A stretch of 64,000 nucleotides of DNA, from positions 22,756,001 to 22,820,000 of the forward strand of contig CM059432.1 of assembly GCA_030390025.1 (NCBI GenBank), read 5' to 3'. Under the pieces are notes generated by a model. The model did no database searches and was not told the origin of the DNA. It saw only the letters and a program-made list of their open reading frames with translations. The position numbers and the translations under genes were made by a program. Shown in pieces: positions 1-64,000 of the stretch. Positions within the stretch are counted from its first letter, which is position 1. Each line of letters begins with the position of its first letter. This stretch comes from Squalus acanthias. Its lineage: Eukaryota.

Positions 1-1176
1 GCACACCTGTGTAAATATCTCTTTGTGGTTGAACACAGCTGCACATTAATGGAGTGGAAGCCCTTGCGGTTCAAGAATACTCTTGGTTGATCTGGAGGTG
101 TATGGATTGCCATGTGTGTGCAGTCGATGACGCCCTGCACCTGTGGGAAGCCAGCCAGAGACGCAAACCTGTGCGCCCGGTCATTCTGACTGGCGTCATC
201 ACAGGCGAAGTTGACATCATTGCCGGCCCTGGCAAACAACCCATCAGTCACCTGCCTTCTGCATTTGTGAGCTGCCAACTGGGAGATCCTGGCTATGTCT
301 CCAGCAGCACCCTGGAATGATCCAGAGGCAAAAATGTTGAGGGCGGTGGTCACTTTGACAGCCACTGGTGAGGCTTGGCCACCAGGTCCAGCAGGGAGCA
401 GGTCTTCTTTTAGCAGGCTGCAGATGGCTGCCACCACCTGACACAACAACCTGAGCCTCCGGAAGCACTGTTGTTCCGACATGTCAAGAAAGCTCAGCCT
501 CTGCCTGCACACCCTGTGTCGCCGGTAGTGCCTCCAGCGGGCTGCACCCATCTGCTGCTCCCCTCTCTGCTGCTCCCAGCTCTGATATCCAGCTGAAGGT
601 CTGTCACCAACAGGCTTCCACTGCTAGTGGTCCCCTCTTTGATGCCCGACTGCAGGTCTGTTAACAACAGGCTGTTGCTGCTGCTGGTGCTGTTCACATT
701 GCTCCTCGTCGAGGTCCAATCTAAGGCAGCCAAGGTGCCACCCCCCATCCTGATCTGTTGTGAAAACCTCCAGTGTAGATAGTAAACTCTCAGCAAAAGT
801 ACTGTGAACAAACCCTTTCTCACTGATAGGTAAGAAAGCAGCTGTGAGTACTGAGTATTATTGCAGTATTTGTATGAATTTTAATCAGCCCCCCCAATTG
901 CTGTTGTGTTCTCACTTTGCTTTCAATGGGGAGTATCAGGTTGGATGCAACATTAAAGTTAAAAGTGTGTTGACATTTTTTTTTGAGCGATTAGCATATG
1001 TTAATAGGAAACCCGCCTCTCCTTGGGGAGTATTGTGCAACCAATGTAATGCGCCTGAGTTAAATGCGGAATTCGGTAGGTTGGAGCCAGCTTCCCGATG
1101 CACTCACATTTTTGCTGGCTTTAACCCCTCCGCCCGCACCTAAATCCACCCCCGACTCCATGTTAAAATTTCCCCC
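1..1176 (-). mobile_element. Degenerate PIF/Harbinger DNA transposon, transposase (DDE_Tnp_4/HARBI1-like) remnant; runs off window start
   Basis: Minus strand reads GFPQVQGVIDCTHMAI (first catalytic D motif of Harbinger transposases). Homologous to the plus-strand copy at ~56700-57010. Terminus GGGGGAAATTTT on the minus strand ends at 1176. Confidence 0.8.
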
Positions 1177-1554
1177 AATGGGTCCTTAAAATTGAGTCAG
1201 TAGTCAAACTGAACATGAGTAAAGGAAAGGGATAATGCTAATTAAGCTATGAAAGCTTATACAAACCAAACATTCCTTGCCAGGGATGGAAAACTAGCCA
1301 TCAAGTCCACAGGCCCAGAGACGACTTGTTAAGGGGGACATAAAGGTGTCCTGCCTTATCTGGAGCTGTCTGTGACCTCTTTGTTAGCAAATACCTGAGT
1401 AAACGAGTGATGTGGCACATCTATGGACTGGTGCTTTATTGATTTGGAGGTTCTGCTGCAGCCATCCTCCATTATCAGCACCCGTTGTCCGAGAAAATGG
1501 GAGCGATGGCTAAGGTTAAGTGAATGTTAAGGCTGGAAGGCTTTAAAGTGCTTA

Positions 1555-1630
1555 ATAGAAAGATGAGGTGCTGCTCATCAAGCTTGCGTTGAGCTTTATT
1601 GGAACAGTGTAGGAGGCCAAGGACAGATAA
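1555..1630 (-). mobile_element. Short Penelope-like element fragment
   Basis: Similar to ~55925-55995, which lies inside the GIY-YIG-bearing Penelope fragment. Confidence 0.5.
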
Positions 1631-2040
1631 TCTAATACTATTAACTTGTCAGCTATCTAAGGAGTTTCATTCTAAATTAATCTCAGCAACCTATATCAAT
1701 CTCAGACACTGATCATAACTGTAAATTTATAATCAGCAAGCAGTTAATGCTGAACTATTGATATAGAAGAAAGCCAGATAAATGGAGTTGCATTACAGAT
1801 AAGTGGTGATCTAATTGAATGGCGGAACAGGCGGAAGGGGCGGTGCAATACTGCCGGTGTTGCAATAACTCTCAGGACAAATTTCTATGCCAATTTGTCC
1901 TGCACTGTTATCTAACCATGTGCACTTTCTAGCAGGAGTCACTGGATAAAAGTTAGGAACTGTACCCCTGTATAATTTTGCTGAGGACAGTTGTGTCACG
2001 ATTGCTGTCCTAACCTAACACAGACTATAGAAGTCAACTT

Positions 2041-3361
2041 AAGACATAGGAACATAGGAACAGGAGTGGACCATTTAGCCCCTCGAGCCTGTTCCGCCAT
2101 TCAATGAGATCATGGCTGATCTGTGATCTAACTCCATATACCCTCCTTTGGCCCATATCCATTAATACCTTTGGTTAACAAAAAGCTATCAATCTCAGAT
2201 TTAAAATTAACAATTGATCTAGCATCAATTGCCATTTGCGGAAGAGAGTTCCAAACTTCTACCACCCTTTGTGTGTAAAAGTGTTTCCTAATTTCACTCC
2301 TGAGAGGTCTGGCTCTAAGTTTTAGACTATGCCCCCTAGTCCTAGAATCCCCAACCAGCGGAAATAGTTTATCTCTATCTACCCTATCTGTTCCCCTTAA
2401 TATCTTGAAAACTTCAATCAGATTACCCCTTAACCTTCAAAAGCTAGGGAATACAACCCTAATTTGTGTAATCTCTTCTCATAACTTAACCCTTGAAATC
2501 TGGGTATCATTCTGATAAACCTACGCTGCACTCCCTCCAAGGCCAATATATCCTTCCTAAGGTGTGGTGCCCAGAACTGCTCACAGTACTCCAGGTGTGG
2601 TCTAACCAGGGCTTTGGATAGCTGCAGCATAACTTCTACCCCCTTGTATTCTCGTCCTCTAGATATAAAGACCAGCATCCCATTAGCCTTTTTGATTATT
2701 TTCTGTACCTGTTGATGATATTTTAATGATTTATGTACCTGGGCCCCCAAGTCTCTTTGGACTTCCACTGTTTTTAACTTTTTACCATTTAAAAAGTATC
2801 CATTTCTATCCTTTTTATGTCCAAAGTGGATGACCTCACATTTGTTTAAATTGAAATCCGTTTGCCACAGTTGTGCCCATTCTCTTAATCTATCAAGATC
2901 CCTTTGTAATTTTATGCTTTCCTCTACACTGCTTACAATGCCGCCTATCTTTATGTCATCAGCAAATTTGGATATATGACTTTCTATGCCATCATCTCAG
3001 TCGTTAATAAATACTGTGAATAGTTGAGGCCCCAACACAGATCCCTGCGGGACACCACTAGTCACATCCTGCCAATTTGAGTACCTACCCATTATCCCGA
3101 CTCTCTGTCTCCTGCCGCTCAGCCAATTTCTTAACCAGGTCAATAATTTACCCTCAATTCCATGGGCTTCTACCTCAGTTAACAACCTCTGATGTGGGAC
3201 TTTATCAAATGCCTTCTGGAAGGCCATATAAATAACATTCCCCTGTTCACTACTTTAGTCATCTCTTCAAAACATTCAATCAGGTTTGTCAGGCATGACC
3301 TACCTTTCACAAATCCATGCTGGTTCTCTCTGATCAACTAAAAATTTTCAAGGTGTTCAGT
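2041..3361 (-). mobile_element. Old CR1 LINE, 3' part of ORF2 (RT) and tail; continues at ~18833-19850
   Basis: Minus-strand RT motifs [30 protein letters not shown]. Tandem (TTCCTATG)n-like tail at ~2041-2060. Reading stops at ...TEHLENF at 3361. Confidence 0.92.
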
Positions 3362-5646
3362 GCGAACAAGCACTGAGTGCGAGTCAGCAGAGAGTGCTGA
3401 GTTTGGGTAAGTGTGAGAGTTCTTTAATTGTTAGTTGTCTTTAAATCATTCTTGATAAGAGTACTTAAGCAGTTTAAGTGAAGGGGAAAAGTTAAATATT
3501 TGGGATTCTGTTGGTTTAAGAAGAGTAAATCAAGGTTACACTGCAGTAGGAGTAAATTGGCACAGCAGGCAGTGTAAACCAGTTTTCTAATCAATCAGCA
3601 GGGGTGACTCATTTGGCTGTAAACAAACAAACAGTATAAAAAGACCAGTGCTAGTGCGAGTCAGCAGAGAGTGCTGAGTTTGGGTAAGTGTGAGTTCGGG
3701 TGAGTGGGGTGTAGGGTGCTCTTTTCAAACTTTAACTCTGTGGGTTGTAGTTAATAAGGCCTTACTGGTGCAGAGTGACTGTTGGTAAACCATTTAACTG
3801 GTGTAATTTAGAGGGATCGATTTAATTTAAATCCAATTAATTAGAGGGGATACTAGCATCTATAATCGGGCAGAGAGTGTCCATAACTAACAATAAAAAC
3901 ATTGAATTAATTACATAGAATGGAGCAGGTGATGTGTTACTGTTGCGAGATGTGGGAGCCGGTGGACCTCATTGAGGCTCACGGTGATTACATCTGTGAC
4001 AAATGTCTGCTGCTACAGGAACTCCAGCTCCGTGTTGATGAGCTGGAGGCTGAGCTTCAGACACTGCGACACATCAGGGAGGGGGAGAAGTACCTGGACT
4101 CTGTGTTTCAGGAGGTGGTCACACCTATGAAGTTAATTAATTCAGATGTAGCCCATGGTCAGGGACAGGACGGTGTGACTACGAGTGAGGCAGGTACGGG
4201 GATCCAGGAGGTAGTGTTGGAGGAGCCGCAGCCCTTGCTCTTGTCCAACAGGTTTGAGGTTCTTACTCCCTGTGGGGACAGGAGCAGGGACTCCAGGGAG
4301 GATGAGCAACCTGGCCACAGCACCGTGGAACGGGGGGCCATTCAAGAGGGGGGAGTAAATAGAAATGTTGTAGTGGTAGGGGATAGTATTATTAGGGGGA
4401 TAGATAGAGTTCTCTGCAGCCGAGAGCGAGAGTCTCGTAGGCTGTGTTGCCTGCCCGGTGCCAGGGTTAAGGACATCTCCTCTGGGCTGGAAAGAAACTT
4501 GCAGTGGGAGGGGGTGGATCCAGTTGTCGTGGTCCATGTTGGTACAAACGACATAGATAGGACAAGGAAGCCGGTTCTGTTAAAGGAGTATGAGCAGCTA
4601 TGGGTCAAATTAAAAAACAGAACCTCAAGGGCAATAATCTCTGGATTATTACCTGAGCCACGAGCGAATTTGGCTAGGACAAATAAAATTAGAGAGTTAA
4701 ATGAGTGGCTCAAAGACTGGTGTGGGAGAAATGGGTTTTGCTTCCTGGGACACTGGCACCAGTAGCTGGGGCAGGAGGGAGCTGTTCCGTTGGGACGGGC
4801 TTCACTTGGCCAGTGCTGGGACTAGAGTCCTGGCGGATCATATAACTAGGGCTGTGGAGAGGGCTTTAAACTAACTAGTGGGGGGGAGGTTCCTAGAGAA
4901 CAAATAATAAAAATGACAACAGAGAAGGTCATAGACTTAGGTAGCAGTGGGGAAATTAAAAACCACAGTGTGTCAGGAAGGGGCAGAAGATATAGAGTAA
5001 AAGGTAAAGTAATAAAAAGGGCAAAAGCAGGAACTAAGTGTCACAAAACATATTTGAAAGTTCTCTATCTGAATGCACGTAGCATTCGTAACAAAATAGA
5101 CGAGTTAATGGCACAAATAACTACATATGGGTATGATCTTGTGGCCATTACAGAAACATGGCTGCAGGGTGACAATGCCTGGGAATTAAACATACCAGGT
5201 TATTTAACGATCAGGAAGGACAGGCAGGAAGGAAGGGGAGGTGGGGTGGCTATGTTAATAAAGGAAGGAATCACTAACACAGAGAAATTATATTGGGTCA
5301 AAAGATCAGGATAATGAAACAGTTTGGGTGGAGATAAGGAATAATAAGGGGAAAAAAACACTAGTGGGCGTAGTCTATAGGCCTCCAAACAGTTGCAACT
5401 CTGTTGGACGGAGTATCAATCAGGAAATAGTTGAGGCTTGTAATAAGGGAACATCTATAATTATGGGGGATTTTAATTATCATATTAATTGGACAAATCA
5501 AATTGGGCAGGGCTGCCTTGAGAATGAGTTCATTGAGTGTATTAGAAATGGGTTTCTTGAGCAGTATGTAACTGAACCGACCAGGGGGCAAGCAACCTTA
5601 GATCTGATCCTGTGTAACGAGACAGGATTAATTAAAAATGTCCTAG
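3362..5646 (+). mobile_element. CR1-A LINE, 5' part (5'UTR, ORF1, endonuclease start of ORF2), interrupted by ERV
   Basis: ORF1 from 3920 and ORF2 from 4913 (YLNARSIRNK, AITETWL, GDFN endonuclease motifs). Collinear with the intact copy at 6172-10477. Confidence 0.93.
3920..4874 (+). pseudogene. CR1-A ORF1 (Cys finger/leucine zipper plus SGNH esterase-like domain), frameshifted near the C-terminus
   Basis: CxxC...CxxC motif, heptad repeat, VVGDS and HVGTND esterase blocks. One extra G at ~4765 (CAGTAGCTG vs CAGTACTG in CR1-B) creates the stop. Confidence 0.9.
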
Positions 5647-6150
5647 TGAAAGGGTTAATTTGAACTCATGTTAAATTAAGTTAAATTAAAACCTCTTAGC
5701 TGTACGAAATAGAATAAGAACACAGGTGGAGAGATTAGCATGGATGAGAGTTGGAAACTTAGCCGCACTCAAGGCCAGAATACAATAAACGTCTGTGAAG
5801 AAATATAATGGACAAATGTGAGAATAAGATATAGCCCAGTACTCAAGCAAACATAGCAGCATATATACGCCATTGAATTGCTTTTAGTTTGTAGCTGACA
5901 AAGATAAGAAATATAATGAATTAATGGTTTAGTTTGAATTGACATAATTGTAATCATGTGATATTTTGTAACTATGTGATTGGACAATTCTTAAATAAAA
6001 GGTTGTAATTGACAACAAAAGGTCGAGAAGCTGCAGTCACCAGGCCGGGTAAGGTCTGTGACGCTTCTCCCAGAGATCTCTGAATATTAAATAAACTGTT
6101 TTGCTTTCACCTATCAACACAGACTGGAGTGAAATAATTTCACCCTAACA
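5647..6150 (+). mobile_element. ERV LTR copy 1 (504 bp), flanked on both sides by CTAG like a solo LTR
   Basis: TG...CA termini and AATAAA at ~6090. Direct repeat of 16288-16791. CTAG at 5643-5646 and 6151-6154. Confidence 0.93.
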
Positions 6151-6293
6151 CTAGTAAAGGATTCCATATTCTTTTTTTTATACAAAACTTCAATTCCATA
6201 GTTTATAGTTTCTCGGGTATCTGTGGTGTAGCGGAGACTGCTGGCATAAATTAACTGAAGGGTAAATAATACATTTTTAATTAATTACATAGA

Positions 6294-7250
6294 ATGGGAG
6301 AGCAGGTGATGTGTTACTGCTGCAATATGTGGGAGCTGGTGGACACCATTGATGTTCACGGTGAACACATTTGCAGTAAGTGTTGGCTGCTCGAGGAACT
6401 TCGGCTCCGTGTTGATGAGCTGGAGTCCGAGCTTCAAACACTGCGACACATCAGGGAGGGGGAGAGTTACCTGGACTCCGTGTTTCAGGAGGTAGTCACA
6501 CCAATTAGAGTAACTAATTCAGAAGTAGCCCGTGGTCAGGGACAGGAAGGTGTGACTACGAGTGAGGCAGGTACAGGGATCCAGGAGGTAGTGTTGGAGG
6601 AGCCGCAGCCCTTGCTCTTGTCCAACAGGTTCGAGGCTCTTACTCCCTGTGTGGATAGGAGCGGGGACTGCAGGGAGGATGAGCAACCTGGCCACAGCAC
6701 CGTGGTAAGGGGGGCCATTCAAGTGGGGGGAGTAAAAAGAAATGTTGTAGTGGTAGGGGATAGTAACATTAGGGGGATAGATAGGGTTCTTTGCAGCCAA
6801 GAGCGAGAGTCCCGAAGGCTGTGTTGCCTGCCCGGTGCCAGGGTTAAGGACATCTCCTCTGGGCTGGAGAGAAACTTGCAGTGGGAGGGGGAGGATCCAG
6901 TTGTCGTGGTCCATGTTGGTACCAATGACATAGATAGGACAAGGAAAGAGGTTCTGCTGAGGGAGTTTGAGCAGCTAGGGGCCAAATTAAAAAGCAGAAC
7001 CTCGAGGGTAATAATCTCTGGATTATTACCTGAGCCACGAGCAAATTTGGCTAGGGTAAATAAAATCAGGGAGTTGAATGCGTGGCTCAAAGACTGGTGT
7101 GGGAAAAATGGGTTTTGCTTCTTGGGACACTGGCACCAGTACTGGGGCAGGAGAGAGCTGTTCCATTGGGACGGACTTCACTTGGCCAGTGCTGGGACTA
7201 GTGTCCTGGCGAATCGAATAACTAGGGCTGTGGAGAGGGCTTTAAACTAA
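6294..7250 (+). CDS. CR1 ORF1p (zinc finger/leucine zipper plus SGNH/GDSL esterase-like), 318 aa
   Basis: CYCCNMW...CSKC motif, coiled coil, VVGDS / HVGTND / DGLHL blocks of the esterase fold known in CR1-clade ORF1. Confidence 0.92.
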   Translation: MGEQVMCYCCNMWELVDTIDVHGEHICSKCWLLEELRLRVDELESELQTLRHIREGESYLDSVFQEVVTPIRVTNSEVARGQGQEGVTTSEAGTGIQEVVLEEPQPLLLSNRFEALTPCVDRSGDCREDEQPGHSTVVRGAIQVGGVKRNVVVVGDSNIRGIDRVLCSQERESRRLCCLPGARVKDISSGLERNLQWEGEDPVVVVHVGTNDIDRTRKEVLLREFEQLGAKLKSRTSRVIISGLLPEPRANLARVNKIRELNAWLKDWCGKNGFCFLGHWHQYWGRRELFHWDGLHLASAGTSVLANRITRAVERALN

Positions 7251-7288
7251 TTAGTGGGGGGGAGGTTTCAAGAGAGCAAAAAATAAAA

Positions 7289-10240
7289 ATGATAACAGAG
7301 AGGGTCATAGACATAGGTAGCAGTAGGGGAATCACAAATCAGAGCGTGGCAGGAAGGGACAGAGTGTGTGGAGTAAAAGGTAAAGTGGTAAAAAGTGAAA
7401 AAGCAGGAACTAAGTGGCACAAAGCATATTTGAAAGTTCTCTATCTGAATGCACGTAGCATTCGTAACAAAATAGACGAGTTAATGGCACAAATAACTAC
7501 ATATGGTTATGATATTGTGGCCATTACAGAAACATGGCTGCAGGGTGACAATGCCTGGGAATTAAACATACCTGGTTATTTAACGATCAGGAAGGACAGG
7601 CAGGAAGGAAGGGGAGGTGGGGTGGCTATGTTAATAAAGGAAGGAATCACTGTAATACAGAGTAATGATATTGGGTCAAAAAATCATGATAATGAAACAG
7701 TTTGGGTGGAGATAAGGAATAATAAGGGGAAAAAAACACTAGTGGGCGTAGTCTATAGGCCTCCGAACAGTTGCAACTCTGTTGGACGGAGTATCAATCA
7801 GGAAATAGTTGAGGCATGTAATAAGGGAACATCTATAATTATGGGGGATTTTAACTATCATATTAATTGGACAAATCAAATGGGGCAGGGCTGCCTTGAG
7901 GATGAGTTCATTGAGTGTATTAGGGATGGGTTTCTTGAGCAGTATGTAACTGAACCGACCAGGGGGCAAGCAACCTTAGATCTGGTCCTGTGTAACGAGA
8001 CAGGATTAATTAAAAATGTCCTAGTAAAGGATCCCCTTGGAATGAGTGACCATAACATGGTTGAATTCCATATTCAATTAGAGGGTGAGAAGGTTGGATC
8101 TCAAACAAGCGTGCTAAGCTTGAATAAAGGAGACTATGAAGGTATGCGAGCGGAATTGAGTAGAGTGGATTGGGAAAATAGATTAAAGGGTAAGACGACA
8201 CATGATCAGTGGTGTACATTCAAGGAGTTATTTTACAATTTCCAAAAAAAATATATTCCACTGAAAAGAAAAGGGTGTAAAAGAAAGGACAGTCATCCGT
8301 GGCTAAGTAAAGAAATTAAGGATAGTATTCGACTAAAAACAAGGGCATATAAGGTAGCGAAATCTAGTGGGAGGACAGAGGATTGGGAAAACTTTAAAAG
8401 GCAGCAAAAAATAACAAAAAGATTGATTAAGAAAGGGAAGATAGATTATGAAAGTAAATTAGCAAAAAATATAAAAACAGATAGTAAGAGTTTTTGTAGT
8501 TACATAAAAAGAAAAAGGGTGGCTAAAGTAAATGTTGGTCCCTTAGAGGATGAGACCGGGAAATTAATGGTGGGAAATATGGAGATGGCAAAAACACTGA
8601 ATGAATATTTTGTATCAGTCTTTACAGTAGAGGACACTAAGAATATCCCAACACTGGACAAACAGGGGGCTATAGGGGGAGAGGAGCTAAACACGATCAA
8701 AATCACTAAGGAAGTGGTACTCGGTAAAATAATGGGACTCAAGGCGGATAAATCACCTGGACCTGATGGCTTACATCCTAGAGTCTTGAAGGAAGTGGCG
8801 GTAGGGATTGTAGATGCATTGGTAATAATTTTTCAAAACTCCCTGGATTCCGCTAAGGTCCCGGCAGACTGGAAAACTGCTAATGTAACACCCTTATTTA
8901 AAAAGGGCAGTAGACAGAAGGCTGGTAACTATAGACCGGTTAGCCTAACATCTGTGGTAGGTAAAATTTTGGAGTCCATTATTAAGGAAACAGTAACAGG
9001 ACATTTGGATAATCATAATTTAATAGGACAAAGTCAGCATGGTTTTATGAAGGGGAAGTCATGTTTGACAAATTTGCTGGAGTTCTTTGAGGAAGTAACA
9101 TATAGAGTGGATAAAGGGGAACCAGTGGACGTAGTGTATTTAGACTTCCAAAAGGCATTTGACAAGGTGCCACACAAAAGATTATTGCTTAAGGTAAAAA
9201 ATCACGGGATTGGGGGTAATATTCTGGCATGGATAGAGGATTGGCTATCTAACAGAAAGCAAAGAGTTGGGATAAATGGTTCATTCTCAGACTGGCAATC
9301 AGTAACTAGTGGTGTTCCACAGGGGTCAGTGCTGGGTCCCCAACTCTTTACAATCTATATTAACGATTTGGAGGAAGGGACCAAGTGTAACATATCAAAA
9401 TTTGCAGATGATACAAAGATGGGAGGGAAAGTAGTGAGTGAGGAGGACATAAAAAACCTGCAAGGAGACATAGACAGGCTAAGTAAGTGGGCAGAGATTT
9501 GGCAGATGGAATACAACACTGGAAAGTGTGAGGTGATGCACTTTGGCAGGAAAAATCCTAGAGCAATTTATTATCTTAATGGCAAGAAACTGGAGAGTAC
9601 TGAAGTGCAAAGGGATCTGGGGGTCCTGGTGCACGAAACTCAAAAGGTTAGTATGCAGGTGCAGCAAGTGATTAAGAAGGCAAATGGAATGTTGGCTTTC
9701 ATTGCTAGGGGGATAGAATATAAAAATAGGGAGGTATTGCTTCAGTTGTACAAGGTATTGGTGAGACCGCACCTGGAATACTGCATACAGTTTTGGTGTC
9801 CTTACTTAAGGAAAGACATCCTTGCTCTCGAGGCAGTGCAAAAAAGGTTCACTCGGTTAATCCCGGGGATGAGGGGGTGGTCATATGAGGAGAGGTTGGG
9901 TAGATTGGGACTCTACTCATTGGAGTTCAGAAGAATGAGAGGCGATCTTATTGAAACATATAAGATTGTGAAGGGGTTGGATCGGGTGGATGCGGGGAGG
10001 ATGTTCCCGATGACGGGTGAGACTAGAACTAGGGGACATAGTCTTAGAATAAGGGGCTGCTCTTTCAAAACTGAGATGAGGAGGAACTACTTCACTCAGA
10101 GGGTGGTAGGTCCATGGAATATGCTGCCACAAAAAGCTGTAGAAGCTACATCATTAAATAAATTTAAAACAGAAATAGACAGTTTCCTAGAAGTAAAGGG
10201 CATTAAGGGTTACGGGGAGCGGGCAGGAATTTGGACATGA
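7289..10240 (+). CDS. CR1 ORF2p, apurinic-like endonuclease plus reverse transcriptase, 983 aa, no stops
   Basis: NARS, TETW, GDFN, LDL, SDH endonuclease motifs. [36 protein letters not shown] motifs. Confidence 0.96.
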   Translation: MITERVIDIGSSRGITNQSVAGRDRVCGVKGKVVKSEKAGTKWHKAYLKVLYLNARSIRNKIDELMAQITTYGYDIVAITETWLQGDNAWELNIPGYLTIRKDRQEGRGGGVAMLIKEGITVIQSNDIGSKNHDNETVWVEIRNNKGKKTLVGVVYRPPNSCNSVGRSINQEIVEACNKGTSIIMGDFNYHINWTNQMGQGCLEDEFIECIRDGFLEQYVTEPTRGQATLDLVLCNETGLIKNVLVKDPLGMSDHNMVEFHIQLEGEKVGSQTSVLSLNKGDYEGMRAELSRVDWENRLKGKTTHDQWCTFKELFYNFQKKYIPLKRKGCKRKDSHPWLSKEIKDSIRLKTRAYKVAKSSGRTEDWENFKRQQKITKRLIKKGKIDYESKLAKNIKTDSKSFCSYIKRKRVAKVNVGPLEDETGKLMVGNMEMAKTLNEYFVSVFTVEDTKNIPTLDKQGAIGGEELNTIKITKEVVLGKIMGLKADKSPGPDGLHPRVLKEVAVGIVDALVIIFQNSLDSAKVPADWKTANVTPLFKKGSRQKAGNYRPVSLTSVVGKILESIIKETVTGHLDNHNLIGQSQHGFMKGKSCLTNLLEFFEEVTYRVDKGEPVDVVYLDFQKAFDKVPHKRLLLKVKNHGIGGNILAWIEDWLSNRKQRVGINGSFSDWQSVTSGVPQGSVLGPQLFTIYINDLEEGTKCNISKFADDTKMGGKVVSEEDIKNLQGDIDRLSKWAEIWQMEYNTGKCEVMHFGRKNPRAIYYLNGKKLESTEVQRDLGVLVHETQKVSMQVQQVIKKANGMLAFIARGIEYKNREVLLQLYKVLVRPHLEYCIQFWCPYLRKDILALEAVQKRFTRLIPGMRGWSYEERLGRLGLYSLEFRRMRGDLIETYKIVKGLDRVDAGRMFPMTGETRTRGHSLRIRGCSFKTEMRRNYFTQRVVGPWNMLPQKAVEATSLNKFKTEIDSFLEVKGIKGYGERAGIWT

Positions 10241-10478
10241 GTCTAGGTTCGGATCGGTCATGGCCCTATGGGTAGTGGAGCGGGCCCAGGGACCGTGTAG
10301 CCTGATTCTGCTCCTATTTCGTGTGTGCAATTCTGTTAGATGCAGGAGATGGTTCTGTGATAGATAGTAGATTGGCGGTTAGGATCAGATCAGCCATGAT
10401 CTTATTGAATGGCGGAGCAGGCTCGAGGGGCCGATTGGCCTACTCCTGCTCCTATTTCTTATGTTCTTATGTTCTTAG

Positions 10479-10640
10479 ACCGTCTGGGGAGTGAGGAAAA
10501 TGTTGGGACTATTTAACTACTGCAGGAATTTTATATCAGACTTTGCAGGGAAAGCAGAGCCGATTTAACGGTTAGTTAAAGAGGGATCCAGTAGCGAAGG
10601 CAATGCCACGATGTGTGGCTGCAATAGATTGTGCCACAAG
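10479..10640 (+). pseudogene. Retroviral pol remnant (RT thumb and tether)
   Basis: Manual translation TVWGVRKMLGLFNYCRNFISDFAGKAEPI*RLVK, then (after a deletion) DPVAKAMPRCVAAIDCA. Confidence 0.8.
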
Positions 10641-13244
10641 AATTGAAAAAAAAACTTTGAACTACAATTTAAGTTAAGCTGGTGTGTAAAACTGAGAAGA
10701 ACAACAAAGTTTGTTTAACAAAAGATTAAGTTTCGGTCTAAGATTTAACCTTGAAGTCACGGTTGCTATGGTGAAATCTTCCAAAGCAGTTTGGTTTGAT
10801 TTGCGTAAATGTGAAAAACTAATTTTTCTCCAGTTATATTCAATGTTTTTACAGTATTTTGGAAAGGCATCTGAAGAAAGGACAATAAGAAATATGATGT
10901 AATTTATGGTTTTCTACAAGCATGTACTAGTTTGTTTTGTTTTATCTGTTCTGTTCGTGTTCAGTTAAAGTGTGAAAACAATGCTGTCTTTTCTGATCAG
11001 GAAAGTTTTTTTTAAATTTACGTGAAGTGACGCAATTGCGTGCATCTGATAATGTTTCGCTCCACCTTCTTAAAAACCTGCAAAGGAGTTAACCCTTTCC
11101 ACTGACAGCTGTTTAAGTTCATCAAGCAATAACTTTAGTTTTACTGGATGAAATTTAAAGATATTGGAAATTTAAGTTTCTAAGCCACCTAGCTTAGAAA
11201 CCACTTGTTTCTGAAATTGGAATTGATAAGATAAATTGATAGAAATGAAATTGAACATTGACAAAACCTGTCAGTTCAACAGTACTGCTGTTTGGGTTTT
11301 GGGATAATTTTGAAATGACGAAATGGACTCAGGCACTATATATTGGGTTACTTATGGGAAAATAAAGATCCTCTAAAATAATAAATAACAGACGTTACTA
11401 TGTTTTCAATCTTAAATATTGTACTAGACAGTAAAGTTTCTCCACGGCTCATGAATGAGATATGAATGGTAATTAAAGGGAAGTGATTGAAGGTGTAAGA
11501 TTGAAACAGGAGAATTACACTACTGAATGGGAATTAAAAAAAAACTTTCTGGTGAAAATCAGGAAAGGGTAGCAGCGGGAGGGCGGGGCGGGGGGGCATC
11601 GCAACCGAACAAGAGGATTCAGGGGAGCTGTTATACTTGTGGAAAAGTGGGACATATGGCAAATTAAACAGGAAAGAGTAGCTAAGAATAGTAAATTGAT
11701 AGCTTTCTCTTGGAGACATTTGTGTCCCTGCCTATAATGAACTTTTTAAGAAAACTGAATTTGATAGCCTGGCCACTATCCAAGACATTGGGACCATGCA
11801 GAGGAAGATGAACAAAGACCTCCAGACAATCTTTTGATAAGATACCTGAAAGCCCGAGAAAGGCACATGTGGCATGATGTGGAGATACCGATATGAGTGT
11901 GCAAATGTGATTTGTTACATGTGAGGCAGTTGCCATCCGGGAATGTATGGTGAATCTGCACTGAAGAATGGGTCTCAGTCTGCTCAGTTACTTGACAACA
12001 GCAAAACATGAAATGGTTAATGTGGTTCAGGAGAGCGAGACAACTTTTAAAGCATTGACACATACTCCGTCGAGAAACTATCTAATTAATGAAACAATCA
12101 GAATAGAGTTAAAAACACTGGTACCTGTTAGAGGGATTGAAATTGAAGTTGAAGTGGAGAGTTACATGGAATCTGGATTGGGACAATTGAGGGCTAAGGA
12201 GAAATCATGTTTAGTAAGAATTATCCACAAGATGGATATGAGTCAAGAGAGATCTGGAGAATCTTTTAAGTCCATGATTTGTTGATTAGATGTTAACTGT
12301 AATGTTGCTTGAAATGATTGTAAGACTGAATTTAACTGTGACTGTAATAATTGTGTTTTGTAGGTAACAGAGTGTGGGGAAAAACCAGTGCGAATCCAGT
12401 ATGAGGTGGTTTTGGTGGTGCCTCCTGTGTCACTACTACTGCAATTACCATGCTTTATGGGTCTAACAGGACCTGTCCCATCAACCAACACGTTTTTAAG
12501 TATGAGCTACACAATTAAGTGGCACAATTCGGATACTACATTCCCCTGTTGTCTAAGGGTACCAGTGAGCTCATGATGCGACTGAACTCCTCCCTAAAGC
12601 CTTTTTATGTTTTGGAGGAAGACAACTCGAGAATAGATATTGAAATTGACAGCGTAGAGGACAACTCACACTGGTGGGATATTGGGCTTAATATATCAGC
12701 ACACCCTTAGATTCGTATTATTTCACACGCTCTGGTAGTTCTCCAACTTGTAATGATAGTGTATTTGATATATGTAACGTGTGGAGTAAGACTTTGATAC
12801 ATAAGCCAATTGGGTACTCATGCCTATGACTAACCAGCACCAACAAATTAATTGAGCACACCAAAAGAGAAGATCCAAAGCAATATAGAGGAGACCCCAG
12901 GCGGGGTAACATCAGGAAAGATAGAAGAAACAGAGGATACCCCAGGCGGAGCAGAATTGGAACACCGGAACAATGAATTGAATTTGAGTAAGGGGTCAGA
13001 GGTTGCTCCTTCTCCTCCAAGGAATGGACTGTTGGAAGGGAGAAATCTTCAAGACTCCCTGCTAACTAATGCCCAAGTTGAGAGAGCAATAAGAACTAGC
13101 TAGATTAGTCAAGAGCCGATTGTGAGAAGTCAATAAGGATATTTCCTTCTCAAAGAAGGGAATTGTAAGAAATAGCTGTTAGATTCAAAGATGGGTTTTA
13201 ATTCTTAGAACAGAGACTGACAACATGCAGCCAGGAACGGATAA
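10641..13244 (+). mobile_element. Fragment of a second LTR retroelement embedded in ERV pol (leader-like DNA, gag knuckle, env-like TM remnant, PPT plus LTR start)
   Basis: CYTCGKVGHMAN* at ~11630-11667. ...VEDNSHWWDIGLNISAHP*IRIISHALVVLQLVMIVYLIYVTC at ~12650-12785. Purine tract AAAGAAGGGAA 13152-13162, then TGTAAG at 13164. Confidence 0.6.
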
Positions 13245-14648
13245 CAGATATGCATTCGGGGTAGTACATGATTATATGACAGCTTGGGGGAGACGAGGGT
13301 TTGTCACAACAGGTGGAGACCACATTAAACATCAATAACGGATAGAAGCCCTTTTGGAAGCCGCGAAGGCTCCCACACAGGCAGCAGTAGTAAAGATAAA
13401 AGCCCATCAGAAGATAGAAAACCCTCAACAGAAGGGAAACAGAGCGGCAGATTTAGCAGCACAACAAGCATTAAAACAAGAAAGGGTTATAGAGACGGTA
13501 GCTAGTGTACAGGTGGAGGAGGTGGATATTAAAAGATTACATAAGGACACCCCGCCTGGAGAAATGCAGGAATGGTATCGTGTAGGAGGTAGAGAAGATG
13601 AAGAAGGGATGTGACGGAAAAACGGCAAAGTAATAGCCCCCGTTTGCATTCGGCAAACGCTCTTGAACTTACACCACGGCAGTGACCACACTGGAAGGGG
13701 GGCAATGATTCATTTAATAGAACAAGAATGGTGGTGGCCAGGTGTAGGGAGGGATATAGCAAAACACTGTCAGAGGTGCCTAACGTGTGCACAATATAAT
13801 CCAGGATGGCCAGTAAAAATACAGCCAAGACCAAGGGGTACCTGGGAAAAGATACAAATAGACTTTACGGGACCCCTACCAATCTCAAGGGGAAAGGTGT
13901 ACTGCCTAGTGGTAATAGATCAATTCACGCGATGGGTGGAAGCTTTCCCCACACAAAACTGCACAGCTGCCACAGTGGCCCGGATAATGGCAGAGGAAAT
14001 AATACCGCGATGGGGGGTGCCCACTCAAATCGACACTGACCAGGGAACCCATTTCACGGGAAAGGTAGTAAAGGATATCTGCGCGTGGATGGGAATAAAA
14101 CAAAAATTTCACATTCCCTACCGTCCTCAGAGCTCTGGGATGGTGGAACGAATGAATCGGACCCTAAAAAGGCTCTGAGCGAAAACTACCAATTTTGGGT
14201 AGATGCTCTGCCCGCAGTCCTGATGAAATTACGAGCTATCCCTAATTGAACGACAGGCTTATCTCCCTATGAATTAATGACAGGGCGAGCAATGCAACTC
14301 CCTTATGGAATTATAACGGGAGGAGAGGAACTAGGACCCTTAAAGGACAGGATCCGCCGGTATGTCCTTGAATTAAGCAAGCAGTTAAAAGAAATGAGAC
14401 AGCAGGTTAGAGAAAGACAGGAAGAAAAGGATAAAAATTTAGACTTGTCTGCGTTAACAAAAGTTCCCTCTGCAGGAATGAAAGTAATGGTTAAGGTCCT
14501 GGCTGCAAAGCCAGGGTTTGCCCCAAGATGGTCCGGTCCTTATCAAGTCCTTATCAGTGGGGATACGTGTGCTTGTATTGATATAAAGGGAATGGGAAGG
14601 TGGAAACACTGGACCCAGCTAAAGACCTTTAACCCTTCACCAGTGTAG
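13245..14648 (+). pseudogene. Retroviral RNase H plus integrase, with stops and frameshifts
   Basis: YAFGVVHDYMTAWGRRGF...KIKAH...GNRAADLAA (RNase H). HHCC zinc finger, IDFTGP / DTDQGTHF / GMVERMNRTLK (DDE), PRWSGPYQV (GPY/F). Confidence 0.93.
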
Positions 14649-14650
14649 AG

Positions 14651-16056
14651 ATGGACGCAACAAAACAAATACCGGGTATAAGGAGTGAGGAAGAGTGGAT
14701 ACCGTATACAGAATGGGAATGGCCCCTGGTAAGGGGATTGGTCTGGGCATTATGCATCATTCTGATTTGCTTCACATTGGGTTGGAGTAAATGCGAGCAG
14801 ATATATGAATTAAAGGTGACCAGGAGTGGGTACGATGGTGCAACCTTCACGTATGGGACGTGGAATCTCGGTACAATTCCAAACATGACTAGTGGGGGGC
14901 CATGGAAGGGTATAATTATGATGATGAATAACATATGGAGTAGGTTTGAAGCCTATAATAACACTTACTTCATATGTGGACATAAAGCTTACCCGTGGCT
15001 CCCCTACAATTGGACGGGGTCTTGTTATCTGGGGTATGTCGTACCCTTTGTACATCACTGCCTAAACCTCAAGGAAAACCCAGCCTATCATTATAAATGA
15101 GAAATTACTGAGGCTGAAAGATACTTCGCGATCTATTTTCCCCCATACGGAGTCGCGAGAGCTATTAAAGAGATATGCTTGTTGGCAGAGGTTTTAGAAC
15201 AGGTTGGGAATGATACAGCAGAAGCTCCAATTGAAACATATAAGATTGTGAAGGGGTTGGATCGGGTGGATGCGGGGAGGATGTTCCCGATGACGGGTGA
15301 GACTAGAACTAGGGGACATAGTCTTAGAATAAGGGGCTGCTCTTTCAAAACTGAGATGAGGAGGAACTACTTCACTCAGAGGGTGGTAGGTCCATGGAAT
15401 ATGCTGCCACAAAAAGCTGTAGAAGCTACATCATTAAATAAATTTAAAACAGAAATAGACAGTTTCCTAGAAGTAAAGGGCATTAAGGGTTACGGGGAGC
15501 GGGCAGGAATTTGGACATGAGTCTAGGTTCGGATCGGTCATGGCCCTGTGGGTAGTGGAGCGGGCCCAGGGACCGTGTAGCCTGATTCTGCTCCTATTTC
15601 GTGTGTGCAATTCTGTTAGATGCAGGAGATGGTTCTGTGATAGTAGATTGGCGGTTAGGATCAGATCAGCCATGATCTTATTGAATGGCGGAGCAGGCTC
15701 GAGGGGCCGATTGGCCTACTCCTGCTCCTATTTCTTATGTTCTTATGTTCTTATGTTCTTATGTTCTTATTAACGCCGAGATGGTAGCGATAAGGACAGT
15801 GATGCTACAAAACCGAATGGCACTTGATTACCTCCTAGCACAAAAAGGGGGAACATGTGCATTGATTGGGACAGAGTGCTGTACATACATTCCTGACAGT
15901 TCAGAAAATATAACTGATTTGGCTGAGCACATACAGAGGGAAGTTCGGATGTTACACGAAACCACAGGGGCAAACTGGTGGGAATGGTTGTTTGGGGGAT
16001 CATGGGGTTCATATCTGATGCATGGCAGCGATGTAAGGCAGCGATGGCTAGAATGA
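14651..16056 (+). pseudogene. Gamma-type retroviral env, internally deleted and split by CR1-C
   Basis: Signal-like hydrophobic segment, YFICGHKAYPWLPYNWTGSCYLGYVVP (SU C-terminus), HYK* (probable cleavage site, CGA>TGA), LQNRMALDYLLAQKGGTCALIGTECC (ISD plus CX6CC). Confidence 0.92.
15230..15770 (+). mobile_element. CR1-C, 5'-truncated 3' fragment nearly identical to the end of CR1-B
   Basis: Matches 9950-10477 except one substitution, one 4-bp indel and tail length (by eye). Confidence 0.95.
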
Positions 16057-16287
16057 TGCCGGTTGCTGTAGTCAATATTGAACCAAGCAATGAACAGCTG
16101 CAACAGGATATCTATATGTAAAGCTCTTTTCTTTTCATAGAGACCACCAGACACCCGACACCAAGGATAGATAGAAGGGAGAGGCGAATTTATGAACACA
16201 GATATAATCCGGGGATGATAAATGCGGGAAAGAAGTCTGTATCCCTGACCAAAATGTTTAATTTGGCACGGGACCGAAAGGAGGGAG

Positions 16288-16791
16288 TGAAAGGGTTCAT
16301 TTGAACTCATGTTAAATTAAATTAAATTAAAACCTCTTAGCTGTACGAAATAGAATAAGAACCCAGGTGGAGAGATAAGCATGGGTGAGAGTTGGAAACT
16401 TAGCCGCACTCAAGGCCAGAATACAATAAACATCTGTGAAGAAATATAATGGACAAATGTGAGAATAAGATACAGCCCAGTACTCAAGCAAACATAGCAG
16501 CATATATACGTCATTGAATTGCTTTTAGTTTGTAGCTGACAAAGATAAGAAATATAACGAATTAATGGATTAGTTTGAATTGACATAATTGTAATCATGT
16601 GATATTTTGTAACTATGTGATTGGACAATTCTTAAATAAAAGGTTGTAATTGACAACGGGAGGTCGAGAAGCTGTAGTCACCAGGCAGGGTAAGGTCTGT
16701 GACGCTTCTCCCAGAGATCTCTGAATATTAAATAAACTGTTTTGCTTTCACCTATCAACACAGACTGGAGTGAAATAATTTCTCCCTAACA
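16288..16791 (+). mobile_element. ERV 3' LTR (504 bp)
   Basis: Preceded by the PPT (16276-16287), TG...CA termini, followed by the CTAG TSD (16792-16795). Confidence 0.94.
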
Positions 16792-18835
16792 CTAGTAAAG
16801 GATTCCATATTCAATTAGAGGGTGAGAAGGTTGGATCTCAAACAAGCGTGCTAAGCTTGAATAAAGGAGACTATGAAGGTATGCGAGCGGAATTGAGTAG
16901 AGTGGATTGGGAAAATAGATTAAAGGGTAAGACGATACATGATCAGTGGTGTACATTTAAGGAGTTATTTTACAACTTCCAAAAAATATATATTCCACTG
17001 AGAATAAAAGGGTGTAAAAGAAAAGACAGTCATCCGTGGCTAAGTAAAGAAATTAAGGATAGTATTCGACTAAAAACAAGGGCTTATAAGGTAGCCAAAT
17101 CTAGTGGGAGGATAGAGGATTGGGAAAACTGTAAAAGACAGCAAAAAATAACAAAAAGATTGATTAAGAAAGGGAAGATAGATTATGAAAGTAAATTAGC
17201 AAAAAATATAAAAACAGATAGTAAGAGTAAGAAAACTGCTAATGTAACACCCTTATTTAAAAAGGGCAATAGACAGAAGGCTGGAAACTATAGACCGGTT
17301 AGCCTAACATCTGTGGTAGGTAACATTTTGGAGTCCATTATTAAGGAGACAGTAATGGGGCATTTGGATAATCATAATTTAATAGGACAAAGTCAGCATG
17401 GTTTTATGAAGGGGAAGTCATGTTTGACAAATTTGCTGGAGTTCTTTGAGGAAGTAACATACAGGGTGGATAAAGGGGAACCAGTGGATGTGGTGTATTT
17501 AGACTTCCAAAAGGCATTTGACAAGGTGCCACACAAAAGATTATTGCTTAAGATAAAAAATCACAGGATTGGGGGTAATATTCTGGCATGGATAGAGGAT
17601 TGGCTATCTAACAGAAGGCACAGAGAGTTGGGATAAATGGTTCATTCTCAGACTGGCAATCAGTAACTAGTGGTGTTCCGCAGGGGTCAGTGCTGGGTCC
17701 CCAACTCTTTACAATCTATATTAATGATTTGGAGGAGGGGACCGAGTGTAACATATCAAAGTTTGTAGATGATACTAAGATGGGAGGGAAAGTAGTGAGG
17801 GAGGAGGACATAAAAAACCTGCAAGGGGACATAGCCAGGCTAAGTAAGTGGGCAGAGATTTGGCAGATGGAATACAATGCTGGAAAGTGTGAGGTTATGC
17901 ACTTTGGCAGGAAAAATAGTAGAGCAAGTTATTATCTTAATGGCAAGAAACTGGAAAGTACTGAAGTACAAAGGGATCTGGGGGTCCTGATGCACGAAAC
18001 TCAAAAGGTTAGTATGCAGGTGCAGCAAGTGATTAAGAAGGCCAATGGAATGTTGGCTTTCATTGCTAGGGGGATAGAATATAAAAATAGGGAGGTATTG
18101 CTTCAGTTGTACAAGGTATTGGTGAGACCGCACCTGGAATACTGCATACAGTTTTGGTGTCCATACTTAAGAAAAGACATACTTGCTCTCGAGTCAGTAC
18201 AAAGAAGGTTCACTCGGTTAATCCCGGGGATGAGCGGATGGACATATGAGGAGAGGTTGGGTAGATTGGGACTCTACTCATTGGAGTTCAGAAGAATGAG
18301 AGGCGATCTTATTGAAACATATAAGATTGTGAAGGGGTTGGATCGGGTGGATGCGGGGAGGATGTTCCCGATGATGGGTGAAACTAGAACTAGGGGGCAT
18401 AGTCTTAGAATAAGGGGCTGCTCTTTCAAAACTGAGATGAGAAGGAACTACTTCACTCAGAGGGTGGTAGGTCCATGGAATATGCTGCCCCAAAAAGCTG
18501 TAGAAGCTACATCATTACATAAATTTAAAACAGAAATAGACAGTTTCCTAGAAGTAAAGGGAATTAAGGGTTACGGGGAGCGGGCAGGAATTTGGACATG
18601 AGTCTAGGTTCGGATCGGTCATGGCCCTGTGGGTAGCGTAGCAGGCCCAGGGGCTGTGTAGCCTGATCCTGCTCCTATTTCGTGTGTCCAATTCTGTTAG
18701 GTTCAGGAGATGGTTCTGTGATAGTAGATTGGCGGTTAGGATCAAATCAGCCATGATCTTATTGAATGGCGGAGCAGGCTCGAGGGGCCAATTGGCCTAC
18801 TCCTGCTCCTATTTCTTATGTTCTTATGTTCTTAT
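16792..18835 (+). mobile_element. CR1-A LINE, 3' part (rest of ORF2 with deletions and a frameshift, 3'UTR, tail)
   Basis: Resumes at CTAGTAAAGGA exactly where 5646 stopped. Small deletion at ~16803, large deletion at ~17229, frameshift at ~17620, (TTCTTATG)n tail. Confidence 0.93.
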
Positions 18836-19850
18836 CCTTAACTATAGACTCTAGCAATTTCCTGACAACAGATTTTAGGCTAACTGGTCTATAATTCCCT
18901 GGTATCCCTCTCTCACCATTTTTAAATAGTGGAGTGACATGTGCAATTTTCCAATCTAAAGGAACGGTTTCTGAAGCAAGAGAACTTTGGAAGATTATAG
19001 TTAGGGCATCTGCAATGCACTCGCCTACTTCCTTTAAAATCCTGGGATGGAAACCATCTGGTCCTGGGGATTTGTCACTCTTTAGTTCCATTATTTTCTC
19101 CATTACTGTTATTTTACTTAATTTTATTGTGTCCCTGCCCCTGATTTAGTTTCCTTGGGATTTCTGGCATGCTATCCTCTTCCTCTACCTAAATACTGAC
19201 GCAAAGTAATTATTCAACATGTCTGCCATTTTGTTATTATAATTGATAATATCATCGCTTTCAATTTTTAAGGGGCCAACATTGCTCCTGACTACCCTCT
19301 TTTTCCTAAAAAAAAAATTGTGTTGATATTGATATCCCTTGCAAGTTTCCTTTCATACTCCCTTTTTGTAGCTATTACTATCTGTTTTGTGACCCTTTGC
19401 TGCACTTTGAATCTTTCCCATTCGCCAGGATCTGTGTTATTTTTTGCATTTTTGTGTGCTTTTTCTTTTCGTTTTATGCTGTCCCTTACCTCTTTAGTCG
19501 TCCATGGCTGTTTTTTCTGGCATGCAGAGCTCTTGCTCCTCAGGGGAATAAATTGGTTCCATATCACATAAAATTATTTTTTGAACATCTCCCACCTGAT
19601 CTTCTGTCGTTTTACCCATTAACAGATTTGCCCAGTTTACTGTGGACATTCTCGGTCTCATCCCATTGAAGTTGGCCTTACCTAAATCTAGACTCTTAGT
19701 ATCTGTTTCGCGTTTCTCCCCTTCAAATGCTACGTTGAACTCGATCATGTTATGACCGCTATTGGATAAATGTTCATGCACAGTTAGGCTGTTAACTAAA
19801 TCTGGCTCATTACTAAATCTAATATGGCTTTCCCCAGTAGACCTTTCTGG
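18833..19850 (-). mobile_element. Old CR1 LINE, upstream ORF2 part belonging to the element at 2041-3361
   Basis: KSPGPDGFHPRILKE...YRPVSL...LLESIVKD ends at ~18833 and joins TEHLE at 3361, apart from a few lost bases. Confidence 0.88.
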
Positions 19851-20274
19851 TCTATTTGTTGTAGTTCCACATTGGGTTGGACATTTACTAACTGACCATT
19901 TGGGAGGGGGGAATGTCTTTTATCATACATACCATCATAATTTTACATCAGCCTTTGCTGTCAGTATGGACATTAATTTAAATCTAAGCAAGGATGGGAA
20001 TAATTGTAGGTCATTTGGCCAACGAGCGGCTCTGCCATCTTGTTATCCATGGTAGCTCTGTCTTTTAAATCCCAATTCACTGCCCTTACAACATATTTCT
20101 CAATATCCTTCTTCCCAAGTAACTATCTGCCTCCCTGTTAAACACCTCAGTTTATATTATGGATTCTTACTAAGGAAACTCACAGTAGAGAGGGGAAGGG
20201 AAAGATTGAAATTCTGATATGATGTATTAATGCACTGCATGAGGCATATGTAGTTTTGGCCACTGAATTGTATA

Positions 20275-20680
20275 TAATTACATAGAAATGACCACACGGA
20301 AACAGGTTGTTGGCCCAACCAGTCTTTGTTGGTGTTAATCCTCCACATGAGCAGTCGTTCTAATCTCATGTGCTTGTTCCCAGGTCCCTTTATTCCTTTC
20401 TTTCAACCACCTATCTAACCTATTCTTAAATGTGACAAAGTCTCTGCTTCAGTCACGAACTCCAGTAGTACATTCCACAGCCTCACAACCCTCTCTGTAA
20501 AAAAATTAAAGATTTTGCTTCTCTCTGTCCTAAATCTCTTACATTTCATCTTATATCAATGTCCCACCTCATTCTAGACCCCTTAACCACTAGAACAGGC
20601 TGTTTCTATCGACTCTGTCCCATCCCTTCATAATATTAAACACCTTGATCAAATCACCCTGTAATTTCCTCTATTCTAGT
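20275..20680 (-). mobile_element. Old CR1 3' fragment
   Basis: Degenerate ORF2 C-terminus and 3'UTR similar to the one at 45270-45700. Confidence 0.65.
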
Positions 20681-21715
20681 TCTATCTTATCAGCTTGTGC
20701 AAGGTTGCCTAGGCACCCAGGAAGCAGATGGTATTGTTTTAAGGCCAGAAAATATGTTGAATCGAATAGTACATCACTGAAATCCCCAGTGAATTTGGAC
20801 AGTCTCGTTCCATTACTCAGCTTAATGCAGTGAGTCAGAAATAAGACATTTGAAGCAGGCAGATAACTATTCACTGACAGGAAATTGCTCTAACAGAATG
20901 TGTGGAGGAGTGAAAAAAATATTAAAATGTTCCAAAGTGCTCCCCCAGTGGCTCACTTGGTAAAGTCAGTGTATAACCGAGTCTTATAGAACAGGACGTC
21001 ACACTTGTGGCAAATTCACTGGTTTCAGTCGGGCCTGTAGTATGCGTACTACAATTATTTGTAGAGAATATCTATTGAAGTCAATGGAAAGGTAGAGTGT
21101 TTAAGTGGTAGCCAATCCGCTACCACCCATTTTCCACCACCGTTGTAAGTTAAAATCAGCCCTTATGACTCTGTAATGGAATAGGCTACTGGCATTCACT
21201 GTTTAGGTCTACATATGACCATTAACCTGAGGTGCCGAAGGGTAGCCTTCAGGATAGGAGGGAACAAAATTGGAGCTGGGATAAAGTTGGAGGTGAGGGA
21301 AAAGAATGCCACAGTAAAGTTATAAACTGGTCAATCTGTAGGGTTCAATAACACAGAGATTATAGAGTTCCTGTCTTTCAGTCACTGATAGCTGTAGGAT
21401 TGAATTCCCAAGCTGCCTATCATTTGAGCTTACCTACTGTTGTTAGGACGAGCTTCATCAGATCTTGAGTGGCCACTTAATGGAGCATTTTGTGATGGCA
21501 TGAGACTGTCTCCTGAGATTGTGTCAAACACTCAACTGACTGAAAGTGCACTTTATGTCTTACTATTCTAACAACACTGAGAGCAGCGATGAAAGCTCGT
21601 TACACTGCGCAATTTGCATCAATATGAAACTTTGCACCAATGCAAACTGTAAGTATAGCCTAGGTATGAAGTTGCCCAAAAGGAGATTAGGTAAGTGATA
21701 TTAGACTACATCTAA

Positions 21716-21835
21716 TGCAATCGCAAAATACTGCAGATGCTGGAAATCTGAAATAACAACAGAAAATGCTGGAAACACACAGCAGGATGCTGCCTGACCT
21801 GCTGAGTGTTTCCAGCATTGTCTGTTGTTATTTTC
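21716..21835. mobile_element. Penelope-derived head-to-head (inverted) terminal fragment with 12-bp TSD
   Basis: AAATAACAACAGAAAATGCTGGAAACACACAGCAGG followed by its near reverse complement. GACTACATCTAA at 21704-21715 and 21836-21847. Confidence 0.8.
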
Positions 21836-22449
21836 GACTACATCTAAGGTAGTTTGAGCCTCATTTGGCTTTGGGCTGCAGTATAGTGAACTGATGTGAA
21901 GTGAAGTTGTAAAAGTTCCCAGGCAAACTTTCCAAATGTAAGTTTTCACTTTTTATTATAAGCAGAAAGTTGTTTATACATTTTAACCTTTATCAGTTTA
22001 CTGCTAAGGGAAACTTTTCACTTACATCTAAGCACACATGTGCATAGCTCAGTTTCCCCTGGTCAGATGACATTTAACTGACAGTATAACTTGGTACCAG
22101 CTTTGAGTTAATCTAAAGTATAAAACGCTTCAGGACATCCTGAGGTCAAGAAAGGTGCTATATAAATGCAAGTTCTTTTGTTCGTTCTTAAGCAAGCACT
22201 GATCTCAAACTGTAGTGTAATCACATACATGTAGAAGCTTACAGATCATTCGGTCTCCCCATCTCCATGGTCCACTCCCCCTACCCCACTATTCCACCCC
22301 TGCCCACTGGCTAAAGGTTCCTTGTAGCATCTCCTGTATAGAAATAATGTGAAAGTAGCTGTTTTTTAAATTTTTTTAAAAACCTATGAGAAAGAGTTTA
22401 ATAACAGTAAACATTATCGTTAAGAATCTAACTGTATTATAAATAGGAT

Positions 22450-23450
22450 AAAATTCCATTACAGGAAGTATAAAACCCAAATTGTAGAAAAGATGTAACT
22501 CCATTTTAGAAAGGATATAACCACATTATAGAAAGAATATAACCCCATTGTAGGAATCATATTTGACCAGAAACTTAACTGGACCAGCCACATAAATACT
22601 GTGGCAACAAGAGCAGGTCAGAGGCTGGGTATTCTGTGGCGAGCGTCTCATCTCCTGACTCCCCAAAGCATTTCCACCATCTACAAGGCACAAGTAAGGA
22701 GTGTGAAGGAATATTCTCCACTTGCCTGGATGAGTGTAGCTCCAAAAACACTCAAGAAGCTCGACACCATCCAAGACAAAGCAGCCCGCTTGATTGGCAC
22801 CCCATGCACTACCTTAAACATTCACACCCTCCACCACCGGCGTACCATGGCTGCAGTGTGTACCATCTACAAGATGCACTGCAGCAACTCGCCAAGGCTC
22901 CTTCGGCAGCACCTCCCAAACCCGCGACCTCTACCACCTAGAAGGACAAGGGCAACAGGCGCATGGGAACACCACCACCTCCAAGTTCCCCTCCAAGTCA
23001 CATACGATCCTGACTTGGAAGTATATCGCCGTTCCTTCATCGCCGCTGAGTCAAAATCCTGGAATTCCCTCCCTAACACCACTATGCGAGTACCTTCACC
23101 ACACGGACTGCAGCGGTTTAAGAAGGCGGCTCAGCACCACCTTCTCAAGTGCAACTAGGGATGGGCAATAAATGCTGGCTTTGCCAGCGACACCCACATC
23201 CCAGGAATGAATAAAAAATATATAATCCCATTGTAGGAAGAATATAACCCCATTATAGGAAGACTATTACCCCATTATAGGAAGGATATAATCCTATTAT
23301 AGAAAGGATATACCCACATTGTAGAAAGAATATAACCCCATTATAGAAGGATATAATCCTATTATAGGAAGACTAGAACCCCATTATTGGAAGAATATAA
23401 TTCCATTGTAGGAAGAATATAACTCCATTATGGAAGGATATAATCATAGG
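22450..23450. repeat. Degenerate ~22-bp minisatellite (CCCATTATAGGAAGAATATAAC-like) split by a LINE; further units at ~25462-25548
   Basis: Repeated CCATT(A/G)TAG(G/A)AAG(G/A)ATATAA units at ~22450-22556 and ~23219-23450. Confidence 0.8.
22557..23218 (+). mobile_element. Non-LTR retrotransposon 3' fragment (CR1/L2 superclade, a family distinct from CR1-A/B)
   Basis: IYKAQVRS..EYSPLAW...LDTIQDKAARLI (post-RT region). Tail GGATGGGCAATAAATGCTGGC...GAATGAATAAAAAA. Confidence 0.85.
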
Positions 23451-23737
23451 AAGGAGGTAGCTCTATTACATTAATTTATGTATTTAGGTCTTTCCTCGAC
23501 TTGCTATTCTCGATATTTCAGCCACTGTATTTTAGAATACTCTCATTGATTTATCTTGGCTCATTCCGGTCTTGATAGTATATTAATTCATTCGGACAAG
23601 CACATAAGTTTCTGATAGGGAGCCCAGGATAACAAACAGATTTTTTTTCTGTAAATTGCCATAGCTACTGGATCTATCCTGTCTTTCCACACGACCTTTT
23701 CACATCTTTAAAAAGTGATGAGTATTACAAACTTTTA

Positions 23738-24631
23738 GGGGGAAAAATTCAGTATCGCCCCGTTTGGGGCGCGATTATCGGCCGGGCGCAAAGTTTAGCG
23801 CCTGGCGCTAATTATCGCCTCCGACTGCAAACTTGGCTTTTATCGCCCCTGGGGGTGATTGGAGCACTAAATCAGGCGCTTCACACCTGTCTTAAGGCGC
23901 AAAGGCCGAGGAGCGAGGCGCTACCTCAGAGCGCTGGTGAAGCTCATGTGATGTCAGTCAGCAATGGAACACAGACACAATGGCGCCGGCCAGTTCTTAA
24001 AGGGGAGGGTTGATCTTGCTCTCCATCCACATCCTGCTCATTGCAGCCTTGAATCTCGGCCTGGAGAGACCTGTACATGAAATCTGCTGGAAGGAACAAT
24101 GGAGAGTACCAGGGATAGAGCTCAGCGTGCAGCCCCCACAGTCTCTTCTAAATCGATACAAGGAAGGGCAAATCAAAATTAACCTGCAAAGTGCTGTTCA
24201 GTACCCCAAACTCCTTCACACAGCGTTGAAACTCTCCAGAAGTCTCTCTCTCTCTCTCTCAGAATACGTGGTGCAAAAATGTCACCAACAAAAAAAGGCA
24301 GGAAGCGGTCGCCTTTAATTAGCGCTCCCCCAGACCCTTCCTGACTGCAAAACGCTCCCCTCAACCTGTCGTTGCTAACGGCAGGCAGTAAGACAGGGGG
24401 CGCCACTCAATATCTGGTCCAGGGCGCTACCGGAGCGTTGCACTCTCGACTGACGTCACGATCGACCGGCGCAGGAGATCGTGGCGGTACTGTTTAGCGC
24501 CGCCGGAAAATGTCTAGTTAATTTCGTGAGCGGTGCAAACATCACCGCGTACGGGCGCTAGTTGCTTTGCGCCCCATTAGTGCCCTCCTAAGGCGCTAAA
24601 GGGAGGCGCAAACCAACTGAATTTTTCCCCC
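23738..24631 (+). mobile_element. Non-autonomous PIF/Harbinger element (MITE), 894 bp
   Basis: Perfect 16-bp TIR GGGGGAAAAATTCAGT / ACTGAATTTTTCCCCC with TTA TSD on both sides. Confidence 0.93.
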
Positions 24632-24674
24632 TTAATGTCAAGCAAATTTTATAAAACAGTAGATGAACTAAAAG

Positions 24675-25112
24675 GTATGGCAATGCAGTGGTTATATTAT
24701 TGGACTAGTAACCCAGAGTCCTAGAATAATAATCCAAAGAAAATGAGTTCATATCCCCAAATCCCACCATGGCAGTTTGAAAATTTTAATTCAGTTAAAT
24801 GAAAATATGGAAATTTAAAAAGCTGTTATCGTTAAAAAGTGAGCATGAAGCTGTTGGATAGTCGTAAAAACCTAACTGGTTCACTTAAGTCCTGTAGGGA
24901 AGGAAACCTGCCGTCCTTACCTGGTCTGGTCTATATGTGACTACAGTCCCACACCAATGTGGTTGGCTATTAACTGCCTTTTGAAGTATCCTAGCAAGTC
25001 ACTCAGTTGTATCAAGCAGAAGAAGGCCCACTACCACCTTCTCAGGGCAACAAGGGATGGGCAATAATTGCTGGCATTGCCAGCAACATTTACAGTGAAA
25101 ATGAATTAAAAA
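24675..25112 (+). mobile_element. tRNA-derived SINE with LINE-derived 3' tail
   Basis: A-box-like head GGCAATGCAGTGGTTAT and a 3' end matching the LINE tail at 23130-23218. Other copies at 48633-49032 and 55097-56200. Confidence 0.75.
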
Positions 25113-25554
25113 ACTATATAATATATATGTCTATAGTAAATATTATAACCAACTCCATGAAAGAAAATAAATGAATGCAATCTCTATTTTAAGCTAATAT
25201 TGTGCAGTTATCCTTTATTTGCACAGCTATTCTTTTCTTCAACCTACTCAAACATGGACCTGCGAGTTATATATAAATATATAACTTAACCAGTCACACA
25301 GCATATTTGCCCAGCAATAACCAAATAAAGCTTCAGAACATTTATATTGAGTTAGTTTGGGAATATGATTCTGGCTGCAGTTGGTTCTTAAGCTCCTTCT
25401 GTATCGTGACTGGATTAAAAGTGCCACCACTGGACAAAAAATGCTTAATTTGTGTTACAGCACCCATTATAAGAAGTATTTAACCCACTTTTGCGAAAGG
25501 ATGTGATCCCATTAAAAGAAGGATGCAAACCCATTATAGAAGGATATAAAAATA

Positions 25555-26490
25555 ATGAAAATGTAGATTCATTAGAATGTTACCAGAGATGAGGGATTAC
25601 AATTATGAAGAGAGACTTGTGAAGTTGGGGCTTTTTCACAAGAGCTGAGAAGAAGATAAAAACTGGAGTTGGCCATTCAGTCCCTCAAGCCTGTTCCCCC
25701 ATTCAGTTACATCATGGCTGACCTGTACCTTAACTCTATTTACCCACCTTTATTCTGTATCCCTTGATACACTTACCCAACAAAAATCTAACAACCTCAG
25801 TTTTGAAAAAATCACTTGACCCAGCATCCACAGCCTTTTGGGGGAGCGAGTTCCAAATTTCCACTGCCCTTTGTGTGAAAAAGTAGATCCTGATTTCACT
25901 CCTAAATGGTCTCGCTCTCATTTGTAGATTCTGCCCTCTTGTTCTGGATTCTCCCACCAGAGGAAATAGTTTTTCTGTATTTACCCTATCGAATCTCTTA
26001 AGGGGTAACCAGGCTGAGGTCTTCAAGATGATAAAGGGTTATAAGAACATAAGAACATAAGAATTAGAAGCAGGAGTAGGCCATACGGCCCCTCGAGCCT
26101 GCTTCGCCATTCAATAAGATCATGGCTGATAGTCGACCTCAACTCCACTTTCCCACCCGATCCCCATATCCCTTATGATACAGTAAATAGTGATAAATTG
26201 TCAGTATCGAGAGGGTACAAATTTAAGATAATCATATAAAGAATTCAAGGGAAAATAAGAAAACATTCCTAACAGGTGGTTGGAATATGGACTTTTCTGT
26301 CACAAATCATTGCTGAAGCAGAGTGCTTCTTTTTAAGCACGGAATTAAATAGTTACTTAAAAAGAGGAATTATAAAGGGAGTAGGCAGAATATTGGGGTT
26401 AGACTAGGTGGTTCATGTGGAGAAAAACACTGACACAGACGTGTTAAGATGAATAGTCTGTTTCTGTGCTGTACCATTCCATGGTTTCAT
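25555..26490. mobile_element. Cluster of nested CR1 3' fragments: a plus-strand copy interrupted by minus-strand copies at ~25660-26000 and ~26043-26175
   Basis: FFTQRAVEIWNSLPQKAV motif and (TTCTTATG)n tails. Confidence 0.75.
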
Positions 26491-27436
26491 GCAAATGTGA
26501 TGAACCCACAGACAAAGTGAAATATCCGCATAGAAAGCTGCCTCACAAGGTAATAGTCACACTTCATTCAACACCACGGGCTGGTGGTTTCAGTTTCCAA
26601 GGCCGCCGGTCACATCAATCAGCCAGCCAAATGGGGGCAGTTTGTAGTTCTACTCTAGACAATCCCAATGCAAGTCAAACCTCAGCCACTGTTGAAACAC
26701 TGTCATGAAAACTGCTAAGTGTGCTGAAATACATATTTTAGAGGCTTTACACCACTTGTAAATAAAATACCAATGATGCAGAGTTTACAAGAGAGTGGCC
26801 TTCATATCATTGTAATAGTCACAGGGATTTGTGACTGGTTGGCAAGGTGCAAAAGTTGCATAATTCAAACACAAAAATATAATTTAAATAGAGGTGGAAT
26901 TCCCTTCTATACTTAATCACCTCTAAAGGCTGCAGAGAGGTCAAGGAGGACAAGGAGGAATCGTGCACCATTGTTACAGTCACAGAGGATGCCATTTGTG
27001 ACTTTTACTTACTGTGTCCTTTAAATCAACTACTGGTAGCCCTAGACTCCCAAGTTACATGCATGCAAAAAAACATAAGTGAAATGCATAACTTCCTTGC
27101 CCTCAAATTAATATGTAAATTCAATTCACATGTATTTGAACCAGGTGCTACCACCATCAGTGTTACCTGCCATTGCAAAATTACATGTGATGCAAAGTGT
27201 TGGAGATTTGGTGCAATGGGACTTTGCCCAATTATCAGATTGAGTCCCTTTAGATTTATGCCTGCAAATCAGGTGGACTTTTTCCAAAACTCAAGGCTCT
27301 ACTGTTAACATCGTTAGTTGTTGCACAGCAACATAAGGAATAGAGCAACTTCTAAACTGCCCAATAATGTGCCTCATCCCCAACTTCAGAAGAGAAACCT
27401 ATACACTTCCTGTGTGACATTTTTCTATTTCCCACA

Positions 27437-28500
27437 TTAGGAACATAGGAATAGGAATAGGCCATTCAGCCCCTCGAGCATGCTCAGCCATTCAATTAGA
27501 TCATGGCTGATCTGTACCTTAACTCCATTTACCCACCATGGTTCCATGTCCCTTAATACTGTTACCTAACATGTATCAGCTGTGGCTCAGTTGGTAGCAC
27601 ACTTGCCTCTGAGCCAGAAGATTGTGGGTTCAAAGCCCCACTCCAGGGACTTGAGGACATAAATCTAGGCTAACACTCCAGTGCAGTGTTGAGGGAGTGC
27701 TGTACTGTTGGAGGTGCCGTCTTTCGGATGAGACGTTCTCACAGGTGGACGTAAAAGATCCCATGGCACTATTTCGAAGAAGAGCAGGGGAGTTATCCCT
27801 CAACCAACATAACAGAAACAGATTATCTGGTCATTATCACATTGCTGTTTGTGGGAGCTTGCTGTGTGCAAATTGACTGCCACGTTTCCCACATTACAAC
27901 AGTGACTACACTTCAAAAAGTACTCCATTGGCTGTAAAGCACTTTGAGACATCTGGTGGTTCTGAATGGCGCTATATAACTGCACGTCTTTCTTTCTAAC
28001 AAGAATATATTAATCTCAGTTCTGAAATTTTCAACAGACCTAGACTCAACAGCTTTTTGGGGGAGAGAGTGCAGATTTCCACTACACTTTGCATGAAGAA
28101 GTGCTTCCTGATGTCACCCCTGAATCACTAGAGTCTAGCTCTAATTTTAAGGTTATACCCCCTTGTTCTGGACTCCCCGCCAGAGGAAACAGTTTCTCTT
28201 TATCTACCCTATCGTATCCTATCCTTTAATCATCTTAAACACGTCAATTAGATCACCCCTTAATCTTCTATAGTGGAGGGAGTACAAGCCTAGTCGATGC
28301 GACCTGTCCTCATAATTTAACCCTCTAAGCCCTGGTATCATTCCGCTGAATCCGCGCTGCACCGCCTCCAAGGCCAATATATTCTTCTTGAGGTGCGGTG
28401 CCCAGAACTGAACGCAATACTCTAGAAGCGGTCTAAGCAGAGTTCTATCCAACAGTGGCATAACTTCCACCCCTTTGTATTCCAGCCCCCTTGAGTTGAA
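27437..28500 (-). mobile_element. CR1 3' fragment interrupted by a Deu-SINE
   Basis: LLRPLLEYCVQFWAPH...RRLRGDLI motif and tail at 27437. Confidence 0.85.
27572..27995 (+). mobile_element. tRNA-headed Deu-domain SINE (SacSINE1/AmnSINE1-related)
   Basis: A box TGGCTCAGTTGG, B-box-like GGTTCAAAGCC, core GGAGGTGCCGTCTTTCGGATGAGACGTT...GATCCCATGGCACTATTTCGAAGAAGAGCAGGG, and CTAACA direct repeat at both ends. Confidence 0.85.
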
Positions 28501-28527
28501 GGTTATCTTGTCATCCTATGGACTGTT

Positions 28528-28660
28528 GGGGCAATTCTAACTTTAGGCGATGGTGTACAATGGGCAAAGTCAATGGAAAAGAAAATTGGCCGGAGTGTAT
28601 AATGGGCGGCCGATTCAATTTTGGCCATTTTACACCATCACCGAAAGTTAAAAGTGCCCC
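28528..28660. mobile_element. Small palindromic MITE (133 bp)
   Basis: GGGGCAATTCTAACTTTAGGCGATGGTGTACAATGG at the left pairs imperfectly with CCATTTTACACCATCACCGAAAGTTAAAAGTGCCCC at the right. Confidence 0.65.
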
Positions 28661-30484
28661 GCTCTGAGTGAGATTCCCAATCGGTGATGATTTAATGGAA
28701 CTTCTGGACTGTAATCCGAAGCCCACTAGAAATAGAATTGAGACTGCCCAAGCTCTTTTCACTTGGAACCTTTATGCAGCAGACAGAATGAGACTTTCAT
28801 TCCAGTTTGGGCTGGATTTTCAAGGCAGAAGTCACAAAGGGAGTAAGGTTCTCCATGCAAATACCTCCTCCCCAGGTGTACTTTTCCTTTAAATATATAC
28901 CTTGGACCAATTAATTTATTAAAAAAGGCAGTAGGAAGTCAGTGGCACACTCACGAGCAGAGGGCACGTCACCAAATGTGCATCTTTGTTACAATTCTCT
29001 CAGAGCCAGTTCAAACTTTGCATAGCATTAACCTTTCCTTTCGCAATCTGTGGTATGGAAACATCTGTGTAGCACAGTAGTCAATCTGGTGCAGATTAAA
29101 GAAAAACAATTGCGGTATTTGTCAGGCGGGCCTCAGCTGTGGCCGACTGCAGATTTGCCATTCTGTTCCTCGCCTTCCCCACAGAGCTGAAAGAAAGGCA
29201 AAGATTTGCATAAATTTCTTGCGATTGTGCGTCTCTGGAAGGGATCGCTGGAAGGGAATTGCATTTAAGTTATCTATTTCAAATGTCAGCCGCAATTTGT
29301 TTGCAATGTTTCTGCCAGCCGTGGCAGTGATGTCTTCAGACTGTTTTCCCTCCTGCCCCTCAAAGTCATCTAAATGTCAGGATGCCGGTCTCGCACAGCG
29401 CTGTTTTCTCGTGAATTCATTAAGGTGGTCGGCAGTGTAACATTTGAACTCCTTATTGCTTTTTCCTAAGACCTCTTCATAAAAAAAATGTCATTTTTTG
29501 TTGTTGTCGCTTTTGTTTAATAAAAGCCTTCGCATCTCACGAGGAGAGAAAGGGCATGCACCCAGCTTTTTTGCAGCAGCAGTCTTTCCGTGCTGTGCAC
29601 TTTCTGCATTGGGAAATAACAGAAAAGAAAAAAAAAACAAAAGCAATATTTGAAATCAATGAGACGTGCAGATTTTAGGATGACAACTGCAAAGAGCAAA
29701 GAATGCAGATCTTTACCTGTTTGTAGTCAAATCTTATTAATGCATACTGAGGCCTCCTTCGATATTTTATACTCGGCACTGAGGGCCTGTTGTCCAAGGA
29801 TTCTTCTTCTGAAGCTTACTAACTCACACAGTAAAGTGGCCCCATGCAAAAGTGGTTTGTCTGCTGTCAGGATCAATATTGGTGGCATTTTGCTGGCTAT
29901 GCAAAATAATGAAAAGAGAAATAGTCGAGAAAGGTTATCTTGACAAAAGGTTTAGCCCACAGATGAATGAGTTACTGTCAGTTTTGATGTGGTGCAGGGT
30001 CAGATTGCAGTCTTTGTGTTTGATTTGACCAGGAATATAGCAAGTATAATCAACAGGACTTGGAAAGAAGTTATTAAATCAAAGACGAAGAAAGAACATC
30101 CATCCATATGGGTCCTGAATTTGTGGTCGGAGGCTTCTCGCGAGCGGATGCCTCCGAACCGCAATAAAACTACGCACCTACCTGATGGTCCTGGAGCCAC
30201 GGAGACTCGCGCTCCTGGGCCTCCACGCGTACACATGTGTAGAGGCCCACATCTACCAGGGGCGCAGGTGGTTCGCAAGTGTCCCTGGGATCACGTGGGC
30301 CGGCCCAACCAATCAGAAAGGGGATTCCCATTAGGCTTATGGGGATTCCATTTACGTAGGGAATCCCCATAAGCATAATAGGAATCATCCAAAAAATACA
30401 TGTACACAACACTGAAATAAAAAAATAATCATTACATGTTTAAATTTCATTAAAATACAGTTTAACTAAACATTTTAAACAAAA

Positions 30485-31405
30485 ATGCAGCAAGGCCAGG
30501 GGGAAAGGGTGGCTCGGGAGCCAGCTCCCCGGAGGGCAAGTTCGTGCGCGAGTTCTGCTACACAAGACTCGGATGAGGACCTCGATGGGGAGGCGGTCAC
30601 AAGAAGGGTGATGGGCATGCACTCCGAGATGATAGGTGCAATGGCAAGGGTGCCCGAGAGCCTCTCAGCAATGGTAAGGAGCGTGGAGAAGTCCACCTCC
30701 AACATTGCACAGAGTTCTGTGCACACCATGCAGCCCATCATTTCCACTCTGCAGAGGATAGTGGACTCCCAGAGAAACCATAGGAATCCAGACCTGATGA
30801 CGCGCGTCATGGGCGATGTGGCAGCTTCCATTGCAGCACAGGCGGAAGCGACGCAACGTCTTAGTGCTGTAATGCAGTCAATGGTTGGTGGCATCGAGTC
30901 TCAGACTGCTCTCATGCATTCTCAGCTTGATGCCACGCAAGCTCTGACTGCTGCCATCGTCGCTATGTCCACCACAGTCCACCGGGGATCTCACGGTGTC
31001 GCAGCAGGTCAGCAATCTGTGCTCCAACAGATTGCTAGGGATGCTGAGGTGCTACCCCGGGTGAGTGGCAGTGGGTCAGTGGAGCAGGAACCTGCCGTCC
31101 TCTCTCAGGATGACAGCATTCTTGATCCCACCACTGCCACTCCGCCATTGCACTTGTCGCTGCCTGTCATCCAGCCAGCCCATACCGCTGCCACCCATCC
31201 TGAGGTGGCGAAGTGTACAGCCGGCCCTTCCAGGTCCAGAGCTGGTCAAGGGCATCCTGCAAGGCCATCTGTAGTTTCTGGCACTGACACTCAGCAGCTT
31301 TCCACCAGCCCTGCTGCAGCTACTGGGGAGACACTAAGTAGGAGCAGCAGATTAGGAAAAGGCACTGTAAAGAGGGGAAGTAAGGGTTTGCACAAGGGTG
31401 ATTAG
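30485..31405 (+). pseudogene. Harbinger second protein (Myb/SANT partner), C-terminal coiled-coil/low-complexity exon only; 306-codon open frame
   Basis: Position and orientation relative to the transposase, and similar composition to the partner ORF at 57914-58372. No Myb domain seen. Confidence 0.65.
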
Positions 31406-31569
31406 TTATTATTGTTGTTGTATATATGTGCTTAGTGATTTTGGATAAATTTATTATTGGAATGTTGCAGAAATGGTGCTGTGTCTCATTTCAGCTTTGG
31501 GGTGTGGCATGGAATGAGAAATTGATGGATTGATGGGGACGCGCTGAGCAACTGGGAAGTGGCCTCGAA

Positions 31570-32792
31570 TTCATTGGAACCGAAGTCTGATGAGGCGGTC
31601 ACGGACCACCCTTCCACAAGGCCAATGGAGTGGCGGGTTCCTCCGTCACTGCTGTTTGTGCTCTGTTCCTCCTCCTCCTCCTCCTCCGCCTCATCCTCCT
31701 CCTCATCTCGTCCTCCTCGTCTCCCATTTCCTCCTGATGAGGTGGTGCGGCTATGCCTGGTGGCAATGGCTGCGCCCTTATGACAGCCACGTTGAGCAGC
31801 ATGTAGCAGACGACGACGAAAAGGGACACCCGCTCAGCCGAGTACTGGAGGGCTCCTCCCAAATGGTCAAGGCAGCGGAAACGTTGTTTGAGCACTCCGA
31901 TGTTCTGCTTGATGATGGTCCTGGTGGCAGCATGTCTCTCATTGTATGAGTGCTGGGCACGAGTGTTGGGGTTGTGGAGCAGAGTCATGAGCCAGGTGGA
32001 GAGCGGCTAGCCCTTGTCTCCCAGCAGCCAGCCGGGAGCTTGATGTGGTGGCTGGAACAGAGCTGGCACACCGGTCTGGCGCAGGATGAAGGCATCGTGG
32101 CTGCTGCCAGGATAGCAGGCACTGACGGTGAGGATTCACTGTGTGTGGTCGCACACCAACTGCACATTAAGTGAGTGTTAGCCTTTGTGGTTATGGAATA
32201 CTTCAGAATTATTATGCGGTGCCTGCAAAGCAACATGGGTGCAGTCAATGGTGCCCTGCACCATGGGGAAGCCCGCTATCCTGGCAAAGCCACATGCATG
32301 CTTGCGCTGCTTCTCTCTGGTCATGGAGAAGGAAATGCAGTCCCTTCTCCTTCTGTACAGAGCATCTGTGACCTCACGGATGCAGCAATGGACGGTGAAC
32401 TGCCATATGTTAGATATGTCTCCTGCTGCACACTGGAAAGATCCACTGGAGTAGAAATTGAGGGCGACGGTGACCTTGACTGCCACTGAGAGAGACGTGG
32501 TGCTCCTGATGTGAGGCTCGAGGTCTGGCTGCAGGAGGTGGCAGAGCTCTGTGACCACTTCCTTGGTGAAGCGGAACCTTCTCAGACACTGTTCCTCAGT
32601 GAAATTGATGTAGGAGAAATGCTGCCAGAATACCCTGGGTGGGTAAGACCTCCTGTTGAGAGCCCTGTTGACCCTCCTCCCTCTGGCCACATTTTGCAAT
32701 CTTTCTCTCTGCCTCTGCTGCCTCCGACATTGACACTGGAGGGCGAGGTCCAGTGCCAGTACAGCCCCCATTATAGTATGGAAATGTTGCAT
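31570..32792 (-). pseudogene. Harbinger transposase (DDE_Tnp_4/HARBI1-like), frameshifted
   Basis: CLRRFRFTKE, KVTVALNFYSSGSFQ, GFPMVQGTIDCTHV, HAATRTIIKQNIGVLKQRFRCLD. Confidence 0.92.
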
Positions 32793-34169
32793 TTTAAAAT
32801 CTCACCTAACTGAAACTGAATAATTTTTCTGAGGCAGAAGACTCCTTCAAGTGAAAAACGCTGAAATCGCTCAAAACGCCTGTATGCCTATATCAAACTG
32901 ATAAGGCAGCATTCTTTGCCAACTAATAATGAACCGGATGTTGACGCCGTTATATAGCGCTCCTCCAGCACTCATCCGACTGCAAACCACCTCCTCTACC
33001 TGTCGTTGCTAACGGCAGGCACTCAGGCAGGGGGCGAGAGTGAATTTCTGAGCCAGGGCGCTACCGGGGCACTGCGCAGCCGGATGACATCACAATCTCC
33101 AAGTGCAGGAGAGCGTGGCGCTAGTGGTTAACGCCGCCGCAAAACTCCACGTCTATTTCGCGGGCGTCAGTAATATCGCCACGCCCGGTCGCAAAGCCGG
33201 TAGCGCCTTGTTACTGAATTTTCCCCCTTTTTAACACACCAACAGCCTTTGATAAAGACTGAAGAGGCAGGGGACTAAGAAATGGCAGTCTAAAATGAAG
33301 GGAAAAGAAAGCCTCTGCAGATATGTGTCGACAAACAAGTAATGGAGCAGCCTAGCACTTGACGTTCTATTTGATCGCTGCTGAAGTCAAGGTTGTTCTG
33401 TATAAGCTGCTCATGAGGAGGGGTCATCTATGCCACTCCACGGCATCATCTCATAGGTCAGCAATGCAGCATGCCTACAAGGAGCTTTGGCCAAGTTGCA
33501 GGCCACAGCTGTTCCTGTGTATAAGTCTTCTGCTACATGGTAGATGCAGATATACTTACAGAAGATGACACATCACAGCATCTTCCTCTCTGCTGATCCA
33601 GACCCTGAGAAGACCAGCCCCAATGGTCATTTGCAGGTAGGTTTTGACATGATTGGTGGCATCTTGGTGGATGTTGCTAAGTGGGAAATGCTGGCATTGC
33701 CTTCTTTCATGCAGTGCTATGTAAAGCCTGACGTGCTGTAATTTGGGTGCTTCTGAAGAAGCTTCCAGCATACAGGTTAGGAAAGCATATTAATGTCACT
33801 GGAGGTCTGCTGACAAATTCCCCTTTGAGAAGATGAGACTCCACCAACACAAGCATCTGCCAAAGCAAGATATATCATTTTTCTATGCCGATTTGGGCTT
33901 CTGGGTGCTGGTAGGAGGCAACAGAGTGCCTCTTAGGCAGCCCTCCTCTTCCTCTGAACACTAGAAGACGCACATTAGGAAAGCTACTGGTGTCAAGAAA
34001 GAGAGCTGGGGCCAGAATAAATAATTAATGACAACTGGTTTAAAATCCAACAGTAAAAATATATTTTTTTTAAATGCAAGGTCTTAAAAGGCCTAAAGCA
34101 CTTACCTAAAAAAATGTGGGCCGTTTAAAGATCCTCCCACCTGCAAGTCATCTATGGCTTCCTTCCTGC

Positions 34170-35115
34170 TTGATATATATCAATGACTCAGACTTAGGTG
34201 TATAGGGCCCAATTTCAAAATTTGCAGATGACACTAAACTTGGGAGTATAGCGAACAGTGAGGAGGATAGTGATAGACTTCAAGAGGACAGAGACAGGCT
34301 GGTGAAATGGGCGGACACGTGACAGATGAAATTTTACGCAGAAAAGTGCGAAGTCATACATTTTGGCAGAAAGAGCAAGGAGAGGCAATATAAACTAAAG
34401 GGTACAATTCTAAAGTGGGTGCATGAACAGTGAGACCTGAGGGTATATGTGCACAAATCGTTGAAGGTGGCAGGGCAGGTTGAGAATATGGGATCCTTGG
34501 CTTCATAATTAGAGGCATAGAGTACAAAAGCAAGGAAGTTATTATGAGCCTTTATAAAACACTGGTTCGGCCTCAACTGGATTATTATGTCCAATTCTGG
34601 GCACTGCACTTTAGAAAGGATGTGAAGGCCTTAGAGAGGGTGCAGAAAAGATTTACGAGAATGGTTCCAGGGATGAGGGACTTCAGTTACGTGGATAGAC
34701 TGGAGAAGCTGGGGTTGTTCTCCTTGGAGCACAGAAGGTTGAGGGGAGATTTGATAGAGGTGTTCAAAATCATGAGGGCTCTGGACACAGTAGATAAAGA
34801 GAAACTGTTCCCATTGGCGGAAGGGTCGAGAACTAGAGGACACAGAATTAAGATAATTGTCAATAGAACCAAAGGAGACATGAGGAAAAACTATTTTACG
34901 CAGCAAGTGGTTATGATCTGGAATGCACTGCCTGAAAGGGTGGTGGAGGTAGACTCAATCGTGGCTTTCAAAAGGGAATTGGATAAGTACCTGAAGGAAA
35001 AGAAAATTCAGGGCTACGGGGAAAGGCTGGGGGAGTGGAACCAACTGAAGAGCTCTTGCAGAGAGCCGGCACAGGCTCGATGGGCTGAATGGCCTCCTTC
35101 TGTGCTGTAACCATT
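34170..35115 (+). mobile_element. CR1 (HER1-like) 3' fragment
   Basis: FADD region, LVRPQLDYYVQFW, tail GGCCTCCTTCTGTGCTGTAACCATT. Confidence 0.88.
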
Positions 35116-35769
35116 AAAAAAAAAATTCCGTGGGTGTGCTAATATATAGGGGCATACAGAGCTGCAGGCTTTGAAATGGGGCTGCAGCTCAACTGCTTGG
35201 GTGGGAGCTCTAGAAAATGTTCCAAAATCATTGGGAATCTGGTGAAGCTAATATCCTGGCCACTACTCCACTGTTTATGGCTGAAGTGGTAGGCAGATGA
35301 AAATGTGTCCCAGTCTGTCTTGCTTCTTTGCATGCTGGGGGATGTCCTCCTCATTACAAATGACATTGTGCTATTCTACTGATGAGCTTACCACAACTTG
35401 CAGGACCGCAGTATTAAATTAATTCCTTCTCTGTTGCCTTTCAGACATTTCTACCAAAAAAGACACACTCCACAGCTGGGTCAATGACCATTTTGACATG
35501 TATTCCAGTTAAGTGGTTTTTCAACTTCTTGTATTACTGCTGGTGGCTCATGATTGACTGCTAATTTTTCTGTGGCACTAATGAAATCACATTCTCAAAA
35601 ACTGTATGAGTGAGAAGGCACACATTCCTGGGATCGCATTAACATTCCATTAGTCTGGGAGACAACAGGGTAGATCTTGATTTTGTGGGATAGTATAAAC
35701 GGATGATAGCGAGGCAACAGCGAGTCAGAAGTCAATGGAAATAAATATCTGGAGAGATGTAAAATGGGC

Positions 35770-36070
35770 TGCTTCAGGACATCCCAAAGCACTTTATAGC
35801 CGATGAAGTACTTTTGAAGTGTCGTCACTGATGAAATACAAGAAAACTTAGCAACCAATTTGCGCAAAAAGCAATGAAATAAATGACCAGATAGGTGTTG
35901 GCTGATAATAAATATTGGCCAGGACACTGGGAGACACTCCCCTGCTCTTCTTTGAATAGTGCCATGTGATCTTTCACGTCCACCTGAGAGGGCAGATGGG
36001 GCCTCGGATTAGCGTCTCATCTGAAAGAAGGCACCTCCAACAGTGCAGCACTCCCTCAGTACTGCACAGA
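35770..36070 (-). mobile_element. Deu-SINE fragment
   Basis: Reverse complement of the core at 27680-27960. Confidence 0.75.
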
Positions 36071-36116
36071 AATATAAACTAATTCTTAACATGTGGACGA
36101 CAGTCATAGAGTCAGA

Positions 36117-39036
36117 GGGAGAAAAATTCAGTTGGTTTGCGCCTCCCTTTAGCGCCATAAGAGGGCGCTAATGGGGCGCAAAGCAACTAGTGCCCGTACG
36201 CGGCGATGTTTGCGCCGCTCACAAATTAACTAGATATTTTGCGGTGGCGCTAAACAGTACCGCCAAAATCTCCTGCGCCGGCCGATCGTGACGTCAGTCG
36301 AGAGTGCAACGCCCCGGTAGCGCCCCGGACTGGATATTGAGTGGCACTCCCTGTGGCTAACAAGGGAAATTAGGGATAGCATAAGATCCAAGGAGAAGAC
36401 ATATAAATTGGCCAGAAAAAGCAGCAAACCTGAGGATTGGGAACAGTTTAGGATTCAGCAAAGGAGGACAAAGGGATTAATTAAGAGGGGGAAAATAAAA
36501 TATGAGAGGGAACATAAAAACTGACTGTAAAAGCTTCTATAGATATGTGAAGAGAAAAAGATTGGAGAAGTCAAGCGTAGGACCCTTGCAGTCAGAATCA
36601 GGGGAATTTATAATGGGGAACAAAGAAATGGCAGACCAATTAAATATATACTTTGGTTCTGTCTTCACAAAAGAGGATACAAATAAACTCCCAGAGATGT
36701 CAGGGAACATAGGGTCTAATAAGAGTGAGGAATTGAATGAAATCAGTATTTGTAGAGAAATGGTGTTAGGGAAATTGACGGGATTGAAGGCCGATAAATC
36801 CCCAGGGCCTGATAATCTACATCCTAGGGTACTAAAGGAAGTGGCCCTAGAAATAGTAGATGCATTGCTGGTCATCTTTCAAAATTCTATCGACTCTGGA
36901 ACAGTTCCCATGGATTGGAGGGTAGCTAATGTAACCCCACTATTTAAAAAAGGTGGTAGAGAAAAAATGGGGAATTATAGACCGGTAAGCCTAACATCGG
37001 TAGTGGGCAAAATGTTAGAGTCCATTATAAAAGATGTAATAGCAGAGCACTTGGAAAACAGGGACAGACTCGGACAAAGTCAAAATGGATTTAAAAAAGG
37101 TAAATCATACCTGACTAATCTACTGGAATTTTTTGAGGATGTAACTGGTAGAATAGATAGGGGAGAACCAGTGGATGTGGTGTATTTGGACTTTCAGAAG
37201 GCTTTCGATAAGGTCCCGCATAAGAGATTAGCCTGCAAAGTTAAAGCACATGGGATTGGGGGTAAGGTACTGATTTGGATAGAGAACTGGTTGGCAGACA
37301 GGAAGTAAAGAGTTGGAATAAACGGGTCTTTTTCCGACTGGTGGGCAGTGACTAGTGGGGTACCGCAGGGATCGGTGCTAGGACCCCAGCTATTCACAAT
37401 ATATATTAATGATCTAGACGAGGGAACTAGATGTAATATCTCTAAGTTTGCTGACGACACAAAGCTGGGTGGGCGTGTGTGCTGTGAGGAGGATGCAGAG
37501 AAACTCCAGTATGATTTGGATAGGTTGGGTGATTGGGCAGATGCATGGCAGATGCAGTATAATGTGAATAAATGCGAGGTTATCCAATTTGGTGGCAAAA
37601 ACAGGAAGACAGATTATTATCTGAACGGCAATAGATTGGGAAAAGGGGAAGTGTAATGAGATCTGGGAGTCCTTGTGCACCAGTCGCTGAAAGTAAGCAT
37701 GCAAGTGCAGCAGGCGGTTAAGAAGGCAAATGGTATGTTGGCCTTCATAGCGAGAGGATTCGAGTACAGGAGCAAGGATGTCTTGCTGCAGTTGTACAAG
37801 GCCTTGGTGAGACCACACCTTGAGTATTGTGTGCAGTTTTGGTCGCCTTATCTGAGGAAGGATATTCTTGCCATGGAGGGAGTGCAGCAAGGATTTACCA
37901 GACTGATACCTGGGATGGCAGGAATGACGTATGAAGAGAGATTGGGTCGATTAGGCTTATATTCGCTAGAGTTTAGAAGAATGAGAGGGGATCTCATTGA
38001 AACTTATAAAATTCTAACAGGACTAGACAGACTAGATGCAGGAAGGATGTTTCCGATGGCAGGGGAGTCCAGAACCAGAGGTCACAGTCTAAGGATAAGG
38101 GGTAAGCCATTTAGGACTGAGATGAGCAGGAATTTCTTCACCCAGAGAGTGGTGAACCTGTGGAATTCTCTACCACACAAGGCAGTTGAGGCCAATTCAT
38201 TAAATATATTCAAGAAGGAGTTAGATATATTTCTTATGGCTAAAGGGATCAAGGGATATGGGGAGAAAGCAGGGACAGGGTACTGAATTTGGATGATCAG
38301 CCATGATCTCATTAAATGGCGGAGCAGGCTCGAGGGGCAGAATGGCCTACTCCTGCTCCTATCTTCTATGCTTCTATGCTTACCGCCTGCCGCTAGCAAC
38401 GACAGGTTGAGGGGAGCGTTTTCGCAGTCCGGAAGGGACTGGGGGAGTGCTATTTAAAGGCGACCACTTCCTGCCTTTTTTTGTTGGTGACATTTTTGCA
38501 CCATGCATTCTGAGAGAGAGAGAGAGAGAGACTTCTGGAGAGATTCAACGCTGTGTGAAGGAGTTTTGGGTACTGAGCAGCACTTTGCAGGTTCATTTTG
38601 ATTTTCCCTTCCTTGTATCGATTTAGAAGAGACTGTGGGGGCTGCACTCTGAGCTCTTTCTCATGGCCTCTCCATTGTTCTTTCCAGTAGATTTGATATA
38701 CAGGTCTCTCCAGGCCGAGATTCAAGGCTGCAATGAACAGGATGTGGATGGAGAGCAAGATCAACCCTCCCCTTTAAGAACTGGCCGGCGCCATTGTGTC
38801 TGTGTTCCATTGCTGACTGACATCACATGAGCTTCGCCAGCGCTCTGAGGTAGCGCCTCGCTCCTCGGCCTTTGCGCCTTAAGACAGGTGTGTAGCGCCT
38901 GATTTAACTCTCCAATCACCTCCAGGTGCGATAAAAGCCAAGTTTGCAGTTGGAGGCGATAATTAGCGCCAGGTGCTAATCTTTGCGCCCGGCCGATAAT
39001 TGCGCCCCAAATGGGGCGATACTGAATTTCTCCCCC
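36117..39036 (-). mobile_element. Second copy of the 23738-24631 Harbinger MITE, inverted and split by a CR1
   Basis: 36117-36354 and ~38379-39036 are the reverse complement of the first copy. TIRs GGGAGAAAAATTCAGT / ACTGAATTTCTCCCCC. Sits in the (CATAGAGT)n tail of a CR1. Confidence 0.9.
36355..38380 (+). mobile_element. 5'-truncated CR1 (RT region) inserted in the MITE
   Basis: RT ORF pieces 36502-37308, 37348-37656 and 37675-38286. (CTTCTATG)n tail. No TSD, microhomology at the junctions. Confidence 0.92.
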
Positions 39037-39330
39037 ATAGAGTCATAACGGCGCAGAAGGAGGCCATTCGGCCCATCGAGTCCGCGCCGGCTCTCTGCAG
39101 AGCAATCCAGTCAGTCCCATTCTCCCGCTCTATCCCCGTAGCCCTGCAAGTTTATTTTCCTCAAGTGCCTATCCAGTCTTCCCTTGAAAACATTGACAGT
39201 CTCCACTTCCACCACTTCCGTCGACAGCGAATTTCAGGTCCTCACCACTCGCTGCGTAAAAAAGTTTTTCCTCACATCCCCCCTATATCTCTTGCCCAAA
39301 ACCTTAAATCTGTGTCCCCTAGTCCTTGTA
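39037..39330 (-). mobile_element. CR1 3' fragment (tail continues at ~36102-36116)
   Basis: Typical CR1 3'UTR on the minus strand. Confidence 0.75.
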
Positions 39331-39439
39331 CAGAACTTTCAACAAAAAGTATTTGTGGCTGCTTGTATTCCAGCACCATGAGCAGTTATGGAAAAAAAAT
39401 AGACAAGAAGTCACATTGTCATTTCAGAATAACTTTAGT

Positions 39440-39720
39440 CCTATCTCAAATATTAATTCATTTCAAATTAATTCATCAATATGTAAATTTAATTCATTAC
39501 CTAATGCATTCACTGATAAAGCACTACACACGCAAATTGACTTATACACACAATTTTTTTCTAAATTAATTCATATTTGTGAAATTTAGAATTCATTTGC
39601 AAATTGATTTGGGCATGAATTTAAGAATTAATTTCAAATATAAAAACTGTTGCTGACATTCTAATTAAACAATTCAGAGAGTTCCTGGTGCTGCAGTGGA
39701 TGGTGCAAACCATTAAATTC
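39440..39720. promoter_or_regulatory. Candidate enhancer: cluster of TTAATTCAT (POU/homeodomain-like) motifs
   Basis: Exact TTAATTCAT at 39453, 39468, 39489 and 39566 plus variants, in non-repeat DNA. Confidence 0.3.
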
Positions 39721-40264
39721 AGGTGATATGCTGTCAGTTGAGGTGAGATACGGTTAGATCAGAGAGTGAGTGGTGCAGCTCAGCGTTGTACGACAGACCT
39801 GTTGTTTCATTGGAAATTAAGAAGGCTTGAAGGAAGATATTACTGCTGCATGGCTGATTTAGGTTCAGAATATGAAAATAAATCACACAGACACAAGACA
39901 ACAGCTGTGTAAGGTTGTCAAGCCTATTACTCTTTGTGTAGAAATGTTCCTCCTGACTTCCCTTCTTACTCACAACTTGCTCATTAACTTTAGCTTCGAT
40001 CACCTGGTATTTGAATTTTTCACCACAGTGAATCATGGCCCGGAATTTGCGGTTGTAATGACGGTGAAACTGTCAGCGTTCGCCGTCATTACCCTATGAA
40101 ACTAACAACAACTCCTGGAGTCCGCACATGTGCACTTAAACGCGGAAATCCAGAAGTTGGTGTCAGTGATTCCCTGCTTCTCCACAGGCGACGCTGTTGA
40201 AGTCCCCACAGATGGCAATCTTTGAGAAATCACGGAACTGAAGAGAACGGACCTGAGTAGGACT

Positions 40265-40608
40265 GGAACATGGCAGTTGCTGATGATTCTGCCATTGTCA
40301 TTTACACCTCATCTAGACTCTTCTTTTGTTTCTTAACCTGTCCCATTACCATCTCCTTTTGCCTTGCACCATCATCCCTTTGTCTTTTAATCTCTCCTGC
40401 CTTCCATCCTATCACAGACCTTCCCTCTTGCTCTTTCCTTCACTCCCCCCTCTCCCTGCCCCTACACTTGCTTAAAAATCTGTTACATCTCTACCTTTTT
40501 CCAGTTCTGATGAAGGGTCTCAGACCTGAAACGTTAACTCTGTTTTTTTCTCTCCACGGAAGCTGCCTGACCTGCTGAGTGTTTCCAGCATTTTCTGTTG
40601 TTATTTTG
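40265..40608 (+). mobile_element. Penelope-like element 3' end (pLTR)
   Basis: Reverse complement of ~55510-55845. Ends CTGCTGAGTGTTTCCAGCATTTTCTGTTGTTATTT. Confidence 0.8.
40503..40539 (+). ncRNA. Minimal type I hammerhead ribozyme motif in Penelope pLTR
   Basis: AGTT-CTGATGA-AGGGTC(TCA)GACCT-GAAA-CG-TT-AACT: both catalytic boxes, stem II, a 4-bp stem I and palindromic ACGT in place of stem III. Confidence 0.7.
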
Positions 40609-41064
40609 GACTAAGTCATAAGTACTGCTGAGCAACATCTCTGGCCCTGAAAAACTAATTTTATATCTATGCAATGTCAAATGTTGCCATTATGATAAAA
40701 ATTCCATGTTTTTTAATACATATTTTTTTTAATTTTGTTTATGATATTTCAGCTTCTACCTTAATCCCATGTATATGTCCCAATCTTTATTTCGCTCTCT
40801 ATAAAATTTATAAAAAGTGAAGGATAATCAGTGCAGTTTACTTCCTGGTTTGCTGTCTGAGAATTCTTCAATGTGATTGGCTGCTTAGCCTACTTGATGA
40901 CATCAATGTTGCTGGATGCTGGACATCCCCTAGACTTGGTGCCAGAATCAAATTAACATTTGAAAATGTGAAATCCACGCCACAGAGATCGCTAGATCTT
41001 TGTGGGCATCTTTCTTCAAGGTCAGCAGTGAGCAGTAGAGGGCAGCACTCCAAGCTCTCCGACT

Positions 41065-41390
41065 TTTTTTTTAATTATTCGTTTATGGGATGTGGGCATC
41101 GCTGGCAAGGCCAGCATTTATTGCCCATCCCTAGTTGCCCTTGAGAAGGTAGTGGTGAGCCGCCTTCTTGAGCCTCTGCAGTCCGTGTGGTGAATGTACT
41201 CCCACAGTGCTGTTATGTAGGGAGTTCCAGGATTTTGACCCAGCGACGATGAAGGATCAGGCGATATACTTCTAAATCAGGATGGTGTGTGACTTGGAGG
41301 GGAACTTGAAGGTGGTGGTGTTCCCATGCGCCTGCTGCCCTTGTCCTTCTAGGTGGAAGAGGTCGCGGGTTTGGGAGGTGCTGCCAAGAT
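41065..41390 (-). mobile_element. 3' fragment of the 22557-23218 LINE family
   Basis: QHLPNPRPLPPRRTRAAGAWEHHHLQVP shared with the 22601-23158 ORF. Confidence 0.85.
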
Positions 41391-41434
41391 CTCCTACTTA
41401 ATTTAGTAGACTTGTATATCCTCATTTTCCCCAG

Positions 41435-41640
41435 GAAAGAAAGACTTTGCATTTATATATGAACTTCCCACATTCTCAGAATGTTTCAAAGTGCTTTTCA
41501 GCCAACAATTACTTGTGTAGGCAAACATGGCAGTCAGTTTCTGCACAGCAAGATCTCAAAACTGCAAATGAATGAATGACCAGATGATCTGTCTGTAGTT
41601 GTGCTTTTTGAGGGAGGAATGTTGGCCATGATACCAAGAC
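41435..41640 (-). mobile_element. Old Deu-SINE 3' fragment
   Basis: AGAAAGACTTTGCATTTATAT tail and degenerate body similar to 53633-53850. Confidence 0.55.
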
Positions 41641-42454
41641 ATAAATAAACGGATGACCCTGTGTTAGGTGTTGTCAATGACAGCGGACCATGAGAATCGA
41701 GCCCTGGGGAATGCCTGCAATTGGGTAAAACCTGATGGAAAGTGCTGTGCCCACTCCACTCCCATTGTAACTACTTTTTCAATGTCATATGTTTGGCCAT
41801 TGAATTTCAGTTTCCACAGGAATGCAAACTGAATTGCATAATGTGATTCTGAGAAAGTAATAAAAATTAAATCCAATGTAATTAAAAGGAATTTATCTGA
41901 TTCAGTGAGCCTGAAGCAGTGTTCTTAGTTTAAGCCATTAGTCACGGCTGTCTCTCAGTTGCACGCTGTTTTTGAGTTGTCAGTTTATGTGACACCGTGC
42001 CAGCTGTTTTTGGAACTGTTGGTCAGTTTTTCTGAGTTCTGTAGGTAGGGACATATTTGTACCCTTCACGTCAATGGAGAAAATCATGAGAACTGTTTCA
42101 AGATATCGATGCCCAGTGCTGATCAACAGATCAATTTGGCTGCTTTGTTTGAATGTAACATATTGTGGCATAAATCATATTTGTAATTCAGCCTGTAAAC
42201 TAAGAGTTGACAAAGCAGTTAGGAATTGATTCAAAAGGACATGAACAGAAGTTAAATGGATAGTTAACAAGACACCTCATATTACATCAAACAAGTTGAT
42301 ACCATGCATAACAAAATCGATAAATATTATCAGGAACTTGTGAATTTTTTTTTCCAGTCGAAGCTACCTCAATGTAACGAAACTTGTTGTCCCCAGATTG
42401 TTTTTCTAATGTAATTAAGGTATATATTACCATTTTCTCCATTCATCCCAATTT

Positions 42455-42795
42455 TTATTTTATTCATTCCGGGATGTGGGCGTCACTGGCAAGGCCAGCA
42501 TTTATTGCCCATCCCTAATTGCCCTTGAGAAGGTGGTGGTGAGCTGCCTTCTTTAACCGCTGCAGTCCGCGTGGTGAAGGTACTCCCTCAGTGTTGTTAG
42601 GGAGGGAGTTCCAGGATTTTGACCCAGCGACGATGAAGGAACAGCGATATTCCCTCAAGTCAGGATGGTGTGTAACTTGGAGGGGAACTTGCAGGTGATG
42701 GTGTTCCCATGCGGCTGCTGCCCTTGTCTTTCTAGGTGGTAGAGGTCACGGTTTTGGGAGGTGCTGCCGAAGAAGCCTTGGCGAATTGCTGCAAT
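42455..42795 (-). mobile_element. 3' fragment of the 22557-23218 LINE family
   Basis: Reverse complement of ~22880-23218. Confidence 0.85.
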
Positions 42796-43144
42796 GGAAA
42801 TGACATTTGATGGCACCTAAATCAGCTGGAATCTACAGGGTAAAATCACCGATCCTGGCCTCCCAGCAGGGAGCCGGATTCAAAGGGAGCAAAGCTCAGA
42901 GATGGGTACAACATTAGAGCTGATTCTCTAACCCGCCGTCTCTTTGAGCATGGCTACCTGCTGAGAGCACAGGATTGGTGAATTTATCCTTGCATGCCAA
43001 CATATATAAAGATGATGATTTTTCAAAATGTTTTTCTTTGTTGGCATTGAAGAAAACTTATTTTAATTAGTTTTTAATCAGGAAGGTATGCTGCACTCTT
43101 TGTATTATTCCCCTCCCTTCTGTCCTGAAGGTGCAGAGTCACAG

Positions 43145-43452
43145 GAAGGAACATAGAAACAGGAGTAGGCCCCTCGAGCCTGTTCCATCATTCAATTATA
43201 TAATGGTTGATCTGTATCTTAACTCCATCCCATATTACAACAATGGCTACACTTCAAAAAGTACTTAATTGGTTGTAAAGCTCCTTGGGGTTTCCTGAGG
43301 TCATAAAAGGTGCTGTATAAATGCAAGTTCTTTCTTTTTATCTACCCATCTTGGTTCCGTAACCTTTAATACCTTTGCCTAACAAAAATCTAGCAATCTC
43401 AGTATTGAAATTTTCAATTGACTTAGCCTCAACAGCTTTTTGGGGGGAGAGA
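43145..43452 (-). mobile_element. CR1 3' fragment with an embedded Deu-SINE tail (~43230-43338)
   Basis: LSPQKAVEAKSIENFNTEIARFLLGKGIKGYG motif. Confidence 0.7.
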
Positions 43453-44629
43453 GATCGTCCCAAAACACACGCTGGGGTACAGCCCCATGGTTGCTGCTCA
43501 CCCTTCAAAACAGCAACCTTCAGGGCTCCAGCACCAATCCCTGTCCCCTGGGGTGGGCTGGGGGTGGGGGAAGGCACTTACCTTGGTTCCTGTGTCTTTG
43601 CTGCCTGCCCCTCTCTGATCCAGGAGGTGCTGAACCCAGGGCCTGAGGTCCACTTCCTTTGGACAACCGTCAAAATGGGAATTCCATCGGCGATTAAAAA
43701 AGAAAGTGAGTCGGGAACCCTGGGAACGCCCCTCCAGCCTCATTAACATCTGGGCAGAGCTGCTGGGACTACCCTCAGGGGACACCCCAGAAATCCCAGG
43801 GCTATGTAAAAGGGTTGGAGAACCAATGTCACAGATCTCCTCTCCTTTATCCTGTGTGTTGCTCCCAAGGAATAAGTGTTCCTAGGAGAAAAACACAGTA
43901 AAATCAGCCCCCTAGATCAGGCTATTCAGTTAAAGCTGGGGGGGTGGGGGTGGGGGTGGGTGGCGGGGGGGAGCATTGCAGCTGAAGTCAATCCTTTCTT
44001 CATGTCTCACACACATCAGGAGTCATGTGATAGCAATCAACACTGGGAGTGTTGGCTGTTTTTTCCTTTCTATCTCAGCAACACTGAGGCTAATTGTAGT
44101 ACCTCCATCACCACCCTGGTCAGCTAATTCAGCAAGCCTCTAACTTTCCTAGCTTGTATGATTCACACCAGATAGTGCACTTACTGACATCAGCGTAGAG
44201 GGAGCACATTATAATACCTTTACTATTTCAGAGATCAGCTCAGTTTCTGAGTTCCTGGGTATCTAACACAAAACTGTAGTGATGTTTGGTGAGTCTGCTT
44301 ATTTGTAAATGCGACAAAAAGAAATCTAGTTCACAAGAAACATAACAAGATAGAGAAATTAAACCAAAGCAATTTTGAAGGCAGCAGGATAAGAGGACAG
44401 AGATTCAGAGTTGTGAAAGTCAAGGTTAGGACAGAAATCAGGCAATATTTCTTTACATAGAGGGTGATTGACAACTGAACAGGTCACAAAGTGCTTGAGG
44501 CCAGGATATTGGACTCTTTTAAGAAACAGCTTAGATGCTGTAATAGGAAAATGGCAGGGTTGGTATTCTGGAGGGATGAGATAAAATGGTCTCAAGGACC
44601 TTCTTGCCTAAGCTGATCTTGTGAGTTCC

Positions 44630-44970
44630 ATATCATAGAATAATACAGCACAAAAGGAGGCCATTCAGCCCACCATGTATGTGCCGGCTCTTTGAAAGAG
44701 CTATCCAATTAGTCACATTCTGCTGCCCTTCCCATTAGCCCTGCAAATTTTTCCCCATCAAATATTTATTCAATTCCCTTTCGAAAGTTACTATTGAATT
44801 TGCTTTCACCACCCTTTCAGGCAGTGCATTCCAGATCATAAAAATTCACTGCGTAAAAAAATTTCTCCTCATCTCAACTCAGGTTCTTTTGCCAATTACG
44901 TTAAATCTGTGTCCTCTGGTTACTGACCTTTCTGCCATTAGAAATAGTTTCTCCTTATTTATTCTATACC
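44630..44970 (-). mobile_element. CR1 3' fragment (an older plus-strand fragment lies at ~44350-44620)
   Basis: CR1 3'UTR and ORF2 end on the minus strand. Confidence 0.7.
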
Positions 44971-46072
44971 TTATTTGTCACAGACACTGTGGGACATCCC
45001 GCTGATTGGGTGAAGGATGAAGTTAACCTACAAACACATCAAATCATTTTCTAGAATTTTGAATTAGTTACTAGAAATTTACTGCTTGCTTGAAATCATT
45101 ATCTGTAATAAGTATCTTGATGCTTTTGTTATAGGAAACCTATTACAATAAATACTAACTATTTTCTGACACTCCTTTTCTCAAATTAGCAAGATTAAAC
45201 TAGTGTAGTGTTCAAAAGGAAACTTAACACAATCTAGTTTACAGAATATTGTTTGCAGATTTCCTTTTACATTGGATTACATAGGATATACGGCACAGAA
45301 ACAGGCCATTCAGCCCAACGAGTCCATGCCAGCGTTTATATTCCACACGAGCCTCCTCCCGTCTTTTCTCATCTAACTCTATCAGCGTAATCCTCTATTC
45401 CCTTCTCCCTCATATGCTTATCTAGCCTCCCCTTAAATGCATCTATACTATTTGACTCAACTACTCCCAGTGGTAGCGAGTTCCACATTCTCACCACTCT
45501 CTGGGTAAAGAAGTTTGTTCTGAATTCCCTATTTGATTTCTTGTTCTTGGTGACTACCTTATATTGATGGCCTCTAGTTATGCTCTTCCCCACAAGTAGA
45601 AAAACTCTCTCTGTATTTACGCTATCAAAACCTTTCATAATTTTAAAGACCTCAATTAGGTTACCTCTCAGCCTTCTTTTTTCAAGCAAAAAGAGACCCA
45701 GCCTGTTCATCCTTTCCTGATATGTATACCCTCGCATTTCTGGTATCATCCTTGTAAATCTTTTTGTGCCCTCTCCAGTGCCTCTATATCCTTTTTATAA
45801 TATGGCGACCAGAACTGTACGCAGTACTCTAAGTGTGGTCTAACCAAGGCTTGATACAAGTTTAGCATAACTTCCCTACTTTTCAATTCTATCCATATTT
45901 TTATGGCCTTATTAACCTGCTTTTAGTGATTTGTGTATTTGTACTCCTAGATCCCTTTGCTCTTCTACCCCATTTAGATTCTTATTTTCCAAGTAATATG
46001 TGACCTCCTTATTTTTCTTACCAAAATGTAATACCTCATATTTATCTGTGTTGAATTTCATTTGCCAATTAT

Positions 46073-47478
46073 GGGGGCGATTTTCCCACTGGAGGCGAGA
46101 TGGAGGCGGGTTTCAGTTTGGGTGGGTTTGAAACTCGCCTCCACTGATAGGTTTAAAAAATTTGCGATTTTCCCATGATTGGCCACTTGATTTCAGAGGT
46201 GTGGGATGCCCTTGCTCAATTAGTGTTTTGGGACTGAAACTCGCCTCTGTTGACAGCACTTTTCAAGTCTGATTTTATGACTTCTTGCTCCCTTGGCTCA
46301 TTCCACAGCATTTCTGCGTCTCCTGCACCACGGCCAACATCTTTTGAGAAACCACTATGTCCAATTCCAAGGCAAGGGCCTACCCGAGGCTCTCGGATGA
46401 GGCGCTGCAAATGTTGTTTGTGGGGGTGACAGCTAGCAGGGAGGTGCTCTTCCACTCATCTCGGAGTAAGGGGCCTGCCAAAGAAACCAAAGCTGTGTGG
46501 GTACAGCTGGCAAGGGATATAACCTCCAGATCTGTGTGCAGATAGGGAGACTGTTTCTGTGTATTGATAAAATGCCATCCCTGTTGGAAAGTATTAAAAT
46601 GATTTGAAGCCAAAATGTTGGCGTTATGCCATCTGTTCTTTCGCCTTAGGCAGCTCCACATTGCGGGCACCGGCACACTTGCGTTGTCAGGTTGGTGGCC
46701 TGAGTGAAAGGAGGCCAGAGAGTCATGTCCATTGTCAATGATGTCCTAGGATGGAGCCAAGGACATGTGCCAACTTGAGCAACCTATGCAAATCTGGCCA
46801 TGAAAAGTTCATCCCTTGCATCCCGGGCAGCCATGTGCTTGCATGCTGCCGCTGGTCGATACACCGGCGCTCTGACCTCCTCCTCCTCCAGATTCTCCTC
46901 CTCCTCCTCCTCATCTGAGGTCGATGCAGAAAGAAAATGAATGGTTCCCATTCTGCTTGTAGATGCCTCCTTTGGGGAAGCGCTCATTGCAAGCGGGGAG
47001 AGGGTCTTCCAAGGAGGTCCCACAGTTGATGGAGTCAAGCTGCAGCACCTCTGACATCAGAAGGCCTTCTAAAAGTGCTCAGATACCTTTTAAAGCCAAG
47101 GTCTGGCACCTGCAAGTAATCCTTGCTGCAATAAACGATGTCTTGTTAGACCTGCGACAGTGAGGAGGCCACCCACGAGTCAACCCGCCAAGTTTACCTG
47201 GCGTGGTTCAGGAGGTGCATGGAGCATGCTGAAATGCTGGAAAAATCAGGAGGGCCTCTCCAAATAGGCTTAGAGAGGCCCTTAATGAGCATTTAAGGAG
47301 GTTAAATAACGCAATGGCCAGCTGGAGACGGGAGCGTTTCCCGATCTCCAAAACCGGCACCGGCAAAATCCCGCGGAGGCGGGTTGGAGGCGGGTTCCAA
47401 ACCCGACCTCTTTGAATCTGATTTTCCCGCCTTTCCCGCCTCCAAACCCGCCTCCTCCGACATCAGAAAATCGCCCCC
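46073..47478. mobile_element. Internally deleted Harbinger element retaining the Myb/SANT-like N-terminus
   Basis: 13-bp TIR GGGGGCGATTTTC / GAAAATCGCCCCC, TAT TSD, ORF 46357-46545 PRLSDEALQML...REVLF...WVQLA. Confidence 0.85.
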
Positions 47479-47708
47479 TATATGTCCATTCTGCAAGTTT
47501 ATTAATGTCTCCTTGTAATTTGTTGCAGTCCTCCTCAGTATTGACTATCTCCCCACTTTGGTGTCATCCACAAATTTAGAAATTGTGTTTTTGATTCCAC
47601 AGTCTAAATAATTAATATAAATCGTGAACAACATTGGTCCCAGCACTGATTCTGTGGTATCCCAATTACCACCTTCTTCCACACTGAATAGCTACCCTTT
47701 ACCCCTAC

Positions 47709-47854
47709 AACAACAATACAAAAGCAAAATACTGAGGATGCTGGAAATGTGAAATCTGACAAAAGGTCATCGACCTGAAATGTTAACTCTGTTTCGCTCT
47801 CCACAGATACTGCCTAATCTGCTGAGTATTTACAGCATTTTCTGTTTTTATTAT
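47709..47854. mobile_element. Penelope-derived inverted fragment with 13-bp TSD and a decayed hammerhead
   Basis: CCTTTACCCCTAC at 47696-47708 and 47855-47867. Contains CTGACAAAAGGTCATCGACCTGAAATGTTAACT. Confidence 0.8.
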
Positions 47855-48632
47855 CCTTTACCCCTACTCTCTGCTTTCTGTCTTGAAGCCAGTTAGCTAT
47901 CCATTCTGCTACGTGTCCCCTGACTCTGCATTCTCTGACCTTATTCATTAGTTTATTATGTGGTACCTTATCGAAGGCCTTTTGGAAATCTAGATAAATT
48001 ACATCTACTACATTACCCTTGTCATCTCTCTCTGTAACCTGTTCAAAGAATTCAATGAGATTGGCCAAGCAAGACTTTCCCTTTTGAAATCCATGCTGAC
48101 TATTCATTATTATATTTTTGGTTTCTAGATGTTCTTCAATTTCTTTCCTTTAGTAGGGATTCCATTATTTTTCCAATTACCAACGTTAAGCTGACTGGTC
48201 TATAATTCCCTAGATATGTTCTATCTCCTTTCTTAAATATAGATATTATGTTAGCTATCCACCAGTCCACTGGCACTACACCTTTTACTAATGAATTATT
48301 AATTGTGTGTAATAGTGCCTCTGCTATCATACATGGATGTATTCTGTCCGCACCAGGGGTTTTATCCTCTTTGAGTTTGATTAGTTTATTTAATATTTCT
48401 CCTCTTTTTATTTTAAACGTGATTATATCATTTCTAATCTCATCTTCTGATGTCATGTTCACTTGATCTGTTTCCCTGGTAAATACTGAAGCAAAGTAAC
48501 TGTTTAATATATCTGCCATTTCGTTATTGCTGCCTGTGATATTATCCTTTAGTAGCCCTATTCCCATCTCAACTTTCCTTTTTTTATTCATGTGCCTGTA
48601 GAATATGTTACTATTTTGTTTTATGGTCCTTG

Positions 48633-49032
48633 ATTTTTTTTTTGTATATTCATTCATGGGATGTGGGCATCGGTGGCATATCTGACATTTATTGCCCATC
48701 CCTAATTGCCCTTGAGAAGTTGGTGAGCCGCCTTTTTGAACTGCAGAGGGCAGTTAAGAGTCAACCACATTGCTGTGGGTCTGGAGTCACATATAGGCCA
48801 GACTGGGGAAGGACGGCAGATTTCCTTCCCTAAAAGACATTAGTGAACCAGATGGGTTTTTACAACAATCCGGTAGTTTCATGGTCACCATTACTGATAC
48901 TAGTATTTCATTCCAGATTTATTTAATTAATTGAATTAAATTCCCCAGCTGCCTGTGATGGGATTTGAACTCACGTCTCCAGATCACGCCTCTGGATTAC
49001 TAGTCCAGTAACATAATGACTATGCTACCGTA
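48633..49032 (-). mobile_element. tRNA-SINE with LINE-derived tail
   Basis: Reverse complement of 24675-25112. Confidence 0.8.
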
Positions 49033-49469
49033 ATGTTCATAGTTCCTCTTTGACTTCGGAATTGCTTTTTGACTTCTGTCTGAATCTCTTTGTATTGTCC
49101 CTTGTCATGCTCTCCCCTGCTGTCCATGTACTTAGTGAATGCCTCTTTCCTTACCCTCAATTTTTCCCTTATGTCTTTATTTGTCCATAGTGTTCCATTA
49201 GTGTTTAATTTGTTCTTGTTTTTTAGCGGAATATATTTTTCCTGGACTCTGTTGAATACCGTTTTAAATGGTTCACATTGCTGATCTACATCATTGTTTG
49301 ACAATATTGTTGTCCATTTTATTTTCCCGAGTTCTATTCTCAGCCCCTCAAAATTGGCTTTTGTCCAATCTATTACCTTGGTCTTCGACATTCTTATGTC
49401 CTTCTGAATTAGTATCTTAAAGCGTATTATATTATGGTCACTATTGCCTAGATGTTCCCCTAACAATGA

Positions 49470-49715
49470 AATATTTTTGAAGTGTAGTCACTGTTGTAAT
49501 GTAGGAAATGCGGCCGCCAATATGCACACAGCAGGGTCCCATAAACTGAAATGTAATAATGACCAGATAATCTGTTTTCGTGATGTTGGTTGAGGGATAA
49601 ATATTGGCCAGGACACCAGGGAGAACTCACCCGTTCTTCTTCGAAATAGTGCCATGGGACCTTTTATGTCCCCCTGACATGTCAGACGAGGCTTCAGTTT
49701 AACGTCTCATCAGAA
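49470..49715 (-). mobile_element. Deu-SINE fragment
   Basis: CTTCTTCGAAATAGTGCCATGGG...TTTAACGTCTCATC core. Confidence 0.75.
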
Positions 49716-50354
49716 ACATGGGGAGACAGCAGAGCAATGGGATTCGCTTTGGATTCCTGAAAATAAAGACCCAGCAGAGATACAATGGGCCAAATGGCCT
49801 CCTTTTGTAAGGTAAATTTGTATGGCTCAATGCTACTGTCAAAATCAACTAAAATATTCCACTATCTGTGAAGTTGACAAAACATTCCATATGAGCACAG
49901 ATATTTCCTATATCCATCAGTTTTTCTTCTTGGGACATTTTACTACATTAAAGACACTATATAAATACAAGTTGTTGTTGTTGTTGATCTTTCCAACTGA
50001 ATCAATACAAAATCTACATAATTTCACTACCACTATTGGATATAGTAATATTTATTTTAATGAATTGTTATGGTGCATCCATTGTCATTGAGTGAAATAT
50101 TAATGGCTGGTCTAATTAATAAATCATTATTTTCTATTGTAGGATATTCTAGTTGATTATAATCCTGAATTAACATTCTCCTGGTGAAAAATATTTCACT
50201 CACCAAACCCATACCTTCCAGAGAACATGTGCCCAGTTTATTTCCTTCTCTGAGGAAAGATTCTGCAAAGAATCTGTCCACCTCTCTAAACTCTAGAATA
50301 ATCAAAGAAAGCGTTGGAAAAACACATCAGGCCCATAGACATTTGAAAAGAGAA

Positions 50355-51176
50355 AGGTGGCAAATGGTATTCAATCCAGAGAAGTGTGAGGTAATGCATT
50401 TGGGAAGGGCTAACAAGGCAAAGGAATACACAATAAATGGTAGGATACTGAGAAGTGTAGAGGAACAGAGGACTTTGGAGTGCATGTCCACAGATCCCTG
50501 AAGGTAGCAGGACAGGTAGATAAGGTGGTTAAGAAGGCATACGGGATACTTTCCTTTATTAGCCGAGGCATAGAATATAAGAGTAGGAAGGTTATGCTTG
50601 AACTGTATAAAACACTAGTTAGGCCACAGCTAGAGTACTGCATGCAGTTCTGGTCACCACATTACAGGAAAGATGTGATTGCACTAGAGAGGGTACAGAG
50701 GAGATTTACGAGGATGTTGCCAGGACTGGAGAATTTTAGCTATGAGGAAAGGTTGGATAGGCTGGGGTTGTTTTCTTTGGAACAGAGGAGGCTGAGGGGA
50801 GATTTAATTTAGGTGTATAAATTATGAGGGGCCTAGATAGAGTGGATAGGAAGGACCTATTTTCCTTAGCAGAGGGGTCAATAACTAGAGGGCATAGATT
50901 TAAAGTAATTGGTAGAAGGATTATAGGGCAGTTGAGGAGAACTTTTTTCACCCAGAGGGTGGTGGGGTTCAGGAGCTCACTGTCTGAAAGGGTGGTAGAG
51001 GCAGAAACCCTCATTGCATTTAAAAAGTACTTGGATATGCACTTGAAGTAACCTACAAGGCTACGGACCAAGAGATGGAAAGTGGGATTAGGCTGGATAG
51101 CTCTTTTTCGGCTGGCACAAAAATGATTAACTTCCTTCTGTGTCCTAAATTTCGATAATTCTTCTATGATTCTATG
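50355..51176 (+). mobile_element. CR1 3' fragment
   Basis: LVRPQLEYCMQFWSPHY, FFTQRVVG and (TTCTATGA)n tail. Confidence 0.88.
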
Positions 51177-51564
51177 AAACCCTTCATCAGAACTGTAAAG
51201 AGAAGGTAGTCAATCCCTGTACAGCAGCGTGTCACCCCTATAAACTTAGAGCCATTGCAATCCCTGAGGCCTAGCAATCTGGCCCTCAAAGCCCAGGCAT
51301 TTGTGCTTATATTTTTCTCATTGGTTTACTCTGTTTGAATATGTTGGGGCTTGAGCTTTGGAAATGGCCACTTTTGGTGCAGTTGCCTCATTGGTGGATA
51401 AATCCTAAATCAGAACATATGTTAGTATCAGCAACTTAAGATACAACAACTTGCATTTATATTGCACTTTTAACATTGTAAAAAGTCCCAAGGCACTTCA
51501 GTCTCCAGCCATCTAGGCCCTAAACTCAGTAATTCCCTCCTTAAACCTCTATACCTCTCCAAGA

Positions 51565-52660
51565 AATTGGATACGAAATTGGCTAAGTGACAGGAAACAG
51601 GAAGTGGTGAAATGTTGTTTTTCGGATTGGAGGAAGATATACAGTGGTGTTCCCCAGGGGTCGGTACGAGGACCACTGCTTTTCTTGATATATATTATTG
51701 AGTGGGTGTACAGGGCACAATTTCAAAATTTGCAGATGATACAAAACTTGGAAGTATAGTAAACAGTAAGGAGGATAGTGATAGACTTCAAGAGGACATA
51801 GACAGGTTGGTGGAATGGGCGGACCCGTGGCAGATGAAATTTAACGCAGAAAAGTGCGAAGTGATACATTTTGGTAGAAAGAATGAAGAGAGGAAATATA
51901 AACTAAAGCGTACAATTCTAAAGGGGGTGCAGGAACAGAGAGACCTGAGGGTATATGTGCACAAATTGTTGAAGGTGGCAAGGCAGGTTGAGATAGCAGT
52001 TAAAAAAGCTTATGGGATCCTGGGCTTCGTGAATAGAGGTATAAAGTAAAAAAGCGTGGAAATTATGATGAACCTGTATAAAACACTGGTTTGGCCTCAA
52101 CTGGAGTATTGTGTCCAAACCTGTGCACCGCACTTTAGGAAGGATGTGAAGGCCTTAGAGAAGGTGCAGAATTTTTTTTTACGAGAATGATTCCAGGGAT
52201 GAGGGACTTCAGTTACATGGATAGACTGGAGAAGCTGGGGTTGTTCTCCTTGGAGCAGAGAAGATTGAGAGGAGATTTGATAGAGGTGTTCAAAATCATG
52301 AGTGGTCTGGACAGAGAAGATAGAGAGAAACTGTTCACATTGGCAGAAGGGTTGAGAAACAGAGGACACAGATTTAAGGTGATTGGCAGAAGAACCAAAG
52401 GTGACATGAGGAAAGACTTGTTTACTCAGCGAGTGGTTAGGATCTGGAATGCACTGCCTGAAAGGGTGGTGGAGGCAGACTCAATCAAGGCTTTCAAAAG
52501 AGGAATTGGATAAGTACCTGAAGGAAAAAAAATTGCAAGGCTACGGGGAAAGGGCGGGGGAGTGGGACTAGCTGAAGTGCTCTTGCAGAGAGTCGGCATG
52601 GGCTCGATGAGCCGAATGGCCTTCTTCCTTGCTGTAACCATTCTATGATTCTATGATTCT
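51565..52660 (+). mobile_element. CR1 (HER1-like) 3' fragment
   Basis: ISKFADDTKL and (ATTCTATG)n tail. Same family as 34170-35115. Confidence 0.88.
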
Positions 52661-53632
52661 ACCTCTCCTCCTTTAAGACACTCCTTAAAACCTACCTCTT
52701 TGATATCTCCTTCTTTAGGTCGGTGTCAATTTTTGTCTGATAACACTCCTGTGAAGTGCCTTGGAATGTTAAACGTGGCTTAGTTGCTGTTGTTGTTGAC
52801 TTTGAGTCGTAGTGTTAAATTCAAAACTGCTTTGATCAGAAGTAGGTCTGCAATATAAAATGGATTTAAGATTAGAGCAACTGGCTGTGTTACAGGATGA
52901 ACAAAGCAAACTCTGTCTCTGTGGAAATTCTCTGTCCATGCTTCCTCTTCTTGCAGAAAAATCTCCTAATTGCCACTATCAAAGTAGATTCATTCTTCAG
53001 TATTTCTTCTTTTAACTCCAGCCATGTTAATGAGTACAATGCTGCTCTCCAAAGACAATTAATCTGCAGGAGCATGTGGGTTTGGCTGCGGGTGGAGGGT
53101 TCAAATTGGCAAAATTGACAGCGCGTCAGGAAGCCGGCTCCAACCCGCCGACCTCCGCATTTCACTCGAGTGGGTTAGGCTCCGTGCCCACAACCCCTTC
53201 GGGACAGGCGGGTTGTCAATTACCATAGAACCATAGAATAGAACCATAGTACAGCCCAGAAGCATGCCATTCGGTCCATCGAGTCTGTGCCGGCTCTTTC
53301 GAAGAGCAATCCACTTAGTCTCACTCCCTCGCTCTTTCCCCATATTCCTGTAATTTTTTCTCCTTCAAGTATTATCCAATTCCCTATCGAAGGCTACTAT
53401 TGAGTCTGTATCCACCACCCTATCAGGCAGTGCATTCCAAATCCTAACCACTCGTTGTGTAAGAAAGATTTTCCTCATGCCGCCTCTAGTTCTTTTGCCA
53501 ATCACCATAATTCCGTGCCCTCTGGTTATTGACCCTCAGCCATTGGAAACAGCTTCTCTTTATTTACTCTATCTAAATCCTTCATGATTTTAAACACCTC
53601 TATCAAATTACCTCTTAGACTTCTCTGCTCTA

Positions 53633-54101
53633 AAGAAAGACTTACATTTATATAACGCTTTTCATGACCACCGGACGTCTCAAAGTGCTTTACAGCCAAT
53701 TAAGTGCTTTTTTGAAGTGCAGTCACTGTTGTAATGTGGGAAACGAGGCAGCCAATTTGCGCACAGCAAGCTCCCACAAACAGCAATGTGATAATGACCA
53801 GATAACCTGTTTTTGTTATGTTGATTGAGGGATAACTATTGGCCAGGATACCGGGGATAACTCCCCTGCTCTTCTTCAAAATAGTGCCGTGGAATCTTTT
53901 ACGTCCACCTGAGAGAGCAGACGGGGCCTCGGTTTAACGTCTCATCCGAAAGACGCCACCTCCGACAGTGCAGCTTTCCCTCAGCACTGCACTGGGAGTG
54001 TCAGCCTAGCTTTATATGCTCAAGTCCCTGGAGTGGGACTTGAACCCACAACCTTCTGACTCAGAGGTAAGTGTGCTACCCACTGAGCCACAGCTGACAC
54101 T
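53633..54101 (-). mobile_element. Full-length Deu-domain SINE
   Basis: Minus-strand head GTGTCAGCTGTGGCTCAGTGGGTAGC...GGTTCAAGTCCC, Deu core and TCTTTCTTT tail. Confidence 0.88.
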
Positions 54102-54144
54102 AAAGCAAACAACCCTAGGTTCTCCAGTCTATCCACGTAACTGT

Positions 54145-54578
54145 AGCGCCCCGGACCCGAAATTGACTTCTGCCCCCTGCAGGACCTTTCTTGTTCCAGT
54201 TTTTTTCGTGGGTTCTTGCCCGCGATCGATCAGCCCGGCACTCTGCTTGAGTGCCAGGCTGATCGCACGGGATCGCGGCTGCCTTGGTGGTCCAGGTAGG
54301 TACTTTTTAAATTGCAGAGCCTGCAGTGATGGCCCTTCCTTTTAAGGGAGGGAAGGAGCCTTTGAACGCGGCAGTGCTGCACGGCTCAGTGTGCAGCACT
54401 GCTGAAGTCTCCGCCCCGACTGCTGCGGATTACTCTCCAAGAAGGAAGTGGAGCGCTTGATTTAGCGCACCACTTCCTTCTTGGCGTGCAAACGGCAAAT
54501 TTTTCAAAAGTTTGAAATCGCTAACTTTTCAAACTTTTAAAAGTTAGCCCAAATGGGGCGATAGTGAATTTCTCCCCC
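54145..54578. mobile_element. Harbinger MITE fragment (one terminus)
   Basis: Ends CCCAAATGGGGCGATAGTGAATTTCTCCCCC, matching 39006-39036. Confidence 0.65.
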
Positions 54579-55096
54579 ATACCTCTATTTATAAAGCCCA
54601 GGATCTCATAGGCTTTATTAACTGCTTTGTTAGCCTATCCTGCCACCTTCAAAGGCTTGTTCACAAGCAGCCCCAGGCTCTCTCTCTTTCTGCAACCCCT
54701 TTAAAGTTGTACCATTTAGTATGTATTGTCTCTCCTCATTCTTCCTATGAAAATATATCACCAACACTTTTCTGCGTTGAATTTCATCTGCAATGTGTCC
54801 GCTCATTCCACCAGCCTGCCTATATCCTCTTGAAGTCTATTACTATCTTCCTCAGTGTTTACTACACTTTCAAGTTTTGTGTCATCTGCAAGTTTCAAAA
54901 TTGTGCCCTGTACCCCCAAGTCCAAGTCATTAACGTATATCAGAAACAGCAGTGGCCCTAGTACTGAACCAATGGAGAACTCCATTGTATGCCTTCCTCC
55001 AGTCCAACCAAGAGCCATTCACTACAACTCTCTGTTATCTATCCCTGAACCAATTTTGTATCTATGCTGCTTACTGCCTCTTTTATCCCATGGGCT

Positions 55097-56200
55097 TCAT
55101 TTTTTTTTTTTTTGTTCATAGGATGTGGGTGTTGCTGGCAAGACCAGCATTTATTGCCCATCCCTAAATGCTCTTGAGAAGGTGGTGGTGAGTCACCATT
55201 TCAGAAGGCAATTAAGAGTTATCCACATTGCTGTGGGTCTGGAGTTACATATAGGCCAGACCTGGTAAGGATGGCAGATTTCCTTCCCCAAAGGACATTA
55301 GTGAAGCAGATAGGTTTTTATGACAATCTGGTAGTTTCATGGTCACCAGTACTGATACCAGCATTTTTTTTAAATTCAAGATTTATTTAATTAACTGATT
55401 TTAAATTCCCCAGCTGGCATGGTGGGATTTAAAATCATGTCTCCGGATCATTAGACCAGGCCTCTGGATTACTAATGCAAAAGCAAAATACTGCAGATGC
55501 TGGAAATCTGAAATAAAAACAGAAAATACTGGAAATACTCAGCAGGTCAGGCAGCATCTTTGGAGAGAGAAACAGAGTTAACCTTTCTGATTGATGACCT
55601 TTCATCAGAACTGGAAAAAGTTAGAATTGTAACAGATTTTAAGCAAGTGCAGGGGCAGGGAAAGGGGGAGTGGAGGAAAGAACAAAAGGGAAGATCTGTG
55701 ATAGAGTGGCAGGCAGGAGGGATTAACTGACAAAAAGTATGATAGTACAAAGCAAAAGGAGATGGTAATGGGACAAGTAAAGAATCAAAAGATGAGTCTA
55801 AAAGAATTGTAAATGGGAATGGCAGAATCATCAACAGCTGCCATGTGAAAAAATAGGGGCAGAGGTTCTGGTCTGAAATTGTTGAACTTGATGTTGAGTC
55901 CAGAAGGTTGTAAAGTGCCTAATCGAAAGATGAGATGCTGTTCCTCGAGCTTACCTTGAGCTTCATTGGAACAGTGTAAGAGGCCAAGGACAGAAGGTCA
56001 GAGTAGGAGTGGAGCGGAGACTTAAAATAACAGGTGACCGGAAGCTCGGGGTCACGCTTACGGACTGAACGGAGGTGTTCCGCAAAGCGGTCACCCAATC
56101 TGGATTTGGTCTCCCCAAAGTAGAGGAGACCGCATCGTGAGCAGCGAATCTTCTGGATTACTACTCCAGTAACATAACCACTATGCTACCGTACCCCGTA
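55097..56200 (-). mobile_element. tRNA-SINE with LINE-derived tail, split by Penelope
   Basis: 55097-55474 plus 56152-56200 match 48633-49032. Confidence 0.8.
55475..56151 (-). mobile_element. Penelope-like element 3' fragment (GIY-YIG endonuclease end plus pLTR), 12-bp TSD
   Basis: Minus strand IRCSRCGLLYFGETKSRLGDRFAEHLRSV. TCTGGATTACTA at 55463-55474 and 56152-56163. Confidence 0.88.
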
Positions 56201-56274
56201 TAAGCCTAATATGTGGTACTTTATCAAATGCCTTTTGAAAGTCTATATACACAACATAATGTTAATCGCTCAAT

Positions 56275-59200
56275 TAGAGCGATATTTCAACACACTTTTG
56301 ACTTTAACGTCGGGTTTACAGGTTTCCCGCGCTTCCTGAAACTCGCAGAGTGAAAGCAAGATGAGTACACAGTGGCAATTGAGGGGCCTGAATCAGTCTG
56401 CCTTAGATTGGACCTCAGATGAGGACCAAGGTGACCAGCAACAGCACCTGCAGCTTGCTGGACACAGACACCAGAAAGGGAAGCAGTAGAGAGGTGACCA
56501 GCAGACAGGTGCAGCTCACAGGAGGCACTACCCACGAAGCAGGGTCTATAGGCCGAAGCTCAGTTTCCTTGACATGTCTGAACACCAGTCTGTCAGGAGG
56601 CTAAGCATGTCATGTCAGGTGGTGGCAGACATCTGCAGAAGAAGACCTGCTGCCTGCTGGAGCTTGTGGCCATGCATTACCAGTGGCTGTCAAAGTCACC
56701 ACCGCCCTCAAATTTTATTCAGGATCTCCCAGTCGGCCGCCCACAAATGCATAAGACAGGTGATTGATGGGTTGTTTGCCAGGGCTGGCAATTATGTCAA
56801 CTTTGTCTGTGATGATGCCAGTCAGAATAAGTGGGCGCTCGGGTTTGATGCTCTGGCTGGCTTCCCACAGGTGCAAGGTGCCATCGACTGCACACAAGTG
56901 GCAATCCGCACACCTCCAGAACAACCAGGAGTATTCGTCAACCGCAAGGGCTTCCACTCCATCAATGTGCAGCTGATGTGCAACCACAACAAGGTGTTTA
57001 TGCAAGTGTGTGCAAGATTCCCGGGCAGCTTCCATGATGCTTTTGTCCAGTGACAGTCCAAGCTCCCAGATCTCCTCGGACCTGGAAGCAGGCTTAAGGG
57101 ATGGCTGCTGGGCAACAAGGGATAGCCACTGCAAACTTGACTCATAACACTAGTCAGAAACCGGCCAGAAGTGTGATTGAACAGGCCATCAGCATGTTAA
57201 AGATGCGCTTCAGGTACCTTGACTGAAGGTGCCCTTCAGTACGCACCAGCCAGGGATTCCAGTATGGTTGCTCTGCACAACATTGCACAACAGTGAGGCA
57301 TCGACCGGCAGGAAGAACCAGGCGAAGAGCTCAGATCCCCTCGGACAATTCGGAGGGGGAGGAGGAAGAAGTGGAGGAGGAGGAGGATGACGAGGGAGAT
57401 TCACCCCCAGCTGCTCACATTGCTGTCCAGGATGCAAGTGGTGCCCTTATTAATGCACGGTTCACTTAGGTTGTAGCAATGGCCACTCTTCCCCCACCCC
57501 CCAACAATGCCACTGACACAAAGCAGTCCTGCAATCAATCAACCACTCCTTGAACATCCCGATTGGTCCCCATCAATTCATGTCTTCACATTCATCATTA
57601 AACATGTTAGAAGGCCACTTACCACCCAACACCCATGACGGGAAAGTGGTGAAAAAGATTAACATTTATGTGAGCTAAATAAAGAACAAAAACTTATCAA
57701 AACAACATTTTCTCCAACACCCATGTGCATACCCTTGTGCAACTACAAAGCCTTACTCTTCCTTTTTCTGCTACTCCGACATGGTGCAACCTGTGTGGCT
57801 TCAGCAGAGGTAGAGGCAGGCTGATCACACCCCTGCTCTGACTGCTGAAATACTCTTGGCCGATGTCCTCTGGGTCTTGGAGCCCGTGAGGGCCCCACCA
57901 AAGGCTGCTCCGCCTACACCTGTGCAGGTGCAGACTCAGCCATCGGGAGATGAGGCAGCATGTGGGCAACTGATAGAGAGGTGGGCTGTGGGTGAGAAGT
58001 GGAAGCACTTTGAGTGGAGTCCCCACTTCCATGACCCCTTTCGGCATCATCCCTCTCATGGCCCAGCCGCACTTCACTGTTACCACTGTGCTGGAGAACA
58101 TGTTGGTGCAGATTAGTGCAGCCTTGTAAGGCCAAGGCTAAGGTATCTGTCAATCTATTTAAGGTGGCAGACATGTTGCCATCCAGAGTCCGCACGGTGG
58201 TGTTCAAGGCATGCATGGACTCATTTGATTGAAGCGTTTGACGGTCCATGGTGCTGGCCACGCAATCCATGGAAGAAGACATCATCTCAGTGGCCTGTGA
58301 CATCACCCCCCTCATGCTTGAGCTGGACTCCTCCAATCTCTCTGCAATCATAGTGAGTCTACTGCTGCTCAATGGTTCTTCTCTTCATTGATGGCTCCCA
58401 GGGTACAGCATCTGTGTCCAGCTGAGCAGAGCTTGGAAAGGGCTGCTCCCTCCAATGCGGACTCTCCATGGCTGTCCCTGTCACCACCATCTGCTGTTGC
58501 TCACTTGTGAAGTGTGAGTCACCAGGTGAAAACCCAACTATCTGTCTAACTGGTCCCACCAAAAATGTGAGTATCTGAGCTGGTACATGGTCTGAATGAA
58601 TCCTGTGACTGTGCACCCTCAGAAGGACTCTGAGGACTCGTCGCCCACCATGTCGACCAACTCCTGTTGCACGCATGAAGACCCTGTGGGAGATAAAAGA
58701 CATGAATTAGTCCTGGCAAGGTAAGAATGTTGCAAGTTACCATTATGAAGATGATCATATTTCACTCGCTGTTGAAACCAAGTCAACATGACTGAGTGCC
58801 ATATGACATGTGAGTGGCTTTTATTTAATTGTGTCACCAGGTAGCTGGGAGCACCCCATCTCCCCATCTCCAACAGCCAGGGATGCCGAAACTCCACTGA
58901 TTTCCAGTACCTCCTCCTCTGCATTTGTGAGCTGCGTGATCTGCAGAGGGCCCCTTCCGATTCTCTCACTCTCCCTGGTGTTCTGTGCTGTCTTCTCCTA
59001 CAAGGAGGGATGGAAAAGACCTATGAGAGAATGTAATGGTATGTGTTCATCCAATGGATGGAGTGCATTTGACGAAGGTCACTATGAGGGAGAGCCATGA
59101 CATTGCATAAGGATGAGGGTGAGTGGGAGTGGTGGATGGATAGATGGAGATGTGAGGAAGTGCATAGAAAGAGAAGGATGGGTGCACCTGCAAGGTAACG
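56275..59200. mobile_element. Degenerate Harbinger: transposase (+, ~56400-57470) converging on a spliced partner gene (-, ~59000-57750)
   Basis: GFPQVQGAIDCTQVAI...NRKGFHSINVQL..ARFPGSFHDAFV. Coiled-coil ORF 57914-58372. GT-AG intron 58837-58684 on the minus strand. Confidence 0.85.
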
Positions 59201-59729
59201 TTGTAAAGGAATGAACCAAACCTATTCAGAAAAATACACCATCCTATGAACAGAATTCAGACTTTATTAAAACATGACAAACTGGGGTTAAAAATCTAAA
59301 AGCCTTAATGACATAAGCCGTAAACAGAAATATAGGCTTCTGAGATAAGATCAGTTGTTAACAAAAGTTGTAAACACCATACAGGCTTTTGAAATGGGAA
59401 ATGGTTATTGACACTGACACAATGGCCTCTTATAGAAGCAAAGAGTTGGTTCCAAGGAGTCTGTAGTTTGGAACCAAAACAATAGCAATGTCCAAGTAAA
59501 GTGTTAAAAACTAACACGTCGAACAAGAAAAGCAGAACATTAAAAAACCATGTGCCTTTGTAAAAGTAACATCAAATGAAACAGGAAACATGATTATATA
59601 TATAACCAACTAAGATGGCTAGGAAAACAAACACCCTGGTTGAAGTGGTTTTGATTTACATTTTGTAAAAGATACCTACAGAAGACTTTGAAAATATAAT
59701 ATCAATAGATGACACCTAGCAATCACATT

Positions 59730-60466
59730 GGGCCAAAGATTCGGCCCTTGCCAGTTGAGTACGCATTGTGTACTCACCCGCAAGGCGCCCTGAAGTGCCG
59801 GTTTCCTGCATGCACTGCGCATGTGCGGGAAACCGGAACTTCCGGTCTGGTGAAGGGAGCGGTTCATAGGTGAACCGCGTGCGCAGTAGAGGCTGCGCGA
59901 ACGCAGAAAACTTAGGGTTTTTTTCAGGTTTCTATGGGAGGGTAAATATTGAAGAACCTGCGCTTTTAAAAAGGAGGCGCAGGACCCGTTTTCAACAAGG
60001 TAAGTGGTTAATTAATTATAATTTTTTAAAAATTTCAACAGGTTTATCTTTTTTAGATACTTTAAAGAAAGGTAAGTTTATTTTTAGCACTGTTAAAAAG
60101 TATTTTAATTTTTTCAAAAATTTAAATTTTTGTTTAAAGTAGTTAATTTATTTAACTTATAGTTATTTTATAAATGTGATGGTTTTTTAAAAATTTATTT
60201 TAAGTTTAGCTGTTCTTTGGGGGCCGATTTCAATTCACAGATTTGAAAGATGGTCTGCTGCCATTGGCTCTCCATGGCCCACGTGATCCCAGGGGACGCT
60301 TCGCACTAACTACGCCCCTGGGACACGCAAGCACTGTGCGCCGGCACTTGGAGCAGGCCCAGGAGCTGAAGTTCCCGTGGGCCCAGAGGTCAACAGCAGG
60401 CGCGGTAGGTAAGTGCGCACGCGATCCTTACCCCCGCGGCAAGCCGGAGAGGCGAATTTCAGGGCC
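59730..60466. mobile_element. Non-autonomous Harbinger-type element
   Basis: Imperfect TIR GGGCCAAAGATTCGGC / GGCGAATTTCAGGGCC, ATT on both flanks, GC-rich arms around an AT-rich centre. Confidence 0.7.
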
Positions 60467-61394
60467 ATTGTGTTTGTATTGAAAATGGAATAGTTATGAG
60501 ACACGATGTCTGCTAATAAGCAGTTAAGCCAATATTAAGAATTGAATGGGTGACCTTCGAAAGAATGGCATCAAATAGATAAATCTGTTATACCATATTT
60601 TATGATAAGTTTTTGAAACACCTATACAGCAGACAGGATTCTAAAAGTTGGCAGCTGAATGACAGTAAGAATAGAAGAGAATTCAATATAGAATGACTGG
60701 AGATAATTAGCTGACATCAACAGAAAACTTCAAAGAATATACCACGAAAAAAAGTATAAAAATAGAGCTTTTCAGATAGAAAGTCAAAAGTCGCTGGGAA
60801 GGGGCAGAGCGATTCTCGCCTTCAGAACCACTCTGTAGGCCTACAACTCTTTGAGTCTCGGGTAATCAAGGTATTTGATTTTGGTGGATATTCTGGATTA
60901 AGAAATAAGTAGAAGTGTGGAAATGTAACGAAGTTAAGATTTGAGAATAAGGATCTCTGATAAGAAATGTAAGATATTTGTATTTGAACTGTTAAAGTTG
61001 CGATGAAATCAACAGCTATTAACTAAATGTCGGTTCTTTAATAAATCTATATATTTTTAAAATTATCTCACAGAGTATTTTTGTATCAATCTCGCAAACT
61101 CAATTTCTGTACACTCTTCAGTGAGGAGTTGCAGAATTCTGGGGGGTTTTCCGGATCCTCATAATGTCCGGAACATTACAGTCCAGTTAAACTTGTTAAA
61201 AGTGCTATCCGGAGGACGGTAACATCTTCAGGTCATTTATTTCCTTTAGGGAGAGATAGTCTGACCTTTAAACCCAATTAAGCATCTTATAGGACTCGGC
61301 TATCTCTAACTTTAGTTGAAGGGGAACGTCTGGGGAAAATGCCTGATCTGGGGTAGCCCGAGAAGGGCTAGGACTTGTAATTATCCCTTCAACG

Positions 61395-62535
61395 TAAGAA
61401 CATAAGAATTCAGAGAAGAAGTAGACCATACGGCCCCTCGAGCCTGCTCTGCCATTCAATAAGATCATGGCTGATCTTCGATCTCAACTCCACATTCCCG
61501 CCCAATCTCCATATCCCTTGATTCCCCTAGAGTCCAAAAATCTATCTATCTCAGCCTTGAATATACTCAATGATTCAGCATCCATAGCCTTTTGGGGTAG
61601 CCAATTCCAAGAGAAGAAATTCCTCCTCATCTCAGTCTTAAATGGCCGACCCCTTATCCTGAGACTATGCCCCCTAGTTCTAGACTCTCCAACCAGGGGA
61701 AACAACCTCTCAGCGTCTACCCTGTCAAGCCCCCTCAGAATCTTATATGTTTCAATGAGATCACCTCTCATTCTTCTAAACTCCAGAGAGTATAGGCCCA
61801 ATCTACTCAATCTCTCTTCATAGGACAACCCTCTCATCCCAGGAATCAATCCAGTGAACCTTTGTTGCACCACCTCTAAGGCAAATATATCCATCCTCAG
61901 ATAAGGAGACCAAAACTGTGCACAGTACTCCAGGTGTAGTCTCACCAAAGCCCTTTACAATTGTAGTAAGACTTACTTACTCTTGTACTCCAACCCTCTT
62001 GCAATAAAGACCAACATGCCATTTGCCTCCCTACTTGCCATTTGCTTGCTGTACCTGCATGCTAACTCTCTCTGTTTCCTGTACGAGGACACCTAAATCT
62101 CTCTGAACACCAACATCTAATAGTTTCTCACCATTTTAAAAATATTCTGTTTTTCTATTCTACCTGCCAAAGTGAATAACCTCACATTTCCCCACATTAT
62201 ACTCCATCTGCCACCTTATTGCCCACTCATTTAACCTGTCTATATCCCTTTGCAGGCTCTTTGTGTTCTCCTCACAACTTACTTTCCCACCTAGATTTGA
62301 ATCATCTGCATACTTGGATACATTACACTCGGTCCCTTAATCTAAGTAATTAATATAAATTATAAATAGCTGAGACCCAAGCACTGTTCCTTGCAGTACC
62401 CCACTAGTTACAGCTTGTCAAGCTGAAAATGACCAGTTTATCACCACTCTCTGTTTTCTATCCATTAACCAATCCTCTACCCATGCTAATATATTACCCG
62501 CAACCCCATGTGCCCTTATCTTGCATAATAATCTA
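61395..62535 (-). mobile_element. CR1 3' fragment
   Basis: VRLHLEYCAQFWSPYLR...RRMRGDLIETYK and tail at 61395. Confidence 0.9.
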
Positions 62536-62565
62536 GTGTCAGTTGTCGCTCATTTGGTAGCACTC

Positions 62566-64000
62566 CTGAGGTGGGAGAGGCTAGGAGTGAGCAGGTGCTG
62601 CTGGGTGCTTGATTGCTGCAGGGAGTTGGAATGAGTTTGTAAAAAGTTGGTAGTGGTTTTTTTTTCAGGTTTTAGGGTCTTTTTGGGCTATAAACAACGG
62701 CCACATGGCTGCTAAGGGGCCTGGAGTGCCAGGCTCCTCAGAGGACAATGTTCCCAGGATGAATTTATTCAGGGGAGAAAATGTTGGGGGAGGGAGAATA
62801 AAAGGCCCAAAGATTTGGGCCGGGACACCAGGAGATTTGGAAAAGAAAACACAGTGGTGGTTCTGTGTAAGGATAAGGAGATATGAGTTTGGGATATTAT
62901 CCAAGCGATACATGAGGACTGTGGCAAGGGTAGCTGATTTGCCTGACGACCAAAGCCGAATGTTGGGTTCAAGATGACGGTCAGTGGCCGAGAGGAGGTG
63001 GAAAGACTTTTACTGAGTTTGAAGGTTGGAGATGAGTTGGAGGTATCTCTGCTATATTCTGAAGGGGTGGTGATCTCATTCTTAAACCTGCTGGTTTATA
63101 TTGAGGACGATGAGCTAATAAAAAAGTTGGAGTCGTGGGACATTAAAATTTGCTCAGCAATAAAGAGGAGATACTATCCAGGAATGAGGGTAGCAGATGG
63201 AACCTGCTATATAAAAGTGCGGTTCCCAGAAGGGGTGAAGTCATTGCCGTATAGCATGAAATTCAAGACAATGGAAGGAGTGCAGTACTTCTGGGTACTG
63301 CATGATGACCAGGTGAAGGTTTGTTATTATTGTCTTGGACACGATCATCTTGTAAGAGGCTGTCCAGACTTGTACTGTTATAACTGCAGCGAGTCTGGAC
63401 ACATCGCTTGGAGCTGCAAGGCGGAGAGCTCTGAGGTGTGTCACAAAGGCCCCGCCCACTGTGAGTGTGAGGCAGAAGGATGCCCCTTGAGAGATGAGGA
63501 GGTGGGAGAAGGAGCAGGAAGTGTGAGTGGAGTGGCCGGAGGAGCGGAGCAGGCAGAGGACACAGCTGGCGAATGGAAGGAGGAGAGCACAGGAAGAGAC
63601 AGAAAATTGTGGAGCAGAGAACAGGATGGAGATGGTGGAAAACACACCAAGTACAGTGGAAAAGGACAAATACAGCGAAGGGTAGCACGGGTCGAGGGCA
63701 GAGTCAAGCCATAATATATCTCAGCTCTTCCTAAAGAATCTGGTGTCCGCGGGGGGAGAGGAGGCAGGAGCGCGTTGTGGGGTAAATGTAAGCACTCTAA
63801 AGAAAGATGGGGAGTCAGACATCTCAGGGAGCATGAGGGGGCAAGATAAGGAGAGGGTGCAAGAAGCAGGTGCCTTAAAGGGGCAGCAGGACAGGAGCGG
63901 GGAGACAAAGACACCAGAAAGGGGCAAGATAGGTGAAGATGTGCCATTGTCCCAGAGAGAGAAGAAACGGGGAGCAAGGATCAGTGGTGGAGATGAGGCC
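62566..64000 (+). mobile_element. Tx1/L1-clade non-LTR retrotransposon 5' end with degenerate gag-like ORF1 (CCHC knuckles); runs off window end
   Basis: ORF 62974-63714 RRYYPG..VADGT.YIKVRFP..VKSLPYSMKF followed by CYYCLGHDHLVRGC and CYNCSESGHIAWSC, then a charged low-complexity tail. Confidence 0.8.

What the first reader, a model, noticed from the sequence alone, without database searches (positions are those of the whole stretch)
5643..16812. Both LTRs are followed by the same 21-bp host flank: probable multi-kb duplication linked to a CR1 insertion, then solo-LTR formation
Seen: LTR1 (5647-6150) has no PBS after it. It is followed by CTAGTAAAGGATTCCATATTC, identical to the 21 bp after LTR2 (16792-16812), including a CR1-A-specific deletion junction (GGA|TTCC) absent from CR1-B. 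CR1-B comes next, and the ERV then starts abruptly in mid-RT at 10478. A normal provirus cannot give this order. Inference: CR1-B inserted with widely staggered breaks, duplicating everything from mid-pol to 21 bp past the 3' LTR (about 6 kb), and the first copy then collapsed to a solo LTR. Alternatively, CR1-B joined a solo-LTR allele to a provirus allele. The LTRs differ at roughly 16 of 504 sites by eye but are identical over 6047-6141, which fits a recombinant LTR1.
Basis: partly seen in the sequence, partly recalled or inferred. Interest (0 to 1): 0.7.

Follow-up and report, generated by a model that had tools for sequence, protein, structure and literature searches.

The report
Retroelement insertion scar inside old provirus
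A young CR1 retrotransposon sits inside a dead endogenous retrovirus whose front 2 kb or so is missing and whose two end repeats are followed by the same 21 host bases, likely a scar of faulty repair during the insertion, a known kind of event in DNA made only of repeats.

Summary
The order is real. It runs CR1-A 5' half | LTR1 | 21 bp | young near-full-length CR1-B | ERV from inside RT | LTR2 | the same 21 bp | CR1-A 3' half. The 21-mer occurs exactly twice in the 3.7-Gb assembly, both here; none of 28 other LTR copies carries it. CR1-B joins it by 2-nt microhomology and is about 4 times younger than the provirus.

The 95-bp identical LTR stretch is chance-level (P about 0.5). A 6.3-kb duplication is not shown: only 21 bp, plus at most the LTR's 3' end, is demonstrably duplicated, and 1.7-2.0 kb is lost compared with relatives.

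My preferred reading (0.5) is one step: while CR1-B inserted, the upstream end was resected to LTR1, copied from LTR2 to 21 nt past it, and joined to the CR1 cDNA. Long duplication then LTR collapse (0.2) gives the same sequence. Of 19 sister CR1 copies, 18 show no long duplication and one is unreadable. Public runs were uninformative. Human L1 makes deletions, templated inserts and duplications of this kind. Low interest.

The parts
2034..3361 (-). older CR1, left flank of the whole nest
   Evidence: BLAST to other CR1 copies; continues at about 18833 with a 5-bp gap against a relative in L048 at 86-89% identity
3362..5646 (+). CR1-A, 5' half (ORF1 remnant with GDSL esterase domain, start of ORF2), ends in CTAG
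   Evidence: 92% to CR1-B over 3902-5653; PF13472 E 4e-9
5647..6150 (+). LTR1, in the place of the original 5' LTR; no PBS behind it
6151..6171 (+). 21-bp copy of the flank that follows LTR2 (CTAG plus 17 bp of CR1-A spanning its 34-bp deletion)
6172..10477 (+). CR1-B: young, near full length, truncated in its 5' UTR, joined by TC microhomology; ORF1 frame 321 aa and ORF2 frame 1004 aa open; TTCTTATG tail
   Evidence: 14 private substitutions in 4306 bp against 18 sister copies
10478..16287 (+). defective ERV body from inside RT: RT remnant, non-pol segment shared with relatives, integrase, env remnant, polypurine tract
   Evidence: (rve E 1.5e-21; TLV_coat E 8e-11)
15230..15768 (+). CR1-C: 5'-truncated copy of the same young family inserted in env, no target duplication, short microhomology
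   Evidence: 99% to the CR1-B 3' end; empty site in L052 and L066
16288..16791 (+). LTR2, the 3' LTR
16792..18835 (+). CR1-A, 3' half, starting with the original 21-bp flank; second internal deletion near 17228-17231
   Evidence: 96-97% to CR1-B

Best explanation
A young CR1 (CR1-B) sits in the RT region of a provirus that lies inside an older CR1, and its 5' end was likely joined in one faulty repair step that deleted the provirus front and copied the LTR end plus 21 host bases from LTR2. Steps: (1) shown: CR1-A inserted in an old minus-strand CR1, then the ERV inserted in CR1-A with a CTAG duplication. (2) shown: CR1-B is about 4 times younger than the ERV and its tail abuts RT at 10478. (3) inferred: after target-primed reverse transcription, the upstream DNA end was resected 1.7-2.0 kb back into LTR1. 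(4) inferred: that end paired with the 97% identical LTR2 (same molecule or sister chromatid), was extended to 21 nt beyond it, and was released. (5) inferred from the junction: it was joined to the CR1 cDNA through TC microhomology. The net change is +4.3 kb of CR1, loss of PBS to mid-RT, and 21 bp (at most about 125 bp) copied. No multi-kb duplication need have existed.
For: The junction lies in the CR1 5' UTR, 29-407 bp inside the 5' ends of 20 sister copies, with 2-nt microhomology, as expected of an insertion junction. Relatives show 1676, 1969 and 2045 bp between the 5' LTR and the base matching 10478. The copied flank stops only 21 bp past the LTR, which fits a short repair tract better than an independent break (my inference, not computed). 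Sister copies show matches of at most 5 nt at their ends and no long duplication in 18 of 19 readable copies, the other lying in a satellite. PMC4245944 and PMC4760211 (passages read) report long target truncations and 5' extra nucleotides templated from flanking DNA for zebrafish ZfL2 LINEs. PMC11702581 (passages read) reports L1 insertions with locally templated sequence and 1-10 kb deletions.
Against: No sequence feature separates this from the rivals, since all give the same product. LTR1 shows no sign that its 3' end came from LTR2, although the test has no power because LTR2 has no private change in its last 104 bp. The passages I read do not give an example with a template 6 kb away reached through LTR homology. 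The relative odds rest on rough priors of my own.
Confidence: 0.5

Rival explanations
1. One reading: CR1-B inserted with a distant second break or bridged sister chromatids, duplicating 10478-16812 (6,335 bp); the original 5' LTR later recombined with the first copy's 3' LTR.
For: Gives the observed order exactly. The 40 bases before CR1-B recur about 6.3 kb after its tail. L1 target duplications over 1 kb occur in NER-deficient cells (PMC5223499, passages and Discussion read). An L1-bridged tandem duplication is reported in a tumour (PMC7058536, passages read). Solo LTRs are common in this family: 7 of 28 hits have exact 4-bp flanking repeats.
Against: Needs the second break to land within 21 bp of the LTR end by chance. 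Needs a collapse between 504-bp LTRs that differ by 3% rather than between 6.3-kb identical copies, within the short age of CR1-B (0.33% against 1.4-1.6% per lineage). No long duplication in 18 of 19 sister copies. The recombinant-LTR signal is chance-level.
Confidence: 0.2
2. CR1-B first inserted normally. A later, unrelated double-strand break was repaired by one-sided invasion of LTR2 and end-joining into the CR1-B 5' UTR.
For: Same product; needs no unusual insertion (inference).
Against: The join would have to fall in the few hundred bases of the CR1 5' UTR out of about 6.5 kb available (rough estimate).
Confidence: 0.12
3. Two alleles were joined: a solo-LTR allele and a provirus allele, either bridged by the inserting CR1-B or crossed over between two separate CR1-B-family insertions.
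For: Solo LTRs are common. At C15 a solo LTR and a provirus with the same flanks lie about 50 kb apart. At C5 a 16.3-kb tandem duplication has its ends in a repeated 1.65-kb element inside the closest related provirus.
Against: Same 21-bp coincidence as the two-step model. CR1-B shows no mosaic pattern: 14 private sites along its length and no switch of nearest relatives, though the family is star-like and the test is weak.
Confidence: 0.11
4. Assembly artefact from merged haplotypes or a chimeric read.
For: Reads of the assembled individual could not be examined. Three public runs show no depth over 6156-6167, which the tool says proves nothing.
Against: No N in the window and a 154-Mb contig. 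The two LTRs carry their own private changes. The odd junction is non-homologous with LINE-type microhomology, whereas haplotype merges happen in homologous sequence (general knowledge). The outer flanks are continuous.
Confidence: 0.07

Closest known systems
LINE 5' junctions with long target-site truncation and flank-templated extra nucleotides (zebrafish ZfL2-1 and ZfL2-2/CR1-2_DR; PMC4245944, PMC4760211, passages read)
   Same: Target DNA lost upstream, extra bases copied from flanking DNA, 1-2 nt microhomology at the 5' end.
   Different: Here the template lies 6.3 kb downstream and seems to be reached through LTR homology; the loss is 1.7-2.0 kb; the event is in the assembled genome, not in cultured cells.
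L1 insertions with very large target-site duplications (PMC5223499, passages and Discussion read)
   Same: The flank before the element recurs kilobases after it.
   Different: Only the last 21 bp plus the LTR are present twice; the element is a CR1, whose clade peak is a few bp (PMC4245944).
L1-bridged deletions, tandem duplications and locally templated insertions in tumours and cell models (PMC7058536, PMC11702581, passages read)
   Same: A LINE copy joins two non-adjacent DNA ends.
   Different: Non-L1 element, kb scale, no gene affected.
Solo-LTR formation by LTR-LTR recombination (general knowledge)
   Same: LTR1 has CTAG on both sides and no PBS, like a solo LTR.
   Different: The rest of the provirus and a second LTR with the same flank survive downstream.

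Membership tests
CR1-type LINE (CR1-B) | ORF2 with APE endonuclease and RT; ORF1 with esterase domain | tested here: met
   PF03372 E 4e-13, PF00078 E 4.5e-31, PF13472 E 6e-10
CR1-type LINE (CR1-B) | 3' tail of short tandem repeats rather than poly(A) | tested here: met
   TTCTTATG repeats end at 10477
CR1-type LINE (CR1-B) | placement in the CR1 clade on an RT tree | not tested
Endogenous retrovirus, gamma/epsilon-like | TG...CA LTRs, 4-bp target duplication, PBS, PPT, integrase, env | tested here: met
   PBS seen in relatives only; the relative's RT frame matches retroviral RT structures best
Endogenous retrovirus, gamma/epsilon-like | genus-level placement on a pol tree | not tested
   The best PDB match of the integrase is foamy virus, so the class label is provisional
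Long target-site duplication | the whole duplicated segment present on both sides of the element | tested here: not met
   Only the LTR and 21 bp recur; 10478-16287 has no second copy in the window
Long target-site duplication then LTR collapse | LTR1 is a 5'/3' recombinant | tested here: inconclusive
   P about 0.5 for the identical run; likelihoods 0.26 and 0.24
LINE-mediated deletion with templated 5' insert | upstream target DNA lost, extra bases match nearby DNA, microhomology at the 5' end | tested here: met
LINE-mediated deletion with templated 5' insert | loss and insertion arose in the same event | not testable with these tools
   Needs pre-insertion and intermediate alleles; public runs did not hold the junctions

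The most novel reading that the evidence does not exclude
A germline CR1 insertion made a 6.3-kb duplication, or used LTR-to-LTR homology to repair its own 5' end, so CR1 in this non-mammalian vertebrate drives kb-scale rearrangements and strips provirus fronts in the way L1 does in tumours; such scars would be countable across this genome's young CR1 family.
Probability: 0.35. Interest if true: 0.45.

Novelty: new member of a known kind. Interest (0 to 1): 0.27.

Why it matters
The locus is made only of mobile elements, so no host function is at stake. Its value is as a clean natural example of LINE-linked rearrangement outside human L1. It is also a caution: an LTR with matching flanks and no PBS can look like a solo LTR, and LTR-pair dating can mislead at such loci. 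The assembly holds a large, very young CR1 family (1072 first-look candidates for the 5' piece), so the frequency of such events can be measured.

Tried and rejected
Family trait: rejected. The 21-mer is unique to this locus in an exact search and follows 0 of 28 other LTRs.

6172-6275 as filler or inverted DNA: rejected. It is the normal 5' UTR of the CR1-B family; all 40 scored hits are 99-100% identical.

Recombinant LTR1: no signal either way.

Mosaic CR1-B from two insertions: no signal, weak test.

CR1-mobilised retrocopy of an ERV read-through RNA (10478-18835): set aside, because the right flank is the original site and continues the old CR1.

Public runs: 20 were listed, all as contigs, best share 0.69. 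Four runs laid on 3000-6275 were swamped by repeats. Three runs laid on 6090-6240 had no depth on the 21-mer. Whether they are the same species was not established, so this is no evidence.

Earlier scan findings: none returned.

Paper searches: none with CR1 + target site truncation + microhomology + LINE + junctions. One irrelevant review for solo LTR + endogenous retrovirus + shark + CR1 (listing only). Nothing matching in the listing for three LTRs + LINE insertion. These searches cover only the open library and do not show that the case is absent from print; supplements were not opened.

The non-pol segment gave no Pfam hit and no Atlas hit at 0.9 or above.
Full report
Observation. The two LTRs (5647-6150, 16288-16791) are 504 bp and differ at 16 sites; both are followed by the same 21 bases. 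Exact searches of the 3.7-Gb assembly find the 21-mer, and the 29-mer that includes the LTR end, only at these two places. The 21-mer spans a 34-bp deletion relative to CR1-B, so it is a mark of this CR1-A copy. An LTR search scored 40 of 547 candidates. I inspected 28 hits other than the window's: 8 are followed by the PBS-like sequence, 7 have exact 4-bp flanking repeats like solo LTRs, and none has the 21-mer. The host is not given; the repeats resemble those of cartilaginous fish (recalled, not tested).

Anatomy. An old minus-strand CR1 is interrupted at 3361 and resumes near 18833, with only 5 bp missing against a relative, so everything between is one nest. CR1-A fills it, split by the ERV with a CTAG duplication. 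After LTR1 and the 21 bp comes CR1-B (6172-10477). Its first 129 bases match all 40 scored hits at 99-100%, so they are the family's 5' UTR. The junction shares TC with both sides. CR1-B has open frames of 321 and 1004 aa with esterase, endonuclease and RT domains. The ERV resumes at 10478. In the closest relative (L051) that base lies inside RT. Three relatives have 1676, 1969 and 2045 bp between the 5' LTR and that base, so that much is missing here. The body is a defective form shared with other copies at about 95%. A third CR1, CR1-C, sits in env without a target duplication.

Timing. CR1-B has 14 private substitutions in 4306 bp against 18 sister copies (0.33%, interval 0.18-0.55%). The LTRs differ by 1.4-1.6% per lineage (interval 0.76-2.3% for 14 events). 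Two of the 20 fetched copies (L078, L106) were left out of this count because they did not align in one piece. CR1-B is therefore about 4 times younger than the provirus.

Test of the recombinant LTR. A run of 95 identical bases or more arises in 51% of random placements of 16 differences. Against 25 full-length other LTRs, no site in the last 104 bp is private to both window LTRs, and 6142 is private to LTR1. One private change in 104 bp is equally likely for an old and a young segment (0.26 against 0.24).

Test of long duplications in the family. I fetched 20 of the 40 listed 5'-bearing copies with flanks. One lacked a 3' end in range. Of 19, all show at most 5 nt of end match. 18 show no recurrence of either 40-nt flank within about 6.6-7.0 kb upstream and 7.8-8.7 kb downstream; one lies in a satellite and cannot be read. 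The sample is small, chosen for having a 5' UTR, and would miss duplications that have since collapsed.

Mechanism. Every model must put a copy of LTR2's flank behind LTR1, remove PBS to mid-RT, and attach CR1-B's 5' end there. A one-step repair does it too: the upstream end is resected to LTR1, copies from LTR2 to 21 nt past its end, and joins the cDNA by microhomology. The products are identical. I prefer the one-step model (0.5 against 0.2) for three inferred reasons. A 21-bp overshoot is natural for a short repair tract but a coincidence for an independent break. After a duplication, 6.3 kb of identical sequence should recombine sooner than two LTRs 3% apart. And the time available was short. 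Later unrelated repair (0.12), joining of two alleles (0.11) and assembly error (0.07) remain. These odds are judgement, not computation.

Independent data. Twenty public runs were listed, all as contigs. Neither lay helped: the first was swamped by repeats, and the second showed no depth on the 21-mer in three runs, which the tool says proves nothing. The junctions are thus unconfirmed by reads.

Known cases. PMC5223499 (passages and Discussion): L1 duplications over 100 bp stay at or below 10% of events in HeLa, and many exceed 1 kb in NER-deficient cells. PMC7058536 (passages): an L1-bridged tandem duplication, explained by sister-chromatid bridging. PMC4245944 and PMC4760211 (passages): 3-5 bp duplication peak for L2 and similar for CR1, long truncations, and 5' extra bases templated from flanks. 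PMC11702581 (passages): deletions, small duplications and locally templated inserts at L1 sites. PMC13526784 (passages): L1 intermediates recombine with other breaks. I found no CR1-in-provirus case in the listings, which does not show absence from print.

Verdict. A real-looking, locus-specific rearrangement linked to a young CR1 insertion; a new member of a known kind; the multi-kb duplication is possible but unproven. Interest 0.27.

Noticed in passing
window 10640-13236: A non-pol segment of about 2.6 kb sits between the RT remnant and integrase and is shared at about 95% by several other copies (L051, L055, L057, L060, L066) but mostly absent from the 8.6-kb copy L058. It holds broken frames without Pfam hits; Atlas leads for 11965-12282 (scores under 0.9, galactose-binding-like folds) are weak.
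   Followed up: partly
window 10494-10586 against L058: The RT piece is only 72% identical to the 8.6-kb family copy while integrase and env are 94%, so this sublineage looks like a recombinant of two ERV families.
   Followed up: partly
L050-L054 (C5:73064439-73103500): The closest related provirus has a 16.3-kb tandem duplication (99% identical) whose ends lie in a 1.65-kb element present five times, as from unequal crossover.
   Followed up: partly
L056 and L063 (C15:61874396-61930755): A provirus and a solo LTR with the same flanks lie about 50 kb apart, so one integration site is present in both states.
   Followed up: partly
window 6172-10477: CR1-B belongs to a very young family with both frames open; 18 sister copies differ from each other by 29 substitutions on average in 4.3 kb, and their 5' UTRs carry GC-rich tandem repeats.
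   Followed up: yes
window 3376-3417 and 3653-3694: A 42-bp exact repeat at the 5' end of CR1-A, suggesting a rearranged 5' junction.
   Followed up: no
window 22420-23460 and 25495-25549: Arrays of a 22-bp unit in two or three blocks.
   Followed up: no
window 23731-24260 and 38514-39043: A 530-bp inverted pair at 94%, with several other inverted pairs between 22.9-24.6 kb and 36-43 kb, probably copies of one mobile element.
   Followed up: no
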